Shown piece by piece: positions 1 to 64,000 of a stretch of DNA of 64,000 nt. The notes under the pieces are model-generated. The model was not told the DNA's origin and searched no databases. It worked only from the letters and a program-made list of their open reading frames with translations. This stretch comes from Minisyncoccota bacterium (GTDB lineage Bacteria; Patescibacteriota; Minisyncoccia; UBA6257; 2-01-FULL-56-20). Numbering within the stretch: position 1 is the stretch's first letter; the number at the start of each line of letters is the position of its first letter. The DNA is taken from assembly GCA_036510525.1 (NCBI GenBank), contig DATCDU010000020.1, forward strand, positions 246-64,245, given 5' to 3'. A program made the translations under genes and the position numbers.

Positions 1-1558
1 ATTTGTATTATTGTCCGTATCCACCATCACACCGCCCGACGAGCGACGCGAGAGCAATTGGTTCGCGTCGGGACTCGTCGGGTACGGCGGCCCTTCGCCG
101 TATTGGTCGGTGCCCGTTCCCCACGCGACGGCGTCAATGATGTTCCCCGTCGCGTCCATCAATGCCACGCTGTTATCCGCGGCCAACGTCTCCGTGCTCG
201 ACACGTTCGCGCCGATCGTCTCCGAAAAGCCATCGGTGGAATTCGCCCACGTGAACGATTGCCCCGCGGCCACCGCGCTCCCCGTCGGAAACACCTTTAT
301 GGAGTAATCCGTTCCCGTGCTCGATCGCTTATGAAGCTTCCATCCGCTCATGTCGATCGCGGACGCCGTTGGGTTATAAAGCCTTATAAAATCGTTGGAC
401 GAGGACGCGCCGGCGGTCTGCACCGCGGCAATGAGGACAGGGGTTATGGAAGCGGTACTGTTACTATTGCTTCCGCTATCCGCAGCTCCATCCCCGGTCT
501 CCGGCGCGGATGCGATCAAAGATGTCGGTGTGTTCGTTACTGTCTCAGCTGAAGCGCTCGCGTTCGTATCAGCATTCCCGGATGATGCTTCGTCCGCATC
601 CGGCGCGGTCGGAATATTCGGCGTGATCGAGATCGGTGATTGCGCCGCCGGCGTCGGCGCGGGCGTTGATGTCGCGACCGCGCCTGCGGAATTTTCCGCG
701 CCGGGCGTTCCACCCGGCAACGCGCTCGTGTGCCAACCGATGCCATCCGCGTCGCGCTCGAGCGTTTGCTTCGTCGTGTTGTTCCCGCCAGGCCATCCGT
801 GCGACGCATCAAGATAATCGGACACATCGCATTGCGGATCCATGATCGCAAGCATGTCGCCCGTGTTCACGAGATCGCCGGAATATATCTGCGTCGCCGA
901 AGCGGAGGCCGGCGCACTCCCGCGCGAAAGTATTTGGAATCCCCCGGAGGTGATGACATCGCCCACGGAAAATGATATTTTTATTTTTCCGGAAGCGTTG
1001 AGCAGTTCCCATCCGGAGAGATCGATCGTGCCAGTGGAAATATTTTTTATCTCCATCCATTCCGCGGTGGACGACGTCGGCGATCCCATCCAGGCGATCT
1101 CGTTGAAAATAAGTTTTTTTGTCGTCGTCGATGGCGCGGTGACGGGAAATGGGCATGATGAAGTGGATATCATCATCGTCGCAGTGTCCGATGCATCATC
1201 AATGGTGTTACTCGCGCTCGAAAGAGATGTTGATGTAACTTCGTCGTTCTCTGTAATGGCCGTCGGTGCGCCCGTTGGGGCGATTGCCACGGCGCTACTC
1301 TTCTTTTGCGATGTTTTTTGAGCAGATGTGGGTGTCGGCGCCGCACTATCGATGCCCGTCTGCGAATCGTCTACTGGAAACGATGACGACGCACTGTCGA
1401 TCGCTGACAGATCGGCATCGGAAACGGTATCGATCTGCGCGTTATCGATCCCGATGAGGCTATTGATCGCGACGGGATCGAAATAATACGCGATGCCTCC
1501 GCCGATCGCGATGAGGAGCACAAAAGCACCGACTGCAATATAATTTTTCTTGTTCATG
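1..1558 (-). CDS. Lamin-tail-domain (LTD) repeat surface protein with N-terminal TM anchor; partial, runs off the window start
   Basis: Uninterrupted reverse-strand frame from ATG at 1558 (MNKKNYIAVGAFVLLIAIGGG...) to position 1 with no stop. Repeated LTD-like modules (NEIAWMGSPTSSTAEWMEIKN...LSGWEL; NDFIRLYNP...MSGWKL). Absent from the ORF track because it is truncated by the window edge. Confidence 0.55.
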
Positions 1559-2042
1559 GAGAGACAGTAGCATAATGGCCATTAAAAGGATCTTAAATAA
1601 AATCCCGTCAAGCCCCGGAAGTCGCCCCGCCGTAAGAATTCCACCCGGGGATGTAGCCATAATATAGAGGCCCGGTCGGGTGGGATGACCAGCTCCGAGG
1701 TCACTCCCCCAAATAGAGCTGTTTGTGGTCAAAATTTTCGTTTTTGCGGGGCATTCGCCTAAAAGACCTTTTGAAAATAAATTTTTAAAAGATTTTCGTC
1801 TGTCCGTCCGGAGACCATCCTGATTTTTCAAGGGATTTGAAAATCGCCGGACAAAATGCCCAGCATTTCCGAACATTCGGTCCGGAATGGCCTTGCCCAA
1901 AAACAGCCCGTGGCGGATCGGCCTCGCGATGCCCATTTTTGGAAAAATTGTCCACCCCGCCGCGCCTGCCGGGCGGTTATCCACAGGGCTCTCCAAAAAA
2001 CCAGTGCTAAAATACTTTTACCCCTAACGATGACCTCCCGCT

Positions 2043-2121
2043 CTCCATTCACCAGAAAAAAATATCCGGAGAAACATATCCCGATCGCGAAACGATCGGG
2101 CACGCGTGCGGTGAATGGAGT
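2043..2121 (+). promoter_or_regulatory. Structured nrdA 5' leader: 11-bp perfect long-range inverted repeat enclosing an 8-bp hairpin
   Basis: ctccattcacc (2043-2053) pairs with ggtgaatggag (2111-2121); inner cccgatcg-cgaaa-cgatcggg hairpin; lies 21 nt upstream of the nrdA ATG; a possible extended -10 (TGcTAAAAT) at ~2003-2011. Confidence 0.35.
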
Positions 2122-2142
2122 AAAAAATAATCATACATCATC

Positions 2143-4827
2143 ATGGAGCTGACAATCACAAAAAGAGACGGAACAAAAGAACCATTCAACGCGGATAAGA
2201 TCAACCGCTCCATCGAACGCGCATGCGCGGGACTGCAGGATCCCATCGGTATGGTGACACAGATCGCCACGGAGACGCGACTGACGCTCTATGATGGCAT
2301 CACGACGGAAGAAATGGACCAGGCGACGATCAACGCCGCCGTGCAGAACATAAAAGAGGATATCGAGTACGATAAAGTCGCCGTGCGATTGCTTTTGAAG
2401 ACCATTTATAGAAAAGTCGTCGGCGATTACGAGGATAATGTGGAAATTTTGCGAAAGAAACATCGCGACGGTTTCGCCGCGTGGGTAAAGAAGGGGGTCG
2501 CGGACGGAATTCTCGATCCGCGCATGGCGGAGAAGTTCGACTTGAAGGATCTCGCGAGCGCGCTCGATATCCGTCGCGATGAATTGTTCGTCTACAGCGG
2601 ACTCTCGACCGTCCTTCATCGCTACTCCATCAAGGACGTGAAGAACGATCCCGCGGAGACGCCGCAATATCTTTTCATGCGCATCGCGATGGGACTTTCG
2701 TTCAACGAAAAAGATCCGACGCTCTGGGCAAAACGTTTCTATCAGAAGATGTCGCAGATGAAGTACATCGCCGGCGGTTCCACGAATCTTGGCGCGGGCA
2801 CCACGCGTCCGTCGCTCTCGAATTGTTTCCTTCTTCAGATCGAGGATGACATGGAGCACATCGCAAAATCCGTCGGCGACGTGATGATGCTCTCCAAGGC
2901 ATCGGGCGGCATCGGCGCGAACGTCACGAAGTTGCGCGCGACGGGCTCCCCTCTTAAATCGAACAACACTCCTTCGAGCGGTCCGACGCCGTTCGCAAAA
3001 ATAATAGACACGGCGATCCGTGCCGTGCAACGCGGCGGAAAGAAAAAAGGCGCGCTCTGCTTCTATATGGAAAACTGGCACATCGACTTCCCCGAATTTT
3101 TGGATTGGAAGCACAACGCCGGCGATGACTATATGCGCATGCGCACCGCCGACACCGCGGCATTCATCTCCGACGAGTTCATGAACCGCGTCGCGAACCG
3201 AGATTTCTGGTACATGTTCGACCCGAAGGAAACGCCGGACCTGATCGAGCTTTACGGCAAGGAATTCAGCACGCGCTACGCGGAATATGTGGAAATGGCT
3301 GAAAAGGGCCAGTTCCGGGTGTTCAAGAAGGTCCCTGCGGAGGAATTATATAGACAGATGCTCGGCGCCCTACAGGCGACAGGCCATCCGTGGCTCACGT
3401 GGAAGGATCCGATGAACCTTCGTGCTTTGAATAACAATACCGGCACGATCCATATGTCCAACCTCTGCACGGAGATCTGCCTTCCGCAGGACCGCGAGAA
3501 CATCGCCGTCTGCAATCTCGCCTCGCTCAATCTCGCGAGCCACGTACACAACAAACAGATCGACTGGGAAAACCTGGAAGAGAGCATTCGCTTCGCTATC
3601 CACCAGCTTGATAACTTGATCGACATCAACGTGCTCCCCATCGCAGAAGCGCAGCACTCGGATCAGGAGAATCGCGCGATCGGATTGGGGGTGATGGGAT
3701 TCTCCGACATGCTCGAGCAGGTCGGACTTTCGTACGAGAGCGAGCACGCGCACAACTTCGCGGACAAGGTGTTCGAGTTCGTGAGCTACGTCGCGATCGA
3801 CGAGAGCGCAAACCTCGCGGCAGAGCGCGGAAGCTATAATAATTTTCAGGGATCCGGATGGTCGAAAGGCATGGTGCCGATCGACACGATCAAGACATTG
3901 GAAGACGGCCGCGGTATGACGCTTACCGTCGCGAAGGAACACCGCTATCGCGGATTGAACTGGGACGCGCTCCGCGAAAAAGTGAAGAAAGGAATGCGCA
4001 ACGCGACGCTCATGGCCACCGCGCCGAACGCCAACATCGGGCTCGTCGCCGGCACGACGCCGGGCATCGATCCCCGCTTCGCGCAGGTGTTCTCGCGCAA
4101 TAAGATCTCCGGAAAATATCTGGACCTCAATCACAACCTGGTGAACGATCTCAAGAACATGGGCATCTGGGAAAAAACAAAAGAGCGGATCATCGCCGAC
4201 CAGGGAGACATCTCCGCGATCGACGAGATCCCGCAGCACATCCGCGATATCTATAAGACATCGTTCAGCACGTCGCCGTACGCATTCATCGAAGTGGCCG
4301 CGCGCGCGCAGAAGTGGATGGACCAGTCGCTCTCGCGCAACATGTACCTCGAGACGCGCGACATCGGCGAGATGATGGACATTTATGCGACCGCGTGGAA
4401 GAAAGGGTTGAAGTCCACGTACTACCTGCACATGAAGCCGCGCCACACTGCGGAGCAGTCGACGGTGCGCGTGAACAAAGCGGAGCAGATGGGCAAGCGT
4501 GGATTCGCCGCGGTGATGGAAGCGGCCGCCGAAGCGCCGGTGACGGAATCAGTGGAGGTGACCGTGGCACAACCGGCAGCGCAGCCCTTTGCCGTCGTGG
4601 AGGCCGTCGCATCCTTCGTGAGCGCGCCGGTTACGGCAAGCACCGCGGAAGCCCATACTACGACGACCCCTATCGAGGCAATGCCCGTAAAGGCAGAGAT
4701 GCACATGCATGACGCCTTGGAACCCCATACCCATTCCGTAGCCCAGGGCTCATCCCCCGCCAACGCCCCGCGCATCATGCCGCCGAGCGATCCGATGGAG
4801 CAGTTCATCTGCGACAGCTGCCAGTAG
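2143..4827 (+). CDS. nrdA: Ribonucleoside-diphosphate reductase alpha subunit (class Ia), with an Ala/Pro-rich C-terminal linker before the CxxC tail
   Basis: N-terminal ATP-cone (KRDGTKEPFNADKINRSIERA), active-site NxCxE region (SNLCTEI), C-terminal FICDSCQ redox tail; 894 aa. Confidence 0.95.
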   Translation: MELTITKRDGTKEPFNADKINRSIERACAGLQDPIGMVTQIATETRLTLYDGITTEEMDQATINAAVQNIKEDIEYDKVAVRLLLKTIYRKVVGDYEDNVEILRKKHRDGFAAWVKKGVADGILDPRMAEKFDLKDLASALDIRRDELFVYSGLSTVLHRYSIKDVKNDPAETPQYLFMRIAMGLSFNEKDPTLWAKRFYQKMSQMKYIAGGSTNLGAGTTRPSLSNCFLLQIEDDMEHIAKSVGDVMMLSKASGGIGANVTKLRATGSPLKSNNTPSSGPTPFAKIIDTAIRAVQRGGKKKGALCFYMENWHIDFPEFLDWKHNAGDDYMRMRTADTAAFISDEFMNRVANRDFWYMFDPKETPDLIELYGKEFSTRYAEYVEMAEKGQFRVFKKVPAEELYRQMLGALQATGHPWLTWKDPMNLRALNNNTGTIHMSNLCTEICLPQDRENIAVCNLASLNLASHVHNKQIDWENLEESIRFAIHQLDNLIDINVLPIAEAQHSDQENRAIGLGVMGFSDMLEQVGLSYESEHAHNFADKVFEFVSYVAIDESANLAAERGSYNNFQGSGWSKGMVPIDTIKTLEDGRGMTLTVAKEHRYRGLNWDALREKVKKGMRNATLMATAPNANIGLVAGTTPGIDPRFAQVFSRNKISGKYLDLNHNLVNDLKNMGIWEKTKERIIADQGDISAIDEIPQHIRDIYKTSFSTSPYAFIEVAARAQKWMDQSLSRNMYLETRDIGEMMDIYATAWKKGLKSTYYLHMKPRHTAEQSTVRVNKAEQMGKRGFAAVMEAAAEAPVTESVEVTVAQPAAQPFAVVEAVASFVSAPVTASTAEAHTTTTPIEAMPVKAEMHMHDALEPHTHSVAQGSSPANAPRIMPPSDPMEQFICDSCQ

Positions 4828-4852
4828 AAATTCTCAATCTCAGAAACGGATT

Positions 4853-4880
4853 AAAAATGGCGCTCCGGTGCGCCATTTTT
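4853..4880 (+). terminator. Intrinsic terminator after nrdA
   Basis: aaaaatggcgc-tccggt-gcgccattttt, an 11-bp perfect stem beginning 26 nt after the stop; the 3' arm ends in a T-run. Confidence 0.7.
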
Positions 4881-5131
4881 AACACCACAACACTTTGAAT
4901 ATTTGTTCTTCCGTATATCCGCACTTCCCTTGAAGAAAGCTCCTTACAAAATCCCAGACTAAACCCGCTTTCAAGGGTTTGTGATTCGGCACTACGGTGG
5001 CTTCATTCGTCGCGCTGTAGGTTATTTTATAACATGCTTACTTGCGCGTTTAATGGTACATCTACCCAACTTATTACAAGCCTTAACTAAATCCTCAAAA
5101 GAACAATTTACTAATTTTGGATAATCCACGA

Positions 5132-5527
5132 TTAAGAAACTCTCTGTAATTGACGGATTTGATCGAGATTCTGTTTCGGCAAAATATCTTCCAAGGTATA
5201 TTTCTCCGGAGGATTTTCTTCCGCAACGATATTTTTTACGGATTCCACGGGTAAATAATGTCCGAGTTCTGGAATTAATTTTTCAGGAGCATTGTAATAG
5301 GCATAAACCGCTCTCGTAAGAATATCAAAAAGCTCAGAGAAGGTCTCTCCCTGGGAATAGCAAGGGATCTCTATCGCCTTTGCCCAATAACCACCCTCTT
5401 CGGCTTTGTTAACTTGTACACTTAACAAGCTCGGGAGGACGGCTTGGAAAAGTAATTTTTCTTCGTTTTTTTCAGCCATATAATATATTAACGATTTAAG
5501 TATCCCACTTGTTGCAACCACACACAA
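5132..5527 (-). CDS. HicB-like (UPF0150) antitoxin-domain protein; no cognate HicA recognised
   Basis: ...EGGYWAKAIEIPCYSQGETFSELFDILTRAVYAY resembles the HicB/UPF0150 fold signature; lies in an AT-rich insertion between nrdA and nrdB; alternative start at 5479 (MAEKNEEK). Confidence 0.5.
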   Translation of the reverse strand: MCVVATSGILKSLIYYMAEKNEEKLLFQAVLPSLLSVQVNKAEEGGYWAKAIEIPCYSQGETFSELFDILTRAVYAYYNAPEKLIPELGHYLPVESVKNIVAEENPPEKYTLEDILPKQNLDQIRQLQRVS

Positions 5528-5610
5528 GGACAGTATTATAACATAGTTAAAATGTAGGTCAAATCAATATCTATTGGGAGAATTATCCACAGATAAACCC
5601 TCGAAACCTA

Positions 5611-5770
5611 CGATCTCTTACGGAGCTCACGGGACGGCACCCACTCATCGTAACGCGTTCGATGCCGGCAAGCCGGTCTAATTGCGACCCGCAGTAGAGC
5701 CGAAAGATGGCGAAGCCACCTCGGGGGAATTAGCTCCCCTTTTCTGCGCTTTCAGTTCCGTAAGAGATTG
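5611..5770. other. GC-rich structured non-coding segment closed by a 12-14-bp long-range inverted repeat
   Basis: cgatctcttacgga (5611-5624) pairs with tccgtaagagattg (5757-5770), enclosing ~132 nt with internal hairpins (e.g. gggggaattagctcccc); no ORF; function unknown. Confidence 0.3.
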
Positions 5771-5811
5771 CAACTTTTATGACTGATTTAAGTTTAACAA
5801 TCCGACCAAGC

Positions 5812-5857
5812 AAGTCAAAAGCTATTTAATGATTTTTTAATAATATCGTCTTACTTA
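5812..5857. repeat. 44-nt AT-rich conserved motif, copy a
   Basis: AAGTCAAAAGCTATTTAATGATTTTTTAATAATATCGTCTTAC; ~40 of 44 positions identical to copy b at 57292-57336. Confidence 0.6.
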
Positions 5858-5977
5858 GATTCCTCCACATTCCGCCTACTTTCCTGATCCCCTGTCAACG
5901 TTGTTGACCGCGCCATTTTCACCTATAATCTTTTTACCCTCGTCCTGGGAATCTGTAAAAATAATAGAACATAAACC

Positions 5978-6973
5978 ATGTTGATCGGCAAAGCATCCCC
6001 GGAGGATATGAACCTCCACCCAATTCAATATCAGTGGGCATACGACCTCTATCAACAGGCGGTACGCAACACGTGGTTCCCTCACGAGATCGCGCTCAAG
6101 GAAGACCTCTATGATTGGGAGAAGATGACGGAGGACGAACGCCACGCGGTGAAGTTCCTGATGGCATTCTTCAATCCGGGCGAGCTCATCGTCAACCGCT
6201 CGATTGCGCTCGGCATCTATCCTTATTTGAAGTCGCCGGAGTGCCATCTCTACCTTGCGAAGCAGATGTGGGAAGAAGCAAATCACTGCGTTGCCTTTGA
6301 ATACGTTTTGGAAACATTCCCGCTTGATCGCACGAACGTGTTCAACCTGCACCTCGACACGCCGTCGATGAAAGCCAAGGAAGATTACATCAATAAGTAC
6401 ATGCGCCGCATGACGGAAGACACGCTTGACGTCGAGACGCCGGAGGGCAAGAAAGATTTCATCCGCAACCTCGTGGCGACGAACATCGTGATGGAGGGCA
6501 TCTGGTTCTACAGCGGCTTCATGGTGGTGCTCTCGTTCCGCCAACGCAACCAGCTCCGCAACTTCGGCTCAATGATCAACTGGGTGATCCGCGACGAATC
6601 GCTCCACCTCAAGTTCGGCATGAACCTCATTCAGAATATTTTAGAAGAGAATGCCGAATTGCTCACGAAAGAATTTGCGAACGAGATCAAACAGATCGTG
6701 ATCGACGGTGTGGACCTTGAGGTGGCCTACAACAAAGATCTTTTCCCGCGTGGCATCCTCGGCCTGAATGCCGACTATGTGAACCAGTACGTGCAGTACG
6801 TCGCCGACCGGCGCCTGGAAGAGCTCGGCATCGGCCCGCACTACGGCGCGAAGAATCCCGCTAAGTGGATGGCGGGCGCGACCGACGTCCTCGAGCTCGT
6901 CAATTTCTTCGAGGCGCAGAACACGTCGTACGAAGTGGACAGCCACGCCGCCGATAAAAAGAAGGAAGCATAA
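5978..6973 (+). CDS. nrdB: Ribonucleoside-diphosphate reductase beta subunit (class Ia)
   Basis: Ferritin-like di-iron R2 motifs (..WEEANHCVAFEY..; ..DESLHLKF..); 331 aa. Confidence 0.95.
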   Translation: MLIGKASPEDMNLHPIQYQWAYDLYQQAVRNTWFPHEIALKEDLYDWEKMTEDERHAVKFLMAFFNPGELIVNRSIALGIYPYLKSPECHLYLAKQMWEEANHCVAFEYVLETFPLDRTNVFNLHLDTPSMKAKEDYINKYMRRMTEDTLDVETPEGKKDFIRNLVATNIVMEGIWFYSGFMVVLSFRQRNQLRNFGSMINWVIRDESLHLKFGMNLIQNILEENAELLTKEFANEIKQIVIDGVDLEVAYNKDLFPRGILGLNADYVNQYVQYVADRRLEELGIGPHYGAKNPAKWMAGATDVLELVNFFEAQNTSYEVDSHAADKKKEA

Positions 6974-7036
6974 CAATAAAAACAGCCTCTCGCCTCCAGG
7001 CAGATGACCGTTCGGCGAGAGGCTGTTTTTATTGTT
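6972..7036. repeat. Family-A palindromic element copy 1 (23-bp perfect arms, conserved 19-nt core TCCAGGCAGATGACCGTTC); doubles as the nrdB terminator
   Basis: Arms aacaataaaaacagcctctcgcc (6972-6994) and ggcgagaggctgtttttattgtt (7014-7036); the left arm starts inside the TAA stop codon; the core is identical to the one at 56976-56994. Confidence 0.65.
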
Positions 7037-7045
7037 TGGTATAAT
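7037..7045 (+). promoter_or_regulatory. Extended -10 promoter (TGgTATAAT) for the 7057 gene, giving a near-leaderless transcript
   Basis: tggtataat ends 11 nt before the ATG at 7057; no good -35. Confidence 0.35.
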
Positions 7046-7056
7046 AGAAAGACGTT

Positions 7057-7725
7057 ATGAATCTGAAGAATATCCTTATCACGTTGTCCATCGTCGCGGT
7101 GGTGATTGTATGCGTGGCGTTCTACGTCGTGTTCTATAGCGGCGGAGGGACGTACGTCGTGAGCTCTCTCACCGGCCCGAATGCGGACATCTTTGGCGCG
7201 GGGACCGAAAATACCAGCACCTTGGGCGCAAGCTCGACCGCCAGCTCTACGGCGTTCGCGTCGTCATCCGCGCTTGACGACACCGGCGCGTCCTCTTCCG
7301 CAAGTTCCACCGCCTCATCGTCGCTTACGACCACACCGGGCAACACGACGGTCGTCTCGTGGACCCAGGGCAATGAGGCGCTTTTGATCACCGGCGCCCT
7401 GATCTCGGGCGATCAGCTCACACTCGGCGTCCAGGTGGCGATGGGCAGCGTCAGCGAATGCGTGCCGCTTAACCTCCGCCTGATCGCCGACGAACAGGGC
7501 GATCTTTCGCCACCGATCACATCGCAGTTCACCTTTCCGGACACCGGCACCTGCAACGGTACCGCGGGCGAGACCTACAGCGCCCAGCCGATCGTCTTCA
7601 CGCTCAGCGATCCCAGCGCCTTCCCCATCGTCCTCACGACTGGCGGCACGGCCAACATCCTCTTTGAGGTCGTGCAGGATCCCGACGGCAGGCTGAGCGC
7701 CCAACTGCCGCCGAGCTCGGATTAA
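7057..7725 (+). CDS. Membrane-anchored Ser/Thr-rich hypothetical protein
   Basis: N-terminal TM helix (ILITLSIVAVVIVCVAFYVVF), low-complexity S/T/A region; 222 aa. Confidence 0.5.
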   Translation: MNLKNILITLSIVAVVIVCVAFYVVFYSGGGTYVVSSLTGPNADIFGAGTENTSTLGASSTASSTAFASSSALDDTGASSSASSTASSSLTTTPGNTTVVSWTQGNEALLITGALISGDQLTLGVQVAMGSVSECVPLNLRLIADEQGDLSPPITSQFTFPDTGTCNGTAGETYSAQPIVFTLSDPSAFPIVLTTGGTANILFEVVQDPDGRLSAQLPPSSD

Positions 7726-7791
7726 AAATTGATTAAATGACCGCTATTGAAAATCCACCCCCGTCTGCTACAATAGTATTCGTATTGTAAT

Positions 7792-8072
7792 TCCGCGATA
7801 GCTCAATGGTAGAGCGGCGCCCTGTCAGCAAGGCAGCTCGCATCGGAAACGGTGCGATGATAAAAATCTTGGGATAACGGTGAATGCTAAGTCCGCAAGG
7901 ATATGCGAATACCGTGGGAACCCTCCGCACGGGAGGGGCACCGTAGAGACTAGATACCGAGATGCCTAACACCCGCAATGGGCGGGTCATGGCAATGATA
8001 TAGTCCACGCCTCTTGGAAACATTAGGAAACGTGTAAGGCGATGGTTCCAGGTTCGAGTCCTGGTCGCGGAG
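7792..8072 (+). tRNA. tRNA-Asn(GUU) interrupted by a group I intron in the anticodon loop (alternative reading Thr-UGU)
   Basis: 5' exon TCCGCGA-TA-GCTC-AATGGTA-GAGC-G-GCGCC-CTGT (7792-7825); 3' exon TAA-GGCGA-TGGTT-CCAGG-TTCGAGT-CCTGG-TCGCGGA-G (8035-8072). Spliced product has anticodon loop CUGUUAA, U1-A72 and G73 as in E. coli tRNA-Asn. Confidence 0.75.
7826..8034 (+). ncRNA. Group I self-splicing intron (~209 nt) in tRNA-Asn
   Basis: Contains group I conserved R element GTAGAGACTAGA (ccgtagagactagatacc) and S element GATATAGTCC; 5' exon ends in U; intron ends in G before the 3' exon. Confidence 0.7.
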
Positions 8073-8138
8073 CAGTCAATATCTTTTATCGGACAGACCG
8101 AGAGGCATCGATTTTTGCTATCTTTTTTGATGCTAAAA

Positions 8139-8162
8139 GTTCGAGTCCTACTCCTATGGCAT
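8139..8162 (+). repeat. Degenerate second copy of the tRNA-Asn 3' end (T-loop and acceptor-like)
   Basis: gttcgagtcct identical to 8052-8062; continues ...actcctatggca versus the native ...ggtcgcggagca. Confidence 0.45.
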
Positions 8163-8309
8163 CTAGGACACCGAACTCAGCGCTTTAACTTGAATTTAAG
8201 TCGCGGAATTTTAATTGACATTTATATTAAAATATGTTTTACTCACACTAGCTACTCACAACTGAAAACTAGGTTGGAGAGGTGGCAAATTTCTGAAAGG
8301 AGATAGCGC

Positions 8310-8858
8310 ATGAACTTCTTTGTTTGTATCGAAGGTGTCGATTGTGTCGGAAAAACCTCCGTTGCTGAATTGCTAGCCAGCCGGGTCAACGCTGTCTACT
8401 ATAAAAGTCCCGGCGGCATGTATGCTAAGGAACGAAAGATCGTAGATGGATCGATTGAACCTTTGCGACGGTATTTCTTTTACCGGGCGGCTACCCAGTA
8501 CGACTCGGGGATTATTGGCGGATTACTCAAACATTCGCCCGTTGTCTGCGATAGGTATATCTATTCAACCTTTGCCATGCACGCGGCAATGGACGAAAAG
8601 ATCCGATCTCTCTTTGAAATCACTGGCCTCGTCATGCCGGACTACGTTTTTCTTTTGACCGCCGATGAGGCGATCCGAAGAAAACGTCTAGCCGAACGCT
8701 TCGATGCCACGACGCTGGAAAGCAATTTTCTGCTTCAGAAAAAGGCAGATGAACTTTTCAAGCTTCAAGGACATCCAACCATCGATACGACAAATACAAA
8801 TGTCGATGAAGTGGTTGAAACAATCTTGTCTCGCTTGCGAGAGAAAGGATCGATATGA
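8310..8858 (+). CDS. Thymidylate-kinase-family P-loop dNMP kinase
   Basis: IEGVDCVGKTS P-loop and CDRYIYST (DRY/DRF motif); 182 aa; ATGA overlap with the next gene (translational coupling). Confidence 0.6.
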   Translation: MNFFVCIEGVDCVGKTSVAELLASRVNAVYYKSPGGMYAKERKIVDGSIEPLRRYFFYRAATQYDSGIIGGLLKHSPVVCDRYIYSTFAMHAAMDEKIRSLFEITGLVMPDYVFLLTADEAIRRKRLAERFDATTLESNFLLQKKADELFKLQGHPTIDTTNTNVDEVVETILSRLREKGSI

Positions 8859-9592
8859 CGCTACGCAGCCCACTGTGGTACGAGAGATTCTTCAAGATTG
8901 CGCTTCTCGAAAGAAAAGAGAAGGCGCAGGCCGTTGCCAGGATGCTGCAAGAAATTGCGCAACCCGGCAACTTGAGAACAATGTTCGATGAATTCTTGTA
9001 TGAAGTGACCACGTCGGTTCACCAAAACACGGATTCATACACCCACGACAATGGCTTCGACAAAATCGTCCTCTTTGAGGATGATAAGACCAAACTGAAG
9101 ATGCGGCTGCATATTTGGCACCCGCTTCTCATTCCTGGTGCCAAACGGCCGCGGCAGAATGTTCACAACCATCGCTGGGACTTCGGCTCTGTCATCTTAC
9201 TCGGACATGCCGACCACCTTACCTACCAGTTCGCCAAACAAAATAGTGAGGGTGAAGAATTCTTCCATTATCGCTATTACGCCCGAGGCAGCAAAGAGCA
9301 CTACGAACTCGAAGAACTCGGGAAAGCCAAGTTAGTGTGCCTTGGAAGCGAACGTTTCGAAGCAGGTCAACTTTACTACATCGACAACGAAGTTCTGCAC
9401 CGCGTGGACATCGATGACAATATCGCGGTGGCGACCCTCATCATCACGCATGAAAACGTTGGCTGGATCACGAACGACCTGCTTTCTGAAAAGAGCATGG
9501 GGTTTGAAAAGGTCCGACTCCAATCTCCCGCCATGGCCAGAGAGCAAATCGTCTCCAAGGTCACGGCATTGCGCGAGTTGCTCCACATCTAA
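8855..9592 (+). CDS. Cupin-fold protein with cysteine-dioxygenase/ADO-like metal-site pattern
   Basis: IPGAKRPRQNVHNHRWDFGSVILLGHADHLTYQF aligns by eye to the CDO PG..S.IHDH....F.K.L.G...E..F region; 245 aa; function inferred only. Confidence 0.4.
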   Translation: MTLRSPLWYERFFKIALLERKEKAQAVARMLQEIAQPGNLRTMFDEFLYEVTTSVHQNTDSYTHDNGFDKIVLFEDDKTKLKMRLHIWHPLLIPGAKRPRQNVHNHRWDFGSVILLGHADHLTYQFAKQNSEGEEFFHYRYYARGSKEHYELEELGKAKLVCLGSERFEAGQLYYIDNEVLHRVDIDDNIAVATLIITHENVGWITNDLLSEKSMGFEKVRLQSPAMAREQIVSKVTALRELLHI

Positions 9593-9604
9593 CAAGGAGG
9601 ATGT

Positions 9605-10114
9605 ATGGCAAGAATCTACGTAAGCGAGGAACGGCTGAAAAAACTTCAGCGGGAACTCGAAGACGCCCATGCTGGCCTCAGTGGATTGCGTAAGGAAAAG
9701 AATCTTGCGTACACCGCTACTGGCGACACGTGGCATGACAACCCCTACTTCAACAAATTAACTCAAGACGAGGAAACGCTGGCTCGGAAGATCGCCGAAA
9801 TCCAGCAAACTATCTCCGAAGCCGAAATCTACAATCCATCCGTACGGAACATCGAACAGGTTCGGCTAGGCTCGATCGTACGCTTCGCGCGACGTTATAA
9901 AAATAACAGCGAAGAGACGGACGAGACCTGGGAGATTGTCGGATTTGGCGAAACCGATGTACCCCAGAATCGCGTCGCATACAATGCTCCACTTGGAGCT
10001 GCGCTGATCGGCATGGGGCCAGGCGATACCAAGCAAGCGACGACGCCTAAAGGTGCTGTTGAGTATGAAGTCATCGATCTGTATCCCGACTGGGATGCGG
10101 TGCCGAAAAAATAA
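9605..10114 (+). CDS. greA: GreA/GreB-family transcript cleavage factor
   Basis: N-terminal coiled coil (EERLKKLQRELEDA), C-terminal FKBP-like domain (...SPLGAALIGMGPGDTKQATTPKGAVEYEVIDL); 169 aa. Confidence 0.6.
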   Translation: MARIYVSEERLKKLQRELEDAHAGLSGLRKEKNLAYTATGDTWHDNPYFNKLTQDEETLARKIAEIQQTISEAEIYNPSVRNIEQVRLGSIVRFARRYKNNSEETDETWEIVGFGETDVPQNRVAYNAPLGAALIGMGPGDTKQATTPKGAVEYEVIDLYPDWDAVPKK

Positions 10115-10200
10115 TAGAATTTGGTTTTGAAGACTCAATCTATGGTCGTTCCTCTTTAAAGGGAGCGGCCATTTTTTTGTGATATCATAAAGATTAACCG

Positions 10201-10875
10201 ATGATAAAAGGCATCATATTCGACTTTGACGGCGTCCTGATTGATTCTGAACACATCAATATTACTGCTGGTATTCAAGCGTTCAAGGAATTTGGTTACG
10301 ACTTATCCAACGCCGACAAAAAATTAATACCGGGCCAGCATTCTGAGAACGTCATATCGCAGATTCTGAAATTGCGAGGATTAGATCTGCCGAAAGAAGC
10401 CTTACGAGAACAATACAGTAAAGCGTACGGGGATATGTGGGAAGATGCAGTTACCGTTATGCCGCAGGCGAAGGAGACATTGCAACGACTAAAGAGCGGT
10501 GGAATCACGCTCGGCCTCGCGACCAATAATTATAGATCGCGGGTCGAAACCTTCCTTAAACAAACCGAGCTCGGAAACATTTTCTCCGTGATCGTAAGCG
10601 GCGAAGATGTAGCGAAGAGGAAACCCGATCCGGAAGTTTATGTAAGAGCAAAGATAAAATTAGGTCTTCCCGACGAGTCAATTCTCGCTATCGAAGACGG
10701 AGCAGTCGGCCTTGCATCGGCAAAGGGTGCGGGACTCCGATGCGCAATCATTCTCAATCAATACAGCGCGGGCCAAGATTTCTCAAATGCGGACTTCGTG
10801 TTTAAATCCCTGGCGGAACTCATAAACCACCTCAGCGAGAATAAACTGATGGATAAAATTTTTTTACCAGCTTAG
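10201..10875 (+). CDS. HAD-superfamily hydrolase (beta-phosphoglucomutase-like subfamily)
   Basis: DxD motif (MIKGIIFDFDGVLIDSE), later K and DD motifs (AIEDGAVG). Confidence 0.8.
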   Translation: MIKGIIFDFDGVLIDSEHINITAGIQAFKEFGYDLSNADKKLIPGQHSENVISQILKLRGLDLPKEALREQYSKAYGDMWEDAVTVMPQAKETLQRLKSGGITLGLATNNYRSRVETFLKQTELGNIFSVIVSGEDVAKRKPDPEVYVRAKIKLGLPDESILAIEDGAVGLASAKGAGLRCAIILNQYSAGQDFSNADFVFKSLAELINHLSENKLMDKIFLPA

Positions 10876-11353
10876 GGAGATCGCTTTTTGATTTGTCGCC
10901 AGTCGCCAATTTTTTAAGAAGTTCTTCTGGTGTGAGCCAATAGTATTCAATGAAATCGCTTTTATTGAAATTTGGAATCGAATCGGATTTTATCTCGTAC
11001 ACATTCATGAAAGCGGACACGCCGTCTTTGTTAGGACTTAGATGCCCAAGGAGCGGATGTGGTGTGGCTTCAGCATTTAAGCCAAGCTCTTCCTCTAATT
11101 CTCTTCCGAATGCTTCTTCATAACTTTCACCGGACGAGACATGCCCCCCCATGCTCATATCAAGGCCAAGCGGGAAAAGACGTTTATTAGCAGCTCGACG
11201 GGGAATCCATATTTTCCCCTCGGAGTTCACAATAAAAGCATTCACGACTCGAAAATTACTTAATCCCTCGGCATAGACTTCTGAGCGCGGTTTTGAGCCA
11301 ACGACCTGATCATTTTCATCCACCAAATCCAAAATTTCTTCGGCGCTAGACAT
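10832..11353 (-). CDS. NUDIX hydrolase
   Basis: Nudix box GGHVSSGESYEEAFGRELEEELGL. Confidence 0.8.
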   Translation of the reverse strand: MSSAEEILDLVDENDQVVGSKPRSEVYAEGLSNFRVVNAFIVNSEGKIWIPRRAANKRLFPLGLDMSMGGHVSSGESYEEAFGRELEEELGLNAEATPHPLLGHLSPNKDGVSAFMNVYEIKSDSIPNFNKSDFIEYYWLTPEELLKKLATGDKSKSDLPKLVKKFYPSVYSR

Positions 11354-11572
11354 TTTTATTTTAAAAATTTTATTCCTATATTTTATCCGGAGGAGTTTCC
11401 TTTCTCACAATTTTATAAAAATATATTCCCTTCGTTCGCCTACTCAATGTACCATTATATATGTATATTTCAAGTGTGCAGCTCAAAAACCTGACCCCAC
11501 TGAGACTCGAACCGGATTTTCAACAAAATCGAAAACAAAAAGTGAGGTTTTTTAATGCTTTTTTGAAACTAG

Positions 11573-11629
11573 TTCGAGTCGAAGTGCCGGAGCAGTCTAG
11601 TTTTAGTATCGGACAGACCGAGGGGCGTC
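11573..11629 (+). repeat. Partial duplicate of the tRNA-Asn 3' end plus downstream 45 nt (attR-like remnant)
   Basis: ttcgagtc-gaag-tgccgga-g-ca-gtctagttttagtatcggacagaccgaggggcgtc aligns with 8053-8109; an inverted, more degenerate copy of the T-loop/acceptor segment lies at 11491-11515. Confidence 0.5.
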
Positions 11630-11630
11630 A

Positions 11631-11664
11631 GTGAAATCCCCGTTCACAGGAACGGGGATTTCAC
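11631..11664. terminator. 15-bp perfect hairpin downstream of dcm (bidirectional terminator candidate)
   Basis: gtgaaatccccgttc-acag-gaacggggatttcac; no clean U-run. Confidence 0.35.
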
Positions 11665-11697
11665 GTTCTGCATGCCCTATATTTAACACCAAGGGGA

Positions 11698-12810
11698 TTA
11701 GGCGAAATATCTCTTAAATTGCTTTGCCCACGCCTCGGCAAGTAAAGGAGGAACAGCATTGCCCACCTGGGCATAATAATTTCTCTTATTGGACGAAGAA
11801 AGGCGGAACCAATCCGGGAATGATTGTATCCGCATGCCCTCCCGTATGGTTATCAAGCGATCAGCGGAATAATGGATGTTGCAACCGACATTCGGTCTAT
11901 TGAAATGGGTGTTCAACGTATAAGGCGTCCGATTGGGATGCAATCTTCCATAGGTAGTCGTACGGCCACCAGTTTTTTTGAAGTTCATGATCCTCTTCGT
12001 CGCTATAGAATCTGGAACGTCCATGTAGTTGCCACCGGGTTTCACTGCTTTAATGATTTCCTTATCCTTGGCACTGGCATACGGCGGGTAATGATGATAA
12101 ACCCCCCGAGATCCAATTCTCATCTTCTCTTGAAATTCACTTGATGGCTTTGAACGATACTGGAGTGGTTCATTGGAGGATGGGCGCGGCAAATCAGATA
12201 GAGCTTCCTTCGCGGTCACCCACTTTTTTAATCCATCGCCGCCATCTTCACTATGGGTAGGTTTAGGCAGTGGTATCTTCAAGCCCGAAGAAGTGCCGAT
12301 AATAAATACCCGCCTGCGTCTTTGCGGAACGCCGTAATCGGCGGCATTCAAAACGTGCGTCTCTATCCTGTAACCAGCAGCACCAAATGCCTCGCGGAGG
12401 TCGTCAATGACAGACTCACCTCTTTCATTTTCCGCCGAACGGAGACCGAGAACGTTTTCGAATAGGAATGCAGCTGGCCTAACTGCCTTCAAGACATCTA
12501 AGTAGTTCCACACAAGGCGGCTTCTAATGTCATCGGATTTGCGTTTACCAACAAGGGAAAAGGATTGGCATGGAGGACCGCCAATAACTAAATCGGCTTT
12601 CGGTATGCTTTTGAAATTCACGCCCCCTATGTCGGCACACAACGTATCAGCTTTAAAATTATTTCTGAAGGTTGTGCAAAAATCTTCAACGACATCATTG
12701 GCCCAGAGAACCTTAAATCCTTGTTCGTGAAAGCCGAGGTCTAAGCCGCCGCATCCAGAGAATAAGCTGACAATCGTTGGTTTAGCCATTTTGGTTTGAT
12801 CTGTCATCAA
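11698..12810 (-). CDS. dcm: DNA cytosine-5 methyltransferase
   Basis: Motif I FSGCGGLDLGF, motif IV GGPPCQSFS, motif VI FLFENV; 370 aa. Confidence 0.9.
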   Translation of the reverse strand: MMTDQTKMAKPTIVSLFSGCGGLDLGFHEQGFKVLWANDVVEDFCTTFRNNFKADTLCADIGGVNFKSIPKADLVIGGPPCQSFSLVGKRKSDDIRSRLVWNYLDVLKAVRPAAFLFENVLGLRSAENERGESVIDDLREAFGAAGYRIETHVLNAADYGVPQRRRRVFIIGTSSGLKIPLPKPTHSEDGGDGLKKWVTAKEALSDLPRPSSNEPLQYRSKPSSEFQEKMRIGSRGVYHHYPPYASAKDKEIIKAVKPGGNYMDVPDSIATKRIMNFKKTGGRTTTYGRLHPNRTPYTLNTHFNRPNVGCNIHYSADRLITIREGMRIQSFPDWFRLSSSNKRNYYAQVGNAVPPLLAEAWAKQFKRYFA

Positions 12811-14348
12811 CTAGATCTTTCAAGAACAACTCAGCGAAGTCGGCCAATTTCGCATTGTTTTCAAATCCACCGATTCCATGATTGATTAATACCGAAGCCA
12901 TCGCTAGATCTAAATCTCGCCTTGGAGTTTCTATTCCTTCGTCACCCTTGACGCTCTCGCCTAAAGCATCGAACTGTTCGAGCGCGGCGCACAACGAATC
13001 AACCTCTTCGGATTTAAGTTCGTCGGGATCAATGGATTTCATCCCTCTCACCATGAAAGCTTCTATTTTTAGCATGCCCTCTTGGTTACCACCCTCGAGT
13101 TCGAACTGTAATTGACCGAAAGCGGACATAAGGTATGACGCTATCACCTTCAAAGATTTGTCGTTACCAAACTTGCGACGCAACAGTCCGCTCGTATAAC
13201 AAAAATTCGTCGATAGTAAAATTCCCTGCTCAGGCGATGCTACATAAATCGCATGCTTTTCCCTAGCTGCCCGGGGGATCAATAATTCCGCCTTTACCTT
13301 GCTGTGGTATGCCGCGTCGACGACCTTCTTCCATTTAGCACGCCCGATGCGTGCCTGCGCTTCCAGAAAAAGCTTGCCAAGGCCGGTGTTTTGGAACACT
13401 TTAAGAGATGATGGCATCGACATCATTTTCTATTGCACGCTTCAGATGTTCGCCATCCTGGTTGCTTAAGAATTTTTCCATCAAAATCACACCTGCACGT
13501 CCTCGCTCCTTCAAATAGTGCCCTATCCAATCCATAAAATAGAAATAAAGGTTCGGCTGCTTCGCCTCCTCCACAATCGTTTTCCCACCATTCGCGGACT
13601 TGAGCGCCTTAATCATGGCTTGTTTGCGGCTGTCAGGTATTGGGTTCTCCGGATCGTCGTTTCGTAGAAAAGGTGGATTCATCAGCACGGCGTTAAATTG
13701 TGCCGGACGCGGATTTGAGAATACGTCCCCGTTAATGAAGTCGATTTCCGTAGAGCTGTCTACTGCATTTAGATTCTTGGCAAGTAACCGGAATGCTGCA
13801 AGCTGGTTTCCGGTCGGCGCTTGGCCCGGCCAGAGTCCCATCTCGACCCGCGTTCTGAGTCCCCGCTTCACATTCACGCTCTTATTATCGTTCTCCAGTT
13901 TTGCCTGCGAGCATAAGATCATCAGCAGAAATTTATCGCTGGGCGAATTCTTGAATCCCTGCCCGAACGTTTTTATCTCCACCAATGATTTTTGATCCAT
14001 CAGGTCCACAAGTGCCCCGAGGTCGCCCGCGTTCCTGCTCAGCCGGTCCGGCGCCCACGTGAGAATACCGTTGAACCGCGCCGCCTTCAGATCATTCACT
14101 ATTTCATTGAAGACCGGACGCTGGTTGGAATCTTTTGCCGAATGGGACTCCCGCCGGATATCGGCGACTTCCAGCCCTTCCCGCTCGGCGATCTGGAGCA
14201 TCTCCTTAACCTGCGAATCGATGGACAGCACCTGCTTCTCCTCGCTTTCGCTCGATTTCCGCGCGTAGAGCACGTATTTGACCTTTATTGGCACCTGCAC
14301 CGCTATTTGGGTTCCGCTCCCCGGCGACCCCATGGTTTGGTTTGTCAT
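12782..14348 (-). pseudogene. Chimeric, frameshifted remnant: large-serine-recombinase catalytic domain fused in frame to a gamma-class N6-adenine MTase (HsdM-like) that lacks motif I
   Basis: ORF 13401-14348 has resolvase N-terminus (YARKSSESEEKQVLSIDSQ...DRLSRN...GLWPGQAPTG), then the MTase motif IV region (IDFINGDVFSNPRPAQFNAVLMNPPF...GRAGVILMEKFL...VDAIIS). ORF 12782-13426 continues the MTase in another frame (LPSSLKVFQNTGLG...). No FxGxG AdoMet motif anywhere. Confidence 0.55.
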
Positions 14349-14435
14349 ACATCAATGAATGACGCACCTCTCCTGGCAAGTCCAGACCTCACTACAAGGC
14401 GACGAAGTTACCCATTTGCCTAGTTAGATACGATC

Positions 14436-15002
14436 CTAAGCCGTTGGAAGAGCCTTTGGCGGATCAAACTTGCACCGCTCGCCATTCACTAGGCCGAAAC
14501 CGGTGAGATGGATAAAGAACAGGTCCCAATCGTCGCCGCCATCGGTCGTACTCACGCATTCGTCGTTGATGTACTTTGTTGCGCTATACTTTTTATCTTT
14601 GTCGTCGTAGCCGATTATGAGATGACAATTGTCTCCGTAGACGTTGCGATATCTCATGCAGCTCAAATAGCCATCTTTTTTGTAAGTATGGAATTCCGGT
14701 TCATAGAGAGCGCTACCGGTTACCTGTCGCCCATTGTCAATCCGTGTGCCCATATAGAGGACATTGAAGGGAAAGCGGTTCAGCTCTGGATTCCAGGAAA
14801 TCTCCAAACGCTGCGGCACGAAAGCGAATCTCGTTTTTGCGTCTTTCTTGAGTATTGCTTTTTCTTCTTTGTTAAATTGTCTCATAAAATTGCGAAACCC
14901 TGCCGCGAGGCAGGGATGATAAATGTTTGCTTCGACCTTTATCTTTCCCTTGCGGGCTGGATGTAGCACCGTATCGTTTCCGATTGGTTGCCGGTGGGTC
15001 AT
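14436..15002 (-). CDS. Hypothetical protein (188 aa), no recognisable domain
   Basis: ORF only; low-GC island context. Confidence 0.4.
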   Translation of the reverse strand: MTHRQPIGNDTVLHPARKGKIKVEANIYHPCLAAGFRNFMRQFNKEEKAILKKDAKTRFAFVPQRLEISWNPELNRFPFNVLYMGTRIDNGRQVTGSALYEPEFHTYKKDGYLSCMRYRNVYGDNCHLIIGYDDKDKKYSATKYINDECVSTTDGGDDWDLFFIHLTGFGLVNGERCKFDPPKALPTA

Positions 15003-15194
15003 TGAGCCAGTGCTCTCGCCACACTCTTGATAACTATTCAGTTGTGCTTACCATTCCATTCTAGCAAATGCTTCAAACAATACAAGCGACTTTCTCCGGT
15101 GTAAGCTTCATTTTTCCCGACCCAATGTATCTTGTATTGTTTCGCATCGCGCGGCCGATCGACGAGAAGACGAGGCGTGAAGTCGTGTATCAGT

Positions 15195-15831
15195 CTAGGC
15201 ACCATACCGCTGCATAATTTTATCAGCGATTTCTCTTCTTTCGCCCAATTTCATTTTTGAGTCATGGTTCGGCAATTTGTTGACCTTCGCAACATATACC
15301 TCGCTTGCTTTTAAAAATTGACTCCACGATAATCGTATAACCTTCCCTTTCTTTACAAAAAAAACATATTTCATTTTTAGGATTTGCCCATAGCTGCGCC
15401 AGAAAGCCATATTACGCCCTATGTAATCGAACAATAACTGATAAATATTCCGGCTCGCATAAGAGGAACCAATCGCCCAACACACATAAGCGCACCAACT
15501 GCGGTATTTTGTTTTGATAGATTTTTGCTTCCTATGCGTAAGCGGCGCAGTCACCAATCCAGAGAACGAACCGATGAACGATCCCCTCTTTTGAGTGCCT
15601 AGAGAAGAGCGAGTAAAATTTCTTGCGCCACTCCTCATTCCTCCTTACCTGATAAAAATAATTGAACTTTCTTTGATACTCTGCGGAAATATCTGCAGCG
15701 TCTGCCTGGAATAAATTCTCACGGAGAAAAATATAAACACCGAGAACTTTCTCCCATTTTTTTGAGTCTCGCTCGGCAAAAATGTCATCGATCTCCTCCC
15801 GGGTGAGTTCTATAGTTATTTCATTAGTCAT
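15195..15831 (-). CDS. Hypothetical protein in two overlapping frames (15532-15831 and 15195-15638); possible frameshifted single gene
   Basis: Two same-strand ORFs overlapping by ~107 nt; no recognisable domain. Confidence 0.3.
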
Positions 15832-15924
15832 ACCTTATAGACTATTCAATGCTTGCTATCACTTTATTTCTATCACGTTAAGCAACTTTCGGCAAAATTG
15901 GCTCTATTATTGTAAAATTGACGC

Positions 15925-16224
15925 ATGAAGAAAAAGCCCAAGAAAATTAAGCTGGAGGATGTCATCCAAAAATATACACTCGATGATGTTGTCGAGTCTG
16001 AGGAATACAAGGAAGAGACGGAACAAGCGGAAAATGAGATTGAACAGCATCTTGAACTTCTTCAAGAATATATTGGGAGAGAACTTGTCGAAATCGAAAG
16101 ACGAGCCGTTCTTGATATCGTGGGCGAATATAGTACGAAGGATGACGATGGATATATCGTCTTATATTTCTCCTTCATCCAGGCGTGGAAGATTTATGAG
16201 CACCAGCGCAAGAAACTTTCATAA
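15925..16224 (+). CDS. Small acidic hypothetical protein
   Basis: 99-aa ORF rich in E/D; convergent with terL. Confidence 0.3.
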   Translation: MKKKPKKIKLEDVIQKYTLDDVVESEEYKEETEQAENEIEQHLELLQEYIGRELVEIERRAVLDIVGEYSTKDDDGYIVLYFSFIQAWKIYEHQRKKLS

Positions 16225-16236
16225 CGCCACACCGTC

Positions 16237-17415
16237 TTATTCCCCATAGCGTTTTTTGTCCTCAGTTATCCTCTTTTCGAGGTCTTCTTTCTTCGGATAG
16301 AAATACATATCATCCAAAAACTTGAAATACTTCGGATCATCAAGGCTCTCGAAAATCGGCATCGAGTGTCTCGGCGCATCGATCGCAAATTCTTTCATCT
16401 GGGACACGAGCGCTTTTTGATAGGGACTTACTCTTTTGTATCCATCTTTTAGACGATTGTTTTCTATCCTTTCCAATAAATCTCGCATTGAATCATCGGT
16501 CAAGAATTTTATGTTCGGTCCGTCCTCATTATTCTGCCCGTAGGATTTGAGGAGGTATTCCCGTATCCATATGCCAAGCGATACGCGCGTACGGAGTGCG
16601 AGCACTGCTTTGTGGTTTGGATATCGACTTTCCCATAAGTTCTTCCCTCGGTCGTCAATCAACGGATAGGCCCGAAATATACCTTGAATCTTTCCAGTGA
16701 GAATCTCGAGACGGAGCCGCAAAATAAATGAGTCCCGATTCATTGTGGGATCACCCCAGTAATGCGACAGGAGATTCCCAAGAACAATGACCTTCGTATC
16801 CGCATTTCCAAGCGGGAGTATCTCACTTTCAAACCATTGCCCAAGCGCCGCAGCAAGCGTTCGGTCTTCCACTGACACGCTGTCTTCGAGATCGTCACAA
16901 ATAATGAGATCCGGCCGGTACTGGTTGTGCTTTAACCCTCGCACCCGTTGGTCGCGGGAGATGGAGAGAATTTTCGCGCCACAGTAATCGAGCTCAAGCG
17001 ACAATCGATTCCATGCGGCCTCGTTTTCTGTGAACGGACCGAAATCTTCCCTAAGCGCCTCATTGCCTTCGAGTTCTGCTTTAATATTCAAGAAGTGGTT
17101 CTTTGCCTGCTCTTGGGTATTGCTTACGATGATCACGAATTTCTTCCCCGGCTTGCCGAGGATAGACCAGAGAACATTTGCCATATTCATGATTGTCGAT
17201 TTGCCGGATTCGCGGAATGCCATCACGACCACAAAGTTGTATTTCTCTTCCTGGATCAAATGAAACATCTCCATATGGAAGGCTGCCAGCGGAGCGCTCA
17301 AATGATGACGCAGATACAATAAGGTGAACCAAAACGGGCTTTCGTATGCAAGCCGCTGACGTACCCGTTTATTTCCCCGTATCTTTTCGAGTTCGTTTGC
17401 GGTGATCTTTTTCAT
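16237..17415 (-). CDS. Phage terminase large subunit
   Basis: Walker A-like AFRESGKST, Walker B LIICDDLED, C-terminal nuclease-like region; 392 aa. Confidence 0.8.
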   Translation of the reverse strand: MKKITANELEKIRGNKRVRQRLAYESPFWFTLLYLRHHLSAPLAAFHMEMFHLIQEEKYNFVVVMAFRESGKSTIMNMANVLWSILGKPGKKFVIIVSNTQEQAKNHFLNIKAELEGNEALREDFGPFTENEAAWNRLSLELDYCGAKILSISRDQRVRGLKHNQYRPDLIICDDLEDSVSVEDRTLAAALGQWFESEILPLGNADTKVIVLGNLLSHYWGDPTMNRDSFILRLRLEILTGKIQGIFRAYPLIDDRGKNLWESRYPNHKAVLALRTRVSLGIWIREYLLKSYGQNNEDGPNIKFLTDDSMRDLLERIENNRLKDGYKRVSPYQKALVSQMKEFAIDAPRHSMPIFESLDDPKYFKFLDDMYFYPKKEDLEKRITEDKKRYGE

Positions 17416-17827
17416 TGGTTTTTCCTGCGGCGAGGTTCAGAGCGTCAAGCACCAGTTTTTCTTCTTCGGGAGAAAGCTCGTCCGCCGATGCGATAGGAAC
17501 GTACGGCTGACTCTTCGAACCGTACCGCGCGTGATGGTGCTTCAGCCACAACGTAATCGCCGGCATCTTTTTTTCTTTGATGAGCGCGATGAGTTGCGTT
17601 TCGCTCATGTCATTCACGAATTCGATGCCGCGATCCATGGCATCCCGACTTTGCCGCATGAAGTCCTTGTCCTCCTGCCGCCAGCGATAGTACGTAGCAG
17701 AACTCACTCCCGCGCGTTTGCACGCCACGGTGATGACAGGCATCTCTTTCAAGAATTCGACGAGCCCTTGTTTATTGTCGTCCCGCCGCTCTATAACCGA
17801 GGGATTCTCCGCCGGATTAACAGGCAT
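17369..17827 (-). CDS. Phage terminase small subunit-like HTH protein
   Basis: HTH (ACKRAGVSSATYYRWRQ) directly upstream of, and overlapping, terL. Confidence 0.55.
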   Translation of the reverse strand: MPVNPAENPSVIERRDDNKQGLVEFLKEMPVITVACKRAGVSSATYYRWRQEDKDFMRQSRDAMDRGIEFVNDMSETQLIALIKEKKMPAITLWLKHHHARYGSKSQPYVPIASADELSPEEEKLVLDALNLAAGKTNEKDHRKRTRKDTGK

Positions 17828-17923
17828 TGATTCTTACGGCGGTAAGACCGGTCAGTTTCTCCCAGCGCCTCTTTATCACTTCGGCATACACCGGCGACTT
17901 TTCCATGAGGTAGCACCGGCGTT

Positions 17924-18004
17924 GCATCCCCTCCTCCGACCGACCCCTCTGGGACGCCCATGAAACCTCGCTACACGGGATTCAAGTCCGAGGTGGGGAG
18001 CAAA
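17924..18004 (+). repeat. ~80-bp direct repeat, copy A
   Basis: gcatcccctcctccgaccgacccctctgggacgcccatgaaacctcgctacacgggattcaagtccgaggtggggagcaaa; ~90% identical to 19067-19151; 3' part resembles a tRNA T-loop/acceptor end (ttcaagtcc...ggagca). Confidence 0.6.
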
Positions 18005-18033
18005 TCTTATTTTCTGTGTGTTAAGCTGTTTGT

Positions 18034-18105
18034 GATGCGGTAGCCAAGTGGTTAAGGCATTTGTCTGCAAAGCAAATCTCGTAGGTTCGACTCCTACCCG
18101 CATCT
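18034..18105 (+). tRNA. tRNA-Cys(GCA)
   Basis: GATGCGG-TA-GCCA-AGTGGTTA-AGGC-A-TTTGT-CTGCAAA-GCAAA-TCTCG-TAGGT-TCGACTC-CTACC-CGCATC-T; clean cloverleaf. Confidence 0.85.
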
Positions 18106-18106
18106 C

Positions 18107-19051
18107 ATGACTGCAAAAGAATACATCGAGCAGAGGTTGGAGGGCATGAAAGATAAAAGTATTGAGCCAAATATGAAACTGGCCGACTTTATTTTTGCGA
18201 GCATAATGTCAAAGAAGTTCAGAAAATATAGCGTGAACCCCGCAACCAACGACACGGTTCGTAAAGCCATCGAATTGAACATCGGGAATAACGAGCCCAT
18301 AAAAATCGCCATCCCGTTCGGTACCTATAAATTATGGAGGTTGGAGGAAAGCCCCGAACCGGACTGGGCTGAATTGTTCACGATGATCTATTACGCTTAC
18401 TGGCTAAAGCCCATAACGACCGTATACGAACCAGGGGTATGGTTTGATTTTTGCGGAGACGATGCAATCTTGGAATTGATGAATAATATTCCTGAAGTGG
18501 ATACTGAAAGATATAAAAAAGTTTTTAGAGAGCTGATAAATTTTATGGGGCGTTACCTGCCGGAAAATTTTAAATACACCCTCAGTCCCGTAGGTGAAAG
18601 ATACAGTTCACGAGAAGAATTTCTTGCCGACCTTAATGAAAAGATCAAAACACTAGAGCAGAATGGCGGTATCACACTGACTGAACGGGATATTGAAATG
18701 ATGAGGTTCAATATAATACCAAAAGCCGACACGGAGACAGATTTTAAAAAGAATCGGGTCTTACACGATGCATATATGGCGGTAAGCAAACGAAGAGCTC
18801 ATCATAAACGGCCAGATAAAATTCTTATATCAGCAACCCCTTTTGGCGATAGAACGAGCATCCCCCTGGGGACCACAAAAGCTTCTGTTGTTAAATTCCA
18901 AACAGGTGCGGGTGTTTTAAAAAGAAACAACGATAGTTTTGTGGAATATATCTATTCACCCTCACAACTAGAAGGCGGCAAGTTTCAATGGGAAGATATT
19001 CAAATCGAGGGGTTAACGGGAAAGAACTTCAGCCGAATAAGAATCGCATAG
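18107..19051 (+). CDS. Hypothetical protein (314 aa), no recognisable domain; starts 2 nt after tRNA-Cys
   Basis: ORF only; AT-rich; sits between the two 80-bp direct repeats. Confidence 0.5.
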   Translation: MTAKEYIEQRLEGMKDKSIEPNMKLADFIFASIMSKKFRKYSVNPATNDTVRKAIELNIGNNEPIKIAIPFGTYKLWRLEESPEPDWAELFTMIYYAYWLKPITTVYEPGVWFDFCGDDAILELMNNIPEVDTERYKKVFRELINFMGRYLPENFKYTLSPVGERYSSREEFLADLNEKIKTLEQNGGITLTERDIEMMRFNIIPKADTETDFKKNRVLHDAYMAVSKRRAHHKRPDKILISATPFGDRTSIPLGTTKASVVKFQTGAGVLKRNNDSFVEYIYSPSQLEGGKFQWEDIQIEGLTGKNFSRIRIA

Positions 19052-19066
19052 ATTCTTCGACTGAGG

Positions 19067-19151
19067 TGCATCGTTCCCCTCCACCGACCGACCCTCTGGG
19101 ACGCCCACGAAACCTCGCTCCATGGGATTCAAGTCCGAGGTGGGGAGCAAA
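19067..19151 (+). repeat. ~80-bp direct repeat, copy B (ends in the SD of the EEP gene)
   Basis: Aligns with 17924-18004; ends ...ggtggggagcaaag immediately before the ATG at 19153. Confidence 0.6.
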
Positions 19152-19152
19152 G

Positions 19153-19686
19153 ATGAAAATAGTATTTCTGAACACTTGGAACGGAAAAGTTCAGGATGGA
19201 ATATCCGACTTCATCAAAGAACAATCCACCGATACAGATGTTTTTTGTTTGCAAGAAGTATACGAGGAGATGAGACTACTCTGTAAAAAGCTTCTTCCGG
19301 ATTACAAAGAGGTCGTCGCGTATAAACGCATAGGCATAGAGAATGATTTTCCGCAGGCAACCTATTTAAAGAAAGGGTTACATCTACTATCTTCTGAAAT
19401 AGTGCTGGACAACCAGCCGGGCAAGGCCAATCCCAGCGACAAGAGTAGCTGGCAAAGTGGCGACCACCACCTACCGAAAAATGAGCGTAAGCTCTGGGGC
19501 GGGGCAATCGACGCCCATGGCCTGATTCTCTCTTTCACTGGCGCCCCCGAACTCGGCGATGAAGCCGCAATGCTCCTTGCTGCTGTGCGGATGGGGCTCC
19601 TTGATGAGGGTGAGGCGCTTGAGATCGCAACCATCAGCATCAATACGGTGTACACATCGGTCATTCGTTTATACCCCTACGAATGA
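19153..19686 (+). CDS. Endonuclease/exonuclease/phosphatase (EEP) family protein, apparently truncated
   Basis: MKIVFLNTWNG...DVFCLQEV N-terminal EEP motifs; only ~178 aa versus ~250-300 expected; the ORF-track start at 18988 runs through the repeat and is probably not the real start. Confidence 0.5.
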   Translation: MKIVFLNTWNGKVQDGISDFIKEQSTDTDVFCLQEVYEEMRLLCKKLLPDYKEVVAYKRIGIENDFPQATYLKKGLHLLSSEIVLDNQPGKANPSDKSSWQSGDHHLPKNERKLWGGAIDAHGLILSFTGAPELGDEAAMLLAAVRMGLLDEGEALEIATISINTVYTSVIRLYPYE

Positions 19687-19700
19687 TCACCGGCGCCAAT

Positions 19701-19739
19701 GGCAACAATCTCACTACGAGGTTGTTGCCTATTTTTTTA
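19701..19739 (+). terminator. Intrinsic terminator after the EEP gene
   Basis: ggcaacaa-(13 nt)-ttgttgcc followed by tatttttttat. Confidence 0.6.
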
Positions 19740-19832
19740 TCCTCTCTTTAAATAAGTTCGAACACTTTCCACGATTCGGAGTAGTCACTGATATAAGTTT
19801 ACGGACGGAATTTTAATTGATATACTGAACCC

Positions 19833-20051
19833 ATGCAAAAGATAGCCACCCGCGTATTCATCTATTCGTCGATTGTTTTTGGGATCATAGGGATCCTGGT
19901 GGTCTTCACGTTGCCCGGTACCGGCACCGATGCAGACAGCCCGTATTTCGGTATCCATATTCTCCTCATGAAGCTTTTGTTCGCGACCGTCTGTATCATA
20001 CTGCCCTCCTTCGCCTTGAGCATTGCGGGCAAGTATCTGAACGGCAAATAA
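19833..20051 (+). CDS. Small membrane protein (2 TM)
   Basis: 72-aa hydrophobic ORF. Confidence 0.35.
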   Translation: MQKIATRVFIYSSIVFGIIGILVVFTLPGTGTDADSPYFGIHILLMKLLFATVCIILPSFALSIAGKYLNGK

Positions 20052-20063
20052 TTCGCGGGGCAG

Positions 20064-20474
20064 ATGAAGAAACGCATTTCCAAATACACGCCGCGCGGGT
20101 ATAAGCTCTCGGTTCGGCGGGGCTTGAACGGCAAGGGGCTCTTCACTGAAGAAGATATCCCGAAGGGAGTCTGTGTTATTGAGTACGTTGGGCGTGTGGT
20201 CAGCCAGAAAGAGGCGGAGAATGACGAGGGCAGATATCTTTTCGACGTGAACGCGAAGAAAACGATCGACGGGAACATCCCCTCCAATCGGGCGCGATAC
20301 ATCAATCACTCCTGCAGGCCGAACTGCGAGGCCACCGGCCCGCACGACAAAGTGTTCATCTTTTCCCGCACGCGCATCAAGGCGGGAACCGAGCTCACCT
20401 ACGATTACGGAAAGGAATATTTCAATAAGTTCATCAAGCCGAAAGGTTGCCGATGCGAGAAGCACGGTGCCTGA
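20064..20474 (+). CDS. Bacterial SET-domain protein (putative lysine methyltransferase)
   Basis: RYINHSCRPNCE (NHSC motif), ELTYDYG, C-terminal Cys cluster (CRCEKHG); 136 aa. Confidence 0.8.
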   Translation: MKKRISKYTPRGYKLSVRRGLNGKGLFTEEDIPKGVCVIEYVGRVVSQKEAENDEGRYLFDVNAKKTIDGNIPSNRARYINHSCRPNCEATGPHDKVFIFSRTRIKAGTELTYDYGKEYFNKFIKPKGCRCEKHGA

Positions 20475-21253
20475 CGACCCATTATATGACCCCTCAGAAA
20501 ATAGGCATCACCCTTTTTGGATTATCGGTTCTCGCCATAGCGTTGTTGTTCGGTGTCGGCGGTAAAAAGGGGTTCAAGTCATTGATCTCGCTTGCGTTGA
20601 CGATCATCATATTGATGTCGGTGATCATCCCCTTGATAGCGAACGGCTATGATCCCGCCTGGGTCACCTTTATTGCCGCCATACCGATCACCGTCCTTAT
20701 TATTTATCTGACGGAGGGATTCACGGTCCTGTCGAACATTTCGATCGTCGCCATCCTCTTTAATTTTTCCCTCGTGAGCCTCCTCGCGTATTTTTCCATA
20801 TCGTTTGCAGGTTTCACCGGGGTCATTTCAGATGCGGCGAGCGTGGTCGGCGGAGAGGTCGGGATCAATCTTCAGTCCCTGCTCATTGCAGGGATCATGT
20901 TGGGCACCCTCGGCGCTATCATCGAGATGGTCGTGACCCAGGTGGCCACCGTCATCGAATTCATAGAAGCGTCTCCGCATGCGGATAAAAAATATATTTA
21001 TAAACAATCTTATAACGTCGGCGTTGCCCATCTTGGATCGATCATCAATACGCTCTTCCTTATCTATGCCGGGATCCTCCTGCCGTTGCTCATTGTTTCG
21101 ATAGGATCCCCCAACCCACTTTCCGAAATCATTGGCTATGAGCCGCTTTCCAGTGAGATCGTGAGGACCCTTGCCGGTACCATCGGCTTGATCATCGCCA
21201 TGCCGACCTCTACGTTCCTGGCAATATTCTGGCTGAAGAGGAAACATGAGTGA
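20447..21253 (+). CDS. YibE/F-family integral membrane protein
   Basis: Multi-TM protein with the YibE/F-like pattern. Confidence 0.6.
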   Translation: MPMREARCLTTHYMTPQKIGITLFGLSVLAIALLFGVGGKKGFKSLISLALTIIILMSVIIPLIANGYDPAWVTFIAAIPITVLIIYLTEGFTVLSNISIVAILFNFSLVSLLAYFSISFAGFTGVISDAASVVGGEVGINLQSLLIAGIMLGTLGAIIEMVVTQVATVIEFIEASPHADKKYIYKQSYNVGVAHLGSIINTLFLIYAGILLPLLIVSIGSPNPLSEIIGYEPLSSEIVRTLAGTIGLIIAMPTSTFLAIFWLKRKHE

Positions 21254-23174
21254 GGTGCGAAGACGCGTACGCCAATATCTTCTTGCGCACTGGCTCCCCT
21301 TCGCGCTTATCGTTCTTTTTGTACTGCAAAATTATCTCTTTGACGTGTGGCTGAAGATCTATCCGAATACCAACCTCGGCAGCCTTATCGCCGGATCCGC
21401 AGGCCTTGCAATCATTCTTTTTGCTCCGGCGTTACTGTTTCGAAAACGAACCGGATATGTATATCTCGGCATCGCCTCGATCGTCGCCGCGCTTATCTTC
21501 GTCTCTCAATACCTCTACTACGCGTATTCGGGGGGCTTCCTGCAGGCTTCGTCACTTTTTTATGCAGGGCAAGGAACCGACGAAATTGCCACGATCATAA
21601 CGTTGCTCAATTATAATCTGCTGCTCTTTGTTCTGGGGCCCGTGCTCGTCCTCGTGCATTGGGTAGTGTGCCGCCGCAACCGGACGGAAGTCGTGAAACT
21701 TTCCCGGAAAAAGAAGGTTGTCATTGGCATTATCATCGTGCTTATCGCCGCGCTGTGTTATGGATATGTCTTCGGAAAAGAACGCATCCAAAACGGGAGC
21801 GACACTCAGCTTTATAACTACAACAGGGTCTACGATGTGAATCAGCTGGTGAGCAAGATCGGTATCGTAAATTTTTATATCGGCGACATCATTACCGCAA
21901 TCGCCGAAAACAACCAGATCACTCCCGCGGATGTGGCCTTTGTGCAATCATGGGTCAAACAGAAACCGCCGATGCCACCTCCCGGCAGCGATTTCGGGAT
22001 AGCAAAAGGGCGAAATCTTATTTTCATCCAAGTGGAATCGCTGGAGAACGCCGTCATCAACACAAAAATAAATGGTCAAGAAATAACGCCCAACCTGAAC
22101 GCGCTCGCGAGCGAAGGGCTTTATTTCCCCAACTATTATTCCGAAGTAGGCCCCGGCACCACCGCCGACGCGGAATTCACGACTTTGAATTCCCTCTATG
22201 CCCTGCCGGACCAGGTCGCTTTCATCTCCTATCCCGACGATACTTGTTCCGCATTGCCAAGCCTGCTAAAAAATAACGGGTACAGCACCTGTTCGCTCCA
22301 CGGTGATGTCGCGAGCTTCTGGAACCGCGCGAATATTTATCCAAACCTTGGATACCAACAATGGTTCAGCCGCCCGGACTTTGCCATCCCGCGGGACATC
22401 GGCGCTTTCGATCTGGGAGACGAGGACTTCTTTGATCAGGCCGCGCCCAAACTGGAGTCATTCCCTCAGCCCTTCATGGCCACGCTCATCACGTTAAGCT
22501 CGCATACCCCATTCCAAATACCGGCGGACCTTGAGACGCTCAACATCCCCTCTTCGACCAACCTCACGTGGATCCAATACCAATATTTGGAGAGTGTTCA
22601 CTATACCGATCAGGCCATCGGCAATTTTATCAATGAACTCAAGCAAGATGGTCTCTATAATAATTCGCTGATCGTCATTTACGGCGATCATAGTAGCTAC
22701 ACGGATATTGCGAGCGCTCTCGGAGTGAACAACACTCCCTTTTCCAATTTCAGCCTGCAGAACACGCAGGTTCCACTGATCATTCTTGAGCCCGGCTCGT
22801 CAACGTTGCCGAATAAGATAGACGAAACCCCGGGAAGCCATCTTGATCTCTATCCCACCGTAGCGGATATGCTCGGCGTCGCTCCGCCCTCCACGGTGCT
22901 CGGCCAGGATCTGCTCACCACCAAAACTCCGGTCGTGGTGGCACGCAATCTCGTATCGGGAACCGTGAATACGATCCTTACCAACGATCTCGCCTATCAG
23001 GCATCTCCCGACGGGATATACGCCGACGGCACGTGCATCACATTACCGAGCAAAGCGCCGCTTCCTGTAACGGCCTGCGCCGCCCTATATAACGATGAGT
23101 CGAGCACGGTAAAGGCATCCGACCTCATGATCGAAGGAAATATGATCGGAGGCATCGTCCATACATCGCCCTAA
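21246..23174 (+). CDS. LTA-synthase/phosphoglycerol-transferase family membrane sulfatase
   Basis: N-terminal 5 TM, extracellular alkaline-phosphatase-superfamily domain (...QVESLENAVIN..., ...SLHGDVASFWNRANIYP...). Confidence 0.8.
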   Translation: MSEVRRRVRQYLLAHWLPFALIVLFVLQNYLFDVWLKIYPNTNLGSLIAGSAGLAIILFAPALLFRKRTGYVYLGIASIVAALIFVSQYLYYAYSGGFLQASSLFYAGQGTDEIATIITLLNYNLLLFVLGPVLVLVHWVVCRRNRTEVVKLSRKKKVVIGIIIVLIAALCYGYVFGKERIQNGSDTQLYNYNRVYDVNQLVSKIGIVNFYIGDIITAIAENNQITPADVAFVQSWVKQKPPMPPPGSDFGIAKGRNLIFIQVESLENAVINTKINGQEITPNLNALASEGLYFPNYYSEVGPGTTADAEFTTLNSLYALPDQVAFISYPDDTCSALPSLLKNNGYSTCSLHGDVASFWNRANIYPNLGYQQWFSRPDFAIPRDIGAFDLGDEDFFDQAAPKLESFPQPFMATLITLSSHTPFQIPADLETLNIPSSTNLTWIQYQYLESVHYTDQAIGNFINELKQDGLYNNSLIVIYGDHSSYTDIASALGVNNTPFSNFSLQNTQVPLIILEPGSSTLPNKIDETPGSHLDLYPTVADMLGVAPPSTVLGQDLLTTKTPVVVARNLVSGTVNTILTNDLAYQASPDGIYADGTCITLPSKAPLPVTACAALYNDESSTVKASDLMIEGNMIGGIVHTSP

Positions 23175-23364
23175 CAAATTGACGAACTGGCATTTTGCTG
23201 CTATGCTTATGGAAAATAAACCAATCATAGAAATGGCAAAACGAGGAACCTGGATAACGGGTCAGCGATCGCATTCTAAGAAAACGAAGAAGCGGCTTGA
23301 GGCGAAAAAAGTCATGTTGGCCGCAAAAGCAGCAAAGCGACGCAGCAAATAATCGCACATAACG

Positions 23365-24264
23365 ATGCCCACGAATAGAAAAATACGAAAAGCCATCATT
23401 CCGGCGGCAGGCTTCGGGACACGATTTTTACCGGCCACAAAAGCTCAGCCAAAAGAGATGCTGCCGGTCGTCGATAAACCGATCATCCAGTACGTGGTTG
23501 AAGACGCCGTCGCGGCGGGCATCGAGGACATCATCATCGTCACCGGATCCTTAAAGCGCAGCATTGAAGATCATTTCGATTATCCCTATGAACTCGAGCG
23601 GCGCCTGGAGGCTTCGGGAAAGACCGCAGAGCTGGATGAGATCCGCAAGATCGCCGATCTGGCAAACTTTTATTTCGTGCGACAAAAAGGCCCCGTCGGC
23701 AGTGCGACGGCCATTTGGAATGCGCGCGCGGTCATCGGCGATGAACCGTTCCTCGTGCTCTGGGGAGACGAATTCATGGACGCGACGCCCACCCGTTCAC
23801 AGCAATTGGTGAAGGCATTCGCGGAGTCCGACGCCGGCGTCATGCTCGCGAGCGTTACCAGAAACAGGCGCAGAGATTATGACCGGTATGGATATGCCAC
23901 GGGAAAAGAGATCAAGCCCGGGCTACTGGACGTCAAAGAGATCGTGGAGAAACCGGGCATGGGCAACATAGATTCGGATTACGCGATCATCGGCGGTTCT
24001 GTATATGAACCGGAAATGTTCAACGCCATCGAGGAAGCGATGAAACACCATGACCCGAGCAACGGGCGCGAACTGATCTATATCGATGCCATCAAGATCC
24101 TCCTCGAACGCGGTAAGCGATGCGAGGCCCTCAAGATCCTAAATGGCGAATTTTATGATTGCGGAAGCAAATTGGAATATCTTAAAGCGGTCGTCACGTT
24201 CGGCTTGCGGCATGAGGATCTGCGTGAGGACTTTGAGGCGTATATAAAAAGTTTGACGAAATAA
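23365..24264 (+). CDS. galU: UTP--glucose-1-phosphate uridylyltransferase
   Basis: KAIIPAAGFGTRFLPATKAQPKEMLPVVDKPIIQY. Confidence 0.85.
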   Translation: MPTNRKIRKAIIPAAGFGTRFLPATKAQPKEMLPVVDKPIIQYVVEDAVAAGIEDIIIVTGSLKRSIEDHFDYPYELERRLEASGKTAELDEIRKIADLANFYFVRQKGPVGSATAIWNARAVIGDEPFLVLWGDEFMDATPTRSQQLVKAFAESDAGVMLASVTRNRRRDYDRYGYATGKEIKPGLLDVKEIVEKPGMGNIDSDYAIIGGSVYEPEMFNAIEEAMKHHDPSNGRELIYIDAIKILLERGKRCEALKILNGEFYDCGSKLEYLKAVVTFGLRHEDLREDFEAYIKSLTK

Positions 24265-24303
24265 AGAGTCGTGCACGATAGTGCCCGACTCTTTATTTAT
24301 TGG
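24261..24303 (+). terminator. Intrinsic terminator after galU
   Basis: ataaagagtcg-(14 nt)-cgactctttat; a 9-11-bp stem followed by a T-rich tract. Confidence 0.6.
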
Positions 24304-24361
24304 TATAATGGAAGAATATGAAGATTTCCGGGGTATATAACAAGGTATTGGGTGGGTAATC

Positions 24362-25642
24362 ATGAAAAAAATACTTTTAGCTTCCTTCTCAGCGGTGTTT
24401 GTGGCCGCGATCTTTACCGTAATGGCCGCGCGACAGCTTCCCGCTGCCTACGCACAGGCCATCGCCGCATCCACAAGTACGCCCACGAGCAGCAGTTCCC
24501 TGCAGGCCCAGCTTGACGCCAATAACGCGGCGATGGCTACCCTTAATGCTCAGATCGCCCAATATCAGGCGGAGCTTCAGCAGGTCGGCGCGAACAAGAA
24601 GACGCTCCAGGCAGCGATCAACTCGCTCGACCTCCAAAAGAACAAGGTACAGACGCAAATCACGCTCACGCAGACGCAGATCAAGAACACCCAGATCCAG
24701 ATCCAGCAGCTCGGTGGCGAGATCACAAACGCCCAACAAACGATCGCGTCTGAACAAACGGCGCTCGGGGCATATCTGCTCAGCTTGCAGAAGGCGGACG
24801 CCAAGCCGCTCATCCAGCAGATGCTCTCGTCCGGCGGCCTCGTGCAGTCGTGGAGCGACCTGAACCAAACATTGCAGATCCAAGAGGGCATCCAGAACGA
24901 GATGCAGACGCTCAAGTCGCAGGAAAGCACGCTTACCGATACGCAGACCGCTTCGGAACAGAAACAAAGCACGCTGACGGCGCAACAGCAATCGCTCACG
25001 GCACAACAGCAGTCGCTCGTCTCAACGGAGCAATCCAAGTCCCAGCTTTTGACCGAGACGAACGCGCAGGAGGCGACATACGAGAAGCTGCTCGCGGCGG
25101 CGAACGCACAGCTGAACAGCTTTTCGGCATTCGCTGCGGCCGCCGGCGGATCAAAACTGCTCGGCAATCAGACCATCTGCGATTCGTGGGGCTGTTATTA
25201 TAATCAGCGCGACAGTGCCTGGGGCAGTGATCCCCTCGACGGCACGAGTTACTCCATGGCAGCCGACGGATGCCTTGTTACCGCCATGGCGATGGTGCTC
25301 ACCCATTACGGCTACAAGGATGTGACGCCGGTCACGATCAATTCCAATCCGAACGATTTTGCGGCATACCAACCGGCATATTTATTGACGACCATCAACG
25401 TGGACGGCGTGACCGCGGCACGCAAGACCACTACCATTGACGCTACGCTCGCCACCGGCAATCCGGTGATCGTGGGCATCAATGCCTACGGCGGCACGCA
25501 CTTCGTGGTGCTCATAAGCGGCAGCAAAGGAAGCTATATTATGAAAGATCCGTACATTGTGGACGGCAATAATGTCAGTTTTACCTCGAAGTATACCATC
25601 AGAAGTATCTACGCGATCTCGAAGGTGATAATCGGCAGCTAA
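24362..25642 (+). CDS. Secreted coiled-coil protein with C-terminal papain-like (peptidase C39-like/CHAP-like) domain; PcsB-like cell-wall hydrolase architecture
   Basis: Signal/TM, Q-rich coiled coil, then DGCLVTAMAMVLTHYG (Cys) ... GGTHFVVL (His). Confidence 0.55.
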   Translation: MKKILLASFSAVFVAAIFTVMAARQLPAAYAQAIAASTSTPTSSSSLQAQLDANNAAMATLNAQIAQYQAELQQVGANKKTLQAAINSLDLQKNKVQTQITLTQTQIKNTQIQIQQLGGEITNAQQTIASEQTALGAYLLSLQKADAKPLIQQMLSSGGLVQSWSDLNQTLQIQEGIQNEMQTLKSQESTLTDTQTASEQKQSTLTAQQQSLTAQQQSLVSTEQSKSQLLTETNAQEATYEKLLAAANAQLNSFSAFAAAAGGSKLLGNQTICDSWGCYYNQRDSAWGSDPLDGTSYSMAADGCLVTAMAMVLTHYGYKDVTPVTINSNPNDFAAYQPAYLLTTINVDGVTAARKTTTIDATLATGNPVIVGINAYGGTHFVVLISGSKGSYIMKDPYIVDGNNVSFTSKYTIRSIYAISKVIIGS

Positions 25643-25651
25643 GCGGCCGCA

Positions 25652-26542
25652 TCATACGATCGCGCCGAGCGCGATTGTAATGAAAAGCACCACCATGACG
25701 ATGAGCGACAGGAAGAACATTTGACGTGCCCAACTTCGGTTTGCGTTGCTCGCGCTATCCGTTATCCAAAATCCCCGTAGTCCGTCCGCGAGCCACACAA
25801 GGCCGAGCACGAGTGCGATGACGAGATAGACAATTCCCGCATAACCGAACATAAAAAGCAGTGATGCGGCGAGCGCGAACTCTATGATGTAAATGAGCAT
25901 ACTGAACTTCGTGCGCCGGAGGCCGTTCTTGACCGGCATCACCGGGACTCCCGCAGCGGCGTAATCGTCATGCCGCCGGATCGCGATCGCAAAAAAATGC
26001 GGCATCTGCCACGCGAGCATGATGAGAAATAAGATCGCCGCCGCCATATCGATCCGCCCGCTCGCCGCGGCGTAACCGACCACCGGCGGCGTGGCGCCCG
26101 CGATCGCCCCGATGAACGTGCCGTATACGGAATTGCGTTTCCCCCACAGCGTATATACGCACACGTAGAAGATGAATCCCACGACCGCCGCAAGCGTGGC
26201 AAGAAGATTAGTGCACAGGATAAGAACGAGGAATCCGACAATGCCGAGCACGCTTGCAAAAACGAACGCGTCGCGCCCGGAGACGTGCGATTTGACGAGC
26301 GCGCGTTGCTTCGTGCGATCCATCTTTATATCAATATCGCGGTCGATATAGTTATTGAACACGCATCCCGATGCCATCACGAGGGCGATGCCGACAACGG
26401 TCGCGAGCAGCAACCCCCAGTTGATGGGTAATATACCGAGTATCCCGTGCACGATCCGTGCACCGAGCAAAAATCCCGCGATCACGGTGACGAGATTGCC
26501 GAACACCAATCCCGACTTAGTGAGTTCGTAATAATATTTCAT
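25652..26542 (-). CDS. cyoE: Protoheme IX farnesyltransferase (heme O synthase)
   Basis: UbiA-family NNYIDRDIDIKMDRTKQRALV; multi-TM. Confidence 0.85.
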   Translation of the reverse strand: MKYYYELTKSGLVFGNLVTVIAGFLLGARIVHGILGILPINWGLLLATVVGIALVMASGCVFNNYIDRDIDIKMDRTKQRALVKSHVSGRDAFVFASVLGIVGFLVLILCTNLLATLAAVVGFIFYVCVYTLWGKRNSVYGTFIGAIAGATPPVVGYAAASGRIDMAAAILFLIMLAWQMPHFFAIAIRRHDDYAAAGVPVMPVKNGLRRTKFSMLIYIIEFALAASLLFMFGYAGIVYLVIALVLGLVWLADGLRGFWITDSASNANRSWARQMFFLSLIVMVVLFITIALGAIV

Positions 26543-26554
26543 GATGGTCAGTCC

Positions 26555-26923
26555 TTAGAATCCATCCTGACTTTGAATGTAGGTGTTCATGTCCGCTGGC
26601 GATGCCATCATATTGTAGTTCAGATGGTTCATGATCCAGATGGAGCCGACGACCACGATGAGGATGATGCCCACGGCGGAGACGAGCGCGCCAAGCTTCC
26701 AGCGCGGCCCGGATTCGTCTGCGAGGTGCATGAAAAATATGAGCTGGACAAAAAGCTGGACGATCGCGAGGGCAAGCAGGATGCCGATGAGCATATCCGG
26801 CGTGAACATCGCGCGGCTGGAACTGCCAGAACTGATATAGGCCGAGACGAGCCATGCTGCCCCGAGCGTGAGCACGAGTGAAAGCACGAATCCGGTGATG
26901 TATGACTTGAGTGAAGCTTTCAT
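26555..26923 (-). CDS. cyoD: Cytochrome o ubiquinol oxidase subunit IV
   Basis: 122-aa 3-TM protein in the operon position. Confidence 0.65.
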   Translation of the reverse strand: MKASLKSYITGFVLSLVLTLGAAWLVSAYISSGSSSRAMFTPDMLIGILLALAIVQLFVQLIFFMHLADESGPRWKLGALVSAVGIILIVVVGSIWIMNHLNYNMMASPADMNTYIQSQDGF

Positions 26924-26927
26924 TGGT

Positions 26928-27539
26928 TTACATTATTCCCATAAGATAGACCGTCGTAAAGATGAATATCCAGACGATATCGAGGAAGTGCCAGAAGAGT
27001 GTGAAGCGATCCAGCTTTGAGACGACGCTCGGCGTAAGCCCCTTCACTTTGAGCTGCACGATCGCGACCGCGATCCAGAGCAGGCCAACGGCAATGTGAA
27101 GACCATGCGTTCCAACGAGCGTGAAGAACGCGGAAAGGAACGCGCTCCTCTGCCAGCTCGCGCCGGCGCTCATGAACCGCGAGAACTCACTGAGCTCCAG
27201 AGTGAGGAACGTTGCGCCGAGCATGAACGTGACGGCAAGCCACGCGATCGTCTGGTTCAATTTCTTCGACCACGCGGCGAGCGTGGCGAGTCCGCACGTG
27301 AAGCTTGAGGTGAGCAGCACGATCGTATTCGTAAGCGCCGTCGAGAGACTAAAAAGATCGTTGGACGATGGGCCACCGAACGTGCTCGCCTTGAGCACAT
27401 AATATACCGCGAACAGCACGCCGAAGATCACGAGATCGGTCATTAGATAGACCCAGAATCCGAATGCGTGTCTATCGGCTTGGGCAGCTTGGGCGGCGGT
27501 TGCGTTGGTCTCGTTCATCTTTTCCATTATTTTTTCCAT
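26928..27539 (-). CDS. cyoC: Cytochrome o ubiquinol oxidase subunit III
   Basis: Heme-copper oxidase subunit III-like 5-TM protein. Confidence 0.8.
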   Translation of the reverse strand: MEKIMEKMNETNATAAQAAQADRHAFGFWVYLMTDLVIFGVLFAVYYVLKASTFGGPSSNDLFSLSTALTNTIVLLTSSFTCGLATLAAWSKKLNQTIAWLAVTFMLGATFLTLELSEFSRFMSAGASWQRSAFLSAFFTLVGTHGLHIAVGLLWIAVAIVQLKVKGLTPSVVSKLDRFTLFWHFLDIVWIFIFTTVYLMGIM

Positions 27540-29530
27540 GCCAGTGTTTCCATTTTCTCGACCTCCGCGGCGGGGATCACATATTCCGTATCATCATCAA
27601 ACGAACGGATGATGACGCACGCGATGCAGCCCACGAACCCAAGTGCCATGAGCCAGATGATGTGCCACACCGCGCCGAACGAGAACAGGAAGAAGAATCC
27701 GGAAAGATAGATCGCCATGCCCGTGTTCTTGGACAACTCAATGTCTTCGTACTCCGTGCGCGCGGTGGCGCGCGGCCACTCCCCTCGTTTCTTCATCTCC
27801 CAAAACGCGTCACGGCTGTCCGCCTCCGGCTTTTTTGCAAAATCATAGAATGGCACCGGCGATGACGTTGCCCACTCAAGCGTGCGGCCGTCCCACGGGT
27901 CGCCCGTCGTGTCCATGTTGTCCTTGCGCTCGCGCACGCTCACGACCACCTGCCACACCTGCATGAGCACGCCGGCAGCGATGATGCAGACGCCGATGCC
28001 GGCGGTGATGAAAAATGGCTGATAGCCGGTCGCGGTAGCGTAGTAATCAAGCCGGCGTGTGGCGCCCATGAACCCCAATATATAGAGTGGCGTGAACGAC
28101 ACAAAGAATCCCACGATCCACAACCAGAACGCGCGGCGGCCGATCTTTTCGTTCAATTTGAACCCCATGATCTTGGGGAACCAGTATGTGATGCCGGCGA
28201 ATATGCCGAAAAGCGCGGCGCTCACGATCATGGTGTGGAAGTGCGCCACGAGGAAGAGCGAGTTGTGCAGCTCAAAGTCCGCGCCCGGGATGGAAAGCAG
28301 TACGCCCGCCATGCCGCCGAACGTGAACAAGCTCACGAATCCCATGAAATACATCATCGGCGTCGTGAAGCGGATGCGCCCGCGGAACATTGTGGCGATC
28401 CAGTTGAAGATCTGCACCGCCGTCGGAATGGCGATGATCCCCGTCATGATGCCGAAGAACGCGTCCACGTCCGCGCCGGCACCCATCGTAAAGAAGTGGT
28501 GCAGCCACACCATGAACGAGAGCAGGGTGATGCAAATCACGGCGCATACCATGGAGACGTATCCGAATATTTTCTTGCCGGAGAACGTGGCGACGATCTC
28601 CGAAAATATTCCGAACGCGGGGATTACGAGGATGTACACCTCCGGATGGCCCCACATCCAGATGAGGTTCACGTAGAGCATCGGATTGCCGCCGGCCGTC
28701 GTCGTAAAGAAATGCATACCGAAGAAGCGATCATACCAGAGCAGTAGGGTCGTGATGGTGAGCACCGGGAACGCGGCGACCACGAGCGCCATACTGCAGA
28801 GCGACGTCCAGGTGAAGAGCGGCATCTTCATCAGCGTCATCCCCTTTACGCGCATCTTGATGATTGTCACGATGAAGTTGATGCCACCGAGCAACGATCC
28901 GAGGCCGGAGAGCTGTAAGCTCCATATCCAATAGTCCACGCCGGTGCCCGGGCTGTACATGATCTCCGAAAGCGGGGGCAACGACAGCCATCCCGACGCG
29001 GCGAACTCGCCGCCGATTACGAAGAACATATTGATGAACACCGCGCCCGCCACGTAGAGCCAGAACCCGAGCGAGTTGAGGAACGGGAACGCGAGGTCCC
29101 GCGCGCCGATCTGCAGCGGCACGATCAGGTTCATGAGGCCAAAGAAGAACCCCATCGTCACAAAGAACACCATGATATCGCCATGCGACGTGAAGATCTG
29201 CTGGAAGTGGCTCGCGTCAAGGTAGCCGCTTGGAGCGCCGAGGTAGCCCGGGGCGTTGCCGACGGAGATCGATTGCTGCAGCCAGATCATCATTGCGTCC
29301 AATCCCCCGCGGAAGAGCATAACCGACGCCATCACGATGTACATGATCCCGATCTTCTTCGGGTCCGTCGAAGTGAACCACTCCTTCCAGAGCCATTTCC
29401 ATTTTTTGTAATACGTGATGACCGCCATAACGACGATCCCGCCGACAAAAATGGTCCCCGTCGCGCCGATCGTATACCACGCGTGCGGGAGCGCTGCCCA
29501 GGTGAGATCTCCAAGAATAAAGTGGGTCAT
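27527..29530 (-). CDS. cyoB: Cytochrome o ubiquinol oxidase subunit I (heme-copper oxidase catalytic subunit)
   Basis: 667 aa, multi-TM, conserved His ligand regions (…WGHPEVYILV…, …HHFFTMG…). Confidence 0.9.
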   Translation of the reverse strand: MTHFILGDLTWAALPHAWYTIGATGTIFVGGIVVMAVITYYKKWKWLWKEWFTSTDPKKIGIMYIVMASVMLFRGGLDAMMIWLQQSISVGNAPGYLGAPSGYLDASHFQQIFTSHGDIMVFFVTMGFFFGLMNLIVPLQIGARDLAFPFLNSLGFWLYVAGAVFINMFFVIGGEFAASGWLSLPPLSEIMYSPGTGVDYWIWSLQLSGLGSLLGGINFIVTIIKMRVKGMTLMKMPLFTWTSLCSMALVVAAFPVLTITTLLLWYDRFFGMHFFTTTAGGNPMLYVNLIWMWGHPEVYILVIPAFGIFSEIVATFSGKKIFGYVSMVCAVICITLLSFMVWLHHFFTMGAGADVDAFFGIMTGIIAIPTAVQIFNWIATMFRGRIRFTTPMMYFMGFVSLFTFGGMAGVLLSIPGADFELHNSLFLVAHFHTMIVSAALFGIFAGITYWFPKIMGFKLNEKIGRRAFWLWIVGFFVSFTPLYILGFMGATRRLDYYATATGYQPFFITAGIGVCIIAAGVLMQVWQVVVSVRERKDNMDTTGDPWDGRTLEWATSSPVPFYDFAKKPEADSRDAFWEMKKRGEWPRATARTEYEDIELSKNTGMAIYLSGFFFLFSFGAVWHIIWLMALGFVGCIACVIIRSFDDDTEYVIPAAEVEKMETLAWKK

Positions 29531-29534
29531 GTTT

Positions 29535-30356
29535 TTACATTGTCATCCCCGGCATATTGGCGGGTGGCGTGCTTGTTGGCGGGATCATATACTTCATAAG
29601 AATCGTATCATACAAACCTGGGTCCACCGACGAATAGGTGGACGATGGGGCGTATGTGCTCGGTGGCAGAAGCACACTATTATATTCGGCTAATGTAAGC
29701 GTATTGGAAGAATTTTTGACGGACGCGAGCCATGCGTTAAAGTCGTTTTGTGAAACCGACTTGGCGGTAAATGTCATCCCCGCATATCCCGCGCCATTGA
29801 TCTCCGTGTCCTTGCCGATGTACTCCCCCGTCGAGCTCGCCTCCAAGCTGAGCTGGGTCTGCATCGCCGACATCGCGTAGATCTGGCTGCCGAGCTCCGG
29901 GATCCAGAATGAGCTCATCGGCGCGTCCGCCGTCAGTATAAAGTGCACCGGTGTCTGTTCCGGAAATTCCAAAAAGTTCACGGTCGCGATCCCCTGTGCA
30001 GGATAGATGAAGAGCCACTTCCACTGGAGCGCCACCACCTCCACGGTGAGCGGCGGATTGTTGGAGGCGATCGGCTTGAACGGATCAAGCGCGTGCGTGC
30101 TTTGCCAGTTAATGATCGCGATCGCCACGATGATCACCGCCGGTATCGCCCACCAAAGAAGCTGACGCCACGCACCACCCACATGTTCCGGATCGTATTT
30201 TGCCTTTTTGTTCCCCGCGCGATATTTCCACGCGAATGTGTATAGCAAAATGAGCATCGGGATCGCAACGAGGAGCATGAGCGCCACGGCCAGAATGATC
30301 AGATTCCGTTCGTATAGCGCGATGGGCCCTTGTGGATCGAAGACACCGCCTGGCAT
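29535..30356 (-). CDS. cyoA: Cytochrome o ubiquinol oxidase subunit II
   Basis: 2-TM N-terminus and cupredoxin-like periplasmic domain; first gene of the cyoABCDE operon. Confidence 0.75.
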   Translation of the reverse strand: MPGGVFDPQGPIALYERNLIILAVALMLLVAIPMLILLYTFAWKYRAGNKKAKYDPEHVGGAWRQLLWWAIPAVIIVAIAIINWQSTHALDPFKPIASNNPPLTVEVVALQWKWLFIYPAQGIATVNFLEFPEQTPVHFILTADAPMSSFWIPELGSQIYAMSAMQTQLSLEASSTGEYIGKDTEINGAGYAGMTFTAKSVSQNDFNAWLASVKNSSNTLTLAEYNSVLLPPSTYAPSSTYSSVDPGLYDTILMKYMIPPTSTPPANMPGMTM

Positions 30357-30427
30357 TTTCTTATTGTACCACGTAGGGAGGGTAGCTGAGACGCTTACAA
30401 AAACGTTAAAAAATCATTAATTAGCTT

Positions 30428-30456
30428 TTGACTTTGCAAAGAAATCTAGTATTATA
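30428..30456 (+). promoter_or_regulatory. Near-consensus sigma70-type promoter (TTGACT-16/17 nt-TATTAT), divergent from cyoA
   Basis: ttgact (30428-33) ... tattat (30450-55). Confidence 0.45.
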
Positions 30457-30460
30457 GTTC

Positions 30461-30550
30461 ATGAAAGCGGTGATCCGTTAGAAGACGGATTCCATCTCCG
30501 TTTTGGCACAGAAACGACCACCCCACCGTGGTCGTTTCTGTTTAAATAGT
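30461..30550 (+). ncRNA. Candidate leader/attenuator or small RNA: 6-codon mini-ORF, hairpin, 14-bp terminator
   Basis: ATGAAAGCGGTGATCCGTTAG (MKAVIR*); gacgga-ttccatc-tccgt hairpin; acagaaacgaccac-cccacc-gtggtcgtttctgt then tttaaatagtttt; ends ~160 nt upstream of the response regulator. Confidence 0.25.
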
Positions 30551-30712
30551 TTTAATCCCTCTTGTGATACGGTGGTCTTGCCTGTGGATCGTGGGGCCCG
30601 TCGTCTATGAAGTAGGACACCGCTTTTGCCAAAACGGAAAACCGGGCGCAAGTTCCGGCGGGTCCACAGGTTCGGCCGATTAGTGTATACTAAGAAAAAT
30701 CTTATTCATTCC

Positions 30713-31387
30713 ATGAGGATCCTTGTGGTCGAAGACGAGGAAGAAACGGCGGCAACGTTGAAGCGAAAACTTGAGGCCGAATGCTACGCGGTGGATATTG
30801 AACGCGATGGTGAGCGTGGATTTTATAAAGCGCGCACCAACGACTATGACTTGATCCTGCTCGACAAAGGTCTGCCTGGAAAAGATGGCTATGAGATCTG
30901 CTCCGGACTCCGTGAATATAAAATCGCGACGCCAGTCCTTATATTGAGCGTTGCTGCGGAAATCGAGGATAAGGTCAGCCTGCTCGAATGTGGAGCGGAC
31001 GATTACCTTACGAAACCCTATGCGTTCAGCGAACTCGCCGCACGCGTGAAAGCGCTGCTCCGCCGGCCGGCGCAGGTTGAAGGAAAAATACTCACCGTCG
31101 GGGATCTGTCGCTTGACCGGGAAACGTATTCATTCACGTTCCATAAGCGAACGGAGAATCTTACGTCCAAGGAATTCGCCCTGCTGGAATATCTCATGAA
31201 AAATGCCGGGCGTGTTGCCTCTCGTGGGATGATCATGGAACACGTATGGGACGAGAGCGGCGATCAATTCTCAAAGAGCATCGAGACCCATATTATGAAT
31301 CTCCGTAAGAAGATCGACCCGCGCAACAAGGATATTTTTATCCGTAACGTCCCGGGGCGCGGCTTTATCGTCGGGAAAACGCCGTAA
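30713..31387 (+). CDS. OmpR-family two-component response regulator
   Basis: REC (MRILVVEDEE...DLILLDKGLPGKDG) plus winged-helix output (trans_reg_C). The start at 30713 is preferred to the ORF-track start at 30626. Confidence 0.85.
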   Translation: MRILVVEDEEETAATLKRKLEAECYAVDIERDGERGFYKARTNDYDLILLDKGLPGKDGYEICSGLREYKIATPVLILSVAAEIEDKVSLLECGADDYLTKPYAFSELAARVKALLRRPAQVEGKILTVGDLSLDRETYSFTFHKRTENLTSKEFALLEYLMKNAGRVASRGMIMEHVWDESGDQFSKSIETHIMNLRKKIDPRNKDIFIRNVPGRGFIVGKTP

Positions 31388-31582
31388 TTTCATATTTAAG
31401 ATCTATTTAATGTGCGGTGAGTATAATGCGTGGGAAAGGTCGAATAATATTCCACACAACATTATCATGAACACTTTATTGGAAAAAATTCTCACCGAAC
31501 GGTCGGCGCGCGGAGCGGAGCAAATGGAAACGCTCGCGGTAGCACAGAATGAATTCCTTTCCTGGGACGGAGCGTAGCAGCT

Positions 31583-32953
31583 ATGGATGAAGATCTGCAG
31601 AGGAGAAAGAACATCCTGAACATCATCCTTATCGGATCGATAGGAATGCTCACGATCCTCGATGCCTTCGTTCTTTTTCATTCCCTGGAGAGCGGCGCCG
31701 CGTACCGCGGAATCTCATTCGAGCTCTTCTCCGTATTGCCAGCATTCTTTATCTTCCTCTACGTCCTCTCGCGAAGAGGGTACTCCGATCTCGCCTCCTA
31801 TTTTGTGATAGGAATCTATCTTGTGAGCGATAGCTACGCCGTATACCGATGGGGCGTCATGATGCCGATCACGCTGATCGCCTATGCGCTTATCATCGTC
31901 ATGGCCACGATCCTTCGGGGAACGAGGTTTGGATTTTTGGTGACGGGCGTCATCGCCGCATTCATCGTGCCGGTATGGTATGCCCAATTCCATGGCATGC
32001 TCACCGTGCAGGTGCAGCGGGAGCAGAATACCGATGCCGTCGTCTTCTCGGTACTTTATTTCCTCATCATGACCGTCGCGTGGCTCTATGATCGCGAGAT
32101 CCAAGGATCACTGCGTCGCGCCCGCGGCTCGGAGAAAGCCCTCAAGGAGGAACGGGATCTGCTGGAAGTGAAGGTTGAGGAACGCACCGACGAACTCCGC
32201 CGGACCCAGCTTGAAAAAGTGCAGCAACTGAACCGCCTCGCCGAGCTTGGACAGCTATCCTCCGGTCTGTTTCATGACCTTCTCAACCTCCTGAACGCCC
32301 TTTCCCTCCGGACGGATGATGTGGCCGATCCTTCGCTCGCGAATGCTTTCGATACCACAAAGCAGATCGAGGAATTCATGCAGGCGGTACGAAAACAGAT
32401 AGGCGGGTCCGGCAGCCCCGAATCATTCTCCCTCATACGGGGAATAGATCAGGCCATCCAGCTCGTAAATTACAAAGCGAACAAAGAACATGTCCGGATT
32501 TTGTTCCAGCACGATCCGCATGCGAATATCACGTACTACGGCGCGCCGTTCAAATTCCAGGAGATCGTCATCAACCTGCTGCTCAACGCCATTGAATCGT
32601 ACGGAGGGATTCCCCGTTCGGATACACGCGCACGGAAGATCGATATCTCGATCGAAAGACGTGATGCCATTGCAACGCTTCGTGTCACCGACGACGGATG
32701 CGGCATGACACCCGGGGTCCGAGCGCGGTTGTTCGAACCTTTCTTTACCACTAAAGGCGCCTCAAAAGGAATCGGGATTGGCCTCGCGACGATAAAGAAA
32801 ATAATAGAAGAGGATCTGTCCGGAACGATCACCGTACAGAGCGAGCCGGGCGACGGGTCCTCATTTACCGTTACATTTCCCATACGACATGAACCGATAT
32901 CAGGCAGTGATCGAGCGGGCAATCGACCACATCAGGAGCCAGCAATCCCCTGA
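31583..32953 (+). CDS. Membrane sensor histidine kinase
   Basis: N-terminal multi-TM, H-box LSSGLFHDLLNLLNAL, HATPase_c (TDDGCGMTPG...GIGIGLATIKK). Confidence 0.85.
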   Translation: MDEDLQRRKNILNIILIGSIGMLTILDAFVLFHSLESGAAYRGISFELFSVLPAFFIFLYVLSRRGYSDLASYFVIGIYLVSDSYAVYRWGVMMPITLIAYALIIVMATILRGTRFGFLVTGVIAAFIVPVWYAQFHGMLTVQVQREQNTDAVVFSVLYFLIMTVAWLYDREIQGSLRRARGSEKALKEERDLLEVKVEERTDELRRTQLEKVQQLNRLAELGQLSSGLFHDLLNLLNALSLRTDDVADPSLANAFDTTKQIEEFMQAVRKQIGGSGSPESFSLIRGIDQAIQLVNYKANKEHVRILFQHDPHANITYYGAPFKFQEIVINLLLNAIESYGGIPRSDTRARKIDISIERRDAIATLRVTDDGCGMTPGVRARLFEPFFTTKGASKGIGIGLATIKKIIEEDLSGTITVQSEPGDGSSFTVTFPIRHEPISGSDRAGNRPHQEPAIP

Positions 32954-34823
32954 CGGGGGCTTTGTAAACCTTTCCGGCTTTTCACCAACCGCTTTTTCGG
33001 ATGCCATCCCGCGGCGGACGACGTTCTTTACTTCCAATATCCTGGCCTGCCTGCAAAATATCCCGGGCCGCACGATGGAAATACGAACGGCCGCAGTCAA
33101 GTTCTTGCTTTTAGAAAAAAGCGAGCGTTGGTCATTCAACTATTGGGCACGCAACAAAAGCCATCAAAGCAGAGTGCCATATCCGCCTTATCCGGACGAC
33201 CTTGACGACACCTTTGCCGCGCTCGCGGCGCTTATGCGCCATGATCAGAGCCTGATCGACGCCCGGGCATTTTCCGCGATCGCAAAAATACTGATCGTGC
33301 GCGAGGTTCGCGAAGGAGGGCCCTATCGGACATGGCTTGTGGCCGACGATACCGCTCCGGCGTGGCAAGATCTGGATATCGTGGTTAACAGTACCATCGG
33401 CTATGCCCTTTCGCTCATCGGCGTGCACCTTCCGAAACTCGAAAGTTTTATAAGCGAGGCCGTGCGGCAAAACCGATTGGTATCGCCCTACTATCCCGGC
33501 ATACTCCATGTCGGTTATTTTCTTTCCCGATTTTATAGTAAGAACGGCACGCGAGAAAATGCCGATGCGCGCGCCAAACTAGCGGACATCATTATCGACC
33601 GCCTTCAAGACGATGATACTGGAAGCATCACTGCCCTTGAGCACGCGATGGGTATTTCGTCGCTCATTAATCTTGAACATACCGACCAGGTACCTCGAAT
33701 GGCGGATCTACTCGTAAAGCGGTTGGATCGTGAAGGATTTTGTTCCTATGCCTTCTGCATCGATCCAACGCGTGATGGCCGCCGATGTTATGCCGGAGCC
33801 TCCGCGCTCACCGCCGCGTTCTGTGCTGAGGCTCTCGCGCGATATTCCGCACTCGCCTTCCCTGCAACGATCGATGATCATGTTCGTTCTCTCGCGCGAA
33901 TAGCCTGTCGACCGATTGGCATGGAACTCCGCGAGGCGGCAACGGCGCAAATAGAAAAGATGACCGATAAGAAGATCACCGCACTCCCTTATGAGCTCCG
34001 GGACGCACTGTATAAACAGGGCAGCATCGTTCCTTTAGATATCGTCGAGCAGCTTTCCTTGGCAAACCTCTACGGCTGGATGGCATATGAGATCTACGAT
34101 GATGCGCTCGATGGCGATGGAGGCCACGCATCCATTCCCTGCGGTAATTTCTTTCTCCGTTCACTCACGGAAATCTACGCCGGGCTTGCCACGCATGCCC
34201 CGGAGATCAAAAAACTTTTTGCCGATACGATGGATCGCGTTGATAACGCGAATGCCTGGGAACAAAAGTACTGTCGCTTGGAAGTACACGACACGCCCCT
34301 CTGCGAACTTCCAGATTTCGGCGACTACCGCACGCTCGCCGACCGGAGCATCGGCCACGCGATGGGCCCGCTCGCCGAACTGCTGTTCGCCGGATACGGC
34401 ACCGATTCAGAAGAGTACAAAAACTGCGAATCGTTCTTCCGGCACTATCTCATCGCCCGCCAGCTCCACGACGATGCACACGACTGGGTGGACGACCTCC
34501 TGCATCGCCGCGTGAACAGCGTTGCGGCCCTCGTTCTCACCCGTTTTAAAGAAAAATATTCCGAAGATGGGACGACCCCGAACGCGGCCATCGCCATCAT
34601 ACTTCCGCAGCTCCGTAAAATATTTTGGGAAGGGATCATTGATGAAGCCGTCAACACGATAATATCTCACATCGCACAGGCACGGCGCACGCGACAAAAA
34701 TCCTCCCTTCTTGATCGCGTTGACTTCATGGAAAGTGAACTGCGCAAACTCGAGTCCGGCGCCCAACATGCAATAAAAGAGCGCAATGAGGCCCTCGTTT
34801 TTCTTAGCGATTATATGGCATAA
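32889..34823 (+). CDS. Alpha/alpha-toroid terpenoid-cyclase/prenyltransferase-like protein (QxxDGGF repeat, DLDDTF and DDALD motifs)
   Basis: QQSPDGGFVNLSG, PDDLDDTFAALAAL (resembles the class II DxDDTA motif), YDDALDGDG (DDxxD-like); 644 aa; function inferred from motifs only. Confidence 0.35.
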   Translation: MNRYQAVIERAIDHIRSQQSPDGGFVNLSGFSPTAFSDAIPRRTTFFTSNILACLQNIPGRTMEIRTAAVKFLLLEKSERWSFNYWARNKSHQSRVPYPPYPDDLDDTFAALAALMRHDQSLIDARAFSAIAKILIVREVREGGPYRTWLVADDTAPAWQDLDIVVNSTIGYALSLIGVHLPKLESFISEAVRQNRLVSPYYPGILHVGYFLSRFYSKNGTRENADARAKLADIIIDRLQDDDTGSITALEHAMGISSLINLEHTDQVPRMADLLVKRLDREGFCSYAFCIDPTRDGRRCYAGASALTAAFCAEALARYSALAFPATIDDHVRSLARIACRPIGMELREAATAQIEKMTDKKITALPYELRDALYKQGSIVPLDIVEQLSLANLYGWMAYEIYDDALDGDGGHASIPCGNFFLRSLTEIYAGLATHAPEIKKLFADTMDRVDNANAWEQKYCRLEVHDTPLCELPDFGDYRTLADRSIGHAMGPLAELLFAGYGTDSEEYKNCESFFRHYLIARQLHDDAHDWVDDLLHRRVNSVAALVLTRFKEKYSEDGTTPNAAIAIILPQLRKIFWEGIIDEAVNTIISHIAQARRTRQKSSLLDRVDFMESELRKLESGAQHAIKERNEALVFLSDYMA

Positions 34824-34833
34824 TGAGTGGGAT

Positions 34834-35571
34834 ATGAAATCAAAACGATTTGGAGCGGAAGGGCCACAACCCGAGGCGACCGCCGAAGAGCTCAAAGAAC
34901 AGCTCGAAGCGGCGCTCGCGGAAAATATCGCCCTGAAGGCGGAGATCGCGGATCTAAAGATCGATTCCGTTACTGGCCTTCCTACGCGGCGCGAACTCGA
35001 TAAGCGTATCGCCGAATCACGGTCAAAAGAAAAGATGAACGGAGGACAAGAAGGCGGCCCGGAAAAAGAGCTTTCCAATGAAACGGCGGTCCTCATGCTC
35101 GATATTGATAATTTCAAGGTGGTCAACGATCTCTATGGACATCCGAATGCCGACATCATATTGCGGGCGGTCGCGGATAAATTAAGAGAGATGTTCCGGA
35201 AAGAAGACAGCGTCATGCGCTACGGGGGCGAGGAGATCGCCGTCATTCTCCAAAAGACGGATGCAAAACGGCTCATACACAAGTTCTACGATTCCAAAGC
35301 GGGAAAACCCCGCCTGACGGTTAAAACGACGATCATACATAAAGGCAAAGAGGAGGAGGTTGAGGTGACGCTGAGTGGCGGCCTTGCGTCGTTCGGGCCG
35401 GACGGTGACCTGCATACCGCACTTACCCAAGCAGATGAAGCACTCTACGTGGCAAAAAATGGTGTTAAGACGAAAGATGGCAACATGGTGACGCCGGAGC
35501 GGGATCGTATCGTTCTCTATTCGGAGGACATGGGAAAAGAACAGGCTTCGGAAATGGAGCCTGCGGCCTAA
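34834..35571 (+). CDS. GGDEF-domain diguanylate cyclase
   Basis: N-terminal coiled coil; RYGGEEI active-site motif. Confidence 0.8.
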   Translation: MKSKRFGAEGPQPEATAEELKEQLEAALAENIALKAEIADLKIDSVTGLPTRRELDKRIAESRSKEKMNGGQEGGPEKELSNETAVLMLDIDNFKVVNDLYGHPNADIILRAVADKLREMFRKEDSVMRYGGEEIAVILQKTDAKRLIHKFYDSKAGKPRLTVKTTIIHKGKEEEVEVTLSGGLASFGPDGDLHTALTQADEALYVAKNGVKTKDGNMVTPERDRIVLYSEDMGKEQASEMEPAA

Positions 35572-35583
35572 CTATTTTTAAAA

Positions 35584-36771
35584 TCAGTTGAGGGAGCCCC
35601 AGATCGCCGGATCTATATCCCCGTCCAATTTGAAGAACATCACGCCGCGCAGGCCGTATTGCTTTGCGAGCGCCACTTTTTGCAGTTCGGACATGGCGTC
35701 GGGGAACGAAACAAAGAACGTGGTGGATGCGTTCGGGTTCACCGTGTCCAGTACCGCCGGCTCCGTGGATGAAACAAAAGATGTAAGATCAAGCGGCTCC
35801 TGGATGTATGTGGATGACGTGAAGGTAAAGCTCAATTCCCCCGCGTTGTCGCGCACCGGAGTGATGCCAAGCGAATCCGCGCGGTCCATCGCGCCGAAGT
35901 AATCCCACGCGCGCACCTCCTGATACGTCGTCACATCATTGTTCCATGAGACCTCGTATTCGTACCCGTACGTCGGAATGCCCAACATGATCTTCTTAGG
36001 GTTGATGTATTGGATCGCGTACTGAATGATCTTCGTCGTCCAGTCCGGATCCGCGACCGGCGCGTAAAGCTGTCCCTCGCCGCCCTTGCTCGCGTCAAGT
36101 TTGAGATCCGTCGTTCCCTGATCGTATGCCTCTAACCGTACTTCGTCGCAATATTGGTTGAGCACGCTGTAATTCTCGGCGTAGGTCAGGGTTGACGGCA
36201 CGACCACGTAAACCGAGCTTGGCTGGTCCCGCGGCACAACAGAACACGTGAGCACTTTGTTCTCGGCATGAAGCCGGTCCGAAAGTCCCTCTATGAATAA
36301 CGAATAATATGGACGCGTTGACGTGGACATCGCTTCGAAATCGATATCGATGCCGTTGAAATCATTCGCTTTTGCAAGTTGTGCAATGCTCGTCTCTTCC
36401 GCCTGACGGGCCTTGGCATTGGAAAGTAATTTATAGATGCCGCCCGTATCGAACCATGCGATCGTCGGAATGGCTTTGACGTTCGCCGATTGGACGGCGG
36501 ATATCCAGCCGGTCCAAAGTCCCTTATTGATGCCAAGATCATCCTTGATGGTGCCCGTGCCCACGAGCTCGTACGAGAACGGGCTTACCTCGTTAAGCGA
36601 GTCAAGGTTAACCGCGATCTGCTGCTCGCCCGCGGTGCTCGTCCAGTACGGCACCCACGCGCCGTAGTAAAATGGGGCCTTCGCAGCCGCGGTCGTTGCC
36701 GCGAGCGCCAAAAATGGCATCGCGCCCATGACGAATCCGGCGACCGTCACTTTAATAAGAAATTTCTGCAT
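35584..36771 (-). CDS. Secreted glycoside hydrolase family 18 (chitinase-like) protein
   Basis: Signal peptide; catalytic DxxDxDxE motif FNGIDIDFE. Confidence 0.7.
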   Translation of the reverse strand: MQKFLIKVTVAGFVMGAMPFLALAATTAAAKAPFYYGAWVPYWTSTAGEQQIAVNLDSLNEVSPFSYELVGTGTIKDDLGINKGLWTGWISAVQSANVKAIPTIAWFDTGGIYKLLSNAKARQAEETSIAQLAKANDFNGIDIDFEAMSTSTRPYYSLFIEGLSDRLHAENKVLTCSVVPRDQPSSVYVVVPSTLTYAENYSVLNQYCDEVRLEAYDQGTTDLKLDASKGGEGQLYAPVADPDWTTKIIQYAIQYINPKKIMLGIPTYGYEYEVSWNNDVTTYQEVRAWDYFGAMDRADSLGITPVRDNAGELSFTFTSSTYIQEPLDLTSFVSSTEPAVLDTVNPNASTTFFVSFPDAMSELQKVALAKQYGLRGVMFFKLDGDIDPAIWGSLN

Positions 36772-36777
36772 GATCGG

Positions 36778-37641
36778 TTATTGTTTAATACAAATATAAT
36801 CTCCTTTTCTAACGATAAAACCTTCCCGTTCGAGGCCGCCGAGGACTTTTATAAATCTTTCTGATGTAGCCGCAACAATTCTCAACACCTTATCAATGCT
36901 CATTTTATTCTTTTTCGCGGCCAGGATCGAGCGCACGATCTTTCCCCGTAGCTCCCGGTCGGATCCCGCAAAGGCGGTCTGTTTTTTATAGTGCGCGCTC
37001 CGGTGATTGGGGTTCACATGGTTCATCGGCGCGCCTGTGGCCTGCATCACTGCTCCGTAATCCATGAGCGCCCAATACCATTCCCGCGGATTCTTCTTAT
37101 CAATGCTACTCTCGATATAACGTTCCAACTCCGCATCCGTTACCTTCCGACGTTTTGGAAAGAAAAAATGGATGAACACACGGCGGATGTTCGTCTCTAT
37201 GAACACTTCCGGCTTGTTGAACGCGAACGCCATGAGCGAGCCCGATGTTCCCTTCCCAATGCCAGGCAACGTCTCAAGCACTGCGCGATCGCATGGCAAT
37301 CGACCGTCATATTGTTTAACGACGATCTCCGCAGCGCGCTTCAAGAACATCGCGCGGCGATTGTAGCCGAGTCCCTGCCACGCTTTCAGCACATCACCAT
37401 TTTTTGCCCGGGCAAGCTTGCGGAAATCCGGAAATTGTTTGAGAAATTTTTTATAGTATCCCTCCACGCGCGAGACCTGCGTCTGCTGGAGCATGATCTC
37501 GGAGACCAGGATCGCATAGGGATCCCGCGTGTGGCGCCATGGGAGCGCCCCACGCCCGGCGCGGCGGTAATGCGCCCGGATCGTCCTCTTAAAGTCGCCG
37601 ACGGCCCTCATTTGAGACATTAAATCTATATTAACCGCCAT
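36778..37641 (-). CDS. mutY: HhH-GPD adenine DNA glycosylase (MutY-like, no C-terminal Nudix domain)
   Basis: DPYAILVSEIMLQQTQV ... GLGYNRRAMFLKRAA HhH-GPD pattern. Confidence 0.65.
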   Translation of the reverse strand: MAVNIDLMSQMRAVGDFKRTIRAHYRRAGRGALPWRHTRDPYAILVSEIMLQQTQVSRVEGYYKKFLKQFPDFRKLARAKNGDVLKAWQGLGYNRRAMFLKRAAEIVVKQYDGRLPCDRAVLETLPGIGKGTSGSLMAFAFNKPEVFIETNIRRVFIHFFFPKRRKVTDAELERYIESSIDKKNPREWYWALMDYGAVMQATGAPMNHVNPNHRSAHYKKQTAFAGSDRELRGKIVRSILAAKKNKMSIDKVLRIVAATSERFIKVLGGLEREGFIVRKGDYICIKQ

Positions 37642-37745
37642 TTGCGCTTTTGGGAAAGCGTATGGTATAGTGATTGCGATGTAAGTGTTCTTAGTAAGTT
37701 TCCACTGAGGAGAAGCAGGTCGCCTTACACATCATTAGCAATTGA

Positions 37746-38057
37746 ATGGCTACAAAATTATACGTTGGAGGTTTACCGTACTCGACGACTCAGGACGAGC
37801 TCCAGACAGCGTTCGCTAAGGCGGGCGCAGTTGTGTCTACGAGCATCATCATGGACAAGATGACCGGCCGCTCGCGCGGTTTCGGTTTCGTCGAGATGGG
37901 TTCCGATGACGATGCGCAGAAAGCGATCGAAATGTGGAACGGCCAAGACTTCGATGGGCGCAAGCTCACCGTGAACGAGGCCAAGCCTCTCGAAGCCCGT
38001 CCTCCTCGCCGCGAAGGCGGCTTTGGCGGTGGCGGTGGCGGACGCGACTGGCAGTAA
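37746..38057 (+). CDS. RRM-type RNA-binding protein with Gly-rich tail
   Basis: RNP-2 KLYVGGL and RNP-1 RGFGFVEM; ~90-nt 5' UTR. Confidence 0.85.
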   Translation: MATKLYVGGLPYSTTQDELQTAFAKAGAVVSTSIIMDKMTGRSRGFGFVEMGSDDDAQKAIEMWNGQDFDGRKLTVNEAKPLEARPPRREGGFGGGGGGRDWQ

Positions 38058-38078
38058 ATCGCCGGTTTGTTAACCTCA

Positions 38079-38106
38079 AAAATACCCCCGAAGGGGTATT
38101 TTTGTT
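38079..38106 (+). terminator. Intrinsic terminator after the RRM gene
   Basis: aaaatacccc-cgaa-ggggtatttt-tg. Confidence 0.7.
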
Positions 38107-38136
38107 TCACTCGTAATCAGAGTAAAATCTATCTAT

Positions 38137-39189
38137 ATGGAGATTGCGCTTCTCATCATCATCGCCGTCCTCTTCGCCGCGATCGCGTGGCGGCTTTGGC
38201 GGCCCTCGGTGGCCAAGAAAGAAGACACAGGGGCTCTTGTTATTCTTCAAAACCAGATTCAAGATCAACAAAAGCAGATGCAACAGCAAATGCAGGAACT
38301 TACCAGGACCCTTAACGCGGGATTGAATAATTCTACGAACACCGTCCTCTCACAAGCCAGCGAAAACAATAAAATAATAAAAGATATAACGGGCGAAATT
38401 ACCAAAGTAACAGAGGGTCAGAAACAGATCACCGCCATTACCGAACAATTAAAAAACCTTAACGATGTTTTAAAGAACACTAAGCAGCGCGGTATTTTAG
38501 GAGAATCTCTTTTGCAAAACACCCTTGAAAATGCCCTTTCTCCAGGGCAGTACCAATTGCAATATCCATTCAGTGATAATTCAAAGGTGGATGCAGTGAT
38601 TTTTTATCAAGAAAAAGTGATACCTATCGACTCAAAATTCAGTATGGAAAACTATAACCGGCTCGCCAGCCCGACAATAACTGATGAGGAGAAAAAACGA
38701 TACACGGATGCGTTGCGTGCGGATCTAAAAACTCGAATCGATGAGACCGCAAAATATATAAAGCCGAGTGAAAACACGGTTGATTTTGCATTTATGTTCA
38801 TCCCTTTTGAAGCCCTTTATTATGATCTTCTTGTTAATAAGATCGGCATGACCGCTGAGCGCGACCTCATTCAATATGCAGGGGAGAAACATGTGTATCC
38901 CGTGTCCCCTACAACATTCTATGTTTATCTTCAAATGGTTATTCAAGGTCTTCGTCAAATGCAAATCAATAAGTCAGCCCAGCAAATCATTAAAGGGGTG
39001 GACGAACTTCAGCGTCATCTTAATAAATATGAAGAATACCTCGAAAAAATCGGTACTCATCTTCAAACAACCGTGAATGCACACACCACCGCTTCAAAGG
39101 AATTCGGCAAGATTGAAAAGGATATTTTAAGAATCGGGAAAATACCCGGAGAAACTCCTGCGCTCACAGAAGGATCCGAAGGGGAATAA
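38137..39189 (+). CDS. rmuC: DNA recombination protein RmuC
   Basis: N-terminal TM, long coiled coil, RmuC core (KQRGILGESLLQNTLE...). Confidence 0.8.
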   Translation: MEIALLIIIAVLFAAIAWRLWRPSVAKKEDTGALVILQNQIQDQQKQMQQQMQELTRTLNAGLNNSTNTVLSQASENNKIIKDITGEITKVTEGQKQITAITEQLKNLNDVLKNTKQRGILGESLLQNTLENALSPGQYQLQYPFSDNSKVDAVIFYQEKVIPIDSKFSMENYNRLASPTITDEEKKRYTDALRADLKTRIDETAKYIKPSENTVDFAFMFIPFEALYYDLLVNKIGMTAERDLIQYAGEKHVYPVSPTTFYVYLQMVIQGLRQMQINKSAQQIIKGVDELQRHLNKYEEYLEKIGTHLQTTVNAHTTASKEFGKIEKDILRIGKIPGETPALTEGSEGE

Positions 39190-39191
39190 TA

Positions 39192-40526
39192 CTAGCGCTT
39201 CCTTCTCCTCAAGAATGCCGGGATGTCCCACGCGTCATTGTCCTTTCCTGCCTGCTTTGCCGGTTCCGGCTTCTTATCCAAATTGCTCGGCGCAAGGTTC
39301 TTTTGCGCCATCATTTCGTCTGCCGATTCCTCACCACGGGCGTGGACGACGGGGGTCTTCGCGCTCGTGCCCGGTTCGCGCATAGGCGTGGATTGCTTGT
39401 TGACGATCATCGAGGCACCGCCGCTCGCGCTGGCCGATCCTTCGGCGGCCGCGCGGCCGAACATAACGCCGCCCTGCCTGCCCTCAAAATGTCCGGCGCC
39501 AAAGAGCGCGCCCGGCTGGCTGCCGTTGAAGCCTGCGGCTACGATCGTCACTTTGAGCTCGCCCGGCTTCATGTTGCGGTCGTGGTAAGCGCCGAAGATG
39601 ATCCGCGCGCCAGGGTCGGCGGTCTGCGCGACGATCTTTGCCGCATCGTTCACCTCCGTCATCCTGAGATCGCGGCTGCCCGTGATGCCGAGCAACACCG
39701 CTTTTGCACCTTCGGGGTTCGTCTCGAGGAGCGGCGAATGGAGCGCGGCGTTGACGGCTTTCACCGCACGGTCCGGGCCGCTCGCTTTGCCAACGCCGAC
39801 GATCGCGATTCCCGCATCCTGCATAATATTTTTCACGTCAGCGAAATCCACGTTGATGATACCCGGCATCGCGATGATTTCCACGAGACCCTTCAGCGCG
39901 TTGCGCAAAATTTCGTCGATCGCCTCAAACGCCTTCACGATCGGCGTATCCTTGCTGATGACGGTGAAGATCCGATCATTCGGCACGACGATGATCGCGT
40001 CCACTTTATCGCGCAACTTCATCAAGCTCTCATTTGCGATCCGCTCGCGCTGACTGCCTTCAAAGGTGAACGGCTTCGTGACGACCGCGATGGTGAGCGC
40101 GCCCGATTGCTTCGCCGCTTCGGCGACGATCGGCGTCGCGCCGGAGCCGGTGCCGCCGCCAAGTCCCGCGGCGAGGAACACAAGGTCCGCGCCCTGAACC
40201 GCTTCTGTGATCTCCGAGCGATTCTCTTCCGCAGCCTGGCGGCCAAGATCCGGATTCATGCCGGTTCCCAATCCACGCGTCAAACTTTTTCCAATATACA
40301 ATTTTGTCTTGACGTCACACTCATCCAAATCCTGATGGTCTGTGTTGATCGCGATGAAATCAACGCCGCGCGTGAAATCCTTCGCCATGCGCGCGACTGC
40401 GTTCCCGCCGCCGCCGCCGATGCCGATCACCTTTACGTTTGCTGATAACGGCTGAAACTTCTCACCTTGTTTTCTCGGTCTGCTGCTGCTCCCCGACCGA
40501 TGTGCTTTGCGCTTGGCCTTTTTCAT
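39192..40526 (-). CDS. ftsZ: Cell division GTPase FtsZ (with basic N-terminal extension and long C-terminal linker)
   Basis: VIGIGGGGGNAV tubulin signature. Confidence 0.9.
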   Translation of the reverse strand: MKKAKRKAHRSGSSSRPRKQGEKFQPLSANVKVIGIGGGGGNAVARMAKDFTRGVDFIAINTDHQDLDECDVKTKLYIGKSLTRGLGTGMNPDLGRQAAEENRSEITEAVQGADLVFLAAGLGGGTGSGATPIVAEAAKQSGALTIAVVTKPFTFEGSQRERIANESLMKLRDKVDAIIVVPNDRIFTVISKDTPIVKAFEAIDEILRNALKGLVEIIAMPGIINVDFADVKNIMQDAGIAIVGVGKASGPDRAVKAVNAALHSPLLETNPEGAKAVLLGITGSRDLRMTEVNDAAKIVAQTADPGARIIFGAYHDRNMKPGELKVTIVAAGFNGSQPGALFGAGHFEGRQGGVMFGRAAAEGSASASGGASMIVNKQSTPMREPGTSAKTPVVHARGEESADEMMAQKNLAPSNLDKKPEPAKQAGKDNDAWDIPAFLRRRKR

Positions 40527-40592
40527 ATTAGTTCATGGAGTTTTAATGTTTCTACAATGGTAACAGAAATGACATCAATGGTTAAGTGCCAA

Positions 40593-41840
40593 TTACGGCG
40601 TAAAATAGCGGAAGAACTTCTTGAGGCCGGCGCCCGACGGCGTCCTGTCCCCGCCCCTGCCCTCGCTCTCCATTCCCCATAAAACAAGGCCAAAAGCGCT
40701 CACGAACTCCGGGTCTTCCAGATACTCCTTGAATCCACCGCCACGCCCTTCCCACTCATCGGCAAGCGTGAAGCCGATCTGCGCCGCCAACTTCATTTCT
40801 TGCTTGACGAGATCCGTAAGGCCCGGCAATTTCGCGCCGCCACCGACGAGCACCACGCCACCGGGCAGTTGTCCGAATTTCTCCATGAGCTTCAGCTCGT
40901 TGTTCACGAGATCAAAAATTTCCTCAAGCCGCGATTCCACGATCTCCGCGATGAACTTGCGCGAGACGGAACCCTTCGCGTCGTCGGCAAACTTTTTCAT
41001 ATCAACCGATTCCTTCGACGGCACTTCCTTTGAATATGCATATCCGTAATGGATCTTTATTTCCTCCGCCGCGTCAACAGGAACTTTCAACCCCACCGCG
41101 AGGTCGTTTGAAATATTTGCCGCGCCGACAGGGAATTTTGATACGCCGACCAGACGATCCTCTTCGTATACCGCGAGTCCGGTCGTGCCGAATCCGAGAT
41201 CTACGATCGCGGTGCCGAGATCGCGCTGGCGTTTGGATAGCGCAGCCTGCGCGGCGATGATCGGACCATAGCCAAGGCCGCTGATGTCGCCGCCAGAAAG
41301 TTCGATCGCGCGGATGAGCGTCTTGATATGCGGCGCAAACGCATCAATGATCAAGCTCTGCACTTCGAGACGGCTTCCGGAGAGTCCGAGCGGGTCGAGG
41401 ATATCTCCCACGCCGTCCACCATATATTCCTTCACGATCGTGTGGACGATAGTGCGATTCTGTGGGAGGTTCACCGCCTGGCTTGCACGGACGGCGCGGT
41501 CCATGTCGTCCTTCGCGATCTCCGCGTCCGCGCGCGAGACGGCGACGATGCCCCGCGAGGTCTGCATTTTGGCCTGCGGCGTGCCAATGCTCACATAAAT
41601 ATTGCGCAACGCCGCCTTTGAGATCTTTTTAACTTCCGAAAGCGCGCGATTGATCGCCTGCGAGGCCTCGCCAAGGTCAACGACAGCGCCTTTACGAATA
41701 CCAAACGACGGCTCCTCCCGGGCATACACAATAACGGGCTTGGCGTTGCGGCATTCCGCCACTACAATTTTGAGTGACGAAGTTCCCACGTCCAATCCCG
41801 TGATGAAATCCCCGCCTCCACCGATTCCCTTGAGCTTCAT
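40593..41840 (-). CDS. ftsA: Cell division protein FtsA
   Basis: Actin-like ATPase (GLDVGTSSLKIVVAE...). Confidence 0.9.
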   Translation of the reverse strand: MKLKGIGGGGDFITGLDVGTSSLKIVVAECRNAKPVIVYAREEPSFGIRKGAVVDLGEASQAINRALSEVKKISKAALRNIYVSIGTPQAKMQTSRGIVAVSRADAEIAKDDMDRAVRASQAVNLPQNRTIVHTIVKEYMVDGVGDILDPLGLSGSRLEVQSLIIDAFAPHIKTLIRAIELSGGDISGLGYGPIIAAQAALSKRQRDLGTAIVDLGFGTTGLAVYEEDRLVGVSKFPVGAANISNDLAVGLKVPVDAAEEIKIHYGYAYSKEVPSKESVDMKKFADDAKGSVSRKFIAEIVESRLEEIFDLVNNELKLMEKFGQLPGGVVLVGGGAKLPGLTDLVKQEMKLAAQIGFTLADEWEGRGGGFKEYLEDPEFVSAFGLVLWGMESEGRGGDRTPSGAGLKKFFRYFTP

Positions 41841-41994
41841 ATGCTCTCATTCTATCAAGAAAACCCGGCTAAAGGAACTGTGTATACCTTACCGGTCAAC
41901 GTTGGCACGGAACCTCAATTTGACATTCATAGAGCACCGAGTACTATGGATATCAAGCTGGCAAGATGACGGGTGCCGCGAGCACCATTAAACA

Positions 41995-42024
41995 AAATCC
42001 GCTTGAAAGAGCGGTTTTTGTTTT
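41995..42024 (-). terminator. Hairpin plus T/A-run between ybeY and ftsA (terminator for ybeY)
   Basis: ccgct-tgaaag-agcgg flanked by aaaacaaaa / tttttgtttt. Confidence 0.4.
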
Positions 42025-42029
42025 CTTGC

Positions 42030-42431
42030 TTATAGTTTCGCCAAAATCTTTTTCTCCAATCCCTCCATTTTCACTATATCTGACTTCTTTTTATGATCGT
42101 ATCCAAGCAGGTGCAGGACGCCATGCAGTAATAGACCTTTCGCACGCCCCGGCGATTTTTTTAGAATGTCACGGTTCAGGTAGACTTCACCCAGATATCT
42201 CTTTTTTGTCTCGGGATGTGGAAAGTGCGCGGGCTCGGGGAATGAGAGCACATTCGGCTCCGTACGCTGCTTTATAAAGCGCGCCTTCAGTGCTGCGATC
42301 TTTACATTGTTCAAAAGTATAATATCCAAAGTCGCGCCGTGAATCTTGAGCGTCTTCAGAATCTTTTGCGCCAGGCGCGAAAGCTTAGGCTCGTTCCACA
42401 TCGCGGATGACGTCCCCCACTGCCTTACCAT
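42030..42431 (-). CDS. ybeY: rRNA maturation RNase YbeY
   Basis: HGVLHLLGYDH zinc-binding motif. Confidence 0.8.
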   Translation of the reverse strand: MVRQWGTSSAMWNEPKLSRLAQKILKTLKIHGATLDIILLNNVKIAALKARFIKQRTEPNVLSFPEPAHFPHPETKKRYLGEVYLNRDILKKSPGRAKGLLLHGVLHLLGYDHKKKSDIVKMEGLEKKILAKL

Positions 42432-42834
42432 CGGCGCGTCCTTTTGCGAGCTTCATCACTTCTTTCATGATCGAGCTAAAGTCATTCGCACCATTCTCTT
42501 TTGCCGCCTTCACCATTGCGACGATCTCGTCATGCGAAAGCTCTGCGGGTAAATATTCAAAGAGCACTTTCAGATCACCCTCTTCTTTCGCTACCAGGTC
42601 GTCGCGCTTTCCCTGCTTAAAGAGCTCTATCGAATCCTTGCGCTTCTTGGCTTCTTTTTGGAGGATCGTTATCACTTCTTCATCGCTCAACGTTGCCTGC
42701 GGATCCTTCAGCGTCTTTTCTTTCTGCGCAGGGTTCAAACTGGCGAGAGTAAAACGCAACACCTCAAGGCGCGTCTTATCACCGCTTTTCATGGCGGCCT
42801 TCATGTCATCGTTTATTTTTTGGAAGAGGGGCAT
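42385..42834 (-). CDS. GatB/YqeY-domain protein
   Basis: YqeY-like KAAMKSGDKTRLEVLRFTL. Confidence 0.7.
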   Translation of the reverse strand: MPLFQKINDDMKAAMKSGDKTRLEVLRFTLASLNPAQKEKTLKDPQATLSDEEVITILQKEAKKRKDSIELFKQGKRDDLVAKEEGDLKVLFEYLPAELSHDEIVAMVKAAKENGANDFSSIMKEVMKLAKGRADGKAVGDVIRDVERA

Positions 42835-43050
42835 TTATATCAAACCAAGCTTCTTCTGGCGTTCCACATCGGCCTTCTTTTCCTCGCGGTGGATCGCCGA
42901 GGAGCGGCGCTTGATGCGGCTGATCGTCCGGGTGTGGAACTTGCGATGGCGGACCTCTTTAACGATGCCGCTCCGCTTCACTTTGCGCGTGAAGGTATAC
43001 AAAAGCGACTGGCCCGACTCCCCTTCTTTCTTCCGTGCTTCTATTGCCAT
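42835..43050 (-). CDS. rpsU: 30S ribosomal protein S21
   Basis: VKRSGIVKEVRHRKFHTRTISRIKRR resembles S21; start set at MAIEAR (43050) rather than the upstream M. Confidence 0.65.
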   Translation of the reverse strand: MAIEARKKEGESGQSLLYTFTRKVKRSGIVKEVRHRKFHTRTISRIKRRSSAIHREEKKADVERQKKLGLI

Positions 43051-43171
43051 GGAAGACAGTATATCCAATAAGAAGCACCTTTGCAAGTAGACGAGGACGA
43101 GTGCCTAAAAATCATTAAATATCGATTAAAAACTTTTTGACATTCGTACTGCGCGACGTATCCTTAGTGGC

Positions 43172-43492
43172 ATGATAAAAACAAAAAGGAAGGGTGATGA
43201 AATGGTCACGAAGGAAATGTTCCAGAAAGTCTTTCATAAGGGAATCGGCGATCTTGCGATCCTTATTAACAAGAGCTTCGTCGGGATAGAATCCCGTATG
43301 GCTAAGCAGGAGGACCTGCTTGAACTCACGAGGCGAGTGGATAAATTGGAAAAATATGCGGAAAACCGTTTTGACGATCTTGCGCGCGAATTGAGAGAGA
43401 TCCGTCACGAAATTAAGGAGGTGGACACTCGCGCAGATGTCGTGGATTTACAACTCCGCGTCAATAAACTAGAGAAGAAAATGGGCATGTAG
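43172..43492 (+). CDS. Coiled-coil hypothetical protein
   Basis: 106-aa ORF; competes with antisense ORF 43115-43408. Confidence 0.3.
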   Translation: MIKTKRKGDEMVTKEMFQKVFHKGIGDLAILINKSFVGIESRMAKQEDLLELTRRVDKLEKYAENRFDDLARELREIRHEIKEVDTRADVVDLQLRVNKLEKKMGM

Positions 43493-43506
43493 AAATAAGT
43501 GCACGG

Positions 43507-44829
43507 TTATTTCTGCCGCTTTTTTATTTCCTCCGCCAGCTTCTCCAGTGGCACGGCTTCCTGTAAACCGTTCACGAGGTCACGGACGATGATGCTGTTC
43601 TCGTAGATCTCCTTCTGGCCAAGGATCAGCGCGAGCGCGATCCCTTCACGGTCCGCCACTTTCAACTGCGCGGCGAGCGATTCCTTCGAGAGCGACTCGG
43701 ACACCAAAAATCCGCGGCCGCGAAGATCCTTCAAAATAGCGAACGCTTTTTTCTTGGCAAGGTCGCCCGCGTGCGCGAGGAATACGCGCTTGCCGGACTT
43801 CCCATTCATCGGGATCTCCTTGGCGCGCATGACGGCGATCAGCCGCTCCACGCCGCACGCGCCGCCGACGGCGGGCGTCAGGTGGCCACCGATCGTTTCC
43901 ATAAGATAGTCGTAGCGGCCGCCGGCAGGCAGGGCGCCGATCTGCGCCTCGGTCCCTTCGGCGTACATCTCGAACACCGTGCGGCTGTAGTAGTCCAACC
44001 CGCGCACCAGATGATGGTCAAGCTCGTACGGAATGTTCACTTCGTCCAGATATTCCAGCACCAATTTGAAGTGCGCGCTGCAGGTCACGCAGATCTTGTC
44101 GAGAAAATTCGGCGCTTTCGCTTTCAGCTCGACACACCCGGGTTCTTTGCAATCCAACAGTTTGAGCGGGTTGACCTTCAACCGGCGCTGACAATCCTCG
44201 CAGAGCTGTTTTTCATGATTCTTATAATAGGTCGTGAGCTGCTTTTTATAGATCGGGCGGCAGATGCGGCAGCCGATCGAATTGATCTTTACAAGCGATC
44301 CTTTGATCTTGAGCTCGTTCAGTAAGTCCCAAAAAAATGCGATGATCTCCGCATCGTAGATCGGATCATTCACGCCGCCCAGCGTCTCAAGATTGATTTG
44401 AGTGAACTGCCGCAGGCGGCCGAGTTGGGGACGCTCGTGGCGGAAGAGTGGTCCCATCGCAAACAGTTTCTGTGGCTGGCCAAGCCGCGAGAGCCCGTGC
44501 TGCATGTACGCGCGCGAAATGCCCGGCGTGTATTCCGGCCGCAGCGCCAGAAAATCGCCGCCCTTTGTTTTGAGCGTATACATCTCTTTTTGCACCACGT
44601 CGCTCTCCTCACCCGAGGTCTTATTATAGAGCTCCGCGAACTCAAGTATCGGGGGCTCGATCCGTGAGAATCCGTATGAAGTGGCGAGTGATCGCGCCAC
44701 GCTCTCGATTTTATCCCAGTAGGGCTCGTCGGAGGGCAGCACGTCGTGCATCCCTTTCGCCGACTGGAAGGTGCGAATCACTTCCTTAGGTTCCCTAGGC
44801 TTTTCTTTTTCTTGTTTAGGTGTGGGCAT
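43507..44829 (-). CDS. hisS: Histidine--tRNA ligase
   Basis: Class II aaRS motifs; HisRS N-terminal pattern (GMHDVLPSDEPYW...). Confidence 0.9.
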   Translation of the reverse strand: MPTPKQEKEKPREPKEVIRTFQSAKGMHDVLPSDEPYWDKIESVARSLATSYGFSRIEPPILEFAELYNKTSGEESDVVQKEMYTLKTKGGDFLALRPEYTPGISRAYMQHGLSRLGQPQKLFAMGPLFRHERPQLGRLRQFTQINLETLGGVNDPIYDAEIIAFFWDLLNELKIKGSLVKINSIGCRICRPIYKKQLTTYYKNHEKQLCEDCQRRLKVNPLKLLDCKEPGCVELKAKAPNFLDKICVTCSAHFKLVLEYLDEVNIPYELDHHLVRGLDYYSRTVFEMYAEGTEAQIGALPAGGRYDYLMETIGGHLTPAVGGACGVERLIAVMRAKEIPMNGKSGKRVFLAHAGDLAKKKAFAILKDLRGRGFLVSESLSKESLAAQLKVADREGIALALILGQKEIYENSIIVRDLVNGLQEAVPLEKLAEEIKKRQK

Positions 44830-44837
44830 AATGATCG

Positions 44838-45389
44838 CTACTGATATTGAGGAGCGCTGAATATTTTGATCGCGTTGAGAGGCCAGAGGCGGAAGCGCAC
44901 GAGTCCCACGATATCACTTGCCGGGAGCGGACCCCAACTGCGGGAGTCATAGCTCACCGCGCGGTTATCGCCCATCATAAAGTACGAGCTCGATGAAAGC
45001 GTGACGGTCTCATCCCCCGCCGTGATCGTGCCCGGGGGCAGATAGGTCTCGTTCAACACGAATCCATTCGGGTTCTGCTTGTTCTCGATGGTGACCGTGT
45101 TGTTCTTGATGATCACGGTCTCGCCGGGCAGGCCGATGACGCGCTTGATAAGATAGGTGGACGGGTCGCTCACATCATGGAACACCACGACCTCACCGCG
45201 CTCCGGCGGCCGGATGCGGAAGGTCAGTTCGTCGGTCAGCACGTAATCGCCGTTGGAGAACGTGGGAACCATGCTCGTACCGCTCACGAGGAATGGCTGC
45301 ACCAAGAATGTCCGGACGATGAACACTGCCGCAACGGCAATGATGGCGATCTCCAATACCTCAAGCAGCGACGCGAAGAACTTTCTCAT
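44838..45389 (-). CDS. lepB: Signal peptidase I
   Basis: GTSMVPTF (Ser) ... YLIKRVIGLPG (Lys) ... GDNRAVSYDSR. Confidence 0.85.
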   Translation of the reverse strand: MRKFFASLLEVLEIAIIAVAAVFIVRTFLVQPFLVSGTSMVPTFSNGDYVLTDELTFRIRPPERGEVVVFHDVSDPSTYLIKRVIGLPGETVIIKNNTVTIENKQNPNGFVLNETYLPPGTITAGDETVTLSSSSYFMMGDNRAVSYDSRSWGPLPASDIVGLVRFRLWPLNAIKIFSAPQYQ

Positions 45390-45436
45390 GGGTTAAGTGT
45401 ACTCATTATATAGAAGATGTAATACAATAATCAAGC

Positions 45437-45976
45437 ATGGATCAAACACTCATTATCGGGCTCGGAAATCCCGATCCGGCACTCGAGAGCACCTACCATA
45501 ACGTGGGCACCCTTGCGGTGCAATGGATCGCAGAGCACGCGGATGTGGATGGGCCCGGAATGCCCGCACTAAAGTTCCGTGCCCACAAAGATATTTTTGA
45601 ATATGCCAAGACGAGAGACGGCATACTGATCCGGCCGCTCGTCTTCATGAACGAATCAGGTCGGGCGGTAAAGGATGCGATGCATGTTTTCGGGGCGAGC
45701 ACAAAAGATATCATCATCATCCACGACGACAGCGACATCCCGGTCGGCGAGTTCAAGCGTGCGGAGGGTGGCGGTTCGGCCGGACACAACGGCATTAATT
45801 CCATCATCGATCACCTCCATACCGAGGACTTCGCACGCATCCGCATCGGCATCCGGGAGAAGGACGAGGGGCACCGCAAAAAAGCCGGTGACTTCGTATT
45901 GTCACCCATCACCCCCGCAGACAAAAAAACCTTCGAGGAGGTTTTCGGAAAAATAGCCGTGTCGTTGCGGGGCTAG
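45437..45976 (+). CDS. pth: Peptidyl-tRNA hydrolase
   Basis: LIIGLGNPDPALESTYHNVG. Confidence 0.9.
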   Translation: MDQTLIIGLGNPDPALESTYHNVGTLAVQWIAEHADVDGPGMPALKFRAHKDIFEYAKTRDGILIRPLVFMNESGRAVKDAMHVFGASTKDIIIIHDDSDIPVGEFKRAEGGGSAGHNGINSIIDHLHTEDFARIRIGIREKDEGHRKKAGDFVLSPITPADKKTFEEVFGKIAVSLRG

Positions 45977-47499
45977 AATGATCTTCCCAACGGGAACGTC
46001 ATGGAGAACGTATATCCGCTCCCTCCGGTGTTCTGTTGGATGTTAAGCAGTGGAAGGGTCACTGTGCCGAAATGCGGATCGTTCTGGATCGCGTTCTTGA
46101 ATGAAGCGATGTCACTCGTCGTCGGAGCCAGCCCGGAAACGAGGATGGGCGTGCCCGCTGATTGGAAGGAGATCTGATTGATGTTTATACTGTTCGCCGA
46201 TGCGATGGTGTTGATATCGGCGATCAATAGATAATTATTGCTGATCTGGCCTTCGGCGTTCGCCGCCAGCGCGACCGACTGGTTGAACACCGTCGAGGAG
46301 GCCTCAAGGGCCCCCACCTGCGAGGCCTCCGCGCCCGCCTGCGTGAACGCCGACTCCGCCTCGATGCCGGAACGTATCGTATTCAAGAAACTGTCGGCAA
46401 GAATGAGCACGATGACGAGGAATCCCAATACCGTGGGGACGAGCACGCGCCACAAGTTCATAAAATTCACCAACCGCTCCTCGTGGAAAGTATCAAGGGC
46501 GCCGTCGCCGGAGAGGTTGATCTCTTTATCCCTCATGTTCGCGTTGATCCCCCGCAAAGCGCATCCGAGCGCCACGAACCACTCCGGAGACGCTTCTGTT
46601 CCCGCTGGCATGGCCAAGGGAACGACCGGCAGCGGTATCGATGCCGCAACCGCTTCCGCCGCTTCCTTCTCAAACGCCACCGCGGAAATGACGACCCCGG
46701 CGAGCGGATCGGGCCACCGCTGGCCATAAAAATTCACCACCTGCCTCAGGCTTGCCGCAAGAACATCCTCGAATTTTTTCACCGATATCTGTCCTTTCTC
46801 GTCGGCAATATCGCCCCACTGGTTTGCATATTCAAAATACAGATGGCCTTTCCGCACGATGAGAAAGTCTATTCCGGAATTGTCGATGTCGAGCAAAAGG
46901 TACGACTTGCCCGCCTGCATCTCCGTCGTTTTTTCACGTATGTAGCGCACGAGCGCGAGCGCGCGGGACTCTACACCAACCGTCACAAAACCTCCAGCGT
47001 AGAGTGCCTGCACCATCTCATCCACAATGCCCTTATCCGCGAACGCGGCGACGATCTCCAGCCGGAGGCCCGACTCGTCATGCCCCAAAAGCTGCCACCC
47101 GTAATACATATGAGCTACGTCCGCCGGGGAGACCATCTGCACGTTCAGGCCGATCGCCTTATCAAGATCGTCGCCTTCTGCCATGAGCGGCAGCGTGAAC
47201 ACCTGGCTGTACATATTGACGGAGCTCAAAGAAACGATGACGTTCATCTTCTTATCTTTCTTCCGCCCAGACGGCACCTTGGAGCGCAACTCCTTGAGCG
47301 CCGCGCCGAACGCGGCGGCGTCAAGTATCTTTCCTTTTTCAAGCACGCCCGGCGCAAGGCGCACGGCCTCCGTTTTCCATTTGCCCCCTTCGTCATAGAC
47401 GAACCGCAGCACCTGATCGCTCACCTCAAGGCCGCCGGCGGTCGAGCGGATCCGTAGGATGGAAAGTAATTTTTGAAAATACGATTTGATGAGTTGCAT
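45973..47499 (-). CDS. pilM: Type IV pilus assembly PilM (actin-like) fused to PilN/PilO-like membrane region
   Basis: PilM N-terminal ATPase-like domain; internal TM (LVPTVLGFLVIVLILA) followed by a PilN-like region; 508 aa. Confidence 0.65.
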   Translation of the reverse strand: MQLIKSYFQKLLSILRIRSTAGGLEVSDQVLRFVYDEGGKWKTEAVRLAPGVLEKGKILDAAAFGAALKELRSKVPSGRKKDKKMNVIVSLSSVNMYSQVFTLPLMAEGDDLDKAIGLNVQMVSPADVAHMYYGWQLLGHDESGLRLEIVAAFADKGIVDEMVQALYAGGFVTVGVESRALALVRYIREKTTEMQAGKSYLLLDIDNSGIDFLIVRKGHLYFEYANQWGDIADEKGQISVKKFEDVLAASLRQVVNFYGQRWPDPLAGVVISAVAFEKEAAEAVAASIPLPVVPLAMPAGTEASPEWFVALGCALRGINANMRDKEINLSGDGALDTFHEERLVNFMNLWRVLVPTVLGFLVIVLILADSFLNTIRSGIEAESAFTQAGAEASQVGALEASSTVFNQSVALAANAEGQISNNYLLIADINTIASANSININQISFQSAGTPILVSGLAPTTSDIASFKNAIQNDPHFGTVTLPLLNIQQNTGGSGYTFSMTFPLGRSF

Positions 47500-47517
47500 G
47501 GGATCTTATCAGATGAT

Positions 47518-47934
47518 CTATTGAACCTCGGTCCACGAGACGATGTTGATCGCCCCCGTGGAAGCATTCTCCGAAACTATGATTTGGATCTTTTTTGTAT
47601 GAAAGCTGACGGTCGCCGCGGAAAGGATCGTTGCCTCTCCCGACGCGGGCGAATTCTGCGTCACCGTAACCTCTGCCGTCGTGGATGTGCCGACAGCCAC
47701 TGAATATCCCGATGGGTTGGAAAATTGTGAATCCCGATCGAGCTGCAGTAGACCGTCCTCGGCGCCCGCCGTCGCTGCGGATTCCGCGTTGAACGCCGCC
47801 GCGACGCCATATCCCGTATCCAATGACGTTACCGCAAAGAACGCGATCAGGAGTCCCGCCACCGTGACGATTCCTCCGATGAACAACACAACAGCTAAAA
47901 ACGTCTGGCCCTTGTTAAAGGATAGATGCTCCAT
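47518..47934 (-). CDS. Pilin-like/pseudopilin-like protein
   Basis: N-terminal KGQTFLAVVLFIGGIV hydrophobic helix; lacks a canonical E5. Confidence 0.4.
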   Translation of the reverse strand: MEHLSFNKGQTFLAVVLFIGGIVTVAGLLIAFFAVTSLDTGYGVAAAFNAESAATAGAEDGLLQLDRDSQFSNPSGYSVAVGTSTTAEVTVTQNSPASGEATILSAATVSFHTKKIQIIVSENASTGAINIVSWTEVQ

Positions 47935-47965
47935 CCCTATTATTATACCCTATGATCCCCTAGGA

Positions 47966-49990
47966 TCAGTAGATATAGATGGCGTTGAACTTGGTGGCGG
48001 TCGGCGTTGTCGCGGTGGCAGCACATTCATCAATGGTGACGGTATTCAAAGCGGAGACATACCCTTGCCAAGTGACACCACTCCCGGGGTTTTTCTGTGG
48101 CATGACAAACACCGAACCCGTGGATGATACGGCACCCGTGATCGTGACGGTAGCTGTATTACAAGCACCAAGCACCATTGCTGAACCGCCTATCGTTGAC
48201 GCAGTTGATGCGCCGGAAGTTATATTCATAGATGCCGCGGTGATGTTTCCGGTGCTCGTCGTGTTACCCAGCGCGGAGAAGGAGAATGCCGCCGCCTGGT
48301 TGATCGCGGGCGCGCCGTCGGAGCGCATGAAGGTGGTCGCTGAACCGTTGACGGCGCTCGTGCCGATCGAAGCGCTCGGGTTAGCGCCGCTCGGGGTCGA
48401 CGGCCACGCCGTGATGCAGTTCGCGCCATTGATGCAGTAGGCGGCAGCGCTCGAAGATCCGTTTACCGTAAGCGGGAAGGAAGGCGTTGACGTCCCGATG
48501 CCGACTTTGCCGGAAGCACTCACGTCAAAATACACGGAGTTCGAACTGCTCGTGATCTGGAAAATATCACCCGTTTGCCCCGCGGCCCCCAACATTTGGA
48601 AACCGATCGTCGAGGTATCCCCTCTCTCGTTGAAATACGAAGTTCCCCCGCCATTCGCAAATTGTAAGTACGCAGCGGTTTGTGTCGGGTCTTGATAATA
48701 CTGCGAATTCACAACATTGGTGCCTATGATGCCGCTTCCGCTGCCTACCGTCAAAGTTCCAGTTATGCCGACGTTGCCATTACTGCCAATGGTAACCCGA
48801 CTTCCATACAGATAGAGATTCGGAGATGACGTGCCGGCATCCACCGAAATGGTTGGCCCCGCGGTATAGCTGTTTGAAAAAATCAGAGTAGGAGCGGTAG
48901 AATAATTATTTATTTGCACATTACCGCTCTGAGTAGTAAAATTGCCTCCCACACTCAGTGCATTACCTGATATGGGCGCCGTCCCGATGCCAACGCCACC
49001 ACCGTTATAATAGATGCCAGTGCTCGTCGTGGTCCACTGGCTTGATCCGCCACCACCGCACGTTCCCCCGCATGTGATGTTGCCCGTGGCGTAAATATTG
49101 CCGACTACCGTGAGCGGTGACGCCGGCGTCGTCGTCCCGATGCCGACGAAGCCGTATCTATTAACGGAAAGATATTCCGTCATAGGACATCCACCGCTGC
49201 AATCACCAGAGATGGAGATCCTTTCGTTCGCCGTATTGACGGAAGAACTCGGCACCGAAATTTCGAACCGTTCGCTCTGATCATCGACCCTAAAGCCAAT
49301 TGCGGGACTCCCCACACCGCTGGCTCCGTCATATCCTACCCGAATACCGGTGCCATAGTTAGCGCCATTGTCATTATCTCTTACTAAAAGCTGTCCGCCA
49401 TATACATCCAATGAGCTCAGTGGATTCGACGCTCCGATGCCGATGAAGCCGCTTGTGGCAATCACGAGAGTCGCATAGGCGTCCGCGCGGGCGTTAATGT
49501 CGATATTACCGGCGCCCCAGTCGGAAATTATAAAATCACCGGGGTTATCGTTCACGAGAAATGTGTTGGCACCACCAGGTTCAACACCCAGAACACCAAA
49601 GCCGCCTGTGTTATTCCCTGAGTCATAAATTAAAAGATACGTCTCATTGCCGTCGCCGGTGGAACTCGCACCGATACTGACCGTGCCAGGAAAGTCATAT
49701 TCCCCACCACCCGTATTGTCGCCAAATTTGCCTTCGGAAACGTTCGCGGCGCTTATCAATGAACCACCAAGGCCGCTCGCCGAGATAGTGCCTGTCACGT
49801 TAAGGTTTCCGCCAATGTAAACGTTGTTCGAACTATCGGTGCCGATCGCGCCATTGCCCCCGGAAGGATTCTGCGTTGGGCCGTTGAACGCGGATGCGCC
49901 GAGTGTGGACCAAAAGAATATCCCGACAAGGAGAACGCCGGCCGCGATCGCGAAGATGTGGATTTTTTTAAACGATGGCGGCTGGTTCAT
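47966..49990 (-). CDS. Large Gly-rich surface repeat protein (tail-fibre-like VGIGTxxP repeats), N-terminal TM
   Basis: Repeated IGIGASNPLSSLDV / VGIGTTTPASPLTV / VGIGTSTPSFPLTV units; 674 aa. Confidence 0.55.
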   Translation of the reverse strand: MNQPPSFKKIHIFAIAAGVLLVGIFFWSTLGASAFNGPTQNPSGGNGAIGTDSSNNVYIGGNLNVTGTISASGLGGSLISAANVSEGKFGDNTGGGEYDFPGTVSIGASSTGDGNETYLLIYDSGNNTGGFGVLGVEPGGANTFLVNDNPGDFIISDWGAGNIDINARADAYATLVIATSGFIGIGASNPLSSLDVYGGQLLVRDNDNGANYGTGIRVGYDGASGVGSPAIGFRVDDQSERFEISVPSSSVNTANERISISGDCSGGCPMTEYLSVNRYGFVGIGTTTPASPLTVVGNIYATGNITCGGTCGGGGSSQWTTTSTGIYYNGGGVGIGTAPISGNALSVGGNFTTQSGNVQINNYSTAPTLIFSNSYTAGPTISVDAGTSSPNLYLYGSRVTIGSNGNVGITGTLTVGSGSGIIGTNVVNSQYYQDPTQTAAYLQFANGGGTSYFNERGDTSTIGFQMLGAAGQTGDIFQITSSSNSVYFDVSASGKVGIGTSTPSFPLTVNGSSSAAAYCINGANCITAWPSTPSGANPSASIGTSAVNGSATTFMRSDGAPAINQAAAFSFSALGNTTSTGNITAASMNITSGASTASTIGGSAMVLGACNTATVTITGAVSSTGSVFVMPQKNPGSGVTWQGYVSALNTVTIDECAATATTPTATKFNAIYIY

Positions 49991-49994
49991 TGCT

Positions 49995-50471
49995 TCATTT
50001 TAATGACGATGAGGCCGTGGAAGTTGAGGTCGGGGTCGGGGGTTGCTGCGTGGGAGCGCCGTTCGGCTGCTGCGCCGCGGCACCCGCCGCCGGATTCGCC
50101 ATTGCTTCCGCCACACTGCTCGTGCTCGAGAGTCGCGTCCACCAAACGATGTCCTGGGAGTTGAAATACACCGCGTCCGACGGTCCCCACGCCACCTGGC
50201 TGAACGGATATACGCCGGCGGTTGCCTGACCTTGCGCGTTCGTGCCGCTCTGGAGGAACCACGGATCTTCTATATGCGGCGAAGGAGACCAATCAAGTAT
50301 GCCGAAGTACACCGCGCCCGTAGAAAGGTATACTGCGGAATACGGCGAAAGCGAAGCGCCGTTTGTCGGCGTGCCGCCGCTCACGTGCGTTCCAACCAGA
50401 ACGCCAACGCCTATCAGAAATGCTGCGACCACGACGATTATAATGATAGCGGTACTCTTTGAAAGGTGCAT
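49995..50471 (-). CDS. Membrane-anchored hypothetical protein
   Basis: N-terminal TM; 158 aa. Confidence 0.4.
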   Translation of the reverse strand: MHLSKSTAIIIIVVVAAFLIGVGVLVGTHVSGGTPTNGASLSPYSAVYLSTGAVYFGILDWSPSPHIEDPWFLQSGTNAQGQATAGVYPFSQVAWGPSDAVYFNSQDIVWWTRLSSTSSVAEAMANPAAGAAAQQPNGAPTQQPPTPTSTSTASSSLK

Positions 50472-50504
50472 ATTTTTTAATTAATTATTTATTTTAATTA
50501 TACC

Positions 50505-51083
50505 TTAATCCGCCGTCACGATGAGATGCCCGACGGGACCTTTGGATGGACCGCCGCATGACCCGCAATAGAAGGTGAAATCGCCGACCCCTGACGCCTG
50601 GAATTGGATGGTCTGCGTCTTTCCCTTTGCGATCGGATCGTTGAAGTGATACTGCGGCAGAGTGAACGCGTAGTTCGCATCCACGGCGGTCATTTCAAGA
50701 TTCACCGTATCCCCCGTTTTCACGATCACCGTATTTGGGGAATACGCGCTGCCGTCAATGCTGATATTGAAACTGCGGTAACTCACATCTCCGGATGGAC
50801 TTCCCGGGCCCTGCACCACGGGAACGGCGACGTTCGAAGGAGTGCTTGTCGAACCCTTGTTGGGGGCAACGGTGCCCGCGGGAACCGCCGCTGTCGTTGA
50901 AGACGTCAGGGCGGCCAACCTGGCGAGCGGTGTGCTCGTGGATTGTGCCCGGTTTGAAGGCTGGGTTGCATTCGAAACCGCACCGCCTTTCCCATGCAAT
51001 GCATATACGATGATCACGACAACAACGATCAGTACCACCACTCCGACGACGACCTCTATTATTATCTTCTTCTTCTCATCCAT
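50505..51083 (-). CDS. Membrane-anchored cupredoxin-like protein
   Basis: TM helix, then a beta-rich domain ending in a FYCGSCGGPSKGPVGHL Cys/His cluster. Confidence 0.45.
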   Translation of the reverse strand: MDEKKKIIIEVVVGVVVLIVVVVIIVYALHGKGGAVSNATQPSNRAQSTSTPLARLAALTSSTTAAVPAGTVAPNKGSTSTPSNVAVPVVQGPGSPSGDVSYRSFNISIDGSAYSPNTVIVKTGDTVNLEMTAVDANYAFTLPQYHFNDPIAKGKTQTIQFQASGVGDFTFYCGSCGGPSKGPVGHLIVTAD

Positions 51084-51107
51084 AAAATTATTATAGCATT
51101 CCCTCTA

Positions 51108-51914
51108 TTAATAGATCGTTCGCCAAGCGACCGTTCCCGACGCGTTCGAGGCGCAGAGATAGAGGTCATCCTTTGAACCGCCGTTGTTTGCGAACCACAG
51201 CGTCCCGCGGATGGAGGTGCTGCACGTCGGCTCGGAAACGCCGGTCGGATTGAGGCGGAAGCCGCCGTTCACTTCCAGTGGCTGCGAGGGGCTCGTGTCC
51301 CCGCTCCCGATCCCGACATTGTTCCCGCTGAAGTTGATGACACCATTGATGGGATTCCAATAATACGTGGAGTTTCCCAAGGGCTCTCCTCCCGCCGACG
51401 GCAGGACGCTCGTATCAAACGTCGCGGCGGAAACATGTTCCACCGTGGATTGAAAGAGTTGGCTGAACGCCTGCTCCGCGTTCAGGGTGTTGTAGGCCAT
51501 CGTGAACGAGACGCTCACCGTGTCGTGCCCCGGAGGATTCGTGTTGCGCGTGAAAGAAAGATTTGTGACGTTCACTTTCGGCGACGTGAGCGCCTGCAAA
51601 GTTCCGGTCGCCGTTTGCTGCAAATACACCGTCCCGCTCGAGAGCGTGATGTACGACGGATCGAGCGACGAGCTCGCTACATAGAATACCAGCGTGGATG
51701 GCGTAGAGGTAGGAGTGATCACGCTTGCCGACTCCACATAATATTGCACCTTCTGCAAGAGGAACTGGCTCTCCTGATTCACCGCCTGCGAGGAGGACGA
51801 CTGCGCCTGTATCTGGAGGATCACCACCAGTATGCCAATGAATGCAACGATGATCACGGAGAAGATCGCTATCGAAACCAGCATTTCAACCAGCGTGAAT
51901 CCTTTCTTGTTCAT
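51108..51914 (-). CDS. Type IV pilin-like protein
   Basis: Prepilin N-terminus MNKKGFTLVEMLVSIAIFSVII. Confidence 0.7.
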   Translation of the reverse strand: MNKKGFTLVEMLVSIAIFSVIIVAFIGILVVILQIQAQSSSSQAVNQESQFLLQKVQYYVESASVITPTSTPSTLVFYVASSSLDPSYITLSSGTVYLQQTATGTLQALTSPKVNVTNLSFTRNTNPPGHDTVSVSFTMAYNTLNAEQAFSQLFQSTVEHVSAATFDTSVLPSAGGEPLGNSTYYWNPINGVINFSGNNVGIGSGDTSPSQPLEVNGGFRLNPTGVSEPTCSTSIRGTLWFANNGGSKDDLYLCASNASGTVAWRTIY

Positions 51915-51942
51915 TACTATTGATTATATCATGCTCGCACGA

Positions 51943-54579
51943 TCACTTGCTCCAGTTCACTTGAATGCCCGTCACCGTGGGTGTTGCTGACCCGGTCTGG
52001 TCGGTGGAGAGAATGGCGCGGTAGCGGAAATATCTTCCGTTGAGCACGGGGTAATTGGTGAGTGGGACCGGGACGCCGGGGATGCCGGTGTACGTGGTGG
52101 CCGAAGTGCCGTCGGGGCCCACAAAATTCCACGGGCCGCTTGAGCTGCTGGCTACGGCGAACTGGAACCCGACCGCGGTGGACGACGGCGCGGAGCCCTG
52201 CCACGTCACCGAGTTGAGCTGCGCCCCGCTCGTGACGCCCGTGTCGAACGTTGCCGAATCAAGCGTGCCCGTCGCCTCCACTCCGGCGGCGGTCCACGTG
52301 GTCACGACATCGTATTGAGACGTGCCGCAATTAGACGTGTTGCTACAATTGAACGATATCCAGCCGAGCGTGTCGTTCCATGCCCATCCGGAGAAGACTC
52401 CGGTAGAAGGATTGATGACAACCTGATACGTCGGACTCGACGGACACACCCATGTCGATCCGCTCAACGTGGAACCTCCGCCGGATGAGTTGCCACAGAA
52501 CGAGATCCAGCCATACGTGTCGTTCCACGCCCATCCCGCGAGGTTACCACTGCCGTCGTTGCTCACGCCGTAGTTACTCGTCCCGCAAATATTCCCGCCT
52601 GGAGAGGTAGTGCAATCCAGTGAGATATTTCCCGCCGAGGAGCTGGCGTATCCGGTAAGCTTTGTGGCTGACACAATAATATTGTGCGTGTCGTAAAAAT
52701 CCATCCAGCCGATCGCGTCATTCCACGCCCAATGTTGGGAGGATGAGGAGCTGATGTTCGTGCCGCCGGTGGCGGTGCCGGCACCGCCGACGATAGCTAT
52801 GCCAGTAGGTTCATCACCATCAAAAATTGCGTTGCCGAAGGCCCCTTCGATCGTGCCGGTAGAGGAAAATTCGTCGATCGTCACATTGTTTCCGTCCGCC
52901 GTCCATACATTGCCGTTTGCATCAACGGCATCGGCAAAACCATAGGAGGGGGTGTAGCCGGTGGTCTGATTTTCATACGCGCCGGCAGTAGAGAACTCCT
53001 CGAGGCGGTTGTTAGACGCATCAACCACCCAAATATTGCCGCTTGCATCGAAGGTGATGCCGGTTGGATTGTAGAGATAGCCATTACCGGTGCCATAAGA
53101 CCCGAACTGGAAGTGATACGCATACGTGGTGCCACTCGCGATAAACTCCTCGACACGATCATTGCCATCATCCACTGCCCAAAGATCGCCGCTCGAATCG
53201 AAAGCCAGGCCTTCGGGAATATTGAATTGGCCAGTGCTGCTGCCGTAGGACCCAAACTTGCTCATATACGTGCCGGTAGCGGAGAACTCCTCTATGCGAT
53301 TACTGCCTTGGTCTGAGATTAAGATGTCGCCACTCGAGTTAATGGCGATGCCGTGTGAATTCTCAAACTTTCCATCGGTGGTGCCGTAGGATCCAAAAAG
53401 AACGCTCTCAGTCGTGCCGGTGGCTGAATATTCCTGGACTTTTTCTTCGTTATCCACCCAGAGGTTTCCGCTCGGGTCGATGGCGAGAGTGACAGGGTTG
53501 TCTATTCCTACGGTAAATCCGCCTTCGTAAGTTCCAGTGGCGGAGAATTCATCAAGCTGGTTGCTGAACGGAACCGCCACCCAGATGTTGCCAGCACCAG
53601 CGACGAGGTTGTTATTGTTCGTCGTGAACATGTAATCGCTCGACGTAGCGACGAGTCCGTCGGAGCTCACGACCTGGTAGTGATACGTGGTCGACGGCGT
53701 AAGGCCGGTCAGGGTTACTGAGTGGGCAGTGACGTAACTGCTGTTGTAAGTGGAAGAATTGGTATAGGTCGTGCTCGTGCCAAAGTTCACCAAGGAGTCG
53801 GCGCCCAGGTTTGTGTTCCAAGTGACGACGGCCGTAAGAATACCGGGAGAGGAAGTGGCATTCGAGATCGCGGCAGTGGAAGATGCATACGCGACGATGA
53901 TGCCGAGTTGTTCCCCCGCCGTCCCGCCATCTGTCATCTTCCCGGTAAAATTGCCCGTTGCGGTACTCGTCTGCATTTCAAGCGCATCGTAATCGTTTGC
54001 TGAACTAGAGGTGGCGTTCTGTAAATGCGACCATCCTGTTCCAGCGGAATAGACACCGTGGGTTGCCGCTCCGCAGAAGTTGACAACAAGGTCATTGGCA
54101 TTCGTCGTTGTGATCTGCGGGGAGGAACAGGTTGTGGTCGCACCGGCATTGTCCAATGATGCCATTTGGTCCACGCCGCATGTCACCCCATGCGCCTCAT
54201 ACAACAACACGTCACCCAGCTCAAAACCACTTCCATTGAAGGTGAAGTGCACCGTGTCCGCGCCCGTTGAGCCAGCCGGAGCACAAGCGACCATCGCCGT
54301 ATCGCCGTCGCCCTCTTGACTCGTAGTCGTTGCGATATGCCATGTATTCCCTTTCGAATCGGAGATTGACAAGGTATCGTTCGCTTCGTATCCATCATAC
54401 ACTGACGCGTAGAGAGTGTCCCCCGCCGTCACGTTGGTGGAAAATGCAACGCCAGTGGTACCCGCCACGTCCGATCCTCCATTGCTTTGCACAAAAGTTA
54501 TCGCCGCGTGCGCGGGCGCGGCCTGGAGTCCAAACGAAAACAGGACGAGCGCGATGAATATAAAAAGATACTTCTTCAT
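51943..54579 (-). CDS. Secreted NHL-repeat (six-bladed beta-propeller) protein with Ig/FN3-like domains
   Basis: Signal peptide; repeated NHL units (GIAIDPSGNLWV.., GIAINSSGDILISDQGSNRIEEF.., GLAFDSSGDLWAVDDGNDRVEEF..); 878 aa. Confidence 0.7.
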   Translation of the reverse strand: MKKYLFIFIALVLFSFGLQAAPAHAAITFVQSNGGSDVAGTTGVAFSTNVTAGDTLYASVYDGYEANDTLSISDSKGNTWHIATTTSQEGDGDTAMVACAPAGSTGADTVHFTFNGSGFELGDVLLYEAHGVTCGVDQMASLDNAGATTTCSSPQITTTNANDLVVNFCGAATHGVYSAGTGWSHLQNATSSSANDYDALEMQTSTATGNFTGKMTDGGTAGEQLGIIVAYASSTAAISNATSSPGILTAVVTWNTNLGADSLVNFGTSTTYTNSSTYNSSYVTAHSVTLTGLTPSTTYHYQVVSSDGLVATSSDYMFTTNNNNLVAGAGNIWVAVPFSNQLDEFSATGTYEGGFTVGIDNPVTLAIDPSGNLWVDNEEKVQEYSATGTTESVLFGSYGTTDGKFENSHGIAINSSGDILISDQGSNRIEEFSATGTYMSKFGSYGSSTGQFNIPEGLAFDSSGDLWAVDDGNDRVEEFIASGTTYAYHFQFGSYGTGNGYLYNPTGITFDASGNIWVVDASNNRLEEFSTAGAYENQTTGYTPSYGFADAVDANGNVWTADGNNVTIDEFSSTGTIEGAFGNAIFDGDEPTGIAIVGGAGTATGGTNISSSSSQHWAWNDAIGWMDFYDTHNIIVSATKLTGYASSSAGNISLDCTTSPGGNICGTSNYGVSNDGSGNLAGWAWNDTYGWISFCGNSSGGGSTLSGSTWVCPSSPTYQVVINPSTGVFSGWAWNDTLGWISFNCSNTSNCGTSQYDVVTTWTAAGVEATGTLDSATFDTGVTSGAQLNSVTWQGSAPSSTAVGFQFAVASSSSGPWNFVGPDGTSATTYTGIPGVPVPLTNYPVLNGRYFRYRAILSTDQTGSATPTVTGIQVNWSK

Positions 54580-54636
54580 ATTATATTAATAGTATAGCCG
54601 ATGTTCAAAAAAGAACTAAATAATTTTCGCATAGTA

Positions 54637-55254
54637 TTAGAGATTGACATAGATCGCCCCGGTCGTCGACGCGTAATCGATGTTGGACGATGACGTGAAT
54701 TGATTGTTGGTAGAGGTCACCGCACTGCTCGCGTTCGGGCCGCCGGACCAGTCGGTCTGACTGAACACCTGGTCATTATTTCTTGTGACATACGTGCTGA
54801 TCGTGCTCGTCACGCCGTGCGGCGTCCAATTGTACACGGCGAAGATCTGCTTGGTAGAGGGATCGTACGTATTGCCGGTCGAGGTCGTCGCGATGACTCC
54901 CCCACTGCGATACACATCGCCGACGTAAAAATAATCGGTGTACGTCGTCGTTGCGATCACGATGGACTGAATCCCCGACGTGGCGGTGTATGGCGAGGAA
55001 GAAGTGACGAGATAATATTGGTTGGCGGTGCCGGTGGCGAGCGAAAGGATATTGTTCCAGTTTCCTTCAGACCACACGCGTACATTATTAAGGAGGCTCT
55101 GCGCGTTCGTCGCGGCGACCTGTATCTTTCCGGCCTGCCCGCTCTCAAGCAACGACGGAGCGATGATCGTCGCCATCCCTCCAAGAAAGATGGCACCGAT
55201 GGCGATGGCGATCATGAGTTCCACGAAAGATTGTCCTGATCGAAGTTGTTTCAT
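54637..55254 (-). CDS. Type IV pilin-like protein
   Basis: GQSFVELMIAIAIGAIFLGG prepilin-type N-terminus. Confidence 0.6.
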   Translation of the reverse strand: MKQLRSGQSFVELMIAIAIGAIFLGGMATIIAPSLLESGQAGKIQVAATNAQSLLNNVRVWSEGNWNNILSLATGTANQYYLVTSSSPYTATSGIQSIVIATTTYTDYFYVGDVYRSGGVIATTSTGNTYDPSTKQIFAVYNWTPHGVTSTISTYVTRNNDQVFSQTDWSGGPNASSAVTSTNNQFTSSSNIDYASTTGAIYVNL

Positions 55255-55258
55255 GGTA

Positions 55259-55729
55259 TTAGTAACTGACGCTACCGGATGATGCGATGGATATAGTGGA
55301 TGAGAATGCGGTGTTTTCCTTCGGCATATACAGCCCGATGCTCGTGGAGACGGATGAGAGGCCGCTCACGGACGAGAAGATCACGTCAAGCGTCGCGCCC
55401 CGCGCAAGCGTAGAGGTGGTGAAGGCCACCGTCGAAGGCAATCGGTACAAGCCGCCGACGACCGTCGCCGTGCTATAACTCGTCTGGAAAAGTGCATAGA
55501 ACGGCGCGGTATTAGTGGCGTTTGAAAAGTGGACCCCCCACGCCACATCTGATTCCTGATCCATCGAGTCCACCTGCGCCTGCCGCAGGAGCGATCCGAT
55601 CTGCTGGTCCGTGACAATGAGGTCGGTCTCGACCTTTCGTGTGCCAAGATTCGAGAACACCACCGCGCCGGTGACGATCACGATCGTGAGGACAATGAGG
55701 AGTTCTATGAGCGTGAATCCTTTCTTCAC
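55259..55729 (-). CDS. Type IV pilin-like protein
   Basis: MKKGFTLIELLIVLTIVIV. Confidence 0.7.
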   Translation of the reverse strand: MKKGFTLIELLIVLTIVIVTGAVVFSNLGTRKVETDLIVTDQQIGSLLRQAQVDSMDQESDVAWGVHFSNATNTAPFYALFQTSYSTATVVGGLYRLPSTVAFTTSTLARGATLDVIFSSVSGLSSVSTSIGLYMPKENTAFSSTISIASSGSVSY

Positions 55730-56937
55730 TAGAATTGCGTGGTCAATTGGTAGATAGGGACGATGATAGAGAGTGCGATCACGGCCACCATGACGCCCAT
55801 CACGAGGAGCATCGCCGGCTCAAGCAACGAGACGAGCGCTTTGATGTTGGCGTCGATGTTGGATTCGTAAAATTGTGCGAGGGTGTCGAGCACCTCTTCA
55901 AGGTGTCCGGCTTTCTCGGAAACCGAGACGAGGTTGGAGACGATCTTGGGGAATACCGTTTCGCGGTGGAACGCTTCGCCGATCGTGAGCCCCTTTGTCA
56001 ACCCGTCGTTCGCGATGCGGAGGAGCGCCGCACGATATGAATCCGAACCGACGGTCTCGGCGGCAATGTTGATCGTCTGCACGATCGGTAACCCGGCGCG
56101 CATGAGCGAACTCATGGTGGACGCCATACGCTGGATGGCAAGCTCCTGATACACCGTCCGCACGAGCGGGAGCATCGTCATGATGTGATTGAACTCCCTC
56201 TTCCCCACCTCCGTCTTCATCACTGCCCATATGAGCGCTCCGACAACGATGAGCACCGCCGGAAGGATGATGAAGATGTTCCCTCCGATAAAAAGTCCCA
56301 CGGTGAACACGACCCGTGAAAACCATGGCGGAGTGATGCCGCTTTGCGAGAACACGTTCGCCACCTTCGGCAGCGCGAACGTGACGAGGAAGATCATGAT
56401 CGCCGAGGCGATGCAGACCAATACGATCGGGTAGATCATCGCAGACCGTATCTTGCTGCGGATCTCTGACTCTTTCTCGAATGAAGTGCTCAAGGTCTCG
56501 AATGTCTTCTGCAAACTCCCCGACTGCTCGGCGGCTTTTACCAGATTGATGACGGTCGGCGAAAAATCCTTCGGGTGGCGGGCGAACGCCTGGTAGAACG
56601 GCTGGCCTTTGCTCAGATCCTCGCGTACCTCCAAAAGGAAATTGCGCATCGCCGGCTTGTCGAAATCAAGGATGAGGATGTTGATGGCAGAAAGCAGGTC
56701 CGTTCCCACCCGCAGCATGAGTGCCAGATATTTCGTGAGGAATACCTTGTCTGCCGTATTGATCCCGCCAAAAAGACCGGCCATAAAACCGATCTTGGTT
56801 TCCTTCATCGGTTTCACGGAAACCGGACGCAGCTGCTTGCTGCCGAGGAACCGCAGGACGTCGTTCAGCGCGTCGGCCTCGTATTCCCCCTCCGTCATCT
56901 TTCCTCCATCATCGGCGGCAACGTAATGGAACAGCAT
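55729..56937 (-). CDS. pilC: Type IV pilus assembly platform protein PilC (GspF family)
   Basis: Two GspF repeats, 3 TM; 402 aa. Confidence 0.85.
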   Translation of the reverse strand: MLFHYVAADDGGKMTEGEYEADALNDVLRFLGSKQLRPVSVKPMKETKIGFMAGLFGGINTADKVFLTKYLALMLRVGTDLLSAINILILDFDKPAMRNFLLEVREDLSKGQPFYQAFARHPKDFSPTVINLVKAAEQSGSLQKTFETLSTSFEKESEIRSKIRSAMIYPIVLVCIASAIMIFLVTFALPKVANVFSQSGITPPWFSRVVFTVGLFIGGNIFIILPAVLIVVGALIWAVMKTEVGKREFNHIMTMLPLVRTVYQELAIQRMASTMSSLMRAGLPIVQTINIAAETVGSDSYRAALLRIANDGLTKGLTIGEAFHRETVFPKIVSNLVSVSEKAGHLEEVLDTLAQFYESNIDANIKALVSLLEPAMLLVMGVMVAVIALSIIVPIYQLTTQF

Positions 56938-56946
56938 ATCTATATA

Positions 56947-64000: not shown

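Follow-up and report, generated by a model that had tools for sequence, protein, structure and literature searches.

The locus described here lies in a 64 kb window, by which we mean the whole stretch of DNA that was analysed, and the element and operon remnants it contains belong to a Paceibacterota (CPR) bacterium. Read along the minus strand, it comprises the remnant of a prophage-like element, the remnant of a large serine recombinase (LSR), two fragments of a Type IIG restriction enzyme and a C5 cytosine methyltransferase (MTase):

17817..17927, minus: end of a ParB-N6/N4 methyltransferase gene (last 36 codons)
17369..17827, minus: terminase small-subunit-like gene, part of the prophage-like element remnant
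16237..17415, minus: terminase large-subunit ATPase-like gene, part of the same remnant
15582..15583: third deletion junction; 590 nt of the related locus L105 (8830..9419) missing, 2-nt microhomology
14936..15036, minus: SAM-I riboswitch aptamer (Rfam RF00162, 58 bits against a gathering score of 44.4, full model covered)
14436..14885, minus: gene for a 149-aa protein, element cargo
13401..14348, minus: chimeric ORF, 315 aa (NCBI HEY5220932.1, 'recombinase family protein')
13809..14348, minus: LSR remnant (PF00239), catalytic domain with the YARKSS serine motif and helix E, ending in ...GLWPGQAPTG
13808..13809: junction J1, LSR ...ACCGGA joined to enzyme AACCAGCTT..., one shared base (A)
13404..13808, minus: Type IIG enzyme fragment 1, gamma-class N6-adenine MTase motifs III-VIII including NPPF
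13401..13404: junction J2, internal deletion; 5589..6123 of the related locus L007 (residues 72-248 of its relative P0122) replaced by ~5 nt
12782..13426, minus: ORF B, 214 aa; 13402 down to 12785 encodes the C-terminal ~205 residues (specificity-domain end)
11698..12810, minus: C5 cytosine MTase (M2), intact (PF00145, E 2e-70)

In the 315-aa ORF, LSR residues 1-180 run in frame into residues ~392-526 of the Type IIG enzyme. The Pfam Resolvase profile (PF00239) matched residues 26-171 with E 1.6e-19 and the Eco57I (PF07669) and N6_Mtase (PF02384) profiles matched residues 186-305; the YARKSS motif is found at residue 28 and NPPF at residue 224. These matches confirm that the in-frame recombinase-MTase chimera reported in the initial annotation is real DNA, encoded on the minus strand. 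Both MTase profiles were matched only from an internal position onward (Eco57I from 57 of 171, N6_Mtase from 90 of 311), so the AdoMet-binding part is absent. A DPxxGxG motif was also sought in the ORF and is absent, in agreement with the earlier statement that the AdoMet motif is missing. Among the best 120 of 8000 scored recombinase relatives the fusion is the only protein with both domains and is unique to one population; its cluster has two members, which are one sequence with two different start calls.

The recombinase remnant and the prophage-like element

Intact LSR relatives carry PF00239, the recombinase domain PF07508 and the zinc ribbon/coiled coil PF13408. Neither of the latter two was found in the ORF with Pfam or in the 64 kb window with tblastn. 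The remnant shares the resolvase-type catalytic domain and helix E with LSRs and phage serine integrases (TP901-1 integrase, SPbeta SprA/YokA, SCCmec CcrB), but the copy in the window ends at residue 180, directly after the GLWPGQAPTG sequence through which the initial annotation had traced it. Without the recombinase domain or the zinc ribbon/coiled coil, both of which bind att sites, it is unable to act as an integrase. The best solved structures matched were 3BVP (TP901-1, E 2e-9) and 9DXH (YokA), and the NCBIfam matches to CcrB and XisF were weak. We found no paper on this recombinase family in Patescibacteria in a literature search.

The remnant is 93% identical in amino acids to residues 1-180 of P0003, a 449-aa relative. 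Full-length relatives read ...GLWPGQAPTG/YLNEKR and the window reads ...APTG/NQLAAF; beyond 13809 the recombinase would continue as TACCTGAACGA.... DNA homology to L105, L003 and L001 ends at 13809. The closest intact element (L105/L106, with a 445-aa LSR) is 96.5% identical over window positions 15583..13805, and its homology likewise ends at J1. We also considered a break point shared with the truncated relatives (P0024, P0030, P0033, P0055, P0062 and others) and rejected it, as those continue into YLNEKR; they are contig-end or unrelated truncations.

The identity of the stub to L105 drops from 100% to 81% towards the junction, with 42 synonymous and only ~3 nonsynonymous changes (one of them at the junction codon). 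Close to the junction the LSR DNA is 86-88% identical to the L105/L001 clade, compared to 70% for the L065 type. By this pattern of identities the stub is a mosaic, and the junction may therefore have arisen in another element and arrived by homologous recombination, in which case its history would not be one simple deletion.

Upstream, the terminase genes matched PHROG 38 (E 1.6e-34) and PHROG 4044 and their region is 93.5% identical in DNA to L105. The element remnant spans ~4 kb and holds two breaks besides J1 and J2. At 15582/15583 the missing 590 nt span the 213-aa and 196-aa genes of L105, and position 17927/8 is the left truncation point of the remnant, adjoining a 78-nt repeat. The repeats 8052/11572 and 17927/19075 matched no family in permissive Rfam scans.

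The Type IIG enzyme fragments and the C5 methyltransferase

The MTase fragments derive from a BpuSI-like Type IIG R-M-S fusion enzyme of ~910 aa. The closest intact operon (L007) encodes M1 (520 aa, an N6-adenine MTase), RM (910 aa) and M2 (372 aa, a C5 MTase), and its RM protein consists of BpuSI_N, N6_Mtase and BpuSI_TRD. Its N-terminus matched the structure of BpuSI (PDB 3S1S, E 3e-15). RM.BpuSI likewise combines the BpuSI_N nuclease, a gamma N6-adenine MTase and BpuSI_TRD in one protein, although the overall sequence identity to the L007 enzyme is low and the nuclease domain alone matches by sequence. The BpuSI system comprises an M1 amino-methyltransferase, an M2 C5-methyltransferase and the R-M-S fusion, in a layout as in L007 (PMC3185434). 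By comparison, the window retains two enzyme fragments (135 and ~205 residues) and the C5 MTase. The enzyme had initially been labelled HsdM-like. This label is wrong: there was no HsdM_N match and no hsdS or hsdR alongside, and the homologues carry BpuSI_N and BpuSI_TRD, which rules out a Type I HsdM.

The window aligns to L007 only at 5181..5588 and 6124..7808. Fragment 1 starts directly after motif II in the alignment (DPFL/NQLAAF) and is 79% identical in amino acids to L007 across the 71 residues covered by P0122. ORF B is 73% identical to P0122 residues 249-454. What is missing at the front of the enzyme amounts to ~391 residues, namely the nuclease domain and AdoMet motifs I-II. Neither motif I (DPCxGDG) nor motif II is present in fragment 1, and tblastn found no BpuSI_N PD-(D/E)xK nuclease domain in the 64 kb window (it is present in L007, P0127 and P0128). 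The catalytic motif IV (NPPF/Y) and motifs V-VIII are present, and PADLOC reported REase_MTase_IIG matches. The target-recognition domain is incomplete, with P0122 residues 72-248 deleted and the last ~205 residues in another frame. The initial annotation had placed the rest of the MTase in the overlapping ORF in another frame and called the gene frameshifted. The C-terminal part does lie there, but it is separated from fragment 1 by an internal deletion with a net loss of 530 nt, which creates an immediate TAA, and not by a simple frameshift.

The enzyme fragments contain no internal stops. Compared with L007 their nonsynonymous divergence is 0.135-0.149 and the synonymous divergence is >0.8, where synonymous sites are saturated (pS > 0.75) and the comparison rests on the nonsynonymous proportions alone. 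As nonsynonymous divergence is far below synonymous divergence, most of it arose under purifying selection, which suggests a recent inactivation of the enzyme.

The C5 MTase is 86% identical to M2 of L007 and only 31% identical to the Dcm downstream of the LSR in L105. The gene begins before ORF B has ended, and the same overlap is seen in L007. It is effectively an orphan, the solitary survivor of the BpuSI-like operon. Decay of R-M systems can leave solitary MTases, and losing the nuclease first is the safe order for an addictive R-M module. The window likewise lost the nuclease and cognate parts and kept an intact MTase; it differs from the usual course of such decay in that the remnant is also fused to a neighbouring mobile-element gene.

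Breakpoints and missing parts

At J1 the recombinase sequence extends to base 13809 and the restriction-enzyme sequence takes over at 13808. That the frame is kept across the joint is a matter of chance (1 in 3). At J2 535 nt were lost relative to L007 (net 530 nt, 177 residues) with a microhomology of 1-2 nt; the deletion changes the frame and the TAA stop follows directly (13403..13401). All four breakpoints (13808/9, 13402-4, 15582/3 and 17927/8) show a microhomology of merely 1-2 nt.

We searched the 64 kb window by tblastn with full-length recombinases and enzymes (P0003, P0005, P0122-P0128) and recovered the known fragments only, with no LSR C-terminal domains and no MTase N-terminus. 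This verifies the earlier observation that the missing halves are not nearby. A weak match at 58184..58495 was considered as the missing recombinase half and rejected, as it lies in a T2SSE ATPase. The inverted repeats matching the junction that had been proposed were looked for across the 64 kb window and none exist: one scan of the whole window, one local scan and a search for 26-mers allowing <=3 mismatches gave neither inverted nor direct repeats at J1. The repeat pairs touching the region (e.g. 13826-13841 / 14142-14157) are short ones of the kind expected by chance. In a consensus scan of 11300-15700 the counts of promoters and terminators were at shuffle level.

It is very unlikely that the joint was produced by the assembler joining two genomes or strains at J1. 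The genome was assembled from a metagenome, misjoins are favoured by the abundance and high conservation of the LSR family in such samples, and the identity to relatives shifts along the stub. However, the parents share only 1 nt at the joint, or 6 of 8 bases when mismatches are tolerated, far under any assembler k-mer, and the neighbouring breakpoints are of the same character. The identical 315-aa protein is present on three contigs, all with the identical joint; their sources are ENA, JGI, Logan and NCBI, and one of them, in k141 MEGAHIT style, is identical over 20.9 kb. The ENA contig L002 corresponds to window positions 3401..24333 at 100% identity, and the assemblies holding the locus agree with each other.

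The same breakpoints bear on the idea that the recombinase itself made the joint, with a crossover site inside its own gene and integration into the enzyme gene splitting both. The att sites of LSRs share only a 2-bp core, so the near-absence of homology at the joint is as expected from a site-specific event, and the break falls at a domain hinge. Against this, more than 100 relatives are intact across the break position in integrated contexts and there is no reciprocal joint within 50 kb. The comparison of L105/L003 with L007 gives no identical dinucleotide at J1 (GA/TA before, TA/AA after), and three other breakpoints of like kind lie nearby. We regard such an event as extremely unlikely.

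Origin of the fused reading frame and remaining element cargo

The fused ORF is very probably a non-functional scar, left by deletions as a prophage-like element and an R-M operon decayed. The breakpoints and the intact parental states in relatives support the deletion or recombination scar joining two defence-island genes that was suggested initially. In the proposed course of events an ancestral Patescibacteria prophage-like element ending in the LSR gene would have adjoined a BpuSI-like M1/R-M-S/M2 operon. An illegitimate deletion with one shared base would then have removed LSR codons 181 to the end, the intervening DNA, M1 and ~391 enzyme codons, taking with it the nuclease domain as well as AdoMet motifs X, I and II and leaving a joint that was in frame by coincidence. 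A further deletion inside the enzyme (net 530 nt) would have removed 177 codons and made the stop, and two more would have trimmed the element itself. On this reading the recombinase stub and both enzyme pieces are dead, and the C5 MTase survives intact but solitary. The order of these events, the original adjacency and co-orientation of the LSR and the operon, and the loss of function are inferred.

LSRs of the type found in the window often adjoin R-M genes (L001, L105, L006, L065 and L108), which makes an adjacency of LSR and operon before the deletion plausible. The LSR of L007 is more distant (37% identical) and also lies beside R-M genes. Among the 96 loci of the enzyme family a neighbouring LSR was encountered only in L007 and L065, in both cases divergent from the operon. 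L105 and L001 have another Dcm gene behind the LSR. The exact ancestor with LSR, M1, RM and M2 in one orientation was not seen in any relative, which counts against the scar.

The divergent orientation is also relevant to the phase-variable arrangement raised in the initial annotation, where the joint would be one state, the partner halves would lie elsewhere and inversion would restore both genes. A single inversion ending in the LSR and RM genes, in an arrangement like that of L065 or L007 (the two relatives of the operon that are of Patescibacteria type), would give exactly an LSR N-terminus joined to an RM C-terminus, and the joint is in frame. Yet no partner fragments were found within 13.8 kb on one side and 50 kb on the other, J1 has no inverted repeats, and the recombinase has no DNA-binding domains. 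The context upstream of the stub is that of the native element and not an inverted M1/RM N-terminus, next to the junction the LSR DNA groups with the L105/L001 clade and not with the L065 type, and the same element has two further deletion breakpoints. As the enzyme carries a second deletion of 530 nt, no inversion can restore a working enzyme. Phase-variable Type I hsdS shufflons have an intact recombinase, inverted repeats in alternative hsdS cassettes and silent partner cassettes. The window resembles them in having a recombinase gene next to R-M genes, but the intact recombinase, the inverted repeats and the partner cassettes are all absent from the locus. The phase-variable arrangement is thus unsupported and we consider it highly improbable.

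The LSR stub has not accumulated damage, which again counts against a dead scar and raises the question of a useful product. A stub without DNA-binding domains could form dead heteromers with incoming related recombinases and poison them, which would be a form of superinfection exclusion; alternatively, translation of the remnant could tie the C5 MTase that survives downstream to the transcription unit of the SAM riboswitch and the recombinase. The intact catalytic motif, the few nonsynonymous changes in the stub, the conserved overlap of ORF B with the start of the Dcm gene and the deletion of the operon's own M1-side promoter region all fit such a role. However, the near-synonymous-only divergence follows from the mosaic make-up of the stub, with intact genes as donors, the fusion is found in one population only, and its MTase part cannot bind AdoMet and ends at a stop made by a deletion. 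We therefore consider retention for a function very unlikely.

The deletion scar is ordinary and apparently recent. With four short-microhomology deletions within ~4.5 kb the locus cleanly illustrates the erosion of integrated elements and defence operons in small CPR genomes. For annotation this means that HEY5220932.1 and the next ORF (an unnamed hypothetical protein) are both pseudogene pieces. The serine-recombinase element family, very strongly conserved across Patescibacteria and repeatedly carrying R-M cargo, may matter more than the fusion.

The same may hold for the riboswitch, the most interesting side observation at the locus, which is predicted to control a family of uncharacterised 149-aa proteins. 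We found no paper on SAM riboswitches in CPR in a literature search. The SAM-I aptamer precedes both the 149-aa gene and the recombinase remnant; behind it comes a terminator hairpin (CCCTGCC-TCGC-GGCAGGG) that runs into a T-rich tract. The real start of the 149-aa gene is the ATG at 14885 and not 15002. The same arrangement of riboswitch and terminator is present in L103 and L105, so that a conserved SAM riboswitch precedes this uncharacterised gene.

The fused reading frame and its neighbours

The fusion lies in the first of two overlapping reading frames, which are followed by an intact gene:

13401..14348, minus strand: ORF A, the fused recombinase-methyltransferase frame, 315 aa, PF00239 at residues 26-171 (E 1.6e-19)
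12782..13426, minus strand: ORF B, 214 aa, in another frame and overlapping ORF A, weak BpuSI_TRD match only
11698..12810, minus strand: intact C5 cytosine methyltransferase (Dcm), after ORF B

The initial annotation had described an in-frame recombinase-methyltransferase chimera that lacks its AdoMet motif, and the profile searches agreed on both points. In ORF A the PF00239 match is followed from about residue 186 by matches to Eco57I and N6_Mtase. The catalytic YARKSS and motif IV (NPPF) were found, whereas the motif search returned no motif I (DPxxGxG) in ORF A. The coverage only starts at profile position 57 of 171 (Eco57I) and 90 of 311 (N6_Mtase) and thus the AdoMet-binding half is missing. 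An assembly artefact could be a possible reason for such a joint. However, window 3401..24333 matches L002, a contig from ENA, at 100% identity, and the identical fusion protein is encoded on three contigs. NCBI lists it as HEY5220932.1 ('recombinase family protein'), from a contig of 66,809 nt in a Candidatus Paceibacterota MAG. The locus is thus no peculiarity of one assembly. The protein falls in one 90%-identity cluster, whose two members differ only in their called start.

Intact relatives of the recombinase and the enzyme

For the recombinase we searched 5.8 billion proteins, scored 8000 relatives and examined the best 120. Among these 120, residues ∼1-180 are 70-99% identical, nearly all proteins have 430-470 aa with PF00239, PF07508 and PF13408, and the hosts are Patescibacteria, e.g. 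Staskawiczbacteria, Paceibacterota, Moranbacteria and Taylorbacteria. After ...GLWPGQAPTG all of them continue with YLNEKR, whereas the window continues with NQLAAF. Shorter relatives were rejected as examples of the same break, being contig-end or unrelated truncations broken at other positions.

The closest intact element (L105/L106, JGI) has the gene order ParB-methyltransferase, terminase small-like, terminase large-like, genes of 99, 213, 196 and 55 aa, a 188-aa ORF, the large serine recombinase (LSR, 445 aa) and a Dcm (378 aa). Window 17928..15582 corresponds to L105 6483..8829 with 93.5% identity and 15583..13805 to 9420..11198 with 96.5%; the homology stops at J1, the recombinase/enzyme junction at 13808/13809. 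The LSR family, which is also present on IMG/VR contigs, is very highly conserved across Patescibacteria (L001, L005, L006, L065, L105, L107-L115; window 13809..17928). Its companions in the closest elements are the terminase small- and large-like genes and the ParB-methyltransferase, and its flank usually holds restriction-modification (R-M) genes: Dcm in L001, L105 and L006, a Type I system in L108 and Type IIG in L065. The more distant LSR of contig L007 (37% identical) likewise adjoins a Type IIG operon.

For the reconstructed methyltransferase part we obtained nine homologous proteins. The alignment describes a family of ∼900 residues with a BpuSI_N nuclease at the N-terminus, motif I (IDPCSGDGALL), motif II (GIEIDPFL) and later regions. 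ORF A keeps the region NQLAAFRL ... VDAIIS, placed after motif II, and ∼180-210 family residues between the regions of ORF A and ORF B are absent from the window. A scan of metagenome contigs gave L007 as the closest full-length gene, with the layout LSR (549 aa, opposite strand), N6-adenine methyltransferase M1 (520 aa), R-M-S enzyme (910 aa), C5 methyltransferase M2 (372 aa) and an adjoining Shedu gene (SduA_C, 7857..9020, minus strand). The 910-aa enzyme carries BpuSI_N, N6_Mtase/Eco57I and BpuSI_TRD, matches the RM.BpuSI structure 3S1S at the nuclease domain (E 3e-15) and is also matched by PADLOC Type IIG models. In the published BpuSI system the R-M fusion adjoins two methyltransferase genes, M1 for an amino-methyltransferase and M2 for a C5 methyltransferase (PMC3185434), and the L007 operon shows the same three-gene layout. 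The window Dcm is 86% identical to the L007 M2 and only 31% to the Dcm after the LSR in L105. Judged by the family architecture, the 3S1S and Type IIG matches and this Dcm identity, the methyltransferase piece belongs to a BpuSI-like Type IIG enzyme, and the previous label 'HsdM-like' has to be replaced.

Breakpoints and origin of the fusion

Allowing for three coincident bases, the recombinase at J1 ends with base 13809 (GGA codon, G180), the first foreign base is 13808 and the microhomology is one base (A).

Recombinase parent: ...GCGCCGACYGGA / TACCTGAACGA
Enzyme parent: ...GATCCGTTTCTA / AACCAGCTCGC
Window: ...GCGCCGACCGGA / AACCAGCTTGC

As one joint in three is in frame by prior expectation, no special explanation is needed. 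Window 13809..13402 aligns to L007 5181..5588 and 13396..11712 to 6124..7808. At J2, a deletion within the enzyme, L007 5589..6123 (535 nt; residues 72-248 of the homologue P0122) is replaced by ∼5 nt at 13402-13404, where the frame changes and immediately reads ...ATC TCT TAA. The methyltransferase had been called frameshifted: the frame does change into the overlapping ORF, but the L007 alignment identifies the cause as a 177-codon deletion, and ORF B covers just the last ∼205 residues of the enzyme.

The element has decayed further. At 15582/15583, 590 nt are missing compared to L105 (2-nt microhomology), so that the 213-aa and 196-aa genes are each partly lost, and at 17927/17928 it is truncated on the left inside the ParB-methyltransferase gene (36 codons left, ∼2-nt microhomology). 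The four breakpoints, each with 1-2 nt of microhomology within ∼4.5 kb, point to repeated illegitimate deletion rather than programmed rearrangement. The junctions and the intact relatives L105 and L007 uphold the original suggestion of a deletion or recombination scar joining two genes, and we regard a deletion scar, a well-known kind of fusion, as very probably the best explanation. A dead recombinase stub would have become fused, in frame by coincidence, to a dead fragment of the Type IIG enzyme, followed by the enzyme's C-terminal remnant and the surviving C5 methyltransferase. The whole lies inside a prophage-like element that is decaying in a Paceibacterota genome.

The alternative that the fusion is half of an invertible, phase-variable arrangement found no backing. 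As initially noted, the missing halves are absent nearby: tblastn with full-length queries detected no other LSR or enzyme fragment in the 64 kb, which reach 13.8 kb to one side of the fusion and 50 kb to the other. One weak match was rejected as a recombinase fragment since it falls in a T2SSE ATPase. A check for repeats in the window found none, direct or inverted, involving J1, the 26-mer across J1 has no second match at ≤3 mismatches, and with J2 no inversion could restore a functional enzyme. A site-specific origin of J1 is unlikely too, since the sequences at the break allow no identical dinucleotide and the gene is intact in integrated contexts in >100 relatives. Even jointly, an inversion switch, an assembly artefact, a split on integration and a retained function have little chance of being correct.

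The recombinase stub is a mosaic. The window is 99-100% identical to L105 from 15583 to ∼14700, after which the identity declines in steps, reaching 81-82% over the final 75-79 nt ahead of J1. The 300 nt nearest to J1 show similar identities to L105, L003 and L001 (86-88%) and only 70% to L065. These values mark the stub as a recombinant between two element lineages, with a 3' part from an unsampled member of the L105/L003/L001 clade. The stub differs from L105 (13809..14348 versus 10670..11198) by 42 synonymous and ∼3 nonsynonymous changes, one at the junction codon, a synonymous-only pattern that reflects selection on the intact donor genes, with no demonstrable selection on the stub. Because of this mosaic, J1 may have formed in another copy and reached this one through homologous exchange in the conserved recombinase gene. 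More than one event is thus involved, and the verdict is unchanged. The exact ancestor (LSR, M1, R-M enzyme and M2 in one orientation) occurs in none of the relatives, and the LSR is divergent from the operon in L065 (LSR 63% identical) and L007. As the family recurrently lies beside R-M genes, adjacency before the deletion is plausible. The enzyme fragments contain no internal stops and differ from L007 by 0.135-0.149 at nonsynonymous and by >0.8 at synonymous sites (nonsynonymous value of the intact Dcm: 0.082), which suggests that most divergence accumulated under selection and that the inactivation is comparatively recent.

Riboswitch and repeats around the element

The most notable side observation is a riboswitch-gene pair:

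14936..15036, minus strand: SAM-I riboswitch, 58 bits (gathering score 44.4)

Next comes a terminator hairpin, immediately before a 149-aa gene (14436..14885) that itself precedes the recombinase. The pair is shared with L105 and the divergent L103, whose counterpart protein (58% identical) adjoins a PLD-SNF2 helicase gene. At 50% clustering and E ≤ 0.001 the protein family comprises 257 representatives, some of which have TPR repeats or a DSP phosphatase domain as fusion partner. The family matches none of the Pfam, PHROG, PADLOC and NCBIfam models and has no convincing structural neighbour. L103 also carries a LOOT RNA (RF03000, 80 bits); this RNA and the helicase gene, which lies beside the riboswitch-controlled 143-aa gene, are at 689..809 and 4560..10475.

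The G+C content is 44-49% in 8000..20000 compared to 51-60% in most of the remaining window, consistent with acquired and decaying DNA that forms an island around the element. A 78-nt direct repeat (17927..18004 and 19075..19151, ∼94% identity, no Rfam match), whose first copy abuts the truncated element end, brackets a tRNA-Cys (18034..18106) and a 314-aa ORF without family match (18107..19051), and may represent a duplication of the att type. A conserved intergenic motif, GTTCGAGTC-N5-SSCGGAGCAGTC ... TATCGGACAGACCGAGRGGC, has a tRNA T-arm-like start and gave no Rfam or tRNA call. Its two copies bracket different gene sets in the window (8052..8109, 11572..11629) and in L001 (13982..14125, 16556..16735), and stem-like positions vary between copies. 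Finally, an exact 29-nt repeat occurs 50 kb apart (6990..7018 and 56970..56998) and several perfect or near-perfect inverted repeats of 29-34 nt lie near tRNA genes (56941..57027, 57340..57455, 60742..60868); they may all belong to one family of hairpins or terminators.

Follow-up and report, generated by a model that had tools for sequence, protein, structure and literature searches.

The attP of temperate phages carries a copy of a tRNA 3' segment, with sublocations at the anticodon loop, the T-loop and the 3' end. Tandem accretion and integrase-less cis-mobilizable elements (CIMEs) at tRNA genes have been described for ICESt1-type elements and streptococcal IMEs (PMC5704250). In Dehalococcoides, tandem low-GC islands lie downstream of one small-RNA gene, ssrA, and are bounded by its 3'-end repeats, with ~85 bp around each repeat additionally conserved; their integrase is a serine recombinase, and some islands without integration genes have been proposed to be CIMEs (PMC3146451). 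Little has been mapped of the mobile elements of CPR/Patescibacteria or of the sites at which they integrate, and our literature search turned up no specific account of prophage att sites in CPR.

We analyzed a stretch of 64,000 nucleotides from a Minisyncoccota bacterium (hereafter, the window), and propose, with a probability of roughly 0.7, that positions 8075 to ~19420 consist of horizontally acquired units stacked by site-specific recombination at an intron-containing tRNA, and that the last of these, a tRNA-Cys cassette (unit 3), is an integrase-less cis-mobilizable unit. The features concerned are as follows.

7793–8074, plus strand: anchor tRNA whose anticodon loop contains a group I intron of ~209 nt, 95% identical to 587–868 of contig L002, ending ...GGTTCGAGTCCTGGTCGCGGAGCA
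8075–11595, no strand assigned: unit 1, low GC (46%), with Tmk-like, GreA-like, HAD and NUDIX genes (Pfam)
11596–18002, no strand assigned: unit 2, a decayed prophage, with left-end motif GTCTAGTTTTAGTATCGGACAGACCGAGGGGCGTC at 11596–11629 and copy A as its right end
13401–14348, minus strand: chimeric ORF, serine-recombinase catalytic domain (aa 26–171; PF00239, 1.6e-19) plus an Eco57I/N6-MTase fragment (PF07669/PF02384)
16237–17415, minus strand: TerL fragment
17369–17827, minus strand: terminase small subunit (TerS) of the decayed prophage
17913–18002, plus strand: repeat copy A (alpha), right-end attachment arm of unit 2, ending GGGATTCAAGTCCGAGGTGGGGAGCA
18003–18033, plus strand: cassette left end and spacer AATCTTATTTTCTGTGTGTTAAGCTGTTTGTG, identical in L002, where it lies directly behind the anchor tRNA
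18034–18106, plus strand: tRNA-Cys(GCA), discriminator U73, CCA not encoded
18107–19051, plus strand: 314-aa ORF of a Patescibacteria family remote to the DIT1/PvcA/IsnA isonitrile synthases
19057–19149, plus strand: repeat copy B (alpha), right-end arm of the tRNA-Cys cassette, starting GACTGAGGTGCATC and ending ...GGGGAGCA
19153–19686, plus strand: chimeric ORF, ~88 N-terminal aa of an EEP protein (PF03372-family), low in GC to ~19420, plus an unrelated high-GC C-terminal remnant
19701–19729: terminator-like hairpin

The two direct repeats were noticed in the initial annotation, and we found them to be real and no chance match. Copies A and B were 93.6% identical across 78 nt in BLAST, and a repeat search returned two blocks at 95% each (17945–18004 vs 19092–19151 and 17927–17946 vs 19075–19094) separated by one 1-nt indel. 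The 26-mer that ends copy A is common to both and occurs exactly twice in the window, compared with 0.00 occurrences expected from shuffles. Comparison among copies gave a full length of ~93 nt for the alpha element, of which the first ~15 nt have diverged in copy A, with a 4-nt deletion. Metagenome assemblies often break or mis-join at repeats, and two other contigs with the element (L009 and L011) both stop 100 nt past it, as might be expected of a mis-join or a collapsed repeat. However, A and B differ at 4 positions in addition to the indel, the whole region including both copies is contained in a second assembly record (L001, 100% identical over 8,260 nt), and the right junction seen in L002 is reproduced in a JGI contig (L010); an assembly artefact is therefore very improbable.

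We compared the window with L002, in which positions 79–868 are orthologous to window 7288–8074 and positions 869–2015 correspond to window 18003–19149, a cassette of 1,147 bp with 1145/1147 identical positions (99.83%). Since L002 matches both of these segments, the window has, relative to L002, 9.9 kb of additional low-GC DNA inserted at a precise point, with ...GGAGCA on one side and AATCTT... on the other; window 8075–18002 is missing from L002, in which the cassette sits directly behind the intron-containing tRNA (probably Asn-GUU), and homology resumes directly after the GGAGCA of copy A. Identity between the two contigs amounts to 82.9% in the flanking gene, to 78.7% in the SET gene at the nucleotide level (80% for the protein) and to 95% over the tRNA with its intron. 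Judging from these values, the cassette moved very recently between genomes whose orthologous flank genes are ~79–83% identical. The anchor tRNA, after splicing in silico, was called as a tRNA by ARAGORN and is most likely tRNA-Asn(GUU); the Rfam Intron_gpI match, obtained on the L002 copy, was weak (22 bits). Low-GC foreign DNA begins at 8075, right after the tRNA end, and among the related contigs compared, no excised circle and no fully empty site (the tRNA joined directly to host DNA) was found. In another contig (L003), a tRNA-Asn also lies 1.3 kb upstream of tRNA-Cys, and some of the linkage between the two may therefore be ancestral and not made by integration.

The same comparison bears on the origin of the two copies. 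They had been attributed to a cassette insertion that duplicated an att core, or to a copy of the 5' region of the EEP gene, and a duplication in situ of either kind would fit ~93% direct repeats that bracket a two-gene AT-rich block, with B abutting the EEP start codon. However, the L002 cassette has B alone, and the position of A is occupied there by a tRNA end that has just GGAGCA in common with it. Moreover, copy A is about as similar to the copies in L009 (93.5%) and L011 (92.5%) as to B, and a duplication by cassette insertion is unsupported for this reason; the EEP variant is refuted by four EEP homologue loci (L012/13, L014/15 and L016) that have no such element upstream. We consider a duplication in situ hardly credible: A is the right end of the neighboring 9.9-kb insertion, and B is the cassette's own. 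The single copy that the initial annotation would have expected in relatives if nothing had been duplicated is thus present in L002, together with tRNA-Cys at the same place, although the duplication in the window itself is still real. The two repeats are conserved right-end attachment sequences of two different, stacked mobile units, in agreement with the earlier proposal that they are of the attachment-site type.

This architecture recurs at all four junctions of the window (8074, 11595, 18002 and 19149), each of which ends in GGAGCA preceded by a T-loop mimic, TTCRAGT. The right-end arms are 90–105 nt long and of alpha or beta type, with the terminal mimic RTTCRAGT-N9-10-GGAGCA, and the ends of both types match the 3' end of the anchor tRNA at 20/29 aligned positions, which bears out the resemblance to a T-loop/acceptor end remarked on earlier. 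The left-end motif GTCWAnnTnTTnnTATCGGACAGACCGAGRGGC opens the next unit in two units, and was located at 8087–8106 and 11607–11626, vs 0.01 occurrences expected. The units have a GC content of 40–48%, vs 54% elsewhere in the window. Unit 1 starts with GTCAATATCTTTTATCGGACAGACCGAGAGGCATC and ends with a beta element (11494–11595, ending TTCGAGTCGAAGTGCCGGAGCA); its left end and beta are 87% identical to L009 98–151 and 1790–1924, which flank different, unrelated cargo there. The boundary at 11595/11596 is probable, being placed by the motifs and not by an empty site. Copy B is identical in L002 and L010, and the sequence diverges straight after its end; indeed, right-hand homology stops exactly past this end in the window, in L002/L010 and in L009/L011, the last two of which share their downstream flank and differ in their upstream DNA.

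Unit 2 contains C5-MTase and R-M fragments, a serine-recombinase fragment, a SAM riboswitch, a TerL fragment and TerS (Pfam, PHROGs). Its TerS and TerL are 42% and 41% identical to those of L011, a phage-like contig (ParB-MTase, TerS, TerL) in which alpha lies beside the terminase genes in the same relative position and orientation as copy A; the other end of L011 is 95% identical to window 14907–15581. The truncated serine recombinase (13401–14348) was the sole recombinase remnant found in the array, which contains no intact integrase. Its homologues carry PF00239 and PF07508, as large serine recombinases do, and many fragmentary homologues were found in CPR. A tBLASTn search of the window for a tyrosine integrase, with the L022 integrase as the single query, gave no match, and no integrase gene adjoins the array according to the gene content of the units. 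No remnants of phage or conjugation genes were found in units 1 and 3 or in both units of L009, and for these the description as decayed elements is therefore assumed, not shown.

The tRNA-Cys cassette itself has a GC content of 43.5%, compared with 54% in the rest of the window, and thus is AT-rich as first described; the comparison with L002 further upholds the block of tRNA-Cys and ORF as a discrete, site-specifically bounded and recently moved unit. The tRNA-Cys(GCA) between the repeats was called by both ARAGORN and Rfam (67.2 bits); the gap to the ORF, given as 2 nt, is actually a single C between discriminator U73 and the ATG. The tRNA-Cys promoter presumably lies in the 18003–18033 spacer, in which no match to the sigma-70 consensus was found. 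There is no recombinase gene within the cassette, which keeps its right arm and has a left end that resembles the conserved left-end motif weakly.

These results are consistent with a model in which units integrated successively at the 3' end of the tRNA at 7793–8074, with the crossover probably at or within GGAGCA. A decayed prophage resembling L011 would have contributed copy A as its right arm, and copy B would be the right arm of the cassette, which, having no recombinase of its own, may be CIME-like, mobilized in trans and travelling by accretion with an autonomous neighbor. Excision from the outer sites would take phage and cassette together; if only the phage were excised, the result would be the order found in L002, namely tRNA, cassette and B. 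A large serine recombinase is the candidate recombinase class, as the sole remnant present. The predicted attP of an L011-like phage would consist of the alpha arm, GGAGCA and GTCAAYATTTAGTATCGGACAGACCGAG, and at an empty site, the flank expected beyond tRNA...GGAGCA would be AAGATG-EEP or GCACTTGACGG.

We also considered whether alpha might instead encode a structured small RNA, tRNA-like or regulatory in nature and of host or phage origin, which serves as an integration target or as cargo with its own function; the repeats would in that case represent two gene copies. Genome and metagenome scans yielded six distinct alpha copies in total, all located via an exact 3' seed; the matches in L006 and L008 were coincidences within coding sequence, and searches of viral contigs with the exact 26-mer and two shorter seeds gave chance matches only, none of which survived the nhmmer/BLAST re-check. 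The plus-strand consensus fold comprises 24 pairs with 95% of cells paired, and one-sided changes in it were wobble-compatible in 16 cases and not in 7, whereas pairing on the minus strand is disrupted much more frequently. In addition, a box resembling TATAAA lies upstream of the solitary copies of L005 and L007, as does a conserved inverted repeat. However, the fold showed 0 compensatory double changes, and its shuffle control, which equalled the observed value, carries no information, since ascertainment left the 3' strands without variation. The MFE z-scores (–1.25 and +0.58) were not significant on either strand and lend no support to a stable RNA fold. Nor was a tRNA gene found by the ARAGORN check that the initial annotation had suggested for the repeat: tRNA-Cys was the only tRNA called in the region, the alpha copies in L005–L011 gave no tRNA, and Rfam (gathering threshold and E<=10) returned no tRNA, tmRNA or other known RNA family for the window repeats and the other copies. 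The T-loop-like segment reads as lacking a complementary 5-bp stem, and a tRNA gene identity was rejected, since no cloverleaf was detectable by ARAGORN or Rfam. A coding function was also discarded, the A/B indel disrupting the frame and most copies having a stop in the EEP frame. Every alpha copy is located at a breakpoint between unrelated DNA, which argues against an RNA gene, and we regard this explanation as quite unlikely.

The EEP gene downstream of copy B is truncated, as had been noted: its ~88 N-terminal aa match homologues of 216–232 aa, and GC content jumps at about 19420. By a reading of the sequence, copy B may supply its SD, the GGAG lying 5 nt upstream of the ATG at 19153. A cis-regulatory leader (riboswitch) of EEP was rejected, since the upstream regions of the four homologue loci were without the element and nhmmer gave no match. 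In the stacked-unit model, the truncated gene past copy B would be a remnant of whatever once lay beyond.

For the 314-aa ORF, the initial annotation had recognized no domain. This holds for the direct Pfam/PHROG scan, in which the window protein was below threshold for any Pfam family (the PF05141 gathering score was not reached), but family- and fold-level searches gave a remote DIT1/PvcA link. With 964 homologues found, Pfam DIT1_PvcA matched 23/39 family members at E<=0.1 (best 2.4e-5), and a PDB profile search matched 9dh4 (E=7e-4). The AF2 model of the protein (pLDDT 89.9, pTM 0.90) had PIsnA (9dh4/9dhm) and PvcA (3e59) as its top eight PDB matches in Foldseek (E=1e-10 to 5e-7, TM 0.54–0.61). 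The ORF is, according to the model, a remote PvcA/IsnA-fold protein. The predicted fold is common to the ORF and the PvcA/IsnA/Dit1 family (PDB 3e59, 9dh4; PF05141; Foldseek E=1e-10, TM ~0.6), and the profile alignment spans the PAFPxKS / PDxAE region, with the Lys and D..AE residues kept; however, identity is just 15–17%, and the ORF has PFGxYKLW instead of PAFPxKS. A further difference is that in one clade of the ORF family, the gene directly adjoins tRNA-Cys on its 3' side, the ATG lying 1–2 nt after the tRNA. A universal linkage of the family to tRNA-Cys was rejected, two homologues (48–50% identity) having no tRNA nearby. A literature search found nothing specific on the family.

A broader interpretation, which we regard as unlikely, is that this Patescibacteria lineage has a tRNA-anchored, cassette-type gene-exchange platform, in which a phage recombinase acting in trans inserts, stacks and excises small non-autonomous units. 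Each unit would then be defined only by a ~140-nt composite site, made up of a right arm that mimics the tRNA 3' end, GGAGCA and the left-end motif. The cargo known so far comprises a tRNA-Cys with its 3' end directly against the initiation codon of a PvcA-fold enzyme, as well as ABC transporters and genes of nucleotide metabolism. If this were true, what the cassette disseminates would be a module of tRNA and leaderless mRNA that are processed together, and the enzyme might have a functional tie to Cys or Cys-tRNA.

As a mechanism class, tandem accretion and CIMEs are already established from other phyla, and conceptually the advance is therefore a modest one; the type of genome architecture is well known, and the host bacterial group is little studied. 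The locus is a concrete, base-resolved example from this group, a tRNA-anchored stack with defined junctions, a phage-like partner and a 1.15-kb cargo cassette, and shows that a tRNA gene can move together with a conserved enzyme gene in a unit that has no integrase. The alpha and beta arms, GGAGCA and the left-end motif can serve as search motifs for more arrays and for the recombinase.

Among known systems, integron cassettes with attC resemble the array in that a conserved site of ~100 nt closes each short unit of cargo and the boundaries of a cassette stay exact from one context to another. An integron-like arrangement would mean that a recombinase whose gene lies elsewhere inserts and shuffles small cassettes, not remnants of larger elements, at the tRNA end, each cassette having one composite site that in the circular form reads alpha or beta, GGAGCA and left-end motif. 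The window and L009 do contain units of 1.1–3.5 kb with housekeeping-type cargo, no mobility genes and conserved ends, and the GGAG of the core can act as the RBS of the next gene. However, we found no integron integrase (IntI) and, in alpha and beta, no attC-type site (GTTRRRY/RYYYAAC core), the core here being GGAGCA; the units are multi-gene and in both orientations, one of them is clearly what is left of a prophage, the array is anchored at a tRNA gene, and conservation extends to the left ends. As the known accretion/CIME model covers the same facts, an integron-like origin seems distinctly improbable.

In common with temperate-phage integration at tRNA genes, a terminase-bearing prophage remnant abuts an att arm resembling the T-loop/acceptor end, and the tRNA is intact. 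The crossover apparently falls in GGAGCA, the acceptor end/discriminator at the very 3' terminus, which means that no tRNA sequence would be replaced and that the arm carried by the phage, unlike in typical phage integration, could not take the place of the tRNA end. The ssrA islands of Dehalococcoides (PMC3146451) share with the stacked units their tandem low-GC arrangement behind one small-RNA gene, the 3'-end repeats with additional conserved sequence around them, the presence of a serine recombinase and proposed CIMEs among the units without integration genes, whereas here the units target a tRNA interrupted by a group I intron instead of tmRNA, the exact shared core is just GGAGCA, and the serine recombinase is a truncated remnant with a putative role. 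Compared with the accretion systems of PMC5704250, the host is a member of the Patescibacteria (CPR), the autonomous partner looks like a phage and not an ICE, and the long arm (~93 nt) is a mimic (20/29) and not a copy of the tRNA end. As in those systems, the units lie in tandem at one tRNA 3' end with an att-type repeat at each junction, the integrase-less units would keep both ends, and the composite would in principle be excisable whole or in parts.

We compared the two direct repeats within the window and found 95% identity both between 17945-18004 and 19092-19151 and between 17927-17946 and 19075-19094, with a single extra C between the two aligned blocks of copy A relative to copy B (93.6% over 78 nt by BLAST). 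The terminal 26-mer, GGGATTCAAGTCCGAGGTGGGGAGCA, occurred exactly twice in 64 kb (0.00 expected). Together with ARAGORN and Rfam, these alignments confirmed the initial annotation of direct repeats bracketing a tRNA-Cys gene and a 314-aa ORF. Since a second assembly record of the region (L001) matched at 100% over 8,260 nt, both copies included, the duplication is not a one-off mis-assembly. The features of the locus are as follows.

Features between the anchor tRNA and the EEP fragment (window positions; strand where assigned)
7793-8074 (587-868 in L002, a contig from a related organism), tRNA interrupted in the anticodon loop by a ~209-nt group I intron
8075-11595, unit 1: Tmk-, GreA-, HAD- and NUDIX-like genes
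11596-18002, unit 2: methylase/R-M fragments, serine-recombinase/MTase chimera, SAM riboswitch, TerL' and TerS
11698-13426, minus strand, complete C5 cytosine methyltransferase (Pfam 2e-70), adjoining a BpuSI-like specificity-domain fragment
13401-14348, minus strand, in-frame chimeric ORF: serine-recombinase catalytic domain and Eco57I/N6-methyltransferase fragment
14936-15036, minus strand, SAM riboswitch (Rfam 58 bits), inside the decayed prophage
16237-17415, truncated TerL preceding copy A (41% identity to TerL of the phage-like contig L011)
17369-17827, TerS preceding copy A (42% identity to L011 TerS)
17913-18002, copy A, with a diverged 5' end (alignment of alpha copies)
18003-19149, unit 3: tRNA-Cys and ORF
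18034-18106, tRNA-Cys(GCA) (ARAGORN; Rfam 67 bits)
18107-19051, 314-aa ORF
19057-19149, copy B, a complete alpha element (alignment of alpha copies)
within 19153-19729, EEP N-terminal fragment running on in frame into a high-GC C-terminal remnant
19701-19729, strong terminator-like hairpin after the EEP fusion ORF

Exact-seed scans of genome and metagenome collections yielded four more distinct copies of the repeat element, alpha, on contigs L005, L007, L009 and L011 (the L010 copy is that of L002). Aligned copies are ~93 nt long, starting with GACCGAG(R)(N)(N)C(R)TC and ending with GGGGAGCA (GGGGCGAG in L007), and a breakpoint was observed at every copy: L009 and L011 have 100 nt downstream of alpha in common and unrelated DNA upstream, and window copy B and L002 have everything upstream in common and diverge directly 3' of GGGGAGCA. 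Upstream of the solitary copies (L005 103-190, minus strand; L007 1880-1950; L011 190-260, minus strand), a conserved nested inverted repeat was found, with tandem motifs CAAATGAGACAC...GTGTCTCATTTGTCTCATTTG and a TATAAA box before the repeat, which could represent arm-type protein-binding sites or a promoter/operator.

The repeat had been described as resembling a tRNA 3' end. ARAGORN made no call and Rfam gave no match even at E<=10 for copies A and B or for copies elsewhere, and the T-loop-like GGGATTCAAGTCC lacks a 5-bp complementary stem. Single-sequence folds were no better than those of shuffles on either strand (z, plus strand, -1.25 and +0.58; minus strand, -1.58 and -0.16). A tRNA or known RNA was accordingly ruled out, although alpha may also have an RNA function. 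The proposal that the repeat is the 5' region of the truncated EEP gene was likewise rejected, because EEP homologues at four loci lack an upstream alpha, so that copy B is not part of an EEP leader. The EEP ORF retains about 88 of ~228 residues and is low in GC until ~19420, the fusion point, at which the low-GC island ends on its right-hand side. No homologues were found for the high-GC C-terminal remnant.

At the left edge, L002 79-868 aligns with window 7288-8074, which includes the intron-interrupted tRNA. ARAGORN missed this gene in its unspliced form, and the group I intron gave a weak Rfam match (22 bits), but in-silico splicing produced a clean cloverleaf. Splicing after U35 gives tRNA-Asn(GUU), which group I splice-site rules, the G73 discriminator and likeness to the tRNA-Asn of locus L003 favour; splicing after U33 gives tRNA-Thr(UGU), a possible alternative. 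This tRNA is the anchor of the entire island array. In L002, the tRNA (...GCGGAGCA) is directly followed by AATCTTATTTTCTG..., tRNA-Cys, the ORF and copy B, whereas the window has, after the orthologous tRNA, a 9.9-kb low-GC stretch closing in copy A (...GGGGAGCA), and only then AATCTTATTTTCTG.... GGAGCA coincides with both cassette boundaries. The attachment-type reading of the repeats was partly upheld, but their duplication by the cassette's own insertion was rejected, since L002 carries the tRNA end, cassette and copy B in direct succession. The cassette is identical at 1145/1147 positions (the ORF product at 100%), compared with 82.9% for a neighbouring gene, 95% for the tRNA and intron, and 78.7% for the SET gene (80% as protein); the exchange of the cassette is therefore much younger than the divergence of the two genomes.

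Directly 3' of the anchor tRNA, the window reads GTCAATATCTTTTATCGGACAGACCGAGAGGCATC, and this motif recurs at 11596-11629 (0.01 expected), preceded by another ~100-nt right-end element, beta, ending in TTCGAGTCGAAGTGCCGGAGCA. Contig L009 (1-3850) contains a two-small-unit array with conserved ends and the same junction grammar: GAGCA/GTCAACATTTAGTATCGGACAGACCGA (slashes marking junctions), an ABC transporter pair, beta GGAGCA/GTCAAC, two reverse-strand genes and a closing alpha GGGGAGCA/. Its left ends and beta are homologous to those of the window (87% identity), whereas the cargo is entirely different. On the basis of the recurring left-end motif and these homologous ends around other cargo, we read the window as tRNA, units 1, 2 and 3, and EEP fragment. 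The left half of every junction mimics the T-loop/acceptor end of the anchor tRNA (alpha and beta each matching at 20/29), and the GC content of the cassette block is 43.5%, compared with 54% in the window outside the island. The small units may be decayed elements or, alternatively, true cassettes.

L011 encodes a ParB-methylase, TerS and TerL, the latter two in the same orientation relative to alpha as in the window, and at its other end it matches window 14907-15581 with 95% identity. Because L011-like terminase genes lie beside copy A and the other L011 end is also matched, copy A is where a decayed prophage of the L011 type ends. The same 95% match makes the SAM riboswitch phage-borne; it lies upstream of an unannotated ORF (14436-15002) with no Pfam match. 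At its left end, the decayed prophage keeps restriction-modification remnants, namely the C5 methyltransferase and the BpuSI-like fragment. The recombinase chimera has homologues throughout CPR metagenomes, the great majority of them short or partial (172-314 aa).

The 314-aa ORF is a member of a Patescibacteria protein family that numbers about 960. Scanned directly against Pfam and PHROG, the ORF gave no match, while weak DIT1_PvcA matches were obtained for 23/39 family members, and the family profile matched isonitrile synthase 9dh4 over the PAFPxKS/PDxAE region (E=7e-4). Its confident AF2 model (pLDDT 89.9) matched PIsnA and PvcA (E=1e-10, TM ~0.6), with far weaker matches to TyrRS and cyclodipeptide synthases. 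These predictions are evidence of a probable relationship to PvcA/IsnA. One C separates discriminator U73 from the ATG (window 18105-18109); among the loci examined (the window, L003 4311-4315, L004 and L017-L022), the start codon follows the discriminator by 1-2 nt in five lineages whose ORF identity is at least 77%, and the encoded CCA overlaps the ATG in L003 and L004. Two homologues with 48-50% identity (L095, L096) have no nearby tRNA, and the juxtaposition is therefore clade-specific. As no space is left for a Shine-Dalgarno sequence, the arrangement suggests a tRNA-mRNA co-transcript and a near-leaderless mRNA, which would be translated after tRNA 3' processing, rather than a demonstrated functional tie to Cys-tRNA.

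Taken as a whole, an alpha or beta arm, GGAGCA and the left-end motif would constitute the attP-like site of an element family, and the tRNA-Cys cassette may ride with an L011-like phage: excision at the outer sites would allow both to be packaged together, and excision of the phage only would leave the L002 arrangement behind. The truncated serine recombinase is the only recombinase remnant present; one query for a tyrosine integrase gave no match, and neither a circular junction nor a fully empty site was observed. The pattern matches the tandem accretion of integrative elements, integrase-less cis-mobilizable ones included, at a tRNA gene, as reviewed for streptococcal elements (PMC5704250), which resemble the locus in this respect. 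The same process occurs at Dehalococcoides ssrA, where the integrase is a serine recombinase and ~85 bp are conserved around each repeat (PMC3146451); the likeness to these islands lies in tandem accretion with integrase-less cis-mobilizable elements.
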